A stretch of 64,000 bases of DNA from Hormiphora californensis. Lineage: Eukaryota > Animalia > Ctenophora. The notes beneath the pieces are model-generated. The model was not told the DNA's origin. It ran no database searches and saw only the letters and a program-made list of their open reading frames with translations. The position numbers were made by a program, and so were the translations under genes. The DNA is taken from positions 372,001 through 436,000 of the forward strand of contig CM035355.1 of assembly GCA_020137815.1 (NCBI GenBank). Direction: 5' to 3'. Position 1 is the first letter of the stretch. Every line of letters begins with the position of its first letter. Positions 1 through 64,000 of this stretch are shown here, piece after piece.

Positions 1-1215
1 CCGCTGTTACATTCTCTGGGCTCCCCTGGCAGTAGGACCTCATCTTTACTCAATGGGTCCTTTAAATGTCCTTTGGATTACAATGAAAAAAAAAAACAAA
101 AGGAGACGCCCCTAAACTACTGAAGCACCGAGGATAACCAACTGACTGCCATGGCGGTAAGCAGAATAAATTAAGAACTAAAAACCCTACTAATATTTGT
201 AGAGGACTTGAATCATGAAATTCTCCTCACTGCTGCGCCTCCAAAGGCGTTTGCTCTTAGTGCGATTCTCGGGACTGGTTTGGATTTTTGGTTTCTTTGT
301 TCTTTCAACAAACCAATTATACCTATCTGAATGCGCTCTTCATGCTTTACATTCCTCAGTTGCCCACAGGTTGTTTTTAATGTTATTTCTCTTTACTGTT
401 GATCTGGTAGAACCACGGGACAGTTTAGTGTTTATTTGGCAGCGAAACCATTTTCAATTGAATGATCACCCACTCTCCCTTGTAACGCAGTTACCCCTTC
501 CCTTGCCGGCGGGAAGTGTGACTGTCTTCGAACTCCCCCTACAGCTATGTACCTGATCCAATCCCCTCACGCGTCTTGATCGCATGACACGATCGCACCC
601 TCCAGGGTATCAATGACCTGGATAATTCATGGAGCTTGGAACAAGGAGTTTCGCAAGACTGGAGGAAGAGTGGAATGCTCGAGCACAACTACGTGCAATC
701 TCCCCATGATGTCAACCACCATCAATACACCATCCCAAAACACTTACCTAGAAACCTCTCGAACTTTCTGTTTGAAACTGTTCACTGTAAATCTGCCAAC
801 AAAGCGACTCACCGAATACAAGCCCAGAGGAGGTTGAAACAGGGACTGTGTGTCTACTGTGGGACTTAAACTCTTGGACGTTTTCCCATAAAAACTCCAC
901 AGATAAACATATATGTGAGCATTCGAAACAAGCCATTTGATCTAAGACAATTTCGAGGATAATAACACTTTTTTGCTATTTGACAATTCCATATTATTAT
1001 TGTTCCTTTTTGAATGTTAGTTCCTCAACAAATGAATCTGCTGTGGTTCTGTGTACTAGCATAAAATAGCATCTCCAAAGTAAACCGTGTGGAGAGACGG
1101 TGCATTGCATTGCATTGTCATGGGGCAGACCGCGAATTAGGTATACCCATTGATTTTCTGAGCGTGCCCGGCGACCCGATCTTTTCAAAGTATGGATGTG
1201 ATGAGAGTAGAGAGG
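1..1215 (+). pseudogene. Inverted, indel-rich copy of the 3' (7TM/C-tail) exons of the adhesion GPCR; alternative haplotype/read or degraded duplicate
   Basis: Reverse complement of ~11645-12790 plus ~14240-14410 (e.g. CCGCTGTTACATTCTCTGGGCTCCCCTGGCAGTAGG; [10 protein letters not shown]). It has frameshifts and lacks the two MITEs found in the other copy's intron. Confidence 0.8.
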
Positions 1216-1479
1216 AAGAAAAACGCTAGAACATAAAACGAAAGATCATTCCAACCATCATTGCATGTGGATATTTTCCATCTCTGAAGAGAAAAGTACC
1301 TTGCAAAAAAGTACACCAATATGGCTGAAAATATGGCCTGGTGTGTTCTGACGCGAAGTCTAAAAACCCAAAGTCCAAAAGCGACTTGAAAAGCACTGTG
1401 AAAGGGGTCTGCAGAGTGCAGTGGCACATGTCAAAAACTCGACACAGCCTTTCTTTCCTCACCATTTAAAACCGACAAC

Positions 1480-3200
1480 ACCTCACAGTTTTGGCTCAAT
1501 CTAAAGTTTTATCTGTCGAAATATCAAGCAAGCCCTACGCCCAACCCCACCCTACCTAGCCCTAACCCTAACCCCACTTTAGCCCTACCCTAAAAACACC
1601 GTGATTGTGGACCTCAAAACATCGGGCCCGTTTTACGATCTGGGTGTTTGGAGCCTGTTTTAGCAGGTGCGCGCCTCCAAAAATTTGATTCACTAAAAAT
1701 GGCTCTAACCGCCAAACCACTCACAACCGTTTTGGCTGATTCCAAAGTTTCTGTGTAGGGCAATATCAGGCCTAACTCCCAACCCAACCCCAACCCAACC
1801 CTACACCCTACTTTATAGGGCCCTAACTACTCTAAACACCTTTGTCGCACTCTCCCAAAACACCCAATTTTAACAGCTGGCCCAAAACTCGGAAAACGTT
1901 AAAATCTGGGTGCCTTCCTTGCTAACAATTGTCATCGATTTTGGGCGGTCTCGAGACGTTGTTAGTGCTGTTGTTAGGGTCGGGTAGGGTTTTGTTTGGG
2001 TTATCGGTTAGGGCTAAATCGATTCTCTTCAGATAGTTATACGGCACCAATTTATCCCAAAGTTCCACAACAATTAATTATATAACTTCGTCCCGCTCTG
2101 TACACCATACCTAATAAAGTGATACAAGGCTGAAGGTGAAAATATTACATTTCACATCAGCGTGTCCTAAAGCGGTTTAATACAAACTTAGAGACAGTGA
2201 ATAACCAATCCTAGTAGCATTAGATTCACAAAATACGAGGAACAATGGGTTATAGGACAACAGGTAACACTAACAAAACAACGAGACAACATAAAAACCA
2301 GATTAAACAGAATACACAATCCACGACGCAAAACACACCATCAGCAGTCAATACAAAACGTTTAATACCAAAAAACATACTCACCCGGTACAAACCATTC
2401 ACACAGACAACACAGACAAATCACAAACACATACACACAGATTCGGTAATAACATAAATAAATTAGCTTGTCTTCAAACACCCTCACTGAGAAGTCCTTT
2501 GACAAGAACCGTGTTATTTACTACTCACATCGGCTGGTGGTCTGTCTCGTGGCTAAGCCGTTTGAAAAAAGTCGGTCTGGAATAAAAGTGTACTCTTTTT
2601 TGGTAGCGCGCGCTGTAAACTCGGCTGAAAGGCACCCAGATAATAATCTTGGCCTATGCTACAAAGGCCGCCGCGGAAACCGCGCGCACTTGGGGTCTGC
2701 AGCTGCAGCCAATTATAAATCGCGTCGCGCCAAAACATCCAGATTTTCACGTTTGCTGTGAAAGAGATTTTATTTAATTTTTTCTGGCATGTAAATGTAA
2801 GCGAAACAACACGAACTGGCTTGCGTTCCCCGTAACGTTTCGCGCATGTGAATCTCTCCGGTGAGAGTCGTCAGATGCCGCAACGAATGCCCGACGCGCA
2901 GCCAGTTCGTTGTTGTTTTCGCTTACACTTTATAATTCTATTTTGCGGGTTATGTGGGGGTAAATGGGGTGCGCGGCGTCGTTTGTTTCGATTTGCCGTC
3001 TGAAGAGCCGTGCGCGTTTTTAGATTTTTGGAAAATTTTATATTTTTTTTTCGATTTGAATTCCTAGCTCAATTTGAACCTTTGGGCATGGCGCTGGCAG
3101 CCCCAATGTGCGCGCGTTTCCACGGCTTTTAGGGCCAGACATAGGCAAATTTGACCAGACTTTTTAACAAAAGGTGCATTTTTTAAAAAAGTGTGGCATT
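1480..3200. mobile_element. Degraded copies of a modular repeat family with telomere-like CCCTAA/TTAGGG modules and an internal inverted repeat
   Basis: Matches modules at 8260-8630 and 36000-36960 (GGGTTAGGGCTAAAGTAGGGTTAGG...AAACACCCAGATCGTAACGG). An inverted pair lies around 2640-3150. Confidence 0.55.
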
Positions 3201-3819
3201 GTTGTTTTGACTTTGTTTTTCAAGAACGACTTCCAACCACATAAAGACCTTCGGAAGGCGATTTATGATCTCTCCCGTCATTGATAGAGTAAAAATGTCC
3301 AAGCAAAGAACAGTCCTATGGTAATGGCGATGATGATGATGATGATTGGGTTTGTTCCTTGACCGTCAGGCCCTATTTGGAATTCTGGCAAAAAGAGTGC
3401 ATTTATGGCGTCTGGGAGTACTAAACTTTGGCAGTTACTATACAATTGATGAAAGAGTGTTGAGTTGGAGGTGTTATGTGAATAAAAGGTTTGTTCTAGG
3501 TATGGCTTCAAGCCACGGCATCTCTTTTCATTTCCTTCCCCCTTTCCTGTCAGCACGGTCTACTGACAAGTGTCAAAATGGGTAATGGGCTACCAAAACG
3601 AATTTCTATTACACCAAATCCCTGCAGGAGTACCTCTACTATTAAAATGTGGCCACCAAACCGGGCACCGAGATTACGATGGTGTGTTATCCACAGTCAC
3701 ACTGAGTGTTCGACTACCACATGCGGCAATGGTACCAGTCCCACTTCTCCGGTTGACCTCAATCTGAGTTCTCCATGATAGGTTATGTGTGTTATGCGTA
3801 CAGCTACCCCAAGCGCCAC

Positions 3820-4770
3820 CTACCCCTCCTTCCCTTCCCTTCCCTTCCCTTCCCTTCCTTCCTTCTTGCCCTTCCCTTCCCTTCCCTTCCCTTCCCTTCC
3901 CTCCTCGTCCCTTCCTTCATTCCCTTCCCTTCCTCTTCCCTTCCCTCCCTTCCCTCCCTTCCCTTCCCTTCCCTCGTCCCTTCCCTTCCCTTCCCATTCC
4001 CTTCCCTTCCCTTCCCTTCCCTTCCCCTTCCCTTCCCTTCCCTTCCCTTCCCTCCCTTCCCTTCCCTTCCCTTCCCTCCCCTTCCCTTCCCTTCCCTTCC
4101 TCCCTTCCCTTCCCGTCCCTTCCCTTCCCTTCCCTTTCCCTCTCCCTCCGTTCCCTTCCCTGCCCTTCCTCTCCTTCCCGTCTCCCTTCCCTTCCCTTCC
4201 TCCTTCCCTTCCCTTCCCTTTCCCTTCCTGTCCTTCCCTTCCGTTCCCGTCCCTTCCCTTTCCCTTCCCTTCCCTTCCTTCCCTTCCCTTCCCTTCCCTT
4301 CCCTTCCCTTCCCTTCCTCTCCTATCCTCCCTTCCGCTTCCTTCCGCTTCCTTCGCCTTCTTCCCTTCTCTTCCCCCCCTTCTCTTCCCTTCTCGCTCTG
4401 TCTCTCCCTTTCTCTGTGCCCTTCTCTTCCTTCTCGTTCCCTCTCTTCCTTCTCTGGCTCCGTCTTCTTGTCCCTTCTCTCCCCTTCTTCTTCCCTTCTG
4501 CTTTCTGTCTCACCTTCTCTCCCTTCTCTTCCCTTTCTCTTCCCCTTCTCTTCCCTTCGCTTCTCTTCCCTTCTTTCTTTCTCGTTGCCTTCTGCTTTCT
4601 TCTTTCTCGTCTCTTCCACGTTTCTCTTCTCGATCTTCTCTATTTTTCCTTCTCTTCCCGTTCGTTCCTTCTCTTTCCGCCCTCTCATTCTTTTTTTACT
4701 CTCCTTCTTTGCGTCTTTGCTTCACTGGAATCTTCCTCCACCTTCTCTTCTCGGTCCTTTCTTCCTTCTT
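3820..4770. repeat. (CTTCC)n pentanucleotide / polypyrimidine tract, degrading rightwards
   Basis: Direct inspection. It produces spurious PSLPF and GKGRE ORFs. Confidence 0.95.
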
Positions 4771-6219
4771 TGATATTCCTCATCTATGGGTACTTAATGC
4801 CTTCCTTCTTTCCGTACCTTCTAGATCCGGTGGTTTCGAAGTTTGTCACTCTTCCTTCTTCATTCTTTCTGATCGTCTTAGTTCTGTCCTCTCTTCCAAT
4901 CCTAGCCTTCTCTCTTACTCTTGCCCTTCGCGCCCTTGGATCTTCCTTTCTACCCCTCGACTGACTTAATTACGATCTCTTACTTCGGCCTTCTCTGCTT
5001 GTCGTCCTTCCTCTTCTTGTATCCCTGCCTAGTGTATGGCATTACCCCCGATCGAAGGCAATACAAAGCGATACGTCTTGCTAGACTCTTCATTTCTATA
5101 TACTCCGAATCTTAATAGTCTAAGTCCTCCCATAACTCGTGTCTGTACTCTTCCCTCTCTCCCTTCTCGGTCCAGTATACTTATTCATCATTGCTCATCG
5201 AATGACACTTCCATTCTTCTAATAGCCGGATACGTGTCTCTTCCACTGTGACTTCCGGGGTACTCACATTTTAGTCCCATCATTCGTCTTGGCCTCCATC
5301 AGTTCTCTATCTCTGCGATTCCAGCGTTGCAAATTCTCTAGACGGATATTTCCTCGTTCCATCAGGTCTCTCTCGTGGTGTCGTTCATCAGTGACTATCG
5401 ATGTGATCATCTTGCCTCGTTTCTGGTTTCTGTTCAGTAAGTCAGTCAATCCTTCTCGTTGATCATCAGTTTTCCACCCAGAGATTACTATGGCGTATGG
5501 CACCCTAATCCTGTGCCCATCTCGGACATTCTTCTGCATGTAGGCCTGCTTTGCTGCACTACCTGTAGTCTGTGGGTATTCGCGTGAAATCGGGGGCGCT
5601 TAGATAGTCTAGTAACTCGGTGAGCAGATGTCTCCGTTCTCCCTTTCATTTCTGAGGCTTCCTAGTTCATTCAAGGATTGTCCTGGAACCCCTGTCTTGT
5701 AACGTCTGCCAGAACTGATTGTCTACAGAATTGATGGTCTGTAGTTGCCCTGATGCTAGTTCTCTAGTATGTTCCCAGGCGTCCCTTATCTCGTGTATCC
5801 AATTCCGATCACATTGCACGTTAGATCGAGTCACATGGCAATGCTCGTTCTCTTTGCCTCTGGCGCATCGCTTCTAAATAGCATTTTCTGCTTTGACCAC
5901 AGGGTAGTGGCACCTTCTATCTAGCCGAACTTCTCGTTCTCTGACCTATCTACTTTCTCCTTTCGGGTGGCTTACCCGTTCTCTTGCTTCTTGAACGGCT
6001 TTGATGACCTGCTGGTATCTTCCTTTTATCCCCGTGTCGCAAATGACTCATTCTTTCCTGTGAGTTCTCTTGCTTTCTTCCTTCTCTAGTTCCCTTCATC
6101 TGCTCTTGTCGTCCTTATCCTTGCCTTCTCCCTTCTCTTGCTTCTCAACTTATCTGAGCTTCCTCCTCCTTCTTCCCTTCTCTTTCCGCTTCTCTTCCCT
6201 TCTCTTCCTCCTAATCATT

Positions 6220-6918
6220 CTCCCTAAATTCTCCCTAAATTCTCCCTAAATCCTCCCAAATTTATCCCTAATTTATTCCTAATTTATTCCTAATTTATCC
6301 CTAATTTAATCCCTAATTCTCCTATTCTCCCTACAATTCTCCCCTAAATTCTCCCTAAATTCTCCCTAATTTCTCCCTAATTTATTCCTAATTTATTCCT
6401 AATTTATATCCCTAATTTATCCTTGCCTTGTTCGACCCTCCCTCCCCCCGCCAAAAAAACAAATTCTCCCTAATTCTCCTAAATTCACCTAAATCTCCCT
6501 AAATTCTCCCTTAGTTATCCCAATATTTACCTAATTTATTCCTAATTTATCCTAATTTATCCCTAATTCCCCTAAATTCTCCCTAAATTCTCCCTAAATT
6601 CTCCCTAATTTATTCCTAATTTATTCCTAATTTATCCCTAATTTATCCCTAATTTATCCCTAATTTATCCCTAATTTATCCTTGCCTTGTTCGACCCTCC
6701 CTCCCTTATAAAATAAAATAAAAAGGTTTGAACAAAACAAATTTATCCCTAAATTCTCCCTAAATTCTCCCTAAATTCTTCCTAAACTCTCCCTAAATTC
6801 TCCCTAAATTCTCCCTAAATTCTCCCTAAATTCTCTCTAATTTATCCCTAATTTATTCCTAATTTATCCCTAATTTCCCCTAATTTCTCCCTAATTTCTC
6901 CCTAATTTCCCCTAATTT
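6220..6918. repeat. ~10-11 bp minisatellite CCCTAAATTCT / CCCTAATTTAT with a telomeric CCCTAA core
   Basis: Dozens of tandem units, interrupted twice by CCTTGCCTTGTTCGACCCTCCCTCCC (~6421, ~6680). Confidence 0.9.
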
Positions 6919-8259
6919 GGTAACTTCTTCTGTTATTGTAACCCCTAATCCCCAATTCCCTTTTTAGGTGTGATTGGAGGAGTGATGACTGTAATCCTTT
7001 AAATTGTTGGACAGGAAAACACAGCTATATATACCGCAAAGTGATGGAGCACATCTTGGTCCAGATAGATCAGCCATCGGGTGTATCTTTTGCCCAGCTT
7101 ATTACACTGTTTACTTCAATGGACTATTTTTTAATTTTTATAAATGTGTGGTGGGGGGAGGGCTCCCGTATTAAAACCTTATTTCCGAGAGTGCTCGGAT
7201 GTACATTAATAAATACGCTCTCTGTCGCCAAAAGTACACTGTGCTATAAGGCACTTAAAACAACCAATTACTTCAGTAGTGTCCTCTCTCTCAGTCTTCC
7301 TCTGAACCCTCGAGGTGAAAGAGTGACACTCCTCGCCATGGAAAAAGATAATCTCAAGCGAATTTAACTCACAATCTTTGTATCTTTGTTCCGCAAGAAG
7401 CGGGAGAATTCTCTCTTGTATATAAATGATGATGTTTTAAATTGTTTATGTTTTAATATATTTGCAGTGTTTACCATTTTATTATCCATATCAGTTTAAG
7501 TTATTGGTAAACAAATACAAAGAATAGTGTCGTTGAATAATTAAAACATGTGTGTAGATAAATCTGTCTTTCTCTCTGTCTCTCCCTACCCCTCTACCTC
7601 TCCTCTCTCACCCTCTTACTCGATTTCTATCTCCATCAAACATGTTTTAAACTGTGAGTTTGATATCGGATTACTGAAAACCTTGGAAATGGTCATGAAA
7701 TGAGGAAGAAATTATCAAACATGATTTAGACTATAATTGCCAGTGCTCTGTCTGGGTGAAATCTGTCCAAAATGAGGTCTACTTACCTTGCGCGCGATAT
7801 TCATAGGTCTTGCGCGTGATGAAAGTAAGCATTGTTATCGTTCTAAAAAGACGCGCCTCCATGCAAAGTGCCCTAGGCTCAAAAGCCTAATTTGGAACCT
7901 ATTTTGATCAAATTTTAAACTGTATCTTGTGAACACATGAATTTAAAACACTAAGGTTTTTACTAGACTCAAATCCGATCTATCAATCAGAAATGAGAGG
8001 CATTTGTCCGTTTAACTGGCAAACAGGGGTTTAATTGGCTTCATTAGTCATTTGACCCGGGTACAAACACTTTTTGAAAAAAATTTTTCCACATGCTGTT
8101 CATAAACTGCCCTTCTTCACTTCTGAATAGGTCACAAAAACGTGCCTTTTTGGGGGGGTATTTTCCCCACTAGGTGTTTAGCTCGCGGAACTGTCTATAA
8201 AATGTAACACGCGATTTAAAAATAAGAAAACGACGCAGTTTTACGCCGCGCAAATTTGA

Positions 8260-8630
8260 AAATATGGCTCGGCGGTGTGTTTTTGACACGAAGCGAAGTC
8301 TTGGCATGCGCTGCAGACCCCAAGTGCGCGCGTTTTCCACGGCTTCTTTAGGGCCTGTAGCATAGGCCAAAGCGAAGTCTAAAAAACCCGGCCAGCGTTA
8401 AAATCTGGGTGTTTTGGGAGTGCTGACAAACGGTTTTTAGGGTTAGGGCTAAAGTAGGGTTAGGGTTAGGGTTGGGGTTAGGCCTTGACATTCCCTACCA
8501 GAAAAACTTTGAATCAGCCAAAACGGTTGAGTGGTTTGGCGGTTAGAGCCATTTTAGTGAATCAACTTTTTTGGCAACGCGCACCTGTAAACAGGCCTCC
8601 AAACACCCAGATCGTAACGGCGCCCTAAAA
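8260..8630 (+). mobile_element. Copy of the modular repeat family with TTAGGG-like modules
   Basis: Near-identical to 36340-36430 plus 36741-36890. Confidence 0.65.
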
Positions 8631-9017
8631 ACCCTAAACCCTTTTTTAAAAGTCCAAAATTGAAACTTAAAAGGCGCTGCGACAAACTCGACAGCATTTT
8701 TGACCTCAAAATTTGAGGTATCTCATCAGGGGGTTTAGCGATGACTGCGGAAAGTTTCACATAACCAAAATGGAGACCTTTTTAGCTTGGGTGTTTGTGC
8801 GGGAAAGACGGAAGTGAACTATGAATCGCTTTCCAATATGCCATTACCCCCGTACTCCGCAACTTATTTGGGTTAGTTAATGATGTACTCGATACTATTA
8901 GCCAAAGGAGCTTGTTCGGCAGATGGTTCGAAGCAAAGGCGGAATCGCGGGTCATTTTTATCTAAATTCTAAATTCTAATTTCTAATCATTTATCCAGCT
9001 TAGTTGTAAATGTTGTT

Positions 9018-9812
9018 ATGATATTCAAAAGTAGGATCCTTCAAATTTCTTATCTTGGACGATACACGCTTTCCACAAGACCAAATCCCAGACGTCCATC
9101 GCCCCTGAAATCCGTCAAACATTCAAGCCGAAATGAGATCTTCAGCTCTGGCAAAGGGATGGAGAGTAAAATGTTACAAAAACTGCACACTGGTTCAAAA
9201 ATTGCCAGTGCCGTCTTTCTGCCTCAATTTGCTCTTAACTTGACCATCGGTGTGCCTTACTTGGATTATTTCCACTACAGCACTGTGCCAGCACTGATCA
9301 TATGTGGCTTGTTCACACATCCCTTCTCCGTTTACCTCGGCTCATGGACGGTCAAGGAGCTCAACTGTGATCCGGGAATGAAAACTGTTTCCATGGTAAC
9401 CCACGCTGGTAACAGTTATCCTGACATTCCTGTAACAGCCTGCCAGTTCAGCGCCGCCAAAAACAGTTTAACGATAGACAACAATGTATTCAACTTCCAC
9501 AAAACAGGTGTGTTTGTTCCAACAAGACTGAAACTCTTCGAGCAGAGGGCATCGTCGGGCAGTGTCCCACACTCCATCGATATTTCGACACTGACAATTG
9601 TACAGCAAATGTTCAACATGCAGTATTGGTACATGGTAGCGGGGACATGTCTCGTTCTCGCTCTCACGTATCTATACTCCGGGTACACAGACGGGCTTTA
9701 CGTGTGGTGGAATGTATCCAGTTTTATGCAAATGAAAGTGCTCGGGTTTAGCACCCTCGAGGACAAGTTGAGTCATTTAAAGTTGGAAAAAAATGCCGCA
9801 GAAGTAGAATGA
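9018..9812 (+). CDS. Single-exon predicted mitochondrial membrane protein, TMEM70/TMEM186/TMEM223-like (264 aa)
   Basis: Clean ORF with an R/S/K-rich, acid-free presequence-like N-terminus, two hydrophobic segments followed by a V.EL.....KTV...T beta region, and a further C-terminal TM. Family assignment is by eye. Confidence 0.55.
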   Translation: MIFKSRILQISYLGRYTLSTRPNPRRPSPLKSVKHSSRNEIFSSGKGMESKMLQKLHTGSKIASAVFLPQFALNLTIGVPYLDYFHYSTVPALIICGLFTHPFSVYLGSWTVKELNCDPGMKTVSMVTHAGNSYPDIPVTACQFSAAKNSLTIDNNVFNFHKTGVFVPTRLKLFEQRASSGSVPHSIDISTLTIVQQMFNMQYWYMVAGTCLVLALTYLYSGYTDGLYVWWNVSSFMQMKVLGFSTLEDKLSHLKLEKNAAEVE

Positions 9813-9956
9813 GTTTCTTGTCTAATTATTTATTTGCTGTGAAGTGATTTGTAAGTTATTGAAAAGTTTTTTGCTCAAGTTGTTGTTAGATTTAACTGTT
9901 ATCACACTGTTAATTGTTACCTTACCTTCTCTTTAATCCCTCATTATTATCCCAGA

Positions 9957-10592
9957 ATGGACACTGTCTGTGTATCAGCGTCCTGTATCTCTACAACTAT
10001 CATTGCCTTTCTCGCCTACAAACTATCCCAAAAACCAAAACCTTCCCCTCCTCAACATCCCTCTACGGAGGCACTGTTCTTCCCTGATCGAGGTATCCAA
10101 TGTCCCTACTACAAAACCTCACGAGGCTGCCTCAACACCTCCTGTGAGTACCTCCATGAACCTCTCTCCCTGCCGCGGTTGTGCGAGATTCTCCGCTCAG
10201 CACAACACACCCTTGACGTGTGTATGTTTGTTATATCATCCCCTGAACTCATGAGTCTCCTCGTGCAGATCAAGGAGAGGGGTGTTAGGGTGAGATGTAT
10301 CTGTAATGCAGAGGATATTGACGGACTTCAGCCTATCAGATCAGCAGGGATCCCTTTCCGGTTTGACCGATCTGACTACCTCATGCACAACAAGTTTGTC
10401 GTGATTGATTCCCGGGCGGTAACCACGGGATCGTACAACTTTTCTCGGGGAAACGGGAACAGAGAGAATGTGATTATCAGTTATACTAGGAATGTTATTG
10501 ATGCGTACCAGGCTGAGTTTGAGGAAATGTGGCAGTTGTACAGTGGGAACGATTTTAGATATAACTGTTTTAAAGAGAAAGTGTACAGGTAG
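9957..10592 (+). CDS. PLD6: Mitochondrial cardiolipin hydrolase / zucchini piRNA endonuclease (211 aa)
   Basis: N-terminal TM anchor, EALFFP, CCCH zinc wing (CPYYKTSRGCLNTSCEYLH), LDVCMFVIS, single HKD motif MHNKFVVID...TTGSYNFS...NRENVII. Confidence 0.93.
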   Translation: MDTVCVSASCISTTIIAFLAYKLSQKPKPSPPQHPSTEALFFPDRGIQCPYYKTSRGCLNTSCEYLHEPLSLPRLCEILRSAQHTLDVCMFVISSPELMSLLVQIKERGVRVRCICNAEDIDGLQPIRSAGIPFRFDRSDYLMHNKFVVIDSRAVTTGSYNFSRGNGNRENVIISYTRNVIDAYQAEFEEMWQLYSGNDFRYNCFKEKVYR

Positions 10593-10836
10593 TCGTTGGT
10601 TGCATTCGGACATACATTTTCAGTTTGTACCAGTTCATCTGCAATGTTTGCATGCAGTAACATGTTACATGAAACTCCCTTTTTAACCTTTTTCACGAGT
10701 TATATTGTATTTTATCTCAATTATGTTTCATTTTATAATTTTCAATGGAGTTTTTGGTTGTCTGCTTCTATGCGTTTTAAATCTGTATTACCATTCGATT
10801 TACTGTGATTAACCCCCAATTTCTTGTCCTTAGACC

Positions 10837-10930
10837 ATGAAAACTCGACGAGCCAGAAAAAAGGCATACCTGAAGGCAAAGAAAAAAGCGAAGAAAGCCA
10901 TATCTACAGCCCCCAATGTGACGCCAAGAG
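10837..10930 (+). CDS. Probable start of a third gene (basic N-terminus MKTRRARKKAYLKAKKKAKKAISTAPNVTP), lost in AG-rich noisy sequence
   Basis: Polypyrimidine-AG acceptor (TTCTTGTCCTTAG) followed by ACCATG; 30 codons of unique sequence before the microsatellite. Confidence 0.35.
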
Positions 10931-11340
10931 CGAGAGCGGAGCGGAGAGAGGAGAAGCGAGAGAGAGAGAGAGGAGAGAGCGAGAGAGCGGAGAGAGAGGG
11001 GGGAAGAGAGAGGGGAGGAGAGCAGATAGAGAGAGGGAGAGAGAGAGAGAGGAGGATGAAGGGGAGAGAGGAAAGGAGAGGCAGCAGAGAGAGAGAGAGA
11101 AGCGAGAGAGCCGAGAGAGAGAAGAGAGAGAGAGAGAGAAGAGAGGAGAGGGGACGAGAGAGGAGAGAGAGAAGAGAGAGAGGAAAGAGAGAGCGGCAGA
11201 GAGGAGAGAAAGTGAGAGAGCAGAAGGAGGAGAAGAGAAGAGAGAGGAGAGCAGTCGAGGAAGAGAAGAGAGAGAGAGAGTAGACGAGAGAGAGAGAGAT
11301 GTAGAGAGAGAGAGAGGACGAGAGAGATGAGAGAGAGGAG

Positions 11341-11376
<36 letters not shown>

Positions 11377-11660
11377 AGAGAGAGAGATGAGAGAGAGATG
11401 GAAGAGAGGAGAAGAGAGCGATAGAGGAGAAGAGAGAGAGAGAGAGCGAGAGAGAGAGAGAGAGAGAGCGAGCGAGAGAGCGAGAGGAGCGCGAGAGAGA
11501 GAGCAGAGAGCATAGAGCGAGAGAGCGCTCGATAGCGCTCGCTCTCGCGATCTAGCGAGATTAGAGGAGATATCGACTCTTCTCGTCTCGCGGCAGCTCA
11601 TCTCGCTTCAGCGCTCTAGCCTCCGAGATATCGCTATATCTGCTAGATCTCTCTCTCTCA
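10930..11660. repeat. Degenerate (AG)n microsatellite
   Basis: Direct inspection. Confidence 0.9.
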
Positions 11661-12026
11661 CTCCATACTTTGAAAGATAGGGTGCCCGGGCACGCTTACG
11701 AAATATCCAATTCCAATTCTAATTCGCGGTTCGCCCCTGACAATGCAAATGCATGCACCGTCTCTCACACGGTTTATTGGAGATGCTATTTTATTGCTAG
11801 CTACACAGAATCCAAGATAACTATTATTTCGTGACGGAACTAATTATATCAATTAAAGGAACAATGATAATATGAATTGTACAAATAGCAAAAAAGTGTT
11901 ATTTATCCGAAATTTTCTTAGATCAAAATGGCTTGTTTCATGCTTCACATAATGTTTATCTGTGTAGTTTTTATGGAAAACCCGTCCCAAGAGTTTAAGT
12001 CCCACAGTTAGACACACAGTCCTTTT

Positions 12027-15000
12027 TCAACCCTCCTCTGGGCTTGTATTCGGCGAGTCGCTTGTTGGCAGATTTACAGTTGAAAGTTTCCTAACAGAAG
12101 TTCGAAGGTTTCTAGTGTAAGTGTTTGATGGTGTGTTGATGGTGGTTGACATCATGGGGAATGATGCAGTTGTGCTCGAGCCATTCACTCTCTTCCTCCA
12201 GTTCTTGATCAACTCCTTGTTCAGAGCTCCATGCATTATCAGGATCATGATACCCTGTGAGGGTGGATCAGTGTCAAGCGACTCAAGACGGTGAGGGTGG
12301 ATCAGTTAATAGCTGTAGGGGGAGGAGTGGGTATCGAAGGGGGAGGAATGGGTATCGAAGACACTTCACACTTTGATACCCTGTGAGGGTGGATCAGTGT
12401 CAAGAGACTCAAGACGGTGAGGGTGGATCAGTTAATAGCTGTAGGGGGAGTATCGAAGACACTTCACACTTCGCGCGCCGGCAAGGCAGGGCTAACTTCG
12501 TTACCAATGGGAGGAGTGGGTTATCATTCAATTGAAAAATGGTACATGCTAATAACACTGAACTGTCCCGTGGTCTACCAGATCAACAGTAAAGAAATAA
12601 CATTACATACCTGTGGGGCAACTGAGAGAATGTAAAGCCATCGAAGAGCCGCATTCAGATAGGTATAATTGGTTGTTGCAAGAACAAAGAAACCAAAAAT
12701 CCAACCAGTCCCGAGAATCGCACTAAGAGCAAACGCCTTTTGGAGGCGCAGCTGAGGAGGAAATTTCATGGTTTCAAGTCCTCTAAATATATAAAGTCGG
12801 ATTTTTTGAAGTTGTCACCCCCCTCTTCGTGCGCGGGATGTTTTTGCGTGTCACATCACATGTTAACGTGTGGTGTGCGCGTCAAAATTGATAAATTTCA
12901 TATGCGCGGTCATTTTGGGGTGACAACTTCAAAAAATCCGACTTTAGTAGGGTTTTAAGGGTACACCTCGGCAAAATTTTTGTCGAGTGCCCGCTTAGCT
13001 CTCCATATGGGGTTGTAGGGCATACCAAGCCGACCTCAAATATGCAATTTTAGCCCTTAACTCGAATTCATATTTTTGCTACAGCCCCTCAAAGTTTGAC
13101 CCTAAAAACCGGTTTTTAAGGTCCCTAAATTTTATTTTTAGGGCTAGAAAGCTGAAAATTTAGGGATTCATAGAGGATACCAAGGTGTATAGCTCAAATA
13201 GAAATTTTTTGAAATGGAGCTCAATTTTTTGTCTGAGACTATTTTACTTTTTTTGACTTTGAGGCCATATTTGGACATGTTCCTATGGACCGTTAAGGCT
13301 CAAAATTGGATATTTGGTGCTCCTAACAATTGTCAAAGTAGCCACAAATTTTCAGGAGGTCCGAATTTAAAATGTGGCTTACAGGTTTCTTTTTGTAAAG
13401 CACATATTTTAGGAAAACTTAAAATGGCTATATCTCAAAAACGGTAGGTCCTAGCGATCTAATTTTGTGCTAAATCGATTCAGCGGGTCCGATTTTGGGG
13501 GGGTCGTCTCATAGACATTTTGCTCTAAGTCTAACCGTTTTTTCAGAAATCGTATTTTAAGATTTGAACATGTTTAGCAGAAATAGGTAAGATTAGCTCT
13601 AGCTAGAAGCATTTCTGCTAAACATGTACAAACCTTAAAATACGATTTCTGAAAAAACGGTTAGACTTAGAGCAAAATGTCTATGAGACGACCCCCCCAA
13701 AATCGGACCCGCTGAATCGATTTAGCACAAAATTAGATCGCTAGGACCTACCGTTTTTGAGATATAGCCATTTTAAGTTTTCTTAAAATATGTGCTTTAC
13801 AAAAAGAAACCTGTAGGCCACATTTTAAATTCGGACCTCCTGAAAATTTGTGGCTACTTTGACAATTGTTAGGAGCACCAAATATCCAATTTGAGCCTTA
13901 ACGGTCCATAGGAACATGTCCAAATATGGCCTCAAAGTCAAAAAAAGTAAAATAGTCTCAGACAAAAAATTGAGCTCCATTTCAAAAAATTTCTGTTTGA
14001 GCTATACACCTTGGTATCCTCTATGAATCCCTAAATTTTCAGCTTTCTAGCCCTAAAAATAAAATTTAGGGACCTTAAAAATCGGTTTTTAGGGTCAAAC
14101 TTTGAGGGGCTGTAGCAAAAATATGAATTCGAGTTAAGGGCTAAAATTGCATATTTGAGGTCGGCTTGGTATGCCCTACAACCCCATATGGAGAGCTAAG
14201 CGGGCACTCGACAAAAATTTTGCCGAGGTGTACCCTTAATTCTTAATTTATTCTGCTTACCGCCATGGCCGTCAGTTGGTTATCCTCTGTTGCGTTCAGC
14301 TGTACCGGGGCTTTCTTTGTTTTCATTGTAATCCAAAGGACATTAAGAAGGACCCATTGGGTAAAGATGAGTCCTACTGCCAGGGGAGCCCAGAATGTAA
14401 CAGCGGCCGCTGGAAACTGGACAAAACACCTGGAGAGAGTTACTGTTAGTGCAGGGCAGGAAGAACCGACCAAAACAAGTAAACAACCAATCAAAACTCG
14501 TTATTTAGGTCATGTGACTGGTTATCAGCCAATCAGGGACCAGTATTTCCTGATTCGGTCGGTTCCTGGTGCAGGGATGAACTTGAGGTGCAGTGATCTA
14601 CTTACGTTTTTCCGTTTGCATACTCCATGCGCTTCCAGGCGACACCAATTATTGGGAAAACAAGGGGAACTCCCCAGGCGCAAGCATTCCATTTCTGGAA
14701 GTATTTACTGGTATAGTGCGGAAAGATTATCATAAGGCTGGACCGCATGTTCCAAGCCTCTAGAACCATCCAAGCCAACTGACACAACCAGAGATAGTTG
14801 GTCAGCAGTGCAACCTGGGATGTTATTTCTTGTGAAGACTATTTTGCAACTACAATATATATGTTGATTGATCAGTTTGACACGTACTGTGAGACACCCA
14901 GGGCTAACGTCATTGTCGTCAGGTGAGGTGAACCGGTCCATTATTAGGAAGATTATGATGGCTAGGACGAGAGAGCAAGCCAACATTAAGTTCAACCGGA

Positions 15001-18000
15001 TGGGCTTCTTTTTCATTAACACCCTGATGGTGGAAGATAATATTGTAGTTAGTTGGAGGATGTACTGCAGTTCTTAATTGAATTTTAGTACATACTGCTA
15101 AATCGCCGTTTTTTTATAAAAGAAAGGTACGATTATGGTAATTGTATTGGTACAGTTAAAAAGTGGATGATATCGTTGAAAGTGTTGATATATTACTTAT
15201 TCGGAGCAAAGAGTAGGAGGAGAACAACAAGACTGACCAGACTAACTACCAGAAAGACGGTCGATGTTATAATCTCCCCACTCGGGTAATCTACTTCTAT
15301 ACTCTGAAATTGACATTACTGATGTTAGTTTTGAACTATAAGTATGTGGGATGCTCCCACGTTGAGTTTTTGTCTTAAAACTGGGCATATACATTTGGTA
15401 TGCTAATTGCTTAACCACATACCATCATAACAGCGAAGCTAGTAAGGTGGGTGCAAGTACATTGGACCTCTTGGGTGCCCTCCGTAATGCCATTATCCAC
15501 TGTGTCACACCCATCTTTTAACCATCTCTCACTCTCCCCTGTGAGATTAGATAGCAACATTGTTAATCGAATAAGGTGCTCGATCAATTGATGTGTCGAG
15601 TAGGCCTGGGGACCCAACTGAATCTTGTAGTTATGTGCTCAATTTTATCACCACATATTTCTTACCATCGTAATATTGGCATGTTACACTGGGCTTGAGG
15701 ATGAGTTTTCGTTCAATGCCATTCACAATCCTCTTCTCGATTTCTGTCCTCTAAATAGTGGACTATTTATTATTTAAACCGAATCGAACACGACCCTCCT
15801 TCTTGTTTTGTTGCTAGGCAATCTCCTTCCTGACTCGTTACTTACGTTAACTCTGTACTTCAGAACGACAGATTCCCCATTCGTAAGTTGTCTCTTCACA
15901 CGATCCTTACTGTACACATTCACCTCTCCTATCACTCCAGTGACTGATATCACGTTGCTCTGGGTAGAAAATAAAGCAATCAAATTTTTACCGTCAGAGA
16001 ATTAGTTGGGAGCTTATATAGCATGATAATGCTGTAGTGTAATTGTAAGTAGTATGGAACGTAATGGAGAATGGAGATATAATTGTGTCTAGAAACATCT
16101 AGTTTCATAATATACAGGGGCGTCGACACGGGTTGGGGCCAGGTATGGCAGCCGGTGCGAAGCACCGGTATTATATGTGGCATACAAATATGCGACCGGA
16201 GCGCCCGAAGGGCGCGTAGGGAGCTCCGGCAGGGGGTTTGGGGGGCGCAGCCCCCCAACCGGGGTCCAGGGGCGGGAGCCTCTGGTGGGGGTCTAGGGGG
16301 CGAAGCCCCGGGAAAATTTTTTGGTCTAAGCAAGCATTTTAAAGCATTTTCCCAATAACTAATTGTAATATTTTGAACAATCTTTCCCTGTATTTTAGAC
16401 TGATATCACCAGCGAACGTATACAATAGCAGTATTTATCTCCCTTTTTTCTTTTCCCTTTTTGGGAAGCCCCTCAGCCGGGGTCCAGGAGGCGAGGGCCT
16501 CTGAATCAAAGTCTGATGGAGGTCTAGGGGGCGAAGCCCCCGGAAAAATTGTTTAAGCAAGCATTTTAAAGCATTTTCCAGAGAAATTCACCTTTGCCTG
16601 GGAATTCCAGGTATGGCGGCCGCCATACCTGCCATACCCGTGTCGACGCCCCTGATATAGCCCTCCCTATAACACTCCCTATAACACTACCCCTTACTAC
16701 CACACACCACCCCCAGCATGATGAGAAAGGGGCAGCTCCGACAATGGTGTAGCAGTGTGTTCTAATCGCTTATTCCGTATAAGGTAAATACGATTGACAA
16801 TGGTCCCCCGCCCTGTTTTGGCATGATCGCCACCACAGCAGAGAGAAAATACACACACACTCTATTTCTGTGTGCTTGCAGTGTGTGTTTGAAAAATACT
16901 GCACCCCACCCTACTATTCTTCCAATTTCACGTTGTCAATTCACTGCTTTTTGTTTTGCTTACCTCTTCCTTTTTCAAGTTCAAATCCTCAGCAATGATA
17001 TCGTATTTATCCTCCCAGTCGAGTCCGTACAGAGGTGTATCAGTAGTTGACTGATAGTTAGGGTACATAGAGTCAATGGTGGAGACTTCCACTGAGATGG
17101 CATCCTTACTACTTGACTTCACAGACGCCTATCATTTGGGAATGTTGATATTTGTTAGTCATATGGAGCCTCACTGACACAATTTATTTGGATACTCGTA
17201 GTCGTGAGGTAGCTCTGTGCTGCAGCCTGCAGTTTCTAATCTATCACCATACATATAATAAAACGATAGAGTGCAGTGTACCTCGAAAAAGACTGCCGGT
17301 TTATCATCGAAAAGGCCCTCACTCTCTATGTCTGCAGTCTCTAGATTCTTGTCATTGCCACTAAGGGAGATTACCAATACGGACTCCGATGTTGATGGTG
17401 ACCCCGTGACTGCTGCAATCGCTGAAAGGGTTTGACATCATCAACATATTGTTCTTTTCGTTTTGAATTAAAAAATTAGATTTAAAATAAATAAGATTTA
17501 AAATTAGATTATGGTCGCTATCATGGTCACTATACCTACCAAGTGCTTCTGTCTTGACGAACGATTCAGAAGAGTTCTTTTCTTGAGCTCGTATTACCAT
17601 TGATTGTGCAAGCGAATTAGTAGCCTCACGAACTCTGAAATATCATTTTGTTTGTACACATGTGTAATTGGAGGATATCTTAACAAATGTCAATAATATT
17701 GACACTCGAGCACGTAATGAAATTATACTCATGGCATCACTAACACGTCACACCTCATAGAACACATGTCACAGTACACTCTAGCAGGCTTGATGCTTTC
17801 TTTCGCATTGATTCCACTTTATAAGGAACAACTTTAGTTTTATAGTAGGACTCACTTAAATTCTCTCTTACCCTGCTGCTGCCTCGACGATTCTTTCTTC
17901 AAATTCGTCTTCACTTTCCAAGTTTGAAACTTTTATGATTTTGTTAGCCGTGTTTGCCAGGTTTTGAATTGTCTGTGTGAGGAAATAGGTGATCATTGTA

Positions 18001-20197
18001 AATCATAATTCCGAATGTATGCAAACAAAGAACGTGTACTTAGTTACCATGGTAACCAATGAACATACCTCATCAGTTAGATCGCTAGTAAGGTTGTTTG
18101 AGATTTGCTTGATAACATCAGCCGTATTCTCTACATCAGTACTACTCATTTTCGTAGTATCAACATCAGATATTTCTTGAGAGATCGTGTTTTGGTTGTC
18201 ATCCGTCAGGGTTTCATCGACTTCCTTTTGAAATATACCGTTTATAAAAGGTTTCATGCAATTATTACTCTTAACGATACAAAATCTCTCTTATAGTCCT
18301 ACACTTAAATCGGCTGGGCCTACAGCTGGGGAGAGTGTGTGTAGAGCTCAATTACCTTCAGGATATTCTTAATTTCACCAGAAACTTCAGTTTGGCATTC
18401 GGTGAAGTCTGTTGGGAGGAACCCTTTACCTTCAACAGGGTCCAATGGGCATAGTTTTCTCGCCATTTTCTCATTCTGATTAGGATTTGAAGAATGAAGG
18501 ATCACTTGATTATTTCATCTGCTCTAATCAGAGGTAAACACCAGTGATAAAAACTAGGTCGCTGCTACTGGTATATTTGTGACTACCATTATTTATTAGT
18601 GCAGATAGGGCTAGTTATGATGGACTCACATTGTAGGCACACGGTAGAGTAACTTCGTTTCCAGGAACTGCTTTTGGCCAAGTATAGTTTCCATACTTTG
18701 TATTTAAATCCTTGTCCGCTTCGCACGCTATACGGTGATAGGGGAGGTAAGATATGAAGAAACTATCTGTTTCTCAGTGTCTTAGGGTATGTCGATAACT
18801 AAACACCCAGGATTTTTGATCAGCTAATAATTAACTACGGTATGATAACTCTCAGAGTATCGTTATGATACATGTCGCCATGCCTATAATCCCCATCATG
18901 GTATGACCCCATGGCGCAAGCTTCTCTATTATAGATCCCATATTGGCTGCTATTGTACCATCTCATCAAATTAGATATCTATTGTGACAACATGGAGCAA
19001 TATGTATAGTTCTTACCAGGGACATCATGGAGCAATATATATAGTTCTTACCAGGGACATCCCCAGCAGCACAGAGGGGTTCCTCTTCATTGCCAGAGCA
19101 ACTTGCACACTCCGTAGATCCTTCCTCAGCAGTGAACTCACCCTCTGGACAATTCTCACACTGCACTTGACCTGTCCAACATTTGGATTTGTTATGCATG
19201 TGAACGTCGAACTAAATTCTGGTATAGGTAGGGGTGGTAAGCCACCTGATCCCGATACAAGGGTGTGATATATGGCATTATTATTATTATAGTGACGTAA
19301 CCATTAACCAGCTGCTATACCATCCCCCAATTTACAATTATATTTATTGAGGCTTTACCTTTTTTAGGCTGGTATTGGTTGACCGGACAATCAGAACATT
19401 CGCTGACAATCCCATTAGCACTATTGAATGTTCCCACTGGGCACTTTAGTATGTCAGAACCACTGTTATAGTATCCTGGTGAAACAGTTAAACTGCCTGA
19501 GAGAATATAGTAAGATGTCATTTTAAGGTCGGACTACCTGCGTCCTGCACAATTCAGGGGATAATAATACTGCTGCATTATATTGAATGCTTTGGTAAAC
19601 AACTTACTGAATTCGTTCGCCAGGACAAACAGCTTCTTCAGTGCGAATGCCATGTTAACTTTTAGTGTAATTACAGCCACGGAGCTGGTTGCAGAACTAG
19701 ACTGACAATTGTAAATATATTGTTCATCAGAAATTTTATCCGGAGAACAAGTTGTTGTTTTTTCATCGCTTGTCTTCGTTTTGATCTCCTATTGTATGTT
19801 ATGGGGTTATTAGCGGTGTATATTAACATTAAACATATACTACAACTGTTTACTGTGAACAAGGAACGTGTCACCCAAATTATGTGTATTTACAGCACTC
19901 GACTCATACAGTTCACTGTCATCCTCAATGAATAGTTTTACATTGTAGTTGATGAAAGTTTGAAAATATATTTTCACTAATTTACTTCTATATCGTTAGT
20001 TATATTAGCTAGTAAGGGCTTGATAAATTAATAATTATTGGTGTTTGGAAAGGAGAAAATAATTCAAGAGAGCGGAGAATAAGAGATGTATTAGACGGAG
20101 GAGGGTTGGCCAGGTGTGTTGGGGATGGGCAAAATATGAGCAGGTGTGGCTGATGCTACACACGACTATGTGAGTGTGTACCTCTGTATATAACACA

Positions 20198-20277
<80 letters not shown>

Positions 20278-23200
20278 TAATATTTGCATACGATTGAGAA
20301 CAGATCGGCGAAAACGGCGCGGTGGTGGTGAAACGGTGAACCTTGCATTAGTCTATAGCCTATAGTTCTTACCAAGGGGTAACTTTCAGTGGCTTGTTTC
20401 TTTTTAATAGGTAAAACCGGTTCCGTTAGTGATAGTGGTGGAGTGGTGACTGCTTCATCAAGTTCAGTCACTCCATCCGAGATTTTCTTTTTTCTATCTT
20501 CAGTCGCTTGTTCCGATCCTGTAAAAACAGTTTGGTTTTGAACTAGTACATGAGGGTTTCTGATCTCGTTGTTGCTGGCTTACCTATTACAATGACTCTG
20601 TGGATAGTGAGTTTCTGGTTTGATAAATCACCAGACGAATATACCCCGGACTTCAGACCATACACATCGTCACTTTTTGTTTTACTAAACAGCTGAGGAT
20701 AAGAAAGTGATATAGACATTGTTTAGAATTTATCCTCGCTGATCAATACTAGGATTAATACTATATTATAGTATTAGGCTTACAGCATCGTCCGTGTCAC
20801 CAAGATCACTAAAAGTGCTTGATGTTGCTATTTGTTCCTCTGAGGAGAGAGTCGAGCCAAGACAGTTGGTCGAATCTGTTTCCTTGAGGCACTGGGAACA
20901 TTTTGATTTTCCAGCGGTAGAAAACGTGAAATAATCACATGATTTGCACTCCGTGGCACCTAAGAAGTTCATGGATTACATAGGTAAATCATCAATGTTT
21001 ACTGTTTACATTTATATGTCAAGTTGTCCGCCAATTAGTTAATACATTGTCTAAACTAGCCGAATTACATCATTTAAGAGGATCACAGTCTATCAGGTAT
21101 CAAGCCTTATATCTTACCAGCCTCATCGCTATAGGTGTTTGCGGGGCAATCAAGACATCCCCCAGTAGTGCTGTTAAGGTATTGACCCGGCTTGCAATTG
21201 TTTTCTGAAAAGAAATACACAGTAAATTGATGATCTCCATATTTAGTTTGGAAAACAACTCTCCTTTGTGTATGCACCCAACATCCCCCAACTACAACTT
21301 CTGCTTTAAAAGGATACGGTGAACGTAATCATTATCGTAAACCTCAAATATTCATGGTCATGGCTATAATAAAACATATGACTAAGTATGCAATGTAGCC
21401 CATGGATAGGACCTGTGTGTGCTCATGCGAAAGACATTTTATCCTGAGCAGGGCACTTTTTCTCAACCCTCGTCGTGAGAGAGGTTTTTTTTAATTTAAA
21501 AATATAAGTCTCTGAACAAGTCTACACGCAGCGTGTAACAAATCAATACACACAACTTCAAGTGATCTCGGTGCAAGAAGTCACACACTGTTGTTGTTTA
21601 TGTTATTCATGTGTAAAAGCAATCTACACTCTGCAACGTAGAAGAAAGCAAGAAGCTAGGCCAGTCGACATGTGAACATAGTCGATAACCTAGAGCCACA
21701 CACATGTGTGTGCGTGGGTGTGTAACAGCGTATGTCGTAGTGTAGTGTGTTCTTGAATGTGCAAGATAATTTAACGGTTTTTGCTTCCACATGCCATTAT
21801 GCCAACATGCCAACAAACTGGCTTTTGATCAATGATCAAACCTAAACAAAACACAAACTTGACCCTCTTTGGGTTTTTTAAATTTTGCACGGTCGAATCT
21901 CTGATAAGATACAGAAATATGATCTTGGAATATTCCCAAAGTCTGAAAGCTGAGACATGAGTCTTTTAAAATTGGCCATGTGCAGCAAGAATAATCAATA
22001 GGTATTTGGGATACCAGGGAAAAGGCAGCTTCATGAAGCTTCACAAACAAAGCAAACCCAAACGAAAATGGACAGAAATCTAAAAGTATATAATTATGTC
22101 CCCCAAAACAAAACCACTTCGTATATGCAGCTTTCACACACTTTTAGCATATCACACAACTGTTCACACGTCACACACAGCTCTGTTCACACATATGACT
22201 GTTTACACACTGTACTTACTTATGTCACACTTGGTTCCGAAAATACCAGGATAACAGTCACACTTCCCCTCGTAGGTTGAACAGTTGTGACGCTGCGAAC
22301 CTGTCTCGTGGCATCCACAATCTGGGGGGGGGGGGTCAATGTAACATGGTAACTTACCAACACATTCCCTAGTAACCATGGTAACTTACCAACACACTCT
22401 CTAGTAACCATGGTAACTTACCAACACACTCCCTAGTAACCATGTTAACCATGGTAACTTACCAACACACTTCCTAGTAACGGGATCCAGATATGCATGG
22501 TTATATCTGCACCCGTCACACGTTCTCCCCTCGTATCGTGTCCTTCCGGGAATACACTCACACTGTCCAGTTACCTAGAGGGATGGGGTTCATGTGGAGC
22601 TGTCACACAAAAAGTTGGGTAACGCGTTACTTATCACGCGTTAGATGAGTACCGCGTTAGATGAGGTATACCTGGTCACATTTCTTGCTCTTGTTGATTG
22701 TTCCCCATGGGTTGCAGTTACACGGCTTGCATCCTTCACCACTGTTGATGCCATAGGTATCACCCTGACAGAGAAAAATGTTAATTTGAGAGCAGGCTCT
22801 CAACACACAAATGATTGATCTCCTCCCGTTTTATCTTACCTCGCATTGAGAACAGTCCCGTCCAGTAACACTGTCCAGACAGAAGCATTGTCCGGTCAGG
22901 TTGTCACATGTTGAGTTAACACTTCCACCCTCATAGCAACCACATACTGAGAGAGTCAGATAGTGTGATTACAGGGTGTTGCTAAGTAATTGAACCACCT
23001 CATTATTTTCACGAGGAACTCTGGAAATTTTCAGGTCTGCTGCATCGTGACCTGTTTCTAAACAACTAGAGCCCAACGTTATCAATAGTAACAACGGCTG
23101 ATACAAACGAATTCGTGACACGAATTTCATGTGTTGAAAAATCAATTTTCGCCCTTTTGAGATACTTTTACCCCATAATTCGGCCTATTTCTCAAAAAAT

Positions 23201-26200
23201 TTCAAATCTCTTGGGATCTTTAGAAAGAGGGGATCAAGCTGTTTCCAAAGAGCTATAAAGTTTCAATATATATTAAAAAGGCAGATGCTTGGTAGTGATA
23301 GTCTTGAGTCAACATTTGCACGTGCAGGTTTAGAGGTGGAGTGGGAGGGGGATAGGGGACATCAGGGGTTTGCAAGGGGGGGGTGGGGGTTATCATGGTG
23401 ACAAATGGTGACAAATGGTGACTCATCTGACCATTTAGGGTATGTCACCATCACCATTTGTCACCATTTATCTCCATTTGTTACCATTTGTCTCCATTTG
23501 TCTCCATTTTTTGACGAAATATGCGGATTTCGGCAGAATTTCTTTAAAATTTTTAAAGAAATTTGATAAAAATTTTTAATTTCTTTAGACCGATATATTT
23601 GTTTATAAGTTGTTAACATGGTCATTCCGGATCGGCTAGTAGTGTTTTGGACCGCTAAAACTTCCCGAAAGTCACGTTGAGGGTGTACCTCCCTCGCACA
23701 ACACATAAAAGCGCAATTAACTACCTGTGACCCCTTAATTACATCCAATCGACTTGAAACTTGGTAGAAGTGTCCCCCAGTGTCCCATAACATCATATTA
23801 TGTCCCATAACATCATATTATGGCTGTAGGGAACTCCAGACAGAATGGTGACAAATGGTGACTTGTCTCAAAATTTTGGTCATGTCACCATCACCATTTG
23901 TCACCATATGTCACCATTTGTCACCATTTGTCACCATGAATCATGATTACCCCCCCTTTGCACGTGCAAATTGAGTTCTTGATCAATATTGAAACTTTAT
24001 TGCTCGATCCCATCTTTCTAAAGATCCCAGGAAATTTGAAATTGGTTAAGAAATGGCCGAGTTATGACTTAAAACGTCTCAAAATCGAGCAAAAATTGAT
24101 TTTTCACCACATGAATCCCTTTGCATCAGCTGTTGTTGCTATTGAGAACGGTGGGTCGGCAGGGAGGTCATTCGGCAGGGAGGGTGGGATATGGGGGTAT
24201 AATGTCCTACGTGCCGACGAGATTGGGATGAGATCGCCGTCGGCACGTAGGACATTATACCCCTATTTTCTGCCCTCCCTGCCGACGGACCTCCCTACCG
24301 ATCGGCAGGGAGGGCCGTCGGCAGGGAGGACATTTTACCCCTCCTTTTACCCTCTGTACCGACGATCGGCAGGGAGGACATTTTACCCCTCCTTTTACCC
24401 TCTGTACCGACGATCGGCAGGGAGGACATTTTACCCCTCCTTTTGCCCTCTGTACCGACGATCGGCAAGTAGGGCCGTCGGCAGGGAGGACATTTATCCC
24501 TCCTTTTCACCCTCACTACCGACGATCGGCAGGGAGGACATTTACCCCTCCTTTTCACCCTCTGTGCCGACGAAACCATAACCCAAACTTAGCCCAAACC
24601 ATCGCCCTTATAACCATCACCCTAACCACCACCCTAACCACCGCCCTAACCACCACCCTAACCCTAACCCTAACCACCGCCCTAACCCTAACCCTAACCC
24701 TAACCCTAACCCTAACCCTAACCCTAACCCTAACCCTAACCCTAACCCTAAACCTTACCCTAACGATACTCAGAGGAACAATATACAGTGAACTCTTCGT
24801 ATTTGGCCTGCCGGCCAAATTCTCGAGCTCACAGAAGGAGTGAAACGCCCTCCCTACCGATCGTCGGTACAGAGGGTAAAAGGAGGGGTGAAATATCCTC
24901 CCTGCCGATCGTCGGTACAGAGGGTGAATAGGAGGGGTAAATGTCCTCCCTGCCGAATACTCTCTCGGAGTGAGTTTTCGGCAGGGAGGGCGGAATATAG
25001 GGGTCAAATGTCCTACGTGCCGACGGCGATCTCATCCCAATCTCGTCGGCACGTAGGACATTATACCCCTATATCCCGCCCTCCCTGCCGAATGACCTCC
25101 CTGCCGACCCGTCGGCAGGGAGGTCCGTCGGCAGGGAGGGTGGGTACCCTCTAGTTACTCAAAAACTCAATGTGCACGTGCACGTCCCTACCATCGCCAG
25201 TTGAACCCCTATCAGCCCATCTGAGCTGCTGCACGTGCAAATCTTGAGTCATCACTACCAAGCATCTGCCTTTTTTAATATAGACTAGCGCACCCATTGG
25301 GTGCGCCTCAAGTAATGTATTTTTGATAACCCACCCGGCTTCGCCGGGTGGTTCTTTTCGCCCCTTTCAACGTCAATAACACGGTTGCCATGGCAACTGA
25401 ATTGGTAACTATGGTGACTGGCATGTTAAAAGTTTTCGAAAATATTAACAAACTTCCACCGGAAGTTCAAAAAGTGTGAGCAACAGCTTTACAGCTTTGG
25501 TCACATGAAGTGTTTTATGAAGGAGCAGTCTGTCGCTTAGATACCGCTGAACGAACGACCATCACTTCGACGTTCATCTTCAAATTATAATAGAGACTAG
25601 CGCACCCACTGGGTGCGCCTCAAGTAAGGGCTGTTGACAACCGGCTCCGGGTGGCTATCTGGGGCGCTCTTTATTTACAATCTTGACGCCAAAATTATGG
25701 TTGCCATGGCAACTGTAACGGTAACTATGGGGACTGAACCCGGACTGAATTGTTAAAATTCATCCGAAAATATTCACAAACAACAACTTTACAGCTTTGG
25801 TCACATAAAGTTTTTTATGAAGGAGCAGACTGTAGTTTAGCAACGCACTGAACGAACGGCCACGACGTTCATCTCCAAATTATAATAGAGATTACCAATA
25901 AACTATTACCAATAATTACCAAACAACTATTGACTAATTCCCCCCTGTGTAGCAATGGAGATGGAGGACTGACCCCGTTACTAAAGAGCAGTATCCCGGA
26001 TATCAGACTAAACATGGATAATGGAGGAACCCGACCAAATAAGGAATCCTTTGATCACATTTGCAAGGTAACAATTGGAACAAACACATACAGTCAACCA
26101 TCATGCGAGATACCGGCTTACTCGCGGTAACTGTTTTAGCCTGGTAATTATAAAATATTCCAATTTGAACACCCTGTACCTAGAATACTATATGTTAATT

Positions 26201-29200
26201 AACATGACGAATTTGGGGGCGATACGGTTAGTTGATATCCGGTAAATCAAGCTTTGACTGTTATTATAAACTTGACAGAGAAAAAGGATCGGTTGATTGT
26301 TTATCTCTATTATAATTTGGAGATGAACGTCGTCGAAGTCGAAGTCGTTCATTCAGCGGTATCTACGCGACAGTGCTCCTTCATAAAACATTTTATGTGC
26401 ACAAAGCTGTAAAGCTGTTGCTCACACTTTTGGAACTTCCACTGGAAGTTTGTTGATATTTTCGAATGAATTTTAACATGCCAGTCGTTTTATTGACGTT
26501 GAAAGGGGCGAAAAGTACCGCCCGGCGCAGCCGGGTGGGTTGTCAAAAAGCCCTTACTTGAGGCGCACCCGATGGGTGCGCTAGTGTTACATATATTGAA
26601 TATATACCTGATACTGCCACGGCAGAGCTGTTAGTCAAGAATTCTTGTTCACCAAATACAAAGACACATGTGTAACTCCCGCTAAGGGATGCATCTAGAT
26701 AGCCAATGACCAGTCTGGCGGTAGACTCTGATGTCGTGTATGAGAGACTGGTATAGATGCTTGTATCAACATCACCCCCTTCAAATAGCCACGTTGCAGA
26801 CACATCCACTCCATCGGGTGCACGAGAGGCAACTGCAGTCAGGGTGAGAGAGTCTCCCTCGGACAGCCAGCCAAGATCATCCGCGGGCGAGGATATTATC
26901 ACTGCAGGGGGCCGAATATGGGTTAAATTTGATTTGGTTTCTGATGCTGCATCACTGTATAGCGTGCACAAAAACACAGTCATACACGGTGTTCATTTTG
27001 GATCTTAACAAGCGTTGGGCTTCACCCAGAAAAAAGTTTGTAAGATTAGCTTATGAAACTTCATACTTGGACTATTCTTAGGGGAAACTCTAACTGAATG
27101 GCATCCCATTAATGGGATCCCATCAACAGTAAAACTCTAACTGATAATGGACCACAGTGATGGTTCTTTCCCTGTATTCTCTCTGTGTGCACGCCCGCGC
27201 CCGGGCATGCCCAATGTACTGCAGTGCCTACAGAGAGAATACAGAGAAAGAACCATCACTGTGGTCCATTATCAGTTAGAGTTTTACTGTTGATGGGATC
27301 CCATTAATGGGATGCCATTCAGTTAGAGTTTCCCCTAACACCAGGAACCTTGAATGAGGGTATAGACTATAGAATAGTCCAAGTATGAAGTTTCATAAGC
27401 TAATCTTGCAAACTTTTTCCTGGGTGAATCCCCCAGTGTCAAAGTTCGGGTATCCCGGGATCCTGGCTGCTAGTCAATTTTTTCGCCAAGATATCTAGTC
27501 AATTTTCTAAAATGGGAAATTATAGTGAGACTATGGTATATTTACTGTTGTAGCACATTTAAAAAAACAATGTAAATAGGGATGACAAACTTCAAATCAC
27601 CATCTATGTATTTTCTCTAATTTACAGAACATTGTTTTCTCTGATTTTCACCAATCACCATCTCCATTCTTACATTTTCCATCAGTGGTGTAGTGGTTAC
27701 ACCATGGACTCTCACCCCGATCGTCTGGGTTCGAATCCGGATGGGGTGATTTGGCTTACTTTTTACTTTCATGATTTTTCTCTCTCTATATTCATTCTAG
27801 TGTGTTGTAACATGACACTGATATCATCACAATATCATAGAAGAACGCTCGTCAGTCGTCAGTGCATATATGTGTGAGATCTCTCATTGATGCCAGAATC
27901 TCTAGTCGGTAAAGAGGGAGCCTAGGAGGTATCCTGTGCTAGTCATGGATCCCGCCACGCATGATAAGCTAATTGCTGAAAAGTCATGCTTTGTAGACTA
28001 GAGATCCAAACATTTTATACAGCGCTGAATAGTGAAACTAGCACAAAGGGTTGTGGTCGAGTGGTACAAATCTCGCCTGCCAAGCGGGCGACGCGGGTTC
28101 GATCCCCGGGATTGACAAACATCCTAGACGTTTTTTTTAAATTTTTTAAAAGTGTAACCCTTTGTTACTAGGGTAAACCGGGGCAATTCGAACAACTGGG
28201 GCAATTCGAACATAGTACTGCCCGTCTCTCACCTAGTTAAGCTATCATAATGACGTCATCCTATCTCCAGAAGAAAACTGCTCGTTCGAGCCTGCCCGTT
28301 ACCACTAAATAGGCTCTAGATCCGGTTTAAGTTGGTCAATTTCCGATTTGAAAAAACCAGCTGAAAGCTAATAATATCAGCTTTCAGATGGTATAAAAAT
28401 TATTTAAATATTCGCATGTTTTCATTCCAAATTCTGGTAAATTAAGATTACCGGGGCAATTCGAACAACCGGGGCAATTCGAACATGGGCAATTTGGTTA
28501 ACACACCGGGGCAATTTGGTTAACTCCCGGGCCAATGATGTGCAGTTCTTTGTACCACGTGATCACGCGTGATACCGGGGCAATTCGAACAAGAACGACC
28601 AGCGTGTAGATTGCGTGTAGATTACATTGTTCGAATTGCCCCCACCTCTAACAACACCAGGCGGGAATCTTCTTCTGGTGTTGTGAGGACGTTCACGTGA
28701 CTCCCACGTGACGAAATAAAGCACTCCTATTGGTGTTGTCCGAATTGCCCCGGTACCATTTTTTCCGACCAAAATTTTTAAATTAGTTATTTAGTTAAGT
28801 AAATGATGGTCCCTAGAGTTGAAATTTATCTTATTTGAAAGATAAAATAATGAACTTTAATCCTATATAATTTTTTTCATTGTATCTTTTTTTAAATGGG
28901 AGTGAGAACCGATTAAGTAAAAAGTTAACCATTTTGCCCCGGTTTACCCTATACAATAATCTAGTTATTTAATCAATTTGTTGAAACTTAATTATTAGAA
29001 GAGAAATTTTTTTTCCTTCCTAGTCAAATTTTGTAAAAAAAATCACGACCCTAGTCGGATTGAGATACTTTGACACTGGGGTGAATCCCAACGCTTGTAA
29101 AGATCCAAAATTAACACCCTGTATCATGTAGTACCTAGGTGATACGCTGGAACATGGCGGGATGCAATGAACTATAAGCAGTCACAAATCTTGGTGATAG

Positions 29201-31029
29201 CAACAACTAACCGGGAGAAAATATCTCAATCTCAATCGAATCGGTGAAACCATCATAGTCTTCCAGTGTACAATTGTACACTCCATTACCATATGCATTC
29301 TCGTCAGACCGGATGGTTAACACGTGGTCCTGTGCATAGTTGATAACATCGCCGTCCACAGCTGAATCCCAAGCGGTGTCATTGTCACCCGTTAGGTTAC
29401 CCGTAAAGGTAACATTGGACGAGTCTATCGTACCAGAAACAGTACATGTGAGGACAATGTCATCACCCTGGACGACAATATAACTCTCAGCCGTCAACTC
29501 AAGGTCCAAATCTAGAGGGTGGAGGAGTGGTAGTTAGATACAAAACTCCAATTAGTATAACCATTATATATACCTAGAATACTAATTACTATATATATTA
29601 CTAAAAATGTAACAATTCTTGGCGTAATTAGACAATAGACTAGGACCGTGAAATGGGGGTAGCAGTGGGATTAGCGAAAATTAAAATCGCGAAAATAGTA
29701 AATTTTGATCGAATCGCGAAAATTAATTGCCTCGAAAATATTTAGTTTTACAGTAATGATATCTCTCACGTACAGGTGATGCTCGTGGGTGATTGTAGTG
29801 TGGGTAAAACATGCCTTTTGGTACGATTTAAAGATGGAGCATTCCTAGCAGCCAGCTATATTGCCACCGTCGGGATTGATTTCAGGGTATGTTTTTATAT
29901 GATTTCAGTCTATACTGTCAGTATAACTACAGTCGGACCCCGATTTAGTGGCCCCCGATTTAGTGGCAGGATCCCCCCCCCCCGATATACGAAAATTAAC
30001 ATTATTTGAACCCGATTTAGTTGCACCCCAATTTAGTGCCAAGATTTTTTCCCTCGAGGATGCCACTAAATCGGGGTCCGACTGTATATTGTCAGTATAA
30101 CTGTTAATTCACTAAATTAGTTAGCTATAAATAGATATTGTATATTCACTTTGAATGATGAAAACTCTTGTAATCTAGTTTTAAATAAATATGGCCATAT
30201 GGTGAACGTCTTCATTCTGTAACATCTTCCACGAACTGAGATTCTTCATTCTTTAATAATCTCCTCTCTTTCAGTTCTCCTAATAATCTCCTCTCTTTCA
30301 GTCCAAGATAGTGAATCTAGATGGAACGAGAGTGAAATTACAGGTGCGTCCTAAACTGTGTGTAATGTGATGTCACTAAAGAGATGAATCTTTAATTATT
30401 CCCCATAATGTGAGATAAGATTATTATTTTCTAAGTTATTACCCCCCCCCTTTGGAGCGTGGTGAGAGAGGGTCGAGCAAGGCAAAGATAAGAGCGAGCA
30501 GTGACGTGTGTGTAAGTTTGTGTTAGGAATTGTTGAGTACCTAATACCTAATAAGTAGGGCAGATATGGCTGCCTTGCGCTCCAACACTAAATATTAATA
30601 CAAAACTAATCCCTTTCTCACTCCTCCCTATCTCTTCACCAGATATTTGATACGGCGGGTCAGGAACGATTCAGAAGTCTAACCCACTCATACTATCGGG
30701 ATGCACACGGTAACTACTATATTGGTTTCGGAGTTTCTTTAAGAATTTTGGTATCTTTAGAATGACTAGGACCAGTAAACACCCCAATACGATCCATATT
30801 ATAAAGTCCGTCCCAGGAGGTGGACCAGGACTTGGTCCAGCTGTTGGAACTGTAAAGTGAGTGTGTGAGATCTGTGAGTTAGTCTACTGAAACACTGTGA
30901 TAGGATACACACACACCAGTTCATACGCCACTACTAAATTCAGCTATTTCGACGGCAATACGTTTCGGCTCACTTACCCTCTACAATTGAAGTTGTCACT
31001 GTAGATAAAACTAGCCAAGTTAGTAGCAT
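12027..31029 (-). CDS. Multi-exon adhesion GPCR: signal peptide, 2 Ig, laminin-EGF repeats, GCC2/GCC3 (ephrin-receptor-like) Cys repeats, HormR, GAIN/GPS, 7TM. Span includes introns; both ends uncertain
   Basis: GT-AG exons: Ig 29212-29511 and ~26608-26950; laminin-EGF ~22840-22947, ~22672-22765, ~22500-22575, ~22220-22322 ([27 protein letters not shown]); [16 protein letters not shown] ~21118-21205; [17 protein letters not shown] ~19357-19497; Horm[16 protein letters not shown] ~18630-18730; GPS WLKDGC...[13 protein letters not shown] 15423-15538; 7TM exons ~15200-12610 ([36 protein letters not shown]). Confidence 0.88.
12792..12946. mobile_element. 155-bp MITE in an aGPCR intron
   Basis: ~30-bp TIR TAAAGTCGGATTTTTTGAAGTTGTCACCCC. 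It is absent from the duplicate at ~190-200 and a related copy lies at 38713-38861. Confidence 0.85.
12959..14235. mobile_element. 1277-bp near-perfect foldback element, Kolobok-like (TTAA TSD, GG...CC termini)
   Basis: TTAA|GGGTACACCTCGGCAAAA...TTTGCCGAGGTGTACCC|TTAA with arms of ~630 bp. The empty site is visible at ~175-185. Confidence 0.88.
14457..14568. mobile_element. 112-bp hAT-like MITE
   Basis: Perfect 8-bp TSD GTGCAGGG; TIRs CAGGAA(GA)ACCGACC / GGTCGGTTCCTG. Confidence 0.9.
15423..15538 (-). CDS. GPS autoproteolysis-motif exon of the adhesion GPCR
   Basis: WLKDGCDTV...[14 protein letters not shown], with canonical H-L-T cleavage triad and Stachel-like TSFAVMM. Confidence 0.92.
16115..16654. 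mobile_element. hAT-like MITE
   Basis: 18-bp TIR CAGGGGCGTCGACACGGG and internal GGGGTCTAGGGGGCGAAGCCCC repeats. The TSD is not clean. Confidence 0.75.
20199..20274. repeat. (AG)n microsatellite
   Basis: Direct inspection. Confidence 0.95.
22345..22480. repeat. Intronic ~31-bp tandem repeat CATGGTAACTTACCAACACACTCCCTAGTAAC (~4 copies)
   Basis: Direct inspection. Confidence 0.85.
23066..25282. mobile_element. Composite nest of non-autonomous elements with imperfect inverted arms
   Basis: Arms 23076-23240 and 24000-24150 are inverted. An inner element at ~23390-23957 has (TGGTGACAAA)n ends. 23270-23325 is inverted to 25230-25282. Confidence 0.6.
24153..25110. mobile_element. Long-TIR element with subterminal GTCGGCAGGGAGG repeats and a central (TAACCC)n telomeric tract
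   Basis: GGGTCGGCAGGGAGGTCATTCGG...CCGAATGACCTCCCTGCCGACCC; (CCCTAA)n at ~24655-24763. Confidence 0.8.
25285..25891 (-). mobile_element. Two head-to-tail non-autonomous Helitron copies (25285-25596, 25597-25891)
   Basis: On the minus strand each starts TCTCTATTATAATTT and ends with the GCGCACCC..TGGGTGCGC hairpin plus CTAG. The junction is exactly CTAG|TC. Confidence 0.85.
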
Positions 31030-34000
31030 GCCCAGCTTCAGTAGAGAGGTCAGGAAGATTATGTGGAGGTCTTCCTAACCTAAAATTATCTTTGCATTAC
31101 ACACGATATAAAGTTTTCAGCTCGAACTTATCAGGCACCAGAACTATCGCAGGAAAAAACTTTATGAAAACCATGGGCGGCGGGGGGGGGGGGTCATTAC
31201 GATCTGAGTGTTTATGGTGTACACCGCCAAAGTTAATTTTTTCCAACCTTTCACCCCAAACTCATGCACATGTGACTCCGGTCAGTTCTCATCTTGCCAA
31301 TCCGTTTTCCGGGAACCCCTGGCCAAAGGACATTAAAATTCACATACCGACCAAGTTTCATATCGATTGGATAAGATTTTGGGTGGCTACGGTGAAAAAT
31401 ATCGTATTTTTGGCATTTTTAACTTTCCCGACGCGATTTACGACCCTTAAACATTGAGTTGCGGGAAATCGCCATCAAGTAAAATGAAGTTCAAACGATT
31501 CTCTTTCCCCACCATGGTGTTAGTTTTTTATTTAGAGCCGTTTTCAGGGTCTTAGAAGCGTTTGAAAAATGTAAGTCTTTTTGTCGCAATGACGTCACCC
31601 CGTGACGTCACTGCTGTAAAGATCGGATCAAAAATCTGAGCCCGTACTTACATCCGCCTTGGTCCAAGGTACCAGTGTACAAATTTTCAGGGGTCTAGCT
31701 CAAAAACTGTGGGAGGAGTTTGAAAAAAAATTATCGGACTGACTGACTAACATTATGGAATCACTGCGCTGGCAAGCGCAAAGGTGGCCCCATCCAACCC
31801 CCCGAAAAAAATTCCCCCAAAAAACGGCCCGCTTGCTCACAGCGTATATATAGTTATTTCATACTTTTAGCCCATTTTGGCACTTTTTGACACGCCATAA
31901 CTCCGGAACCGGATGAGCTAGGAAGCTGAAATTTTGTACTCAGAAGCTTCTTGTAGACATCTATCGATGGTAAAAATTTCAAGTGGCTAGCTCATTTTGT
32001 TCAAAAGTTAAAACACCACCCCCAAAACAGAAAATTCAGTGTGGGGATAACTAGGTTGATACATATACATACATAGATAGATGTATAGACGCTTTATTAC
32101 CTTCCGTTTGGTCCCAGTTTGAGACGAACCAGACATCGTACGACCTTAAACCAAGCGGCATTCGACAGATAATTGTCTTGTGCATGTACCCATTTGGGTG
32201 GCGACTCTCAATCTTACCTATGACGCGCGCAATGACGTCACGAGTGACATCATTGCGCGAGATCGACTAACTTTTTTCAAACGCCTCTAGCACCCTGAAG
32301 ACGTGTTCCGATTTCTGATTTGACGAAAAAACGTTACCGGCAAATTGTCTGAACTTTCAGTTACTATATCGCGAATTTTCGTAGCTCATCATTTTGAGCC
32401 CTTCAATCGCGTCGGAAGTCAAAAATTTGACGAAAAATTCAGTAAAATGAACGTTTTTCGAGTAAAAACTCCCTTTCCTGACCACTGTGGTCAATGATAC
32501 TTTACAAGCTCCTTCAGGGTATTCATTCAAAATATATTGTGATGCAATTACGTCGTTACGTCGTCACTAATTACGTCAGATGACGTCATAATGACGTCAA
32601 AATTACGATTTTCACAGAAATTCGTCTCGTTTCTCATATAACACATCATTTTGACAATTTTACATCATGAAATCCCCATGAAATAATGTCATACTGACAT
32701 TAGAAACCAAAAAGGGACCTAAATTAAGCCAAAAACTAATTGGAATTAGTTGGCCGGAAAGGTGGCCCACTTACACCTTTGCCTGATGCCGGGTTTTATT
32801 TTAAAATGTATCAGGGATATAAGAGGTGAGTGAAATAGAGAAAGAGAAAGGGTGAGAGAGAGATTGAGATACCGACGTGACGTGAAGAGAATGACAGTTC
32901 GTGGTACCCGGTAGCAGCAAAAGGTGTAAGTGGGCCACCTTTCCGGCTAACTAATTCCAATTAGTTTTTGGCTTAATTTATTATATGGATTTATGAAACC
33001 TCCCATCCAACATCCCCCCTTTCTCTCTGTCTCTGTCTCTGCATCTACTATCTCTCTCTGAATCTCTCTCTGTCTCTGAATCTGTCTCTGTCTCTGAATC
33101 TGTCTCTGTCTCTGTTCCTGTACATTTTAAGTTTGATACTATTGATGAAGATGTGAATCGTATGGTACTGCTGCTATGCTGATGTTGTACCACTATATCA
33201 TGATAATCACAGATGATATTGTTGTGTGTGCGGAACGCGCGGATCTCTAAAAATAGAGGACACCGCGCGAAACTCCCACACTCACGTGTGATGCAATATG
33301 TGTGTATTATCACACAGTGTGAGAGTGTGTTATTGTCCATGCTGATTAATTGCTCGGGCCTCATCACTCTTAGTTCACGTATTGTGTCCCCTGTAAACCC
33401 CTTCAAGCTGATCGCTTGCCAACACACTGTGCAGTTGTATTATAACGCTATGTTAGCTATGGTATTTTGTTAACCATCTCAATCTTCTTACAGCGTTGTT
33501 ACTGGTATACGATGTGACGTGTAACGAATCTTTTCTAAATGTTAGGGTGAGTAGAACCATCCAATCACATGACCGCCAAAAATTGTCCGATTTTTCACTA
33601 GTCAGAAAGTCAATATCCCTACTCAACATACTATTTTATATACCGTGTCATTCCATTACATAGTACATACAACTTATCATCTGCCATACCTCACCCTTAA
33701 ATATCGGGCAAATACATGCTTGAAAATCGACAACGTTAAATTTCAGCCTTATTAGTTCTCCCCAACAGTTAGTAGAACTACCTTCCCTCCCCCATGATTG
33801 GTTGTCAGTTGTTGAGGACCATGCTAGTCCCTTCACCCCTCCTTCCCTCCCCCAGGACTGGTTGTCAGTTGTTGAGGACCATGCTAGTCCCTTCACCCCT
33901 CCTTCCCTCCCCCAGGATTGGTTGTCAGTTGTTGAGGACCATGCTAGTCCCTTCATCCCTCCTTCCCTCCCCCAGGATTGGTTGTCAGTTGTTGAGGACC

Positions 34001-34787
34001 ATGCTAGTCCCTTCACCCCTCCTTCCCTCCCCCAGGATTGGTTGTTAGTTGTTGAGGACCATGCTAGTCCCTTCACCCCTCCTTCCCTCCCCCAGGATTG
34101 GTTGTCAGTTGTTGAGGACCATGCTAGTCCAGACGTTGTGGTTATGATCCTTGGAAACAAGGCAGATAAGACGGGGGAGAGAGTTGTGAAAAGTGAACAG
34201 GGGGAAAGGCTTGCAAAGGTAAAGTGGTGACATGGTGACTAAGTTATGAGATGTTAGCTAATTAGTTAGTAATTAGTAGGTAAACACATAATCATGATGA
34301 TGAAGGTTTTGCAGAGTTTGCTCAGAAGACCTAAACTTTATCAGAAACTAACAATATGTTATTGACTTCAGGAATACGGGGTTGCCTTTTTGGAGACGAG
34401 CGCTAAAACGGGACTAAATGTTGATCTAGCCTTCATGGCTATTGCAAAGTAAGAATTAGAGAGAAAAGTATATAAGCAACTTTAGATAATATATATCTTT
34501 GATCTTTGCAACTCAAGTTGCTTCTTTGGTCGCGGTTTTCCTTGGGCACGTCGCGCCCCTCTAGCTCTGTTCGCGTGCCCGCAGGGCGCTCCCCTCGGGG
34601 GTTTTCCTATCTAAATGTCTAATATGATAAAAACCTAAATCTACAATTATACAAAATATTGCCGAAAAATAACCTTATTTTATTTCACAGGGACATCAAA
34701 GCAAAGCGATCCCTAAAGTCAATGGACAAGGAGTTTAATATGAATGATTTTATTGACGAAAAGAAACAGTCGTCAAATTGTTGCTAG
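26014..34787 (+). CDS. Rab26/Rab37-family small GTPase. Exons 25953(ATG 26014)-26067, 29776-29886, 30302-30343, 30643-30709, 33494-33546, 34096-34218, 34372-34448, 34691-34787
   Basis: All intron phases are compatible. FDHICK|[79 protein letters not shown]-terminal CC prenylation site. Confidence 0.93.
26304..26584 (+). mobile_element. Non-autonomous Helitron of the same family
   Basis: A|TCTCTATTATAA...GCGCACCCGATGGGTGCGCTAG|T, inserted between A and T with no TSD. Confidence 0.88.
27081..27335. mobile_element. 255-bp palindromic MITE nested in the above
   Basis: GGGGAAACTCTAACTGAATGG...CCATTCAGTTAGAGTTTCCCC with ~110-bp arms, flanked by TA. Confidence 0.85.
27678..27748 (+). pseudogene. 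tRNA-Glu(CTC)-derived sequence
   Basis: A-box TGGTGTAGTGG, anticodon loop CTCTCAC, B-box GGTTCGAATCC. Stems are imperfect. Confidence 0.55.
28047..28117 (+). pseudogene. tRNA-Gly(GCC)-derived sequence
   Basis: GTGGTCGAGTGGTA..TCTCGCCTGCCAAGCGGG..GCGGGTTCGATCCCCG resembles eukaryotic tRNA-Gly. The acceptor stem is degenerate and a T-run follows at ~28130. Confidence 0.65.
28169..28951. mobile_element. TIR element nested in the tRNA-bearing element
   Basis: TAGGGTAAACCGGGGCAA...TTGCCCCGGTTTACCCTA with many internal GGGGCAATTCGAACA repeats. Confidence 0.85.
29930..30084. mobile_element. pogo/Tc1-like MITE (TA TSD)
   Basis: TA|CAGTCGGACCCCGATTTAGTGGC...GCCACTAAATCGGGGTCCGACTG|TA. Confidence 0.88.
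30671..31029 (-). CDS. Candidate 76-aa single-pass membrane microprotein (exons 31029-30978 and 30849-30671). The first exon may also be the aGPCR signal-peptide exon
   Basis: [17 protein letters not shown] with phase-1 GTAAGT donor; TTTACAG acceptor, then [59 protein letters not shown] (TM followed by basic stop-transfer). Confidence 0.6.
31093..32715. mobile_element. Unclassified transposon-derived intronic sequence (Helentron/DINE-like motifs)
   Basis: AAATTTTCAGGGGTCTAGCTC..., AAATTTCAAGTGGCTAGCTC, GACT/CATA micro-repeats; no ORF. Boundaries are approximate. Confidence 0.4.
32720..32980. mobile_element. MITE with ~60-bp TIRs
   Basis: TAAATTAAGCCAAAAACTAATTGGAATTAGTT...AACTAATTCCAATTAGTTTTTGGCTTAATTTA. 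Confidence 0.8.
33781..34130 (+). repeat. 60-bp tandem repeat (~6 copies) spanning the splice acceptor of Rab exon 6
   Basis: CCTTCCCTCCCCCAG|GATTGGTTGTCAGTTGTTGAGGACCATGCTAGTCCCTTCACCCCT. Confidence 0.95.
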
Positions 34788-35994
34788 GAATGATTACTAG
34801 GGGTAACAACAGGTTGCTAGGATTGGTTGCTAGGGTTACAACAGGTTGCTATGGCATGTAAAACTAATATTAAATTGAAGAATAGGGCAACAGGGCGGTT
34901 GCAGAGCGACACCGAATTGCTAATCAGAGGGTTGGAAGTAAGAGAAAGACGGCTATACAGTTGTAATTGTGTACAGTTTATTAATATTATTTATCCCTGG
35001 CACCTAAAATATTAAAATATGCCTGATGAATATTATTAATTTTTGGGAAAAGTATTTGCAATATATATTTTTTTTAGATTTCAGAAGTATATGCAATGTA
35101 AGGTTGTACATGTAGGAGCCCTAGATCTCTCCCCCCATAAGAGCCATCTGCTCTTATGGGGAGTCAGCCGAATACACACACTAGGGGAGGGAGAATCGAA
35201 AAACCGGGATAACCCGTGCGTTCATAATCCCCCGATTCTTATCAGTTTATTCTCGTTGCAAAGTTATACCCAAGCCTCCCTCACGCAGCGATAACGCGTG
35301 ATGCCGCATCACTAATACTAATACATAAATGATGCCACTCCTCTCACCCCGCCTGTCTCTTTTCCTTCCCTTTTTGTACTACTCAATCAAAGATATCTCG
35401 TTAAGTTGTTGAAATCGTGTGTTGAGATCTCACCATACATACCAGTACAAAACTTCCTTGCCAGCGGGTGAAAATGTGTCTGAGATTGGGCTCCTTCTTA
35501 AATTTAATTTACCAATTTGAGAAATTCTCAATGTTAACCATATCGCAAATTCCACATTCATATTGGTTAACATATTTTAATTTTATTTAATGGTACAGGG
35601 TTCGAGTTATATAGTTGTGATATCACATGCACCTTCTTTATATCACATGCACAAGTCGTCAAGTCACACTCACATTCACTGGAGTTTTTGCCTAGTTATT
35701 TTCATTTATTTTAAATTTAATGAGCGATTTGTGTTGATTTGAAAGATTGAAACCTCATAAATGAGTTTTAATTAAATTAAATTATCAAGAAAATATTATA
35801 TCATTGGTATTTGGTAAAAATACAGATAACGCAGATTACGCACTACACGTAGGCCATATATGTCTGATGTTCATGTTGGTCGCGCGGCTTTTAATTTGCG
35901 CGTGTAAAATCTGCGCGCGATTTCTACTTTTAAGATGGATCTCTCTCCGGACAAATCTTTTTTTTATGTATGTTTTCCCGTCAATTTTTTTAAA

Positions 35995-36985
35995 GACGGC
36001 CAGCGTTAAAACTTAAAATATGGGTGTTTCGTGAGACGTGAGTACTGACAAACGGTTTTTTAAGGTTAGGGCTAAAGTAGGGTTTGGGTTGGGGTTAGGC
36101 CTTGACATTTCCTACCGGATAAACTTTGAGTTAGCCAAAACGGTTGAGTGGTTTGGCGGTTAGCAGTGCACACCTGTAAACAAGCCACGAAACACCCAGA
36201 TCGTAACGGCGCCCTCCGAGATGGGTTGAAAAGCGCTGCCTTATCCCGCGCTGCGGGCCAGCAGCGTTTGCTAAAAATCTGGGTGCCTTCCATTGCTAAC
36301 AATTCATTTGAAAAGCGCTGCCTTATTCCTGCGTGGGCCGGCCAGCGTTAAAATCTGGGTGTTTTGGGAGTGCTGACAAACGGTTTTTTAGGGTTAGGGC
36401 TAAAGTAGGGTTAGGGTTAGGGTTGGGGATAGGCAGGGGCGGTGCGCGGCTTTCAGCCGCTCTGGTCAAAATGCGGCCGAAACATTTTTAACTCACGCGT
36501 TCCGTCAAAATACCCAATGCGGATGGTCCGCATTGGCTATTTTGACGTAGCGCGCCGATCAAAAAATACTGCGACGGCAAAAAAACCTTTGTGGCACGCG
36601 GATTTCACTAAAAATCTCATTTGAAACATCAAATTTTGAGAAAAATTGACCCTTTTCCTTGAATTTTTTCTTTTTCTCTCCGTGATCCAAAGTAAAAATG
36701 CGGACGCGTCCGCATCGTCCGCATGGCAGAGCCGCCCCTGGGGTTAGGCCTTGACATTCCCTACCATATAAACTTTGAATCAGCCAAAACGGTTGAGTGG
36801 TTTGGCGGTTAGAGCCATTTTAGTGAATCAACTTTTTTGGCAGCGTGCACCTGTAAACAGGCCTCCAAACACCCAGATCGTAACGGCGCCCGCGTGGGCC
36901 AGCAAGGTTTGCCAAACAATTCATCGATTTCGGCGGTCGAGACGGGTTAGGGCTGTTGTTAGGTTCGGGTTAGGGTTTTGTTTGG
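35995..36985 (+). mobile_element. Tandem modules of the TTAGGG-like repeat family
   Basis: Two ~300-bp units homologous to 8390-8625. Confidence 0.7.
36434..36740. mobile_element. hAT-like MITE inserted in the telomere-like module
   Basis: TIR CAGGGGCGG...CCGCCCCTG; 8-bp TSD GGGATAGG/GGGTTAGG (7 of 8 match). Confidence 0.8.
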
Positions 36986-38592
36986 GGTTGTTTGTTGTTG
37001 TTGTTGTATGCGCCTCCGCTTCCAATCCTCTACTTGTGATTTTATCCCGTCCGGCAGCCAGTTCCTCACGCCCGAGAAGGACGGAGCTCAGGTTCCAGAG
37101 TTTCCTCTTTCCCCCGGGAGAGTTTTCTTCCTCCGTCTTATGTCCATGGTTTTGGAGATAAGGGTGGAATCGTCTCCCATAACTATCTTAACAGGTCCCA
37201 TGAAGAGGACCGCACCAGCACTGTTTTCACATTGTGCCAGTCTCGGATATCTCCAGCGACCCTTGGTGAGTGGCATCTCAGCATTGATCGCTCTAGATGT
37301 GGCCTTGGCTAGGACAATTCGGACGCTCCATTGACTATGGCACCTTTGTAGATTTTGCGCTGCCAACCTCTGATTTGTAATCAGTACTCCATGTGGGTTC
37401 ATGGAACATCACTTTTTGTTCGTGATGCAGATGCAGCGTCCGGCCGTTCATGGGGTAGTTAGGGCAGGTTCCTTCCCAATTAACGGAACTCTGGCGTGTG
37501 AAATGTTTAGTGGGTTAGGTATCTATGTGCGTCACTCATAGAAATTTGTTTTGTAGCATGGGATAGTGGTTTGTTCTGTTTGTTGATCAGGTTTTTGTGG
37601 AGGCTTGTTTGTTGGTAGAGAAGGATGATGTTGGTTTGTTACCTTCATCGTTTGGGGGGTAATCGCCATTTGGGAATCTCCTACGCTTCTCATGGACTTT
37701 TGAAGAAGCGTAGGTAGTAGCGAGGCTACTGGTTAGTGTAGTTTCTCCCTGTTGGGCTACGGAAACACCCCTTGAGTTTATCTCGACCTCGGCGTGGGAA
37801 TTTTGCCGAGAGTCGGTGGTAGCTAACCAGTTATGACCTAGCTTGTTAGACCTTTTATACCTGTCCAGAGGCTAGGTGGACAGAAGGTAGATGGGGGCCA
37901 GTTGAGATTAGACCTCCTCCAGCCTGGACTTTTGCTGGAGGACGGGTTTTGGCCGGTATTTAGCCATCTACTTTGGCCCAGTGCACAAGGCTGGGGAGAT
38001 GGTGTAATACCGGCCGGGGGGTATCTCTATTCAGAGAGAGATGAGTCATGAGCGGATTAGAGAAAGGAAGAGAGAAAAACACACCACCCAAGGAGGGCAG
38101 CTCTGTTTCCTTGGAGTGGTATGTGAGATGCTCCAGGCAGTTCAAGAGCTTCATGGTTTACCCCGGGGTATGCCGGGTCACCCCTGAAGATTCCCTGTCT
38201 GGTCTGTAGGACACTATTGCTATCTAAAAAAATAGACATTAGCCGCGGCCTGCATCTCAAGGGCGTGGGAAGGAATCTCACCCTCCTTGTTTGGGGTTAA
38301 TGGTTATCGGATAGTGCTATCGATTCTCTACTAGATACCGTTTAGTTTACTCAAATCGGCCATGTGGTTGCGTGGCTATAGCTGTTTGAAAAAAGTCGGT
38401 TTAGGAAATAAAAGTGTACTCTTCTTGCCAGCGTGCAACTGTAAACAGGCTGCAAGGCACCCAGATTATAATCGCACCCTCGTGCGGCTTGCAATTAGTG
38501 GGTAACCCTGGATGCCACTGAAACTAGCCCTTTTTGTGTGGTGAATGGTGATCAGTAGCGTGGAGATAATTCCAAATAGTGGCATACACACG

Positions 38593-38626
<34 letters not shown>

Positions 38627-38712
38627 CACCGATATGATAGATGATGTGGAAATGTTATTGTGTCTAGCATCCTGTGACATGTATTGTAGTATATTGTATA
38701 GGCATCATGTAT

Positions 38713-38861
38713 ACTCCATTTTTTTCAACTGTTCACCCCCCAAAGTCGTGCGCGGAATTGTTTTGCACGTTTATCACATGTTAACATATAGCGCGCGCCA
38801 CCCAAATTCTAATTTTTATTAAATTTCAGTTTTTGGGTGAACAGTTGAAAAAAAATGGACT
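38713..38861. mobile_element. ~150-bp MITE related to 12792-12946
   Basis: TIR TCCATTTTTTTCAACTGTTCACCC; shared internal GTGCGCGG..ATCACATGTTAAC. Confidence 0.75.
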
Positions 38862-38972
38862 TTATGTATAATAATACACTTCATTGAATTTCTAAAACTT
38901 ACTAAAACTCCCCTACGGAGATCTTATCTACATCTATCTACACACAATTCTGAAAGTATCTTACAGCGCCTC

Positions 38973-40904
38973 TCAAAGTTCTACAATGATATCTCTCTCC
39001 TCAATGTCTTGTGATCCACTCTCATTATCCGGCAGGTAATCATCGGGGAACTTTGGTAGGGATGGAGTCACATTTTCAGATGTTGTATTCTCGTGTAAAG
39101 TACCCTCATCATCACCCTCGTCCTGTGAAGAGTTTCTCCGCACCACTATCGTCTGTGGAATGTCCTCATCCTCATCTACAGCTCCGTCGTCCGGCAGCGT
39201 CTCACCGTCATCAATAGTGTTATCTCGCTCACACGGTGGCCTCCCTTTGCTGCTATCACTACTGCTACTACTGCTACTACTGCTGGAAACACTGACTTTC
39301 TTGGCAAGTTTAATATTAACTGCTGGTACTGCAGGTTTTGGGGAGGTGGTGAACTTGGCCATACTCTCATCGGCACGACGGAGAATTTTCTGTGAAACCT
39401 CAATCAGTGTTATGTCCAAATCGACAAACAAGTCAAATCCATTGTTGAGTCGCGTTGACACGCGAATGAGATACTTGCAGCTAATAAACTGACTCTTACT
39501 GACCGATTGCAGATCGGCCGATGTGAGAGTAAACGGTAAAACAGTTTCAAACTTCTTTTCTTTTCCTGCATCTGCATCTTTGTACTTTTCAATTTGTAAC
39601 ACGTGCCTCATGTTGTTCTCGTGGAAGTTTCCATCCTTCAGACTGATATACCGTCCTAGGATGACCGAAATTACTCCAATTTCATCCGCTGCCCCCTCGC
39701 TTAAGCTACATCGAATGTTGACGGTATCTCCAAACGAGTAACAAGATCGGTCGGTCTCGGCAGTGAGAGTAACCGAGCCCCGGGGCAGACAAGTGAAGTA
39801 GTACAGCTTGATACGCTCAGATCTGGGTTGACATTGATAGTTATACGGGGGTGCCTCGCACAACACAATGAAATCCTTTGCGATGATCTGGTTTTCATGG
39901 AGATCAACAAGGAGGAAAGCGTACTCAATGCACGCTCGGACATCCTCCTCAGGAGAGACAAACCGAAATGAGGAGGGGAGGTCAGGTGGGAACTGGTAGG
40001 TAAATTTGAAGACAAAGTCTGATTGTCCTTCATCACTGTGCACAAGGTCCACATACTCCGTGAAGAATGTTTGGATTTCACTGTGTCCATCCCATCCTAC
40101 CGACTGGCTCCCCTCACAAATGAGGGACAGGGTCAACTGTGCAACGTCAAAGTGCTCCTTCATCAACAAAACCGTCCCTCGGACAACCTTGGAAGGGTAA
40201 ACCAGTGTATCGGCTAGACTGATCCTCACAGTTTTCTCCTTCTCCTCCTCGACCACTACAGTGCTCTCTCCATCAAGGGTGTCATCGTCATCAACTCGTG
40301 TGTAATCAGGTTCCTCGTGATGGAACTCTCTCTGTGAGGTCTGCACAATAGAACCCTCGTCCAAGTTTTCTAAAGCAGATGGAAGGACGTCCTCGGAGAA
40401 GGTCGGATCCTCGAGTTGATCCCCCTTTTCAGGAGGGTCAACATTCTCTGAGATACTATCCCTGGGAAGCATATCAAATGCTATCACTGCCTCAGGAGCA
40501 TAGCTTGATATGAATAACTTTGCATCGTCCATACCAGCGTCCACATCCTCAGAGGGGGCACAGGAGAACTTCCTTGAGGACATGTCACCATAAATATCTT
40601 CCTCCTCCTCCTCATCGTTCTTCTTTGGGGTAGACGACATGTCACCGTAAATATCATCTGCTTCCTCATCCTCCTCTTTCTCCATCTTGTTAACTGTGCT
40701 ATAAATATCATCCTCTTCCTCTAGATCAGGTTGAGCTGCCCTATCATCTTCATCGTATTTCTCAGTGCTATCATCACCATTCACCCCGTTTGAAAGTCCG
40801 TTCATCGTTCCGTACAAATCCTCCGGATGGGTGTCATGGTGACCATTACCATGGCAACCCTCCTGGAGTTTCATCGCTCCATTATTATAGTCCGCTACAT
40901 CCAT
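38973..40904 (-). CDS. Arrestin-domain-containing protein (alpha-arrestin-like) with long acidic N- and C-terminal extensions, 643 aa, single coding exon
   Basis: Arrestin_N (VYPSKVVRGTV...FKFTYQFPPDLPSSF...IEY) and Arrestin_C (GSVTLTAETDRSCYSFGDTVNI...SQFISCKYLIRV...LDITL). Confidence 0.85.
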   Translation of the reverse strand: MDVADYNNGAMKLQEGCHGNGHHDTHPEDLYGTMNGLSNGVNGDDSTEKYDEDDRAAQPDLEEEDDIYSTVNKMEKEEDEEADDIYGDMSSTPKKNDEEEEEDIYGDMSSRKFSCAPSEDVDAGMDDAKLFISSYAPEAVIAFDMLPRDSISENVDPPEKGDQLEDPTFSEDVLPSALENLDEGSIVQTSQREFHHEEPDYTRVDDDDTLDGESTVVVEEEKEKTVRISLADTLVYPSKVVRGTVLLMKEHFDVAQLTLSLICEGSQSVGWDGHSEIQTFFTEYVDLVHSDEGQSDFVFKFTYQFPPDLPSSFRFVSPEEDVRACIEYAFLLVDLHENQIIAKDFIVLCEAPPYNYQCQPRSERIKLYYFTCLPRGSVTLTAETDRSCYSFGDTVNIRCSLSEGAADEIGVISVILGRYISLKDGNFHENNMRHVLQIEKYKDADAGKEKKFETVLPFTLTSADLQSVSKSQFISCKYLIRVSTRLNNGFDLFVDLDITLIEVSQKILRRADESMAKFTTSPKPAVPAVNIKLAKKVSVSSSSSSSSSSDSSKGRPPCERDNTIDDGETLPDDGAVDEDEDIPQTIVVRRNSSQDEGDDEGTLHENTTSENVTPSLPKFPDDYLPDNESGSQDIEERDIIVEL

Positions 40905-41698
40905 TGAAATAAAGGTCGGGCACCTCTCCTGTGGATCTATCTTGGTAGAAGAAAGGGTGGAGTCATGGTTGTAGCTTTGTTGATCTGGTCAGCTGCAATG
41001 TAGAGGTGTGGTTAGAAGATATAAAACAACGCAATATCATGAACATATGCAATACAGGTAAGTTAGAACTTGGCAAAGTGAGATACTGAATTCTGTTTGA
41101 AAACGCTTAGTACTTGAATGCAGTAGTAATGTGGTCATTATTGTATGGCCTGTTTTAAATCACTAAAGCGAGAATTAGCAGACATACTAAATAGCAACGG
41201 TCAGAGGAAAGTAAGCGAGTCATCGGTCATAATGTACACATCTATAGAGGGAGGGAAGTGAGACAAACTATAGAGCAAGGGGAGATGGAGGAAGGAGAGG
41301 TTTAGTTGGAGAGAGAGTGTGTAGCCCACAAATAGAGAGCTCGATCTAAGCGGGCCTCGATGCAACACAGACTCTTTTGCTCTCTTAGTCTCTTACACGT
41401 GCACTGTATGGTTTATAGCGAGAGATACAAAGGGAGAGAGAGAGAGAGAGAGATACAAAGGGAGAAAGAGGGAGAGAGAGAGAGAGGAGAGAGAGAATAG
41501 AGAGAAAGAGAGAGAGAGAGAGATGTAGTAGAGGAGAGAGATATGAGAGAGATCCATCTCTCGCTCTACTTATCTCTCTATCGTCGCTCTCCTCTCTCTC
41601 TCTCTCTCGCTCTCCTTTCTCTCTCTTCCCTCTCTCTCTCCACCCTCTCGTTCGCCTCTTAGAGGGTACATCTCTGTAGAAGAGGAGTGAAAATAAGG

Positions 41699-43046
41699 TA
41701 TACACGGCGTGCCTGGTGAAATTTTAACACGACCTAGCATGCGACGGGAAACCACCACTTGTACGTGGTAGCTGAGGGTCTACAGAATGGCGCTACGGTG
41801 CGGGAAAAAACATTCCATTCCCTAAAATCTTTTTTTTACTTTTATTTGATTTGGGTCAAAATTGGCTATATTAAACGTGGTCCCGAAAAATCCATAATGA
41901 CTTAGCACACGAAATATGTCACCCCTACCTATTTTTGCACGTAGAATCGATTGCCGTTGAAGTCGAATCTCTAAAATGACTGTAAAATGGTCAAAAGTTG
42001 ATTTTTTACCATTTTTTGGAGGTTTTTGGCCCCTAAACCATTGAAAACGTTGAGATAGGAATTTGAAACTAGTGCCAATCGTTAAAATGGTCATTTTTCT
42101 ACCAAGAACCAAGTTTTCGTGTATATCCGATTTATGGTTAGATTTGGGCAAATTGTTGAAATCTGCCAACTAGGAGAACCGTAACTTGATTTTCTTGTTT
42201 TTTGGATTTTGGCATTTTCGACAAACTTCTGATTGAAATGGTCAATCGGGACCATGCTTAAGTTGTTTATGGGACAATTTTCGACTAAAATCCAAGATTT
42301 CATACCAATCCAATAACAGATCGTTGATTTATAGAAAATTTAAGTAGGCAAAACGGTGAAAATAAGCAAGAAAAGTTGTCATTTTGACCGTTTTGCCTAC
42401 TTAAATTTTCTATAAATCAACGATCTGTTATTGGATTGGTATGAAATCTTGGATTTTAGTCGAAAATTGTCCCATAAACAACTTAAGCATGGTCCCGATT
42501 GACCATTTCAATCAGAAGTTTGTCGAAAATGCCAAAATCCAAAAAACAAGAAAATCAAGTTACGGTTCTCCTAGTTGGCAGATTTCAACAATTTGCCCAA
42601 ATCTAACTATAAATCGGATATACACGAAAACTTGGTTCTTGGTAGAAAAATGACCATTTTAACGATTGGCACTAGTTTCAAATTCCTATCTCAACGTTTT
42701 CAATGGTTTAGGGGCCAAAAACCTCCAAAAAATGGTAAAAAATCAACTTTTGACCATTTTACAGTCATTTTAGAGATTCGACTTCAACGGCAATCGATTC
42801 TACGTGCAAAAATAGGTAGGGGTGACATATTTCGTGTGCTAAGTCATTATGGATTTTTCGGGACCACGTTTAATATAGCCAATTTTGACCCAAATCAAAT
42901 AAAAGTAAAAAAAAAGATTTTAGGGAATGGAATGTTTTTTCCCGCACCGTAGCGCCATTCTGTAGACCCTCAGCTACCACGTACAAGTGGTGGTTTCCCG
43001 TCGCATGCTAGGTCGTGTTAAAATTTCACCAGGCACGCCGTGTATA
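41699..43046. mobile_element. 1.35-kb near-perfect foldback element (TA-flanked)
   Basis: TATACACGGCGTGCCTGGTGAAATTTTAAC...GTTAAAATTTCACCAGGCACGCCGTGTATA, centre ~42372. It generates mirror-image ORFs. Confidence 0.9.
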
Positions 43047-44129
43047 AGAGAGTAATAAAAGGCTAGAAATAGGCGTTCAGAAAAGGCATAGACAGGGATA
43101 TATGGGGAAAGGTGTTAAGAATGGGAAAGGACGGCAGGAAAAGGATTTGTACATTCTCTTGATCTCGGACGAAAAGGGAGAGCCAGATTTCGCCACCCAC
43201 CCACCCTGAAAATAGAGCCTTAGCATTTTAAAGAGCATCGTTATGAAGGTGACTCTAGAAAATATGGCGTTGATTGGATGGATTTGTATTTGTAGTTTTA
43301 AAAAGCTCTCTTTGTTTCTGTTCCACTAACATCTGCGTTCAACACGTCCACAGCCAACAGCAAGGACACCGTCACACTGCACCTGCCACTGTAAAAAAAC
43401 TTTTCTAGCCCTTTTATTTTATTTTTATAGGTATCTCTATCCTCTTTCCTTTCTACTACCACCACCAATTAGTATTTTTCCTTTCTTAAATAACTCTCTG
43501 ACTTTCTACAGAGTTAATATGTACGGGCGTGTCAAATAATGGTAACATACGGCGTCATGATACATTTGGCAAACATGTGTTGTTTTGAACATCACCATCT
43601 GTCCATCTTGTTTCAGGACAAACCGGCTATATATTCAATGTACATGATAGTCTAAATTTCAATTGAATATTGAAGACCCTTCAGAAAGGAGGCAATCTCA
43701 AAATATACCACTGCTTAGAACAAGCCTATTATGAAAGTATGAAACCTCCGTGCAATAATTCAGTTCTACAGAGTGTACTACAATAGTACAATATCATACC
43801 TGCTGTAGGTATAGGAAGAGACAGCTGTACTGTGCAGCCTCTGGTAGATATGACAACAGGACGATGAGGCCCAGCTGTAGAATGTGGTGATCTGCTACAC
43901 CGCTTCTCAGGCTCTGTAGGGGTAGAGGTGGTGTTAGATATAGCAAACTCTACAGGAGTAGTGGGGACATCTTGCTGAAGGACCAGCAAGCTGAAGAGTG
44001 AAGGACCAGGGCTAAAGTAAAACTTTGGGACGTGTTTTTTAGTAAACTGAATCCAATTATTTGTCCCACAAAAGACTATCTATGATATGTTAATTGCCCG
44101 ATACACATCTCTGATTTAGTGGTACTCAC

Positions 44130-46392
44130 ATTGAAGGGGTCACTGTTCCCAACGTACATGGGTGCATCTCCAACTTTTGGGCTCGTTTGGAAGTGTATTC
44201 GTACAACAGGTATGAAGATATCACGCCAGGTGCTTCGCTATCGCTGTGGAGATTACATTGGTATATAATTAGAGAACACTAGAAGTTGGAAATGAGATAT
44301 AGTGTTTAGGGCCAGCGGCAGCTGACTGTTGGGTTTTGTTTTGTGGACGTGCCTCATGGAAAAAAAAACTGGTATCTAACAATTTATAATAATCACCTCA
44401 ACCCAGCTTCTAGGTAACAGGGTACACATCTGTAAACCTACGGTAATAATCTCATGCTGTATCTACTAGTAATATCTACCTGTTGATAATAGAACAACAC
44501 TGATATCTCCGTAGGTTTCAGCCAGGTAAGACCCCAGGGCGGGAGATACGATGAAACTTTGCGAGATGTGGCAGTACCTGAATATATGGTTGTTATTCCG
44601 CACAGTGATTATACATAGTATTAGTTCCCCGACATGTTTGATATTGTTTAGTTAGTGGATTGAAGGGAGTTGTTCTCCAGATTTACAACATCAGATGGTT
44701 AAATGTTGCAAAAGGTTTATTCTCTCTCTCGCTCCCTTTCTTGCTGACGTCAAACAGAGCGGGTGGTAGGGTTACTTGAAGTTTTGTGAGACGCAGTCAA
44801 GAGAAGAAGGGGGGGTTAGTGATTGACGCAATGTCTCCCTCTAACCAGGCATGTAGGGGGCAACATGCCTCTCTTTTCCGATATGGGGGGGGGTGGGACT
44901 ATCCCATACCAAAAAGGAGCCACAGATAGACATGTTGTTACAATACACTATAGCTGTTACATTACACTATAGTATTATTAAGGTAAATATACAGTACAGA
45001 CAGTACAGTAACAATACATAATACAGACTAATAAGAGAGGCACAACGCAATACCACTTCTACACACCACTGCTTGTCACACCTTTGCCACGTTGACTACT
45101 AAACGTACATCCTCGGCACTGCGTGATGTGTCAGAATTTCGGGGTTATATTGATGCTTTTGTAATATAATTGTGCTCTACATATTATTTTCTACGCTCAA
45201 TAGCGACACATTTAGTAATCCTCCGCTCAGGGATCGGAACACACATGCGCGTTTGCGTACTGAACCCAACGGCGCCCTAGGCCATGTATCGGGAGAAAAG
45301 AGGCGAGCAGACTTCTGTCTACACGACGCAGGACGTGAACGGTTGGGAAGGTTAAGACTACTTTGCCAGAGGTTGGTCCCCCCAGTAAATATTGCTTCTA
45401 CAACAGGACGTGGAGAACATAAGGGACAATCAGGAAAGTGTGTGTGCGTGGAGTAGGAGGGTAGACGAAGACGGAGAGGGAGAATGTACACTATAGTTTA
45501 TAATTCCGTATCTCTGACAGTCTCACTACAGCGCGGCTTTCAATATAGGTGTAGTTCAAGTTGCATCCGACCCTCATGTCATTCCGTGTGAACATGCAGG
45601 GGAACGCAACAAAGCACAATAGAAAAGTGTAGAGGCCAGCTTCAAATAAGTGACTGGAGAGACGTCTGTGGTTTGGCCTGGCAAAACTTGTGACTGTAAA
45701 CAGCGCGTTTTGCACTGATTACCTAATTGCGTGAGTGGTGGGTCATGGTGTGGGATGTGTGTGGAAGACAAGGTCCAGCAACCGGTATCACGTCAGTGCC
45801 ACAACTAGAGCCGCCTCCCAGACACATCCGAGACAGAGCTCGTGACCCACACAGGGGGGAGCAGTAAACTGAAGGAGAGGATTCCCTGAGAAAGGGCCGG
45901 GTGTTAAGGTGATCCTAAGTTAAGCAATAGTTCATATACCGGTGTCATGACATCTCCTTCTTTACCCCATTAAATTATATCAATTCAAACATTGGGGGCA
46001 TCACTGGACACGCGCCTCTTCAGTTCGTCTGCGGTGCACCAATTCATGGCGTGGTGTACCGCCCCTCCTTTCCCATCTGCACATATTCGCCACACGTAAC
46101 TCTCCTATGGGAGAGTCATAAGGCAGGCCCTAGTGATAGCCCCCACCTGTGAGGCGGCTGTATGCCTGTCGCCTTGCTGCGGCCTTTCTTGTTTGAAGGT
46201 CTGCCATGTTTCAATACTCTTCCCTCATCGACACCTTTGTTCTATCCCTGTATCCTGTCCATTCATCAGGAATGTGTAGGAGGGAAATGTCTCTGCTGTA
46301 ACATTAACAACGGGAACTGTCAGGAGACCCCACGCGAAAAACTCCAAGAATATGACTACCACGGCATGAAGAACACTTGGTCGGCCCCAACC
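44130..46392 (-). CDS. MFSD14: 5' exons of an MFSD14/HIAT1 major facilitator transporter (frameshifted, noisy sequence)
   Basis: GRPSVLHAVVVIFLEFFAWGLLTVP..ETFPSYTFLMNG (~46392-46215); GILSF.. (~45887); SFIVSPALGSYLAETYGDISVVLLST (~44577-44480); ..WE..DPF (~44243-44130). Confidence 0.8.
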
Positions 46393-46850
46393 CTGAAATA
46401 TAGAGAGATTAATGTGAGATAACTAAATGTAAATTGGGACCTGAATTCTCTTCTTTAATTTTCATCTCTCTGCTTCATTTTCTCACTCCTCTCTCTCACT
46501 CACTCCTCTCTCTCTCTCTCTCTCCTGACTTCTCCTCCTCGTCCTGACTCCCCTCTCTCTCCCTACCTCATGGGCAATAACGACTCACACACACACATAT
46601 TCAAGTTTATCATCATTGTATATACAATACATTCTACATCCAGCCACACAAATCGAATAATAAATATGAACAACTTGTATACATTTGTTATGTTCTGACC
46701 CTTCTTTTACAAAAGATAGAGAACGGGTATAGGAAGGCGAATATAAAAGTTAATAATATTTAGTTGTTCATTATTGTATATCTAAATTACTTACAAATGC
46801 AAGTTGATTGATTACGCGATCTGAGGAATGACGTCCTTTTCTTTTTTCTC

Positions 46851-46950
46851 NNNNNNNNNNNNNNNNNNNNNNNNNNNNNNNNNNNNNNNNNNNNNNNNNN
46901 NNNNNNNNNNNNNNNNNNNNNNNNNNNNNNNNNNNNNNNNNNNNNNNNNN
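46851..46950. other. Scaffold gap (100 N)
   Basis: Run of N. Confidence 1.
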
Positions 46951-47748
46951 GAGAGAAGAGAGAGAGAGAGAGAGGAAGAATGATAATGAGGACACAATAT
47001 TGTTGTCTGTTTATGATTTCCGTGTGTAATGCACATGAGCTTTCTGTCTCCCTCTCTATTTTGTGTTATCATTTCCACCCATCCTGATCCTCTCCCTTTA
47101 TCTAGTATCATAATCTCTACCTTGCCCCTCCGGCCTCCTAGTATCTTTCTAACGCTCTCTATCTCTGCCCCTCATAGTATCTTTCTACCGCTCTCTATCC
47201 TGCCCCTCCTAGTATCTTCCTACCACTCTCTATCCTTCGGTTGTGTTTGTTGTTTGAGGTCAGATTTTGTGGCTCGCCAGACGTATGATCTATAATAGCT
47301 GTTTGAGAGGTGATGAAGAAGAGAGATGGATATCATTAAAAAGGTGATGAAGTGAGACGGAAGAGATTTTGTGGCAGCCAAGAAAGATAATGAATGGAGA
47401 GATTGAAGAGGGAAAGAGGTGAGATGGAGTCAGAGCCTGGCTGTGAGATACCAAATTTCCTTATGCAAATCACACCTCCACTACTTGGATCTCTAGAGCT
47501 ATCACATCTCTACAACACACCCACCCGGCCCACTGTCTCTCTCTTTATCTTTATCCCACTGTCTCTCTCTTTATCGTTATCCCTCTCCCTCTCTCTCTCT
47601 TCCTCTCTTTATCTTTATCTCTCTCCCTTTATCTTTCTCGCTCTCCCTCACTCACGCCCATTACCACTCTTCGTCTTCGTCGCATCCCGTTCTAAATGTG
47701 TCTCAGTTTTAGCTCTCCTTCCCACTCTCCCTTTGGACTAATATTAAA

Positions 47749-47977
47749 GTGAGAGAGAACAGCAGGGATTTTCACAAAAAGTTATCTGGATACTCCTTGA
47801 TGGCTAACTAAAACTTTAGTGAAAACTGCATGTCTCTAGCATGTTTTTCAAAATTGAGCTAACACATGCGAGACGCACCATAATGGGCCCATAATGGGCG
47901 TAACTGCATGTACAATATGAATTGTACATGCAGATTCCATAAAACTTTTTGTGAAAATCCCTGCTGTTCTCTCTCAC
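47749..47977. mobile_element. MITE with ~35-bp TIRs
   Basis: GTGAGAGAGAACAGCAGGGATTTTCACAAAAAGTT and its reverse complement. Confidence 0.85.
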
Positions 47978-49499
47978 GTTTTGTATACCGCTATATATTG
48001 TGAATTTAGATGACGTGTGATATTAGCCATCATTTCTATGTAAATCCTCCCCCTTTCCACGATAAGTACCTCTCTACCTATCCCTCTCTATCTCTCTCAT
48101 CACTCATCATAAGCACCATCTGGCCCCAAGACACTACTCACAACACACAAACACACAAACACAATAAGGCAGCATAACAGGCCAACCTAATATCATGTCA
48201 ATTTAGCTACTATTTCTAAACTTAATTTGTATCCTTTCTCGAAAAAAGGGAGGAGAAGGGAGCCAAATAGAGAAAGAAAAAAATTTTAAACTTCATTTTT
48301 TTTCCCACTCAACACAATGTGATCTTTTTTGAACAAAGAGTGAGAAAAAGTTACTGGGTTCCAAAGATGTTACTATCGAAAAAGTCAATTAGATTCCAAA
48401 AATTTTACCCCCCGTTTAAATTATGTTTAACAAACAAAAGTGATTAATTAAATCCGCCCACACCCCAATTTTTCATTTTCTCAAATTAACATCATAACGT
48501 GCCCCCCCGGGCCCCACCCACCCCTTAAGTTGTACCACTCCCCCCCCCCCCTCCCAAACCTTTCAAGAAAGGTTTTTACCGTGACTAGGGCCTGTATAAA
48601 AAACAATTTTTTAATCTAAATTCTTTCCCCTCTATAACAATCCTCTGTTTGGGTACAAGTTTTCCCCCGGACAACGTGGCCCATTTTCCCGTAGGGGGTG
48701 CTCCCCCGTCACGTTCCTAACTCTTGTCCTGGCATTCCTTTAAACTGGGGGGGCCCAAAAAACCCAATGGTCGGGCCCTGTCCTTCCGGTTTCACAATTA
48801 CTGTGGCGGCCCGGATTAGCAAGTGGTAAGAATTGTAGCTTTAATAGTGGGCCAATCTTTCTCTCTCGATCTACTTCACTCGTATTAGACCATTCCCGCA
48901 CACGCTAGGGAAAAAATTTTAATTTATTCCCCTCCCTCCCCCCACCCCCCCCTACCACCCCCCCCCCCCCGATATTCCCCACCCCCCCCCCCCCCCTATA
49001 CCCCCCCCCCCCCACCCCCCTATTTTTCCCTACTCACCCCCTCCTCCCCCTATTGGGTCGGGTGTGTTAGCAGCTGCTAGTTCCATCACCTACCCCGCTA
49101 TATGCGCCTGCCAGCCCAAAAGCAGGGGGGGGAAAAAAACAGGGAAGTTTTTCTTTTTTAAGAGCTCAGTTGCGGGTCCCCATTAAATACTCAAGGGTCA
49201 CCACATTATAGGTGTGGTAGAGGGAGGGATACCATATTGGAAGGTTTTTTGTGAACAAATTTTCCGATGTGGGAGGTCAAATTTATGTTAAAACCTACAA
49301 AAACAATTAATTTGATTTTTGGTCAATCGTTCCTGAAAAGGGGTTTGCATCTATTCTCTAATTTTTTAACTCTGTTGGGCCACTTTAACTTAAACTTAGG
49401 GTAAACCCTGAAGATTTGTTTTTTGCCGGCGTGCAACGGGTTTTTAATGCCCCGTTAGAGAAATTTGACATTTATCACTAAAAAGGGATTTTGAAAGAC

Positions 49500-52400
49500 G
49501 TTTTGCAGGAAAAGTATTTATAAGGTTTAAGGGATGATTGTTAGTGTCCGGGGGAGGGGTGCACTTTTTTTGTCCGTCGTTGTCCAAAAACCCTCTTTGG
49601 GCCCTTTTCTCAAAACCTGTTACAACTGCTTCCCGGGCGTCGGCACCGTTTTCGTTCTGGGACCAACATCGAAAGATCGTTTGCAAAGCGCAAAAATCTG
49701 GTTTCCACTATCTTGCTTGGTAAAACCATGGAGATATAAAAGTGATTTTTGTGGTGGTGATCCAGGGGAACCGGTTACACTACGATAACCCTTTGTGATA
49801 AAAAACGGGCTCAATGGGAAGGGGGCCAGGTTTCGTGCGAAAAATGGACTAGAGGAAACCCCAAAAGGGGAACTCTTGAAGACGATACCGGGGTGAACCC
49901 AAAGTGAACAGTGACCATCCCCCGGGGTATTTCCCCTGAGAAGACCAGATAAAGGAAAAGCGAGAAAGTTTTGACTCCATTGCCAAAAGTTCCTTCTTTT
50001 TCTCAGAGGGGGCCCAAGAACTTGAACCAAAGGTATAAAAGATTGGACCCAGCCCTACTGAAAAAGAAGCTATCCTGGCACGATTTTGGAAAAGAAGGGA
50101 TTCAAAAAACTTACATGGGACCAGAATTTAAAGTGGTTTTTGTGAGCGAAAGAGACAGGTACGTATCCAGATGGTCCAGAGACCCGGAGGCTTTTGTCTA
50201 CTAAGGGGGGAAAAAAAAAGTAAATTTTGGGTCTTCGGCAACACTTTGTCAGAACAGGTTCTGGTCATTTTTTCACGCCCGGATTTTGGGCATATGCAGG
50301 ATCGTTTACTGCCCCCCCAAAAGGATACTCCAATAGCTCTTCGTGGGGGAGCTCAACGAAAGACTGAGCAAAAAAGAACACAAACTGGTGGTGAAAATGT
50401 TAACTGTAAAGTTGGAGGATAAAGAAGGAAAAAGTATTCGAGACCCATAGCTTCAAATGTGGTCCCCTTTCCTAAATAAATAAAACGAGCACGGTTATGA
50501 GAGGATGCAGGTGTAAGCAAAGAGGAAAAAAACCTTACTGGCGGGGACCAAGGAGGAGCTACACAGGAAAAAACTTGAAGATTGGGACATAATGTCCGCC
50601 TCTTTTAAAAAATGGAGGTTTTATTTGCCGGAAGAGGAGGATTTGTGATATTTGTTTTATAAGGAGACTTTTTGAATAAACGGACCTGGAAACTTCAAGA
50701 AATCGGTAATAGGGACATTTTCTCTCCCCCAGGGAGACGGGGAGGGGAATCAATATTTTTTCGAGAGGGCCCTATTCTTGGAGGCCCAGAAGACCAAGTT
50801 AATCTTTTCAATACAAGAGGTTTGACGTGACAGAAAAAACCGAAAGAATCGAAATTCATCGTCCTCCGTACACACCGGGTCGAACTTACGAACAACTTTC
50901 CTGTCGGGTTTGGGATCCCCTTTCCGGGGGTTGGGTTTAAAGCAAGGTACCCCGATCCGCTGGTGACCTAAACTTCCAGTGGATGATAAAAACTTTATGC
51001 AAGGAAACTTTGGATGCTGGTTCATTTGATTTCAAAAAGAGTCCCAATTTTTCCTACTCCCAGGGGGAGAACCCTTTGGATTTGGGTTTGATACTACAAG
51101 AAATTTTTAGGTGACATACCCAATTTCCTAATTTTTAAATCAATCCTTTAGTACATTTGGGATTAAAAGGGGGCCTGCCCTGCAAAACTCCGTCGGGAAA
51201 AATCGTGCATCAGAAAAACTGGATTCCCAAATCGTGGTTTGGAAGGTTTTAAAAAGAGGACTTGGGGAAGGCAGTTTTTAAAGGGAGGTGGGATCCAAAG
51301 GGCTGGTGAATTTCTATCGTTGGCTGGGAAAGGGATATGGAAAGCGGTACCGAGGAAAGGGTGAGGACTGGAAAAAAAATTTAAAAGCCTGGAGGGATGA
51401 GGAACCTAAAAGGGTTACTTCGAGGAGGAGGGAATGCAGAAAGGTGTTGGGGAAACTTGGAACTATGGATGCGAACGGAATTTAAAAGACCTGAAAGAAA
51501 CTGTTGGGGAAAATGGATGGGAAAAAAGGGGCACTTTTCATTAAAGAGGGGTTTTGGGTTTCGCCAAAGGGACCCAAAGAAATTTCAAATAAGCCCAGAA
51601 AATCCTTGGGAAAACTGAAAAAATTCCCAACAAAAACCAAGAAACTTGGGAGATGATTTTCCCAGTTCTTGTTCCAAAGGGAAAAAAATTTGAACCCCAA
51701 ATCAATAGGGGCGAAGCAGCTGCGACTTTTTAGGAAACCCGGAAAAGCCCGTCATTCAAAAATGGAAAAGGGAATTTAAAAGATTCGGAGAGGAAATTTT
51801 TAAGGTGGTGAACTTGTCAAGCAAACTTGGACCTTTATCCGTGCCCCCTTTGGGAGTAAGGAGTGCTTAGGGGTCTTGCTCCGGTATTAACCGATGGTAA
51901 AACCAAACTCTACCCTCTACTTGCGGAATCTCCCAAAAGCTTCTGTTTCCCCACCATCAAATTGTACGGGGATAGGGAAGCTCTCATAACATCGTCCGTT
52001 CAAAATTCCCCTTTTCCTTTTTAAGTCCCGAAAAATGGGGCTCACCCCAGCGGAAAAGTTACCCCTTGAAAGCAAATTTACTTTCTGGACAAGCATCAAT
52101 ACCCCGGTTTTCCCGGCTGGTCCAGTTGCGAAAAAGCTGTTAGCCGCAGTTTTTATGAGTATTAGGGAGATGGATAAAGGAAATTTTGTTTCTATCTGTT
52201 TGGACTGAGCGCTCTTTGAACGTGGATCAGGAAAGTTTTTGGAGGGTTTGCAGAAAAGGTTTGGAGTGGGATGGTATCCTCTTCAAAGGGTTTAAGGCTA
52301 CCTGATTTTTCCGATCTTAGAGTCTCGGTTTGGGGATTGTTCTGGAACCCGGCCTTACTCGTGGAGTGCCCCAGGGGGCTCTTCTTTGGGTTTTTTTGTT

Positions 52401-53450
52401 TCTACTTTTCTTTAAACGTGCAAATATTTTGGAAACCATAGGACCCAAAAATTTAACAGACGACCCCCCCGCCTAGGAGGGGCCACGATCACTGGGGTCA
52501 ACGGGTGGTTTGGGGTTGTCTGGGAAAAGGTGAAACGGTGTGTGGGGGGGTGGTTGGGGTGTAAGAGGAAAAAGGTTCCTTTCCCGCGGAAAGCGCATTT
52601 CTTGGAAATCTCTCTCCCCCTTTGGAGGGAACGGAAAATTTTCCCCCCGATGTTTGTGGACCAGATGGGAAAACCTTGGGGTCTCTGGGGCCAAAAACTT
52701 AACTTTTCCGAAGGGAAATGGAGGAAAAGTTGGGCTGTCCCACGGAAAAATTTGGGTTACCATGTTTTATATTAAAACAGGGGGGAACAATTATTATCGG
52801 GTTTTATTAAAGTAAATCGTCTTGCTTGGCCCGGTTTTTTGGTTTCTCCAAAAACATAAACTTTGGCGGAAATTTTTTCCTCCCCTGGGGGAACAAGGGA
52901 AAAGGGGAAAACTCGGCACAATTTCCCCCCCCCTAAAAGACCTTAAAGTGGGAACGCTTATAAGAATCTTGGAAGGCACCTTTTTTCCTAAAGGAAATGC
53001 CCTTTAAAAAACTGGGGTTTTAGGACAAAAAGGGGACTATGATTGCCTTAAAAGTAAAAACACCCCCAAAAACAGGTCAACGCCAAAATTTTAAATTGAA
53101 CGAGGGGAACTAAAACAATTTTTTGCCTGCTATTTAATCTCCCCCTGGTTAAAGGCGTCCCCAACGTTGATACCTTTAAACCCCGAAAAACAACTCCGTT
53201 GGTTCTTTGGGAAAAATGGGTGTGGGGAACCCGGTGGGTTTTTTTGTGATTTGGGGGTTCAACAGTGACCCCTTTCACATTTTTTAAAATCTGGTATCCT
53301 TTTTTCAAATGTGAATTTAGGCTTTTAAATATTTAAGGTTTTAATGGGACCTTAAACCCCCGTTTTAAACCATTTTTGTTTTCCTTATTTTCTTTTTTTA
53401 AAAACCGAAAGTTTGTTTTATTTTTTTCAGGTTCCCTCGGACTGTCCCCT
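49500..53450 (+). mobile_element. Heavily indel-corrupted non-LTR retrotransposon (CR1/L2-like ORF2 remnants)
   Basis: CGTGGAGTGCCCCAGGGG (GVPQG RT motif) at ~52360 and a GDF-like endonuclease remnant at ~50664. No intact frame; homopolymers are inflated. Confidence 0.5.
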
Positions 53451-54252
53451 CCCATATTTTGACATGTTTCCTGGTTCGGGTTAACGCGGTTTAAAATTAT
53501 TTTTTTAATTTTTGAATTTAATTCCCCCAAAAACCCCATTGTTTTCCATTTGGGTTTTTTAAAAACCCGGTTTCCGTGGGGGTCATAAATTAACTTGAAT
53601 AACCCTGTTTTAAATTCAAATTGGCCTCAGACGGGTTTTCCCCCAGTGGGAAAGGGGTAAAAAACAGCAAAAATTTTTTATTATTTAAAAAAATTTTCCT
53701 TTTTACGAAACACCCCTTTTTATATATCACCCCCTACCCTTTAAAATTTCGGGTTTCATAAAAAGTATGAAAACTTGTTAAAACCTATCTAAAAGTTGTT
53801 ACTTTTTTTTTTTTGAACCAGGGTGAATTGAAAAAAACGACCGGTAGCGATTCCACCACATGTTTAACAACAGAGGTGTGTCGCATAACTCCTTATATGG
53901 GCATAAAATTCCAATCTTGTGGAATTTATTCTGACTCGACTATAGCTTAGTTATCAATGAATCCATCTCTAATACCTTTGGAATGGCATTTTGCACATTT
54001 CTGAAGCTTTTTGTAGCCAAATTCCAGCATCTTCATAGTTTTCCAAAAACAAAAACAGTGTTAATGGCCAAAATATCGAAAAATTCCGGTATGTAATGGT
54101 AGCTCAGACAATTTCCTCGGCATGTTCAAAAAATTAGAACTTTCTGTTTTTTAGTTTGGACACAGGAATTTTTTTCCCGCCGTACAAGCGATATTATTAC
54201 CCCTCCGTGAGCTAGCGCAGAGGGGGAATTTCATTACCAAATATTTCCCCAG

Positions 54253-57152
54253 GTTTACTGCAGGGAATCCTAACAGGGATCAGAGGACTCAGCAATGGGT
54301 TTGGTCCAGCTACCTTTGGGCTCCTGTTCTACATCTTCCATGTCCAGTTGGATGAGGCAACAGAGGGAGAGGGAATAGACAATCCTTACACTGGGGTATG
54401 TAGTATGTCATGGGAGGGGGAGAGGGAATAGACAATCCTTACACTGGGGTATGTAGTATGTCATGGGAGAGGGAATAGACAATCCTTACACTGGGGTATG
54501 TAGTATGTCATGGGAGGGGGAGAGGGAATAGACAATCCTTACACTGGGGTATGTAGTATGTCATGGGAGGGGGAGAGGGAATAGACAATCCTTACACTGG
54601 GGTATGTAGTATGTCATGGGAGGGGGAGAGGGAATAGACAATCCTTACACTGGGGTATGTAGTATGTCATGGGAGGGGGAGAGGGAATAGACAATCCTTA
54701 CACTGGGGTATGTAGTATGTCATGGGAGGGGGAGAGGGAATAGACAATTCTTACACTGGGGTATGTAGTATGTCATGGGAGGGGGAGAGGGAATAGACAA
54801 TCCTTACACTGGGGTATGTAGTATGTCATGGGAGGGGGAGAGGGAATAGACAATCCTTACACTGGGGTATGTAGTATGTCATGGGAGGGGGAGAGGGAAT
54901 AGACAATCCTTACACTGGGGTATGTAGTATGTCATGGGAGGGGGAGAGGGAATAGACAATCCTTACACTGGGGTATGTAGTATGTCATGGGAGGGGGAGA
55001 GGGAATAGACAATCCTTACACTGGGGTATGTAGTATGTCATGGGAGGGGGAGAGGGAATAGACAATCCTTACACTGGGGTATGTAGTATGTCATGGGAGG
55101 GGGAGAGGGAATAGACAATCCTTACACTGGGGTATGTAGTATGTCATGGGAGGGGGAGAGGGAATAGACAATCCTTACACTGGGGTATGTAGTATGTCAT
55201 GGGAGGGGGAGAGGGAATAGACAATCCTTACACTGGGGTATGTAGTATGTCATGGGAGGGCACAGTGGTAATTTTGAGGGGGGTAGGGTGACATAGGGTA
55301 GATCAACACATGTTTGGATCACATGGGGTAGTTCCTAGGGTAAACCGATGCAAAAAATACGTTTCCACATAGTTTCAAAGCTCTAGGTTGAAAGGTTACG
55401 GAGATATCGGCGAATCATTATGGTGATAGGAAATTTTTTTTTCAAAGCATAAATTTAGGTAGTCACCCCGGACTATTTTTTGACGAGAAATCGATTGCTG
55501 ATAAAATTAAGACGATTTACCTAAAGGAAAGGGGTCAAAACGCGTTTTTTCGTCTTTTTTCGTCGTTATTTTGCAAAAAAGTGGTCAAGATGATGAGATA
55601 GAAAGCAGAAAACATTTTAAAATGAAATTTTGGACATTTTTTGGCTAGATTTGAAAATTTCATCTATTTTGATTAATTTTTGTTCTATTTATGAAGACTA
55701 AGAACTGCCAGATTTTAAGATTTCTTTCAAAATTCAGTTACTAAGATGTTTTGCATGTTATCCCACACTTGTTTTGGACGAGAAATCGATTGCTGATAAA
55801 ATTATGAGCCTGAATAAGAAGTGAAAAGGCGAAAAACGCTTTTTTGTTATTTTTTTCATATTTTGGTTAAATATGGATTTTTTCACAAAATAGCAAATAG
55901 CCGTATGATGCAATGGTTTTAGAGCTCCGATATTGATGGCAATCGATTTAACGTGCAAAAATAGGTCGGAAAACCTGTCAAGTCAGGCCTCAGCTACTCA
56001 TTTATAAAAAATCATTTTTTAAAAGTGAAAAACACGCTTCCTTCAACGCTATTTTACCCAATTTTCGGATCGTTTCGGAGAAGTGCCCCATACACCAAAA
56101 GATAGATATTTGTCAGGCCTTTCAAATAAAACTGGTCTCCCGTGACGACTCATGACGACTTTGTGTATGACATAGCCTTATGTTTCGTTTTTGGCTGAAA
56201 AATGACTTTCCGAAAGAAATTTTTCAAAAATTTCCAAAAATTTTGAAATTTCACCCAATTGCCCTTCCAAGACAACATACATTGAAGAATATGTATAATT
56301 TTCGTCTCGTCCTAAAACCCTGCAAGTAAAATGGCAGTCAAAAAAGACAGTCAAAAATGACAGTCAAAAATGACGAAAAACTCAAATAACGCATCGATTC
56401 TGAAGCAATCAATCGGTGGGTCGCATGGCATACAACTCTATGGACTAATATCTATCGGATAGAACCATTTTTAGAAAAAAAAAATTTTCCTATGTCCACC
56501 TAAAAACCACTGTGGAGGGGGAGAGGGAATAGACAATCCTTACACTGGGGTATGTAGTATGTCATGGGAGGGGGAGAGGGAATAGACAATCCTTACACTG
56601 GGGTATGTAGTATGTCATGGGAGGGGGAGAGGGAATAGACAATCCTTACACTGGGGTATGTAGTATGTCATGGGAGGGGGAGAGGGAATAGACAATCCTT
56701 ACACATGGGGTATGTTTTTAGTAGCATAGCTAATGGGTGTCCCCCTGAAGATGGGTGACGAAGGAGTGATCCTGGAGATTCGTTTACCCGACTGGGGTGG
56801 TACTGGTATAGATATAACCCGGGGTTTTAGCTCAATAAAATAAAAGAGTAGAAGAGAAATAGAAGCTACATTTTGATTTCATATCAAGTCTATCTAACTA
56901 AATGCTAACCTCCTCTCTCTCTCTCTCCTACAGATATCACTGCCTGGTGGCCCCTTCATTTTTGGAGCCCTCCTCGCTTTCCTGGCTCTGTTAATCACCC
57001 TCTCATTACCCGACAAGGCAGCTATAAAGCCCAAGATTGATCACCGCAAGAAAACGGACTCTGAGCCAAGTGAAGATGAAGGAGGTGGTGTGGGGTCAGG
57101 GTTTCACCACCATCATGATCATAGCCCACTACTTCCCGAATCTGTTCCTTGA
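54253..57152 (+). CDS. MFSD14: Last two exons of MFSD14/HIAT1 (54253-54395, 56934-57152)
   Basis: GLLQGILTGIRGLSNGFGPATFGLLFYIFHV...|ISLPGGPFIFGALLAFLALLITLSLP...SPLLPESVP*; phases compatible. Confidence 0.9.
54366..56714 (+). repeat. 53-bp minisatellite (~17 + ~4 copies, split by a transposon) containing the MFSD14 exon end and donor site
   Basis: Unit GGGAATAGACAATCCTTACACTGGG|GTATGTAGTATGTCATGGGAGGGGGAGA. Confidence 0.95.
55261..56514. mobile_element. Non-autonomous Transib/RAG-like DNA transposon with asymmetric RSS-like ends
   Basis: GAGGG|CACAGTG...CACTGTG|GAGGG. The 5-bp TSD is verified against the host repeat unit. Heptamer-23-ACATAGGGT on the left, heptamer-12-ACATAGGAA on the right. 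Confidence 0.88.
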
Positions 57153-58194
57153 AGGAAGAGAGAGAAAGAGAGAGGCTTATATGTTTTGTATTTAGAGTAA
57201 ACGTGGGAATTTTTGTCAGTTTGTGGAGTGGGTTTTCTTCTTTTTCCGATTAGTTGAGAGTGAGATAAAGAGATATAGAGATAGAGACAGTGAGGAAAGT
57301 CGTTATGTAGCATATTAATTGTAGAATTTTTTGTTTATTTCTTTCGGCCAGCTTACAGATATCTTATTGTTTCGGTTACACACATTGCCCCAAATAAGGA
57401 TTAAATATATTAAAGTCTTAGTTGATTAACCAACATAGACTGCAGTAGAGTTTAACTTTAGTATTCTAAATACATTGCATGAAGTTTTTTCCTATACAGT
57501 AAATCTAATTACAGCGTTCCCACAACCACCTACATCTGTCCGACTCTAGCACTCACTATAATATCAACAAGAATTACTTTGAGTTATTACTTTGAGTTCG
57601 AACCTTTCAACTGATATAGTGATTTGTGTATTATACACCTCCTTCACAAAAGAGTCTCAGTCATGTCAAGCTGAGAGGCATGGGTTTCTATTTTCGATTT
57701 GTTGATATCATTCTCGAGTCAGTACTCACGACACCATGAAAACACGATCTTTCTTGAACTTGAAGTTGATGACTATTGGAAAGTTGTTGTGATCAATGAT
57801 CAGATCATGATTCAGATTGTCCCATTCCTTTCAGTTTTAACATCTTCAGTAAAATGTGTTGTATTATTTGTGTCGAACATGGAATGGTTGGGGTGGAACA
57901 AAATACAGCAGTTCAATCATTACTATATTTTATGCAGTATTTGAGTTATTTCATAATTCATAATGAGGTACATTTGTCACGCGCAAATAAACTTTAATGT
58001 GGCCGCAACATTGTGGCGCGCCTCAGAAATTGTCTCTTCTGAGAACGCGCGCGCTGTTCATCCATCCAAAAGCACTCCGCAAGCAATCGTCCCCAGTTTT
58101 GTGTGTGCTCGACATTTCCACCAGCGACTCGTTTCTTCTTTCAACTCTTCGAGGTTCTCCGCCTCCGTTATTTTGCGGTTGTTTTTTAGTAAAT

Positions 58195-63502
<5,308 letters not shown>

Positions 63503-63565
63503 GTGAGTGGTAGAGGGAGTGGAAGAGACAAAGACGCCAATCAATTTGTTACAAAATAGCATCTG

Positions 63566-63635
<70 letters not shown>

Positions 63636-63826
63636 TCACTCCCTACATATTCTTGCTCTAGATCTCTTTATATTATTATATGACATAGTTCTATGAGGGT
63701 TCCCTATTTGATCACATGAAATCACGGCCACTATGAAGAGTTAATGTCACGTGATCCCATATTGTGTCTTCTGTCAAGTCTCATTTCCATTTCATACCTT
63801 CCTCATCTAGGTGCATATTTCTCTCA

Positions 63827-63896
<70 letters not shown>

Positions 63897-64000
63897 AAGA
63901 AATGATATTATATGAGAAGCCTGTAATCATTATATCATGTCATCACATGTATTGTGAATCACTTTTCCCGTCTAAATATATTTTCCAGACCTGTATCAGT

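What the first reader, a model, noticed from the sequence alone, without database searches (positions are those of the whole stretch)
8990..10930. Candidate trans-spliced operon: mitochondrial membrane ORF + PLD6/zucchini + third gene
Seen: three co-oriented starts separated by only 144 bp and 244 bp of T-rich DNA. Each is directly preceded by a polypyrimidine-AG acceptor with no obvious upstream exon (TTATCCAG 8998 then ATG 9018; CCCAG 9955 then ATG 9957; TCCTTAG 10833 then ATG 10837). No AATAAA lies between genes 1 and 2. Established: spliced-leader trans-splicing resolves operons in several animal phyla and occurs in ctenophores. Inference: a polycistronic unit couples the piRNA nuclease to another mitochondrial membrane protein.
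Basis: partly seen in the sequence, partly recalled or inferred. Interest (0 to 1): 0.7.

Follow-up and report, generated by a model that had tools for sequence, protein, structure and literature searches.

The report
Candidate comb-jelly trans-spliced operon
In a comb jelly (Pleurobrachia-type) genome, three unrelated genes lie head to tail only 144 and 244 bases apart, each starting just behind a splice-acceptor signal, and they are likely made as one RNA that is cut into separate messages by adding a spliced leader, though no RNA read available here shows the leader or the shared transcript.

Summary
The organism is Pleurobrachia-like: gene 2 is PLD6/Zucchini, 97% identical to a P. bachei model. 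Gene 1 is likely a TMEM70/186/223-type inner-membrane protein. Gene 3 belongs to a Pleurobrachia family of unknown function, and the window's copy breaks into noise after about 27 codons. The three acceptors exceed chance and have longer AG-free zones than hand-picked intron acceptors. Neither upstream gene has AATAAA, as in tunicate operons. But an isolated gene in the window also starts behind an acceptor, spacer 1 holds a donor-like GTAAGT, and six runs (contigs only) show no leader at any acceptor. Leader trans-splicing is documented in this family; my searches found no report of ctenophore operons. Verdict: probable but unproven SL-resolved operon (about 0.55). A functional link of piRNA nuclease and gene 1 is unsupported. 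The scan noted similar clusters in other genomes, none labelled ctenophore.

The parts
8627..8939 (+). Unique DNA between an upstream dispersed repeat and acceptor 1; likely promoter and outron of the unit (untested). Holds one GCGGGAAA (8799) and one CGGAAG (8809); E2F-like and ETS-like labels are recalled, weak.
   Evidence: donor-like sites here score only 5.4 and 5.2
8940..8998 (+). Acceptor 1: 59-nt AG-free zone, CTAAT branch-like motifs at 8976 and 8983, CAG
9010..9021 (+). Out-of-frame upstream ORF (MLL-stop) overlapping the gene 1 start, T at -3
9018..9812 (+). Gene 1, single coding exon, 264 aa; predicted mitochondrial inner-membrane protein of TMEM70/186/223 type (basic presequence-like N-terminus, helical hairpin inside a split PH-like fold)
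9813..9956 (+). Spacer 1, 144 nt, 47% T, no CpG, no AATAAA/ATTAAA; gene 1 RNA reaches at least 9839
   Evidence: run X2, record 9
9851..9856 (+). Donor-like GTAAGT; would define a 105-nt intron to acceptor 2 if used
   Evidence: score 6.8; 20 hand-picked donors of the window score 3.9-10.4; a site of 7.0 or more lies in 10% of random 100-nt stretches
9891..9955 (+). Acceptor 2: 65-nt AG-free zone, branch-like TTAAC/TTAAT, CAG, 1 nt before ATG
9957..10592 (+). Gene 2, single coding exon, 211 aa: PLD6/Zucchini (N-terminal hydrophobic anchor, C-x8-C-x4-C-x3-H, HxKxxxxD, GSxN)
10593..10836 (+). Spacer 2, 244 nt, 44% T, eight runs of 4-5 T, no AATAAA/ATTAAA, no donor-like site above 2.9
10752..10833 (+). 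Acceptor 3: 82-nt AG-free zone, TTAAC at 10809, TAG, 3 nt before ATG
10837..10917 (+). Gene 3, intact 5' part (about 27 codons); member of a Pleurobrachia family of 228-240 aa proteins of unknown function with a very basic N-terminus
   Evidence: 83-84% identity over 25-30 aa; diverged copies in runs X3 and X4 read on in frame like the P. bachei models
10931..11550 (+). Purine-rich low-complexity tract where the rest of gene 3 would lie; likely noisy long-read sequence, or a real disruption
   Evidence: (no residual coding signal above shuffles)
11778..12305 (-). 3' end of a convergent adhesion-GPCR gene with AATAAA at 11795 and 11778; closes the unit on the right

Best explanation
The three co-oriented genes are likely one transcription unit: a promoter upstream of 8940 would make a single precursor, and a spliced leader would be trans-spliced onto the acceptors at 8998, 9955 and 10833 to give three capped messages. 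The 3' ends of genes 1 and 2 would form inside the short T-rich spacers without a canonical AATAAA, as in tunicate operons. Shown: the layout, the acceptor motifs, the gene identities at sequence level, RNA-library contigs on genes 1 and 2. Inferred: leader addition, a single promoter, the precursor, the mode of 3'-end formation. The gene content looks like chance neighbourhood (an inner-membrane assembly-factor-like protein, PLD6, a lineage-restricted basic protein), not a piRNA-mitochondria module.
For: Spacers of 144 and 244 nt stop-to-start, inside the <250-bp rule of the chaetognath operon annotation and shorter than the 417 nt of the experimentally proven Hydra RFC140-flp operon, which also has a T-rich spacer (PMC3273482, passages). 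Gene 1 RNA reaches at least 9839, leaving at most 116 nt for a 3' end, a promoter and an outron, 65 nt of which is the acceptor zone. All three starts sit 1-19 nt behind strong acceptors. AG-free zones of the four gene-start acceptors in the window (59, 65, 82, and 75 for the arrestin gene) exceed those of 19 hand-picked intron acceptors (7-66, median 29; exact one-sided p 4.5e-4), which suggests a separate class of acceptor. Spacer 2 has no donor-like site reaching the weakest of 20 hand-picked donors (2.9 against 3.9). No AATAAA/ATTAAA on the + strand from 8627 to 11851, whereas 3 of 4 other gene ends examined have AATAAA 155-252 nt after the stop and the fourth ATTAAA at 276 nt (background 14% per 280 nt; two of these four ends were called by eye); upstream cistrons of Ciona and Oikopleura operons lack AATAAA too (PMC1488885, passages). 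The family has a widely used leader.
Against: No leader was seen at any acceptor in 6 of 6 runs laid, all low-depth contigs. The three contigs that cross an acceptor are unspliced there: one over acceptor 1 (X3, 8892-9042, possibly DNA) and two diverged gene-3-type copies over acceptor 3 (X3; X4, an oligo-dT library). No contig crosses acceptor 2. The isolated arrestin-domain gene also starts 28 nt behind a strong acceptor (40993), so acceptors mark trans-splicing at best, not operons. Spacer 1 holds a donor-like GTAAGT. A promoter could lie inside the upstream gene. Donor and acceptor control sets are hand-picked, not RNA-verified. Gene 3 is broken in this assembly, so the third cistron may be dead. 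Synteny could not be tested.
Confidence: 0.55

Rival explanations
1. Three independently transcribed genes, each with its own compact promoter (in the spacer or inside the upstream gene) and a short outron, each SL trans-spliced as a monocistronic RNA.
For: More than half of Hormiphora long reads carry the leader, so acceptors at gene starts are expected everywhere; the isolated arrestin gene shows the same acceptor.
Against: At most 116 nt free in spacer 1; spacer 1 has no CpG and is 47% T; the window is otherwise gene-sparse, so three ends within 250 nt are not forced by compaction; no AATAAA for genes 1 and 2.
Confidence: 0.2
2. Ordinary cis-splicing: PLD6 has a short non-coding first exon ending at 9850 (105-nt intron), gene 1 one ending near 8871, with or without a leader further upstream; or a read-through RNA is cis-spliced into a stable two-ORF message.
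For: TTT|GTAAGT at 9851 scores 6.8, within the range of the window's donors; TGG|GTTAGT at 8872 scores 5.4.
Against: Such sites are common by chance (7.0 or more in 10% of random 100-nt stretches, 5.5 or more in 37% of 200-nt stretches); only 38 nt lie between the gene 1 stop and this donor; spacer 2 offers no donor; the start acceptors differ from intron acceptors in AG-free length.
Confidence: 0.15
3. Only genes 1 and 2 form a unit; the gene 3 copy is a broken, promoterless duplicate that landed behind PLD6 with its own acceptor and is not a working cistron.
For: The family has at least two members in P. bachei; the window's copy loses similarity after about 27-30 residues and no coding signal survives in the tract; gene-3-type contigs in X3 and X4 match only from about 16 nt upstream of the AG and diverge further up.
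Against: The space to the convergent GPCR 3' end (about 900 nt) fits a 228-240-codon gene; other stretches of the window look like raw long-read noise, so the break may be an assembly artefact.
Confidence: 0.1

Closest known systems
Hydra RFC140-flp operon (PMC3273482, passages)
   Same: Non-bilaterian animal; single-exon downstream gene; T-rich spacer of a few hundred nt ending in a polypyrimidine-AG acceptor; members of unrelated function.
   Different: Proven by reporter constructs; has a putative polyadenylation signal in the spacer; two genes, 417 nt apart. Here three genes, 144 and 244 nt, no AATAAA, unproven.
SL-resolved operons of tunicates, Ciona and Oikopleura (PMC1488885, passages)
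   Same: Upstream cistrons lack AATAAA; the same leader serves single genes and operons.
   Different: In Ciona the upstream 3' end coincides with the acceptor; the 3' ends here are unmapped.
Chaetognath operons (PMC12460157, passages)
   Same: Defined by <250-bp spacing plus leader; enriched in germline and housekeeping genes, which fits PLD6 and gene 1.
   Different: Leader reads were counted per gene there; none here. Their distance is between annotated genes, here between stop and start.
SL trans-splicing in Hormiphora californensis (PMC8527503, passages)
   Same: Same family of comb jellies (Pleurobrachiidae); leader on 56% of Iso-Seq reads.
   Different: The word operon occurs 0 times in its main text; supplements could not be read.
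PLD6/Zucchini/MitoPLD
   Same: Best PDB matches are mitochondrial cardiolipin hydrolase, E 3e-23; all sequence hallmarks present.
   Different: Activity and piRNA role untested in this animal.
TMEM70/TMEM186/TMEM223 family (bioRxiv 10.1101/697185, passages)
   Same: Short N-terminal part, two-helix hairpin, longer C-terminal domain; nearest Atlas cluster is named TMEM186 (PF06979 on 39% of members).
   Different: No Pfam hit for any of 8 family members; extra predicted C-terminal helices (201-242).

Membership tests
SL-resolved eukaryotic operon | Co-oriented genes with very short spacing | tested here: met
   144 and 244 nt stop to start
SL-resolved eukaryotic operon | Splice acceptor in front of each downstream gene | tested here: met
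SL-resolved eukaryotic operon | Acceptor is unpaired (no usable upstream donor) | tested here: inconclusive
   Met for gene 3 within spacer 2 (best 2.9); donor-like 6.8 site in spacer 1
SL-resolved eukaryotic operon | Spliced leader joined at the downstream acceptors | tested here: inconclusive
   6 runs, contigs only, low depth; no leader-like loose end; none crosses acceptor 2
SL-resolved eukaryotic operon | Polycistronic precursor spanning a spacer | tested here: inconclusive
   No contig bridges either spacer; one oligo-dT contig of a diverged copy runs 55 nt upstream of acceptor 3, RNA or DNA
SL-resolved eukaryotic operon | One promoter, none in the spacers | not testable with these tools
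   No CAGE, chromatin or raw 5' reads available
SL-resolved eukaryotic operon | An SL system exists in the lineage | not tested
   Taken from PMC8527503 and the listing of P. pileus in PMC4824033; no leader-like copy in the window itself
PLD6/Zucchini | Single HxKxxxxD motif with downstream GSxN | tested here: met
   H144-K146-D151, GSYN at 158; PLDc_2 E 8e-24
PLD6/Zucchini | N-terminal membrane anchor and CCCH zinc motif (feature list recalled) | tested here: met
   Hydropathy peak at residues 3-21; C-x8-C-x4-C-x3-H at 49-67, cysteines kept in 7 of 7 aligned
PLD6/Zucchini | Endonuclease role in piRNA production | not testable with these tools
   4 papers listed for ctenophore+piRNA+zucchini, none read
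TMEM70/186/223 | Two-helix membrane hairpin after a short N-terminal part, then a longer soluble domain | tested here: met
   Predicted: helices 48-76 and 89-108, hydropathy peaks at 62 and 90
TMEM70/186/223 | Detectable sequence homology to the family profile | tested here: inconclusive
   No Pfam hit; Atlas 0.93 with 202 shared features but recognition 2034, under the 2300 mark
TMEM70/186/223 | Mitochondrial inner-membrane location | tested here: inconclusive
   9 K/R and no D/E in the first 38 residues; best fold match a Tetrahymena complex IV chain, Z 9.5, rmsd 5.7, 136 aligned; prediction only

The most novel reading that the evidence does not exclude
Probability: 0.3. Interest if true: 0.7.

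Novelty: new member of a known kind. Interest (0 to 1): 0.45.

Why it matters
A 2021 methods paper states that operons have not been reported in ctenophores although they trans-splice (PMC7986045, passage), and my searches found no later report in the held library. A confirmed operon would add polycistronic transcription to the earliest-branching animal lineage and bear on whether operons follow wherever a spliced leader arises. It is directly testable with existing ctenophore long-read cDNA. The mechanism itself is known from several phyla, and the PLD6 link looks incidental.

Tried and rejected
No whole genome is held for the window, so no genome-wide spacing or SL-gene survey was possible. 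The metagenome scan with PLD6 returned 5 loci of 28-39% identity, judged unrelated PLD-family genes and not read further. A 21-nt part of the Hormiphora leader has 0 matches in the window at 3 mismatches; Rfam finds nothing. Spacer 1 from 9840 and spacer 2 up to 10815 have no cover in any of the 6 runs: depth is too low to mean anything. Run X6 gave one 83%-alike PLD piece only. The 8746/9078 opposite-strand joint in X3 is read as a library chimera. I first read the GTGAG behind codon 28 of the gene-3-type contigs as an intron donor; rejected, since it lies in frame in the P. bachei models. I first read 11648-14406 as a transposon; rejected, it is the 3' end of the adhesion GPCR. Matching contig lengths among homologs of genes 1 and 2 gave no shared contig. 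Frameshift-tolerant alignment of P0012/P0013 to the purine tract and to the inverted copy at 1150-1600 scored no better than 8 shuffles each. Gene 3 family: no Pfam hit, no usable Atlas hit, model pLDDT 46, not searched by fold. P0019 (repetitive) was left out of the gene 1 alignment. Foldseek gave no match with E <= 0.001 for gene 1. Derelle 2010 and the P. bachei genome paper are not held; they and the unseen Hormiphora supplements may bear on whether ctenophore operons are in print. Word searches in PMC12221973, PMC11184263, PMC11797021, PMC10282587, PMC13498776 and bioRxiv 2023.08.23.554511 gave nothing on ctenophore operons. No complex prediction was run, as no binding is claimed.

Full report
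Observation. Each acceptor has a branch-like YTRAY and an AG-free zone of 59, 65 and 82 nt. Under a strict rule, set after seeing these sites, 10 of 1964 non-repetitive ATG contexts of the window pass, four of them here; under the loosest rule 249 of 1964 pass, so three in three is unlikely either way. Additions: an out-of-frame ATG at 9010, a donor-like GTAAGT at 9851, and a break in gene 3.

Organism and genes. Gene 2 matches PLDc_2 (E 8e-24) and mitochondrial cardiolipin hydrolase structures (E 3e-23). Its nearest relative is a P. bachei model at 97% identity, followed by five unnamed proteins at 53-54%. It has the hydrophobic N-terminus, CCCH motif, HxKxxxxD and GSxN: it is PLD6/Zucchini by sequence. 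Gene 1 has one relative at 83% and six full-length ones at 20-26% over the alignment; some of these were called as single ORFs on contigs of 118-925 kb, so an intron-free coding region seems conserved. No Pfam family matches. The Atlas puts it nearest a TMEM186 cluster (0.93, weak by its own recognition score). The model (pLDDT 66.5) shows a helical hairpin inserted in a PH-like fold, and the best structural match is a Tetrahymena complex IV chain (Z 9.5, rmsd 5.7, 136 aligned), with complex I and IV chains also ranking first in Foldseek, none at E <= 0.001. With a basic, acid-free N-terminus this fits the TMEM70/186/223 inner-membrane family described in bioRxiv 10.1101/697185 (passages); that is a prediction. 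Among the listed differences of the diverged run X4, 10 of 18 in gene 1 and 15 of 18 in gene 2 fall on third codon positions (42 further rows were not shown). Gene 3 matches the N-termini of two P. bachei models of 240 and 228 aa with no known family. In the window it loses similarity after about 27-30 residues and enters a purine-rich tract with no recoverable coding signal. The convergent adhesion-GPCR gene ends near 11780, leaving about 900 nt, enough for a full copy; the window holds other noisy stretches, so an assembly artefact is likely but not shown.

RNA evidence. Six runs were listed, all as assembled contigs with small shares, and all six were laid. Oligo-dT libraries of two studies hold near-identical pieces of gene 1 (X2 9702-9839, X5 9396-9579) and of gene 2 (X1 10027-10241, X2 10283-10547); X4 holds a relative about 90-95% alike. 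No loose end resembles the published leader. One X3 contig crosses acceptor 1 unspliced (8892-9042; X3 may be DNA). Two diverged gene-3-type contigs (X3, X4) cross acceptor 3 unspliced and continue in frame like the P. bachei models. None crosses acceptor 2 or bridges a spacer. These data neither show nor exclude trans-splicing.

Internal controls. The arrestin-domain gene (38973-40965, minus) is isolated and also starts 28 nt behind an acceptor with a 75-nt AG-free zone: acceptors at starts are a trait of the genome, not a proof of operons. The four start acceptors have longer AG-free zones than 19 hand-picked intron acceptors (median 29; p 4.5e-4), which suggests a separate class such as trans-splice sites; the control set is not RNA-verified. 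A matrix from 20 hand-picked donors finds nothing usable in spacer 2 (2.9) but a 6.8 site at 9851 and 5.2-5.4 sites upstream of gene 1; such scores are common by chance. Three of four other gene ends examined have AATAAA within 155-252 nt and the fourth ATTAAA at 276 nt, against none on the + strand from 8627 to 11851.

Mechanism. Most likely one promoter upstream of 8940 drives a precursor through all three genes, a leader is trans-spliced at each acceptor, and the upstream 3' ends form in the T-rich spacers without AATAAA (0.55). Separate promoters with monocistronic trans-splicing (0.2), cis-spliced first exons (0.15) and a two-gene unit with a dead third copy (0.1) remain. That the genes receive a leader at all I put near 0.75. 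Nothing supports a functional module: predicted inner-membrane gene 1, outer-membrane PLD6 (location recalled), and an unrelated young family.

Literature. Seen as passages: PMC7986045 (operons not reported in ctenophores as of 2021), PMC8527503 (leader on 56% of reads, 718 genomic copies, operon 0 times; supplements unseen), PMC3273482, PMC12460157, PMC1488885, PMC4824033, PMC10282587, PMC13498776, bioRxiv 10.1101/697185. Word counts only: PMC12221973, PMC11184263, PMC11797021, bioRxiv 2023.08.23.554511. Searches listed no report of a ctenophore operon, and none of PLD6 in an operon; Derelle 2010 and the P. bachei genome paper were not available. Earlier notes of this scan hold nothing on this DNA and several similar unproven clusters in other genomes.

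Verdict. A real, well-formed operon candidate in a phylum where I found none reported; mechanism of a known kind; unproven at RNA level. Interest 0.45.

Noticed in passing
window 11778-29533, minus strand: Long multi-exon adhesion GPCR: Ig, ephrin-receptor-like cysteine repeats, laminin-EGF, GPS and 7tm_2 exons.
   Followed up: partly
window 1-1213 versus 11648-14406: An inverted 84-85% copy of the GPCR 3' end that lacks the two insertions at 12792-12946 and 12955-14239; paralog, other haplotype or noisy duplicate read.
   Followed up: partly
window 12955-14239 and 12792-12946: A 1.29-kb near-perfect palindrome (97.6%) flanked by TTAA, and a 155-nt inverted-repeat element, inside a GPCR intron.
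   Followed up: no
window 38973-40993, minus strand: Single-exon arrestin-C-domain gene with acidic tyrosine motifs (DIY repeats), starting 28 nt behind a strong acceptor.
   Followed up: partly
window 33724-34230, plus strand: Rab/Ras-family exon preceded by a tandem repeat of about 60 nt that duplicates the exon's first codons with their acceptor region.
   Followed up: no
window 8390-8626, also 1633-1882 and 36013-36891: Dispersed repeat with GGGTTA-like runs directly upstream of the cluster; covered by many diverged contigs.
   Followed up: no
window 6969-7001, plus strand: Possible short last exon of an upstream co-oriented gene behind an acceptor at 6968, followed by ATTAAA and AATAAA; called by eye only.
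   Followed up: partly
window 3800-6900 and 48500-54000: Stretches that look like unpolished long-read noise; a 100-N gap at 46851-46950.
   Followed up: no
window 61605-62681, minus strand: 358-aa open frame that resembles a LINE ORF1 (recalled resemblance; no Pfam hit above cut-off).
   Followed up: no
window 41740-43045: Inverted duplication giving two identical open frames on opposite strands.
   Followed up: no

Follow-up and report, generated by a model that had tools for sequence, protein, structure and literature searches.

The segment at 55261-56514 is a genuine insert, very probably a non-autonomous ctenophore Transib that has likely been moved in trans by a Transib transposase. It lies in a 64,000-nucleotide stretch of Hormiphora californensis DNA (hereafter the window), in which a Transib-type element had been predicted; a 5-bp GC-rich target site duplication (TSD) and ends in register with published ctenophore Transibs' terminal inverted repeats (TIRs) are in agreement with that assignment. 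Since the two unequal ends agree with these published ones, we regard the element as an ordinary new Transib member and not as a new V(D)J-like signal.

Structure of the element

The principal features of the element are given below (coordinates, strand, description).

55261..56514, plus: element, very probably a non-autonomous DNA transposon; 1,254 bp, 35% GC, no long ORF
55261..55268, plus: left terminus CACAGTGG (heptamer and one G)
56507..56514, minus: right terminus CACAGTGG
55277..55283, plus: A and then six G at positions 17-23 in the long end; by-eye count in register with the 5' TIRs of PbaTransib_0868 and MleTransib_3931
55284..55297, plus: left end, second conserved block (positions 24-37), beginning 16 bp past the heptamer
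56489..56502, minus: right end, second conserved block (positions 13-26), beginning 5 bp past the heptamer; identity with the left block 12/14
55462..55512, no strand assigned: internal repeat, with a direct copy at 55757-55807 (84%) and an inverted copy at 55939-55969
56328..56374, no strand assigned: 13-bp unit in 3.6 tandem copies, some 140-190 bp inwards from the right end

The heptamer CACAGTG occupies 55261-55267 and, on the minus strand, 56508-56514, and the terminal inverted repeat without mismatch is 8 bp long (CACAGTGG). Read inwards, the left end consists of the heptamer, 23 nt (55268-55290) and ACATAGGGT, and the right end of the heptamer, 12 nt (56496-56507) and ACATAGGAA; the predicted heptamers and 23- and 12-nt spacers are thus confirmed from the sequence. 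Judged by the likeness of the ends, the plus strand would correspond to the direction set by the 5' ends of ctenophore Transibs in print. In the 3' regions of the latter, as far as these are given in the source, a word of the GGCAGTCAAA/GACTGCCA type is seen by eye at a distance similar to that of the 13-bp repeats.

The longest stop-to-stop frame within the element is 74 aa, and Pfam returned no match for the 8 frames scanned out of 19 element frames of at least 35 aa. With no ORF above 74 aa, the RAG1L and RAG2L genes that lie between the TIRs of RAGL/ProtoRAG transposons are absent. An internal motif at 55421-55442 that resembles the right end might have been the real counterpart of the block, but this reading was discarded, since other copies differ there and the published TIRs favor the terminal block. 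The whole window holds 18 CACAGTG words, and a cursory look revealed no paired ends among them besides those of the element; a short inverted-repeat element at 27145-27271 carries CACAGTG inside its arms and not at their tips.

Insertion into a tandem array

The element interrupts an array of 53-bp units, the parts of which are as follows.

54365..55260, plus: left part of the host 53-bp tandem array, 17 units, each with an exon end and GT donor
55256..55260, plus: left TSD copy, GAGGG
56515..56519, plus: right TSD copy, GAGGG
56515..56715, plus: right part of the host 53-bp tandem array, about 3.8 units

The array (54365-56715), in which 17 of 21 units are exact, consists of a tandemly amplified exon end with its GT donor and so offers about 21 possible 5' splice sites, and every extra unit would extend or shift the reading frame. 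Exons at 54253-54395 and 56934-57152 flank it. Because each unit contains the exon end with its donor and the following exon begins near 56934, the element likely sits in an intron. The two flanking exons look like parts of a likely MFS transporter gene of the MFSD14/HIAT1 type; Pfam is blank for the host gene, and Atlas gives a weak MFS lead (0.86).

Among nine overlaps tried (0-8 bp, with both ends assumed to be symmetric), the array becomes perfect again only when the element is removed together with 5 bp (GAGGG). The TSD, for which there is one pair, had been called unambiguous: the 5-bp GAGGG duplication in the 53-bp array stands, but its unambiguity holds only with both ends symmetric, and a 6-bp reading is formally possible if the last G is given to the flank. 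At this single site the target is GC-rich, with 67% GC over 15 bp and 51% over 35 bp compared with 43% for the window. GC-rich 5-bp TSDs are a defining trait of Transib in the available text of Kapitonov and Jurka 2005 (PMC1131882).

The target duplicates of Chapaev are 4 bp long. If the 5-bp duplication had been misread in the G-rich target, the element could come from a different superfamily with CAC ends (Chapaev, EnSpm or a related one), a reading that, besides the formally possible 6-bp TSD, draws on the CA..TG termini common to the rival superfamilies (PMC12730594 and PMC4411706, in the parts available) and on the CMCT elements, which combine such termini with TSDs of 2-5 bp (PMC12730594, same part). 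It may also draw on the interior of the element, about 180 bp of which are 60% similar to an otherwise unrelated-looking foldback at 41699-43046 with TATA-CAC ends, a similarity that counts against the Transib reading. However, the array is not restored by 3 or 4 bp, so the duplication of the Chapaev/EnSpm (CMC) type is not what is found; EnSpm TSDs are given as 3 bp in the accessible part of PMC12730594, and the end architecture fits the Transibs published in PMC9435367, as far as that source goes. We therefore consider membership in another superfamily very unlikely.

The foldback itself, 1,348 bp long and 98.8% self-complementary, has TATA-CACGGCGTG ends and may represent either a palindromic MITE or an artefact of the reads. 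The 60% similarity involves about 180 bp of each arm and positions 202-381 of the element, and the word GGGTGACATA is common to the foldback and the left end of the element.

End architecture and the 12/23 framing

The longest exact word common to both ends, GACATAGG, starts at position 30 on the left and at position 19 on the right, and the likeness of the ends extends to the 14-bp blocks listed above. An offset of 11 bp, or about one helical turn, between the ends had been predicted and was found; the extent claimed for the shared block was not, the actual block measuring 14 bp with 12 identical. An exact shared word of at least 8 was obtained in 725 of 20,000 dinucleotide shuffles (91 of them with an offset of 10-12), and a 14-mer with at least 12 matches in 28 of 5,000 (5 with an offset of 10-12). 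Given these results, the shared block is genuine.

The spacer lengths depend on where the second motif is taken to begin. The figures 23 and 12 arise because its start was set at ACA, and they become 22 and 11 if it is placed at GACATAGG; the 11-bp difference between the ends is the sole spacing figure inherent to the sequence. The RSS nonamer score is 4/9 at both ends, and a search for a better register at 11-13 and 22-24 bp found none. Nonamer position 6, one of two positions termed essential in PMC1131882 (available part), is a G. Thus, the CACAGTG heptamer of RSS12/RSS23 is present, but neither at 12 nor at 23 bp is there an A-rich nonamer that conserves positions 5 and 6, and the proposal of a strict or new V(D)J 12/23 RSS geometry is not sustained, given this nonamer and the dependence of both numbers on the ACA start.

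Compared with vertebrate RSS12/RSS23, the element is alike in the heptamer and in the 11-bp difference between the ends, but it lacks a ACAAAAACC-like nonamer; moreover, its CACAGTG ends are transposon ends, whereas vertebrate RSSs are gene-segment signals under a pairing rule. RSS12/RSS23-like end pairs in Transibs are described in the available text of PMC1131882 for Transib5, Transib2_AG and TransibN1-3_AG, both autonomous and non-autonomous, and a hypothesis has been built on such pairs (PMC8355894, in the part available). These elements are comparable to ours in their ends and in their 5-bp GC-rich TSDs; however, their consensus heptamer is CACAATG and their A-rich nonamer keeps RSS positions 5-6, whereas the element has CACAGTG and a second block that is not A-rich (PMC1131882, same part).

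The exact heptamer at both ends, the 11-bp offset and ACA at 12 and 23 bp would also be expected of a non-autonomous derivative of a RAG1L + RAG2L transposon with true RSS12/RSS23 ends, a nonamer-binding domain and a 12/23 rule, and 5-bp TSDs occur in RAGL transposons as well, some of them with asymmetric TIRs (PMC10462144 and PMC9435367, in the parts available). PflRAGL-A and AanRAGL resemble the element in having a 5-bp TSD and bipartite TIRs that are asymmetric by 10 and 9 bp, but they encode RAG1L and RAG2L, which the element does not (same sources), and PflRAGL-A has an AT-rich nonamer-like motif that is absent from the element (PMC10462144, available part). Against a RAGL origin stand the nonamer match of four in nine at both ends with G at the position termed essential (PMC1131882, available part), the start of the conserved block at 16/5 and not at 23/12, the register with single-gene ctenophore Transibs in the accessible part of PMC9435367, and the classification of the ctenophore proteins of Tao et al. 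as Transib (PMC9435367). Such an origin is, in our assessment, extremely unlikely.

Kinship with ctenophore Transibs

Tao et al. 2022 (PMC9435367) reported six Transib proteins from ctenophores and described the TIRs of their whole Subgroup I as asymmetric. The published TIRs were compared by eye with the ends of the element, using a few elements from the supplement of that paper, as far as available, that were picked after viewing; the following comparisons refer to this material. The termini of PbaTransib_0868 and PbaTransib_8175 from Pleurobrachia bachei and of MleTransib_3931 and MleTransib_2823 from Mnemiopsis leidyi are CACAGTGG, as in the element. TAGG lies at 34 in the 5' end and 24 in the 3' end of both PbaTransib_0868 and MleTransib_3931, compared with 34/23 in the element, and at 24 in the 3' end of PbaTransib_8175; GACAT is found at 30/20 in MleTransib_2823 and at 30/19 in the element. 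The long 5' ends of PbaTransib_0868 and MleTransib_3931 carry an A and a G-run at 17-23 and TAGG at 34-37, the same as the element, and the short 3' ends of these Transibs share with it TAGG followed by an A-rich run. PbaTransib_0868 also has a 5-bp TSD.

Aligned by eye and ungapped, the left end matches the 5' TIR of PbaTransib_0868 at 26/40 positions, including A17 and G18-23. Beyond the heptamer 19/33 positions match (binomial P between 7e-5 and 7e-3 at match rates of 0.25-0.35), and the left end agrees at 15/24 of the positions common to PbaTransib_0868 and MleTransib_3931 (P 1e-4 to 5e-3); since the comparison was made by eye with elements chosen post hoc, these P values are indicative only.

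The published ctenophore Transibs are autonomous with an offset of 10, whereas the element lacks an ORF and has an offset of 11, because its short end is one base shorter. The middle of the block differs as well, positions 28-33 being unlike PbaTransib_0868, and with these differences no published relative is proven to be the mobilizer. The 12/23 geometry is also not new: ctenophore relatives have been published with a 10-bp offset, and 12/23-like Transib ends have been in print since 2005. The 12/23 framing is partly arbitrary, and the one-turn asymmetry that underlies it is already published, ctenophores included. No account of this particular non-autonomous family was found in the open literature searched; it may be catalogued in Repbase or in subscription journals.

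Other copies, age and assembly quality

Among public contigs, parts of the element are carried by 20 of the 22 runs listed. Five of these, all from organism A, contain at least half of its words, and the word share in organism B runs is 0.10-0.12. Four runs with 30, 79, 59 and 514 contigs were compared in detail, among them X8, a run with a small word share; the remaining runs with small shares give no evidence. The flanks differ from those of the window copy at both ends (55257-55261; 56514-56517) in runs X1, X5 and X6, from which it follows that the element family is dispersed. The proposed check on the spacings of other copies found them mostly unchanged in the contigs of the four runs, in which flanks are unpaired and merged. 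For the left spacer, constancy is a result of this four-run comparison, in which one X1 piece among those listed covers the whole left end (55261-55316) without a gap, one minor X5 contig (depth 90 of 2,704) has four added G in the spacer and one X1 contig has a variant left terminus; the right terminus is reached by 6 of the 32 contig pieces listed, and none of nine indel rows falls in the right spacer.

At 10 or more sites (40 variant rows listed) all four runs differ from the window copy at full depth, and at 5 or more further sites it differs from all organism A runs that cover them. This private difference of about 1% points to some age or to assembly error. A recent jump had been suggested from the homogeneity of the array; arrays homogenize by themselves, so that homogeneity cannot date the insert, and together with the 10 sites at which the window copy differs from the four runs this weakens the suggestion. 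A joint that skips 1259 in X1 and X5 was considered as an empty allele and discarded, as any uninterrupted array unit maps likewise.

The same 10 sites, the error-rich appearance by eye of the sequence 1.5-2.5 kb upstream, and the fact that the array-element junction is in none of the contigs listed would also fit a real element whose placement or exact spacings are an assembly product, arising from repeat collapse or homopolymer error. A clean 5-bp duplication in the array register is, however, hard to produce by misassembly, both spacings are reproduced gap-free in contigs, and two independent published elements carry a G-run in the same register (PMC9435367, in the part available). The G-run in particular, which had been named as a potential assembly error, is free of gaps in the X1 contig and is present in identical form, A included, in those two elements. 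An assembly product is accordingly most improbable, and the reading as a genuine Transib insert is retained.

Genomic context

The host had been predicted to be an early-branching animal, in agreement with a window protein that shares 97% identity with one listed for Pleurobrachia bachei in EukProt. It is encoded by the ORF 9855-10589 of a single-ORF PLD-like (PLDc_2) gene at 9855-10592, and among its next-best matches, at about 53%, is a cluster to which a Bolinopsis microptera protein belongs. These matches make a ctenophore near Pleurobrachia the very likely host. Two further frames lie on the minus strand: an open frame of 671 aa at 38973-40988, with an Arrestin_C domain and acidic tails, and a coiled-coil ORF of 358 aa at 61605-62681, which has no Pfam match and presumably resembles a LINE ORF1-type protein. 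Other repeats comprise an inverted-repeat element at 24153-25110 around a telomere-like CCCTAA tract (24574-24764), and an interspersed repeat of about 1 kb in two inverted copies (180-1213 and 11648-12806; 84-85%). The region 52800-53900 is homopolymer-rich and looks like unpolished long-read sequence, and there is a 100-N gap at 46851-46950.

Proposed mobilization

Taken together, the Transib traits found are a 5-bp TSD (one insertion), a GC-rich target (one site), CAC-starting heptamers at both ends, a bipartite TIR in register with known members, and copies dispersed at different sites. By analogy with Transib/RAG chemistry, a Transib transposase supplied in trans would cut and paste the element: a transposase dimer would nick at the CAC end and leave hairpins on the flanks, the ends would be joined, across a 5-bp stagger, to a target rich in GC, and repair would fill the stagger to give the 5-bp TSD. 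The anatomy of the ends suggests that the 14-bp block is a putative second binding site. Its distance from the heptamer grows by one helical turn, from 5 bp at one end to 16 bp at the other, and it would thereby lie on the same face of the helix and could allow the ends to be distinguished. For HzTransib, nick-hairpin cleavage and invariably 5-bp TSDs are described in the available text of PMC4840297, according to which it depended on RAG2 to handle 12/23 RSS pairs, and the need for asymmetry disappeared when RAG1 acted alone.

A scan of viral contigs for the end pattern gave no matches, and the 12 matches in metagenome contigs, none of which has BLAST similarity to the element or the window, are read as chance. 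When a short catalytic motif of ctenophore Transibs was scanned for in degenerate form, one viral match turned up, with phage-like ORFs, and two bacterial matches in unrelated frames; PF12940 is absent from the two bacterial genomes concerned and likewise from 14 controls, so this search carries no information. Hence, neither a transposase with these exact ends nor a RAG1L/RAG2L partner was found in the viral, metagenome and prokaryote pattern scans.

Implications

It is conceivable, albeit unlikely, that the element represents a still-active ctenophore Transib subfamily that has moved to an exact 11-bp difference between its ends and whose single-subunit transposase enforces pairing of a long with a short end without RAG2. 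If true, a working 12/23-type rule would have existed in the earliest-branching animals before RAG2 capture. The value of the element as a substrate for long/short discrimination by a Transib transposase alone is modest: it offers two natural ends, offset by 11 bp, at a clean site, and PbaTransib_0868 would serve equally well or better for such a test because its enzyme comes along. With the element, the ctenophore Transibs, whose asymmetric ends are already in print, gain one non-autonomous family.
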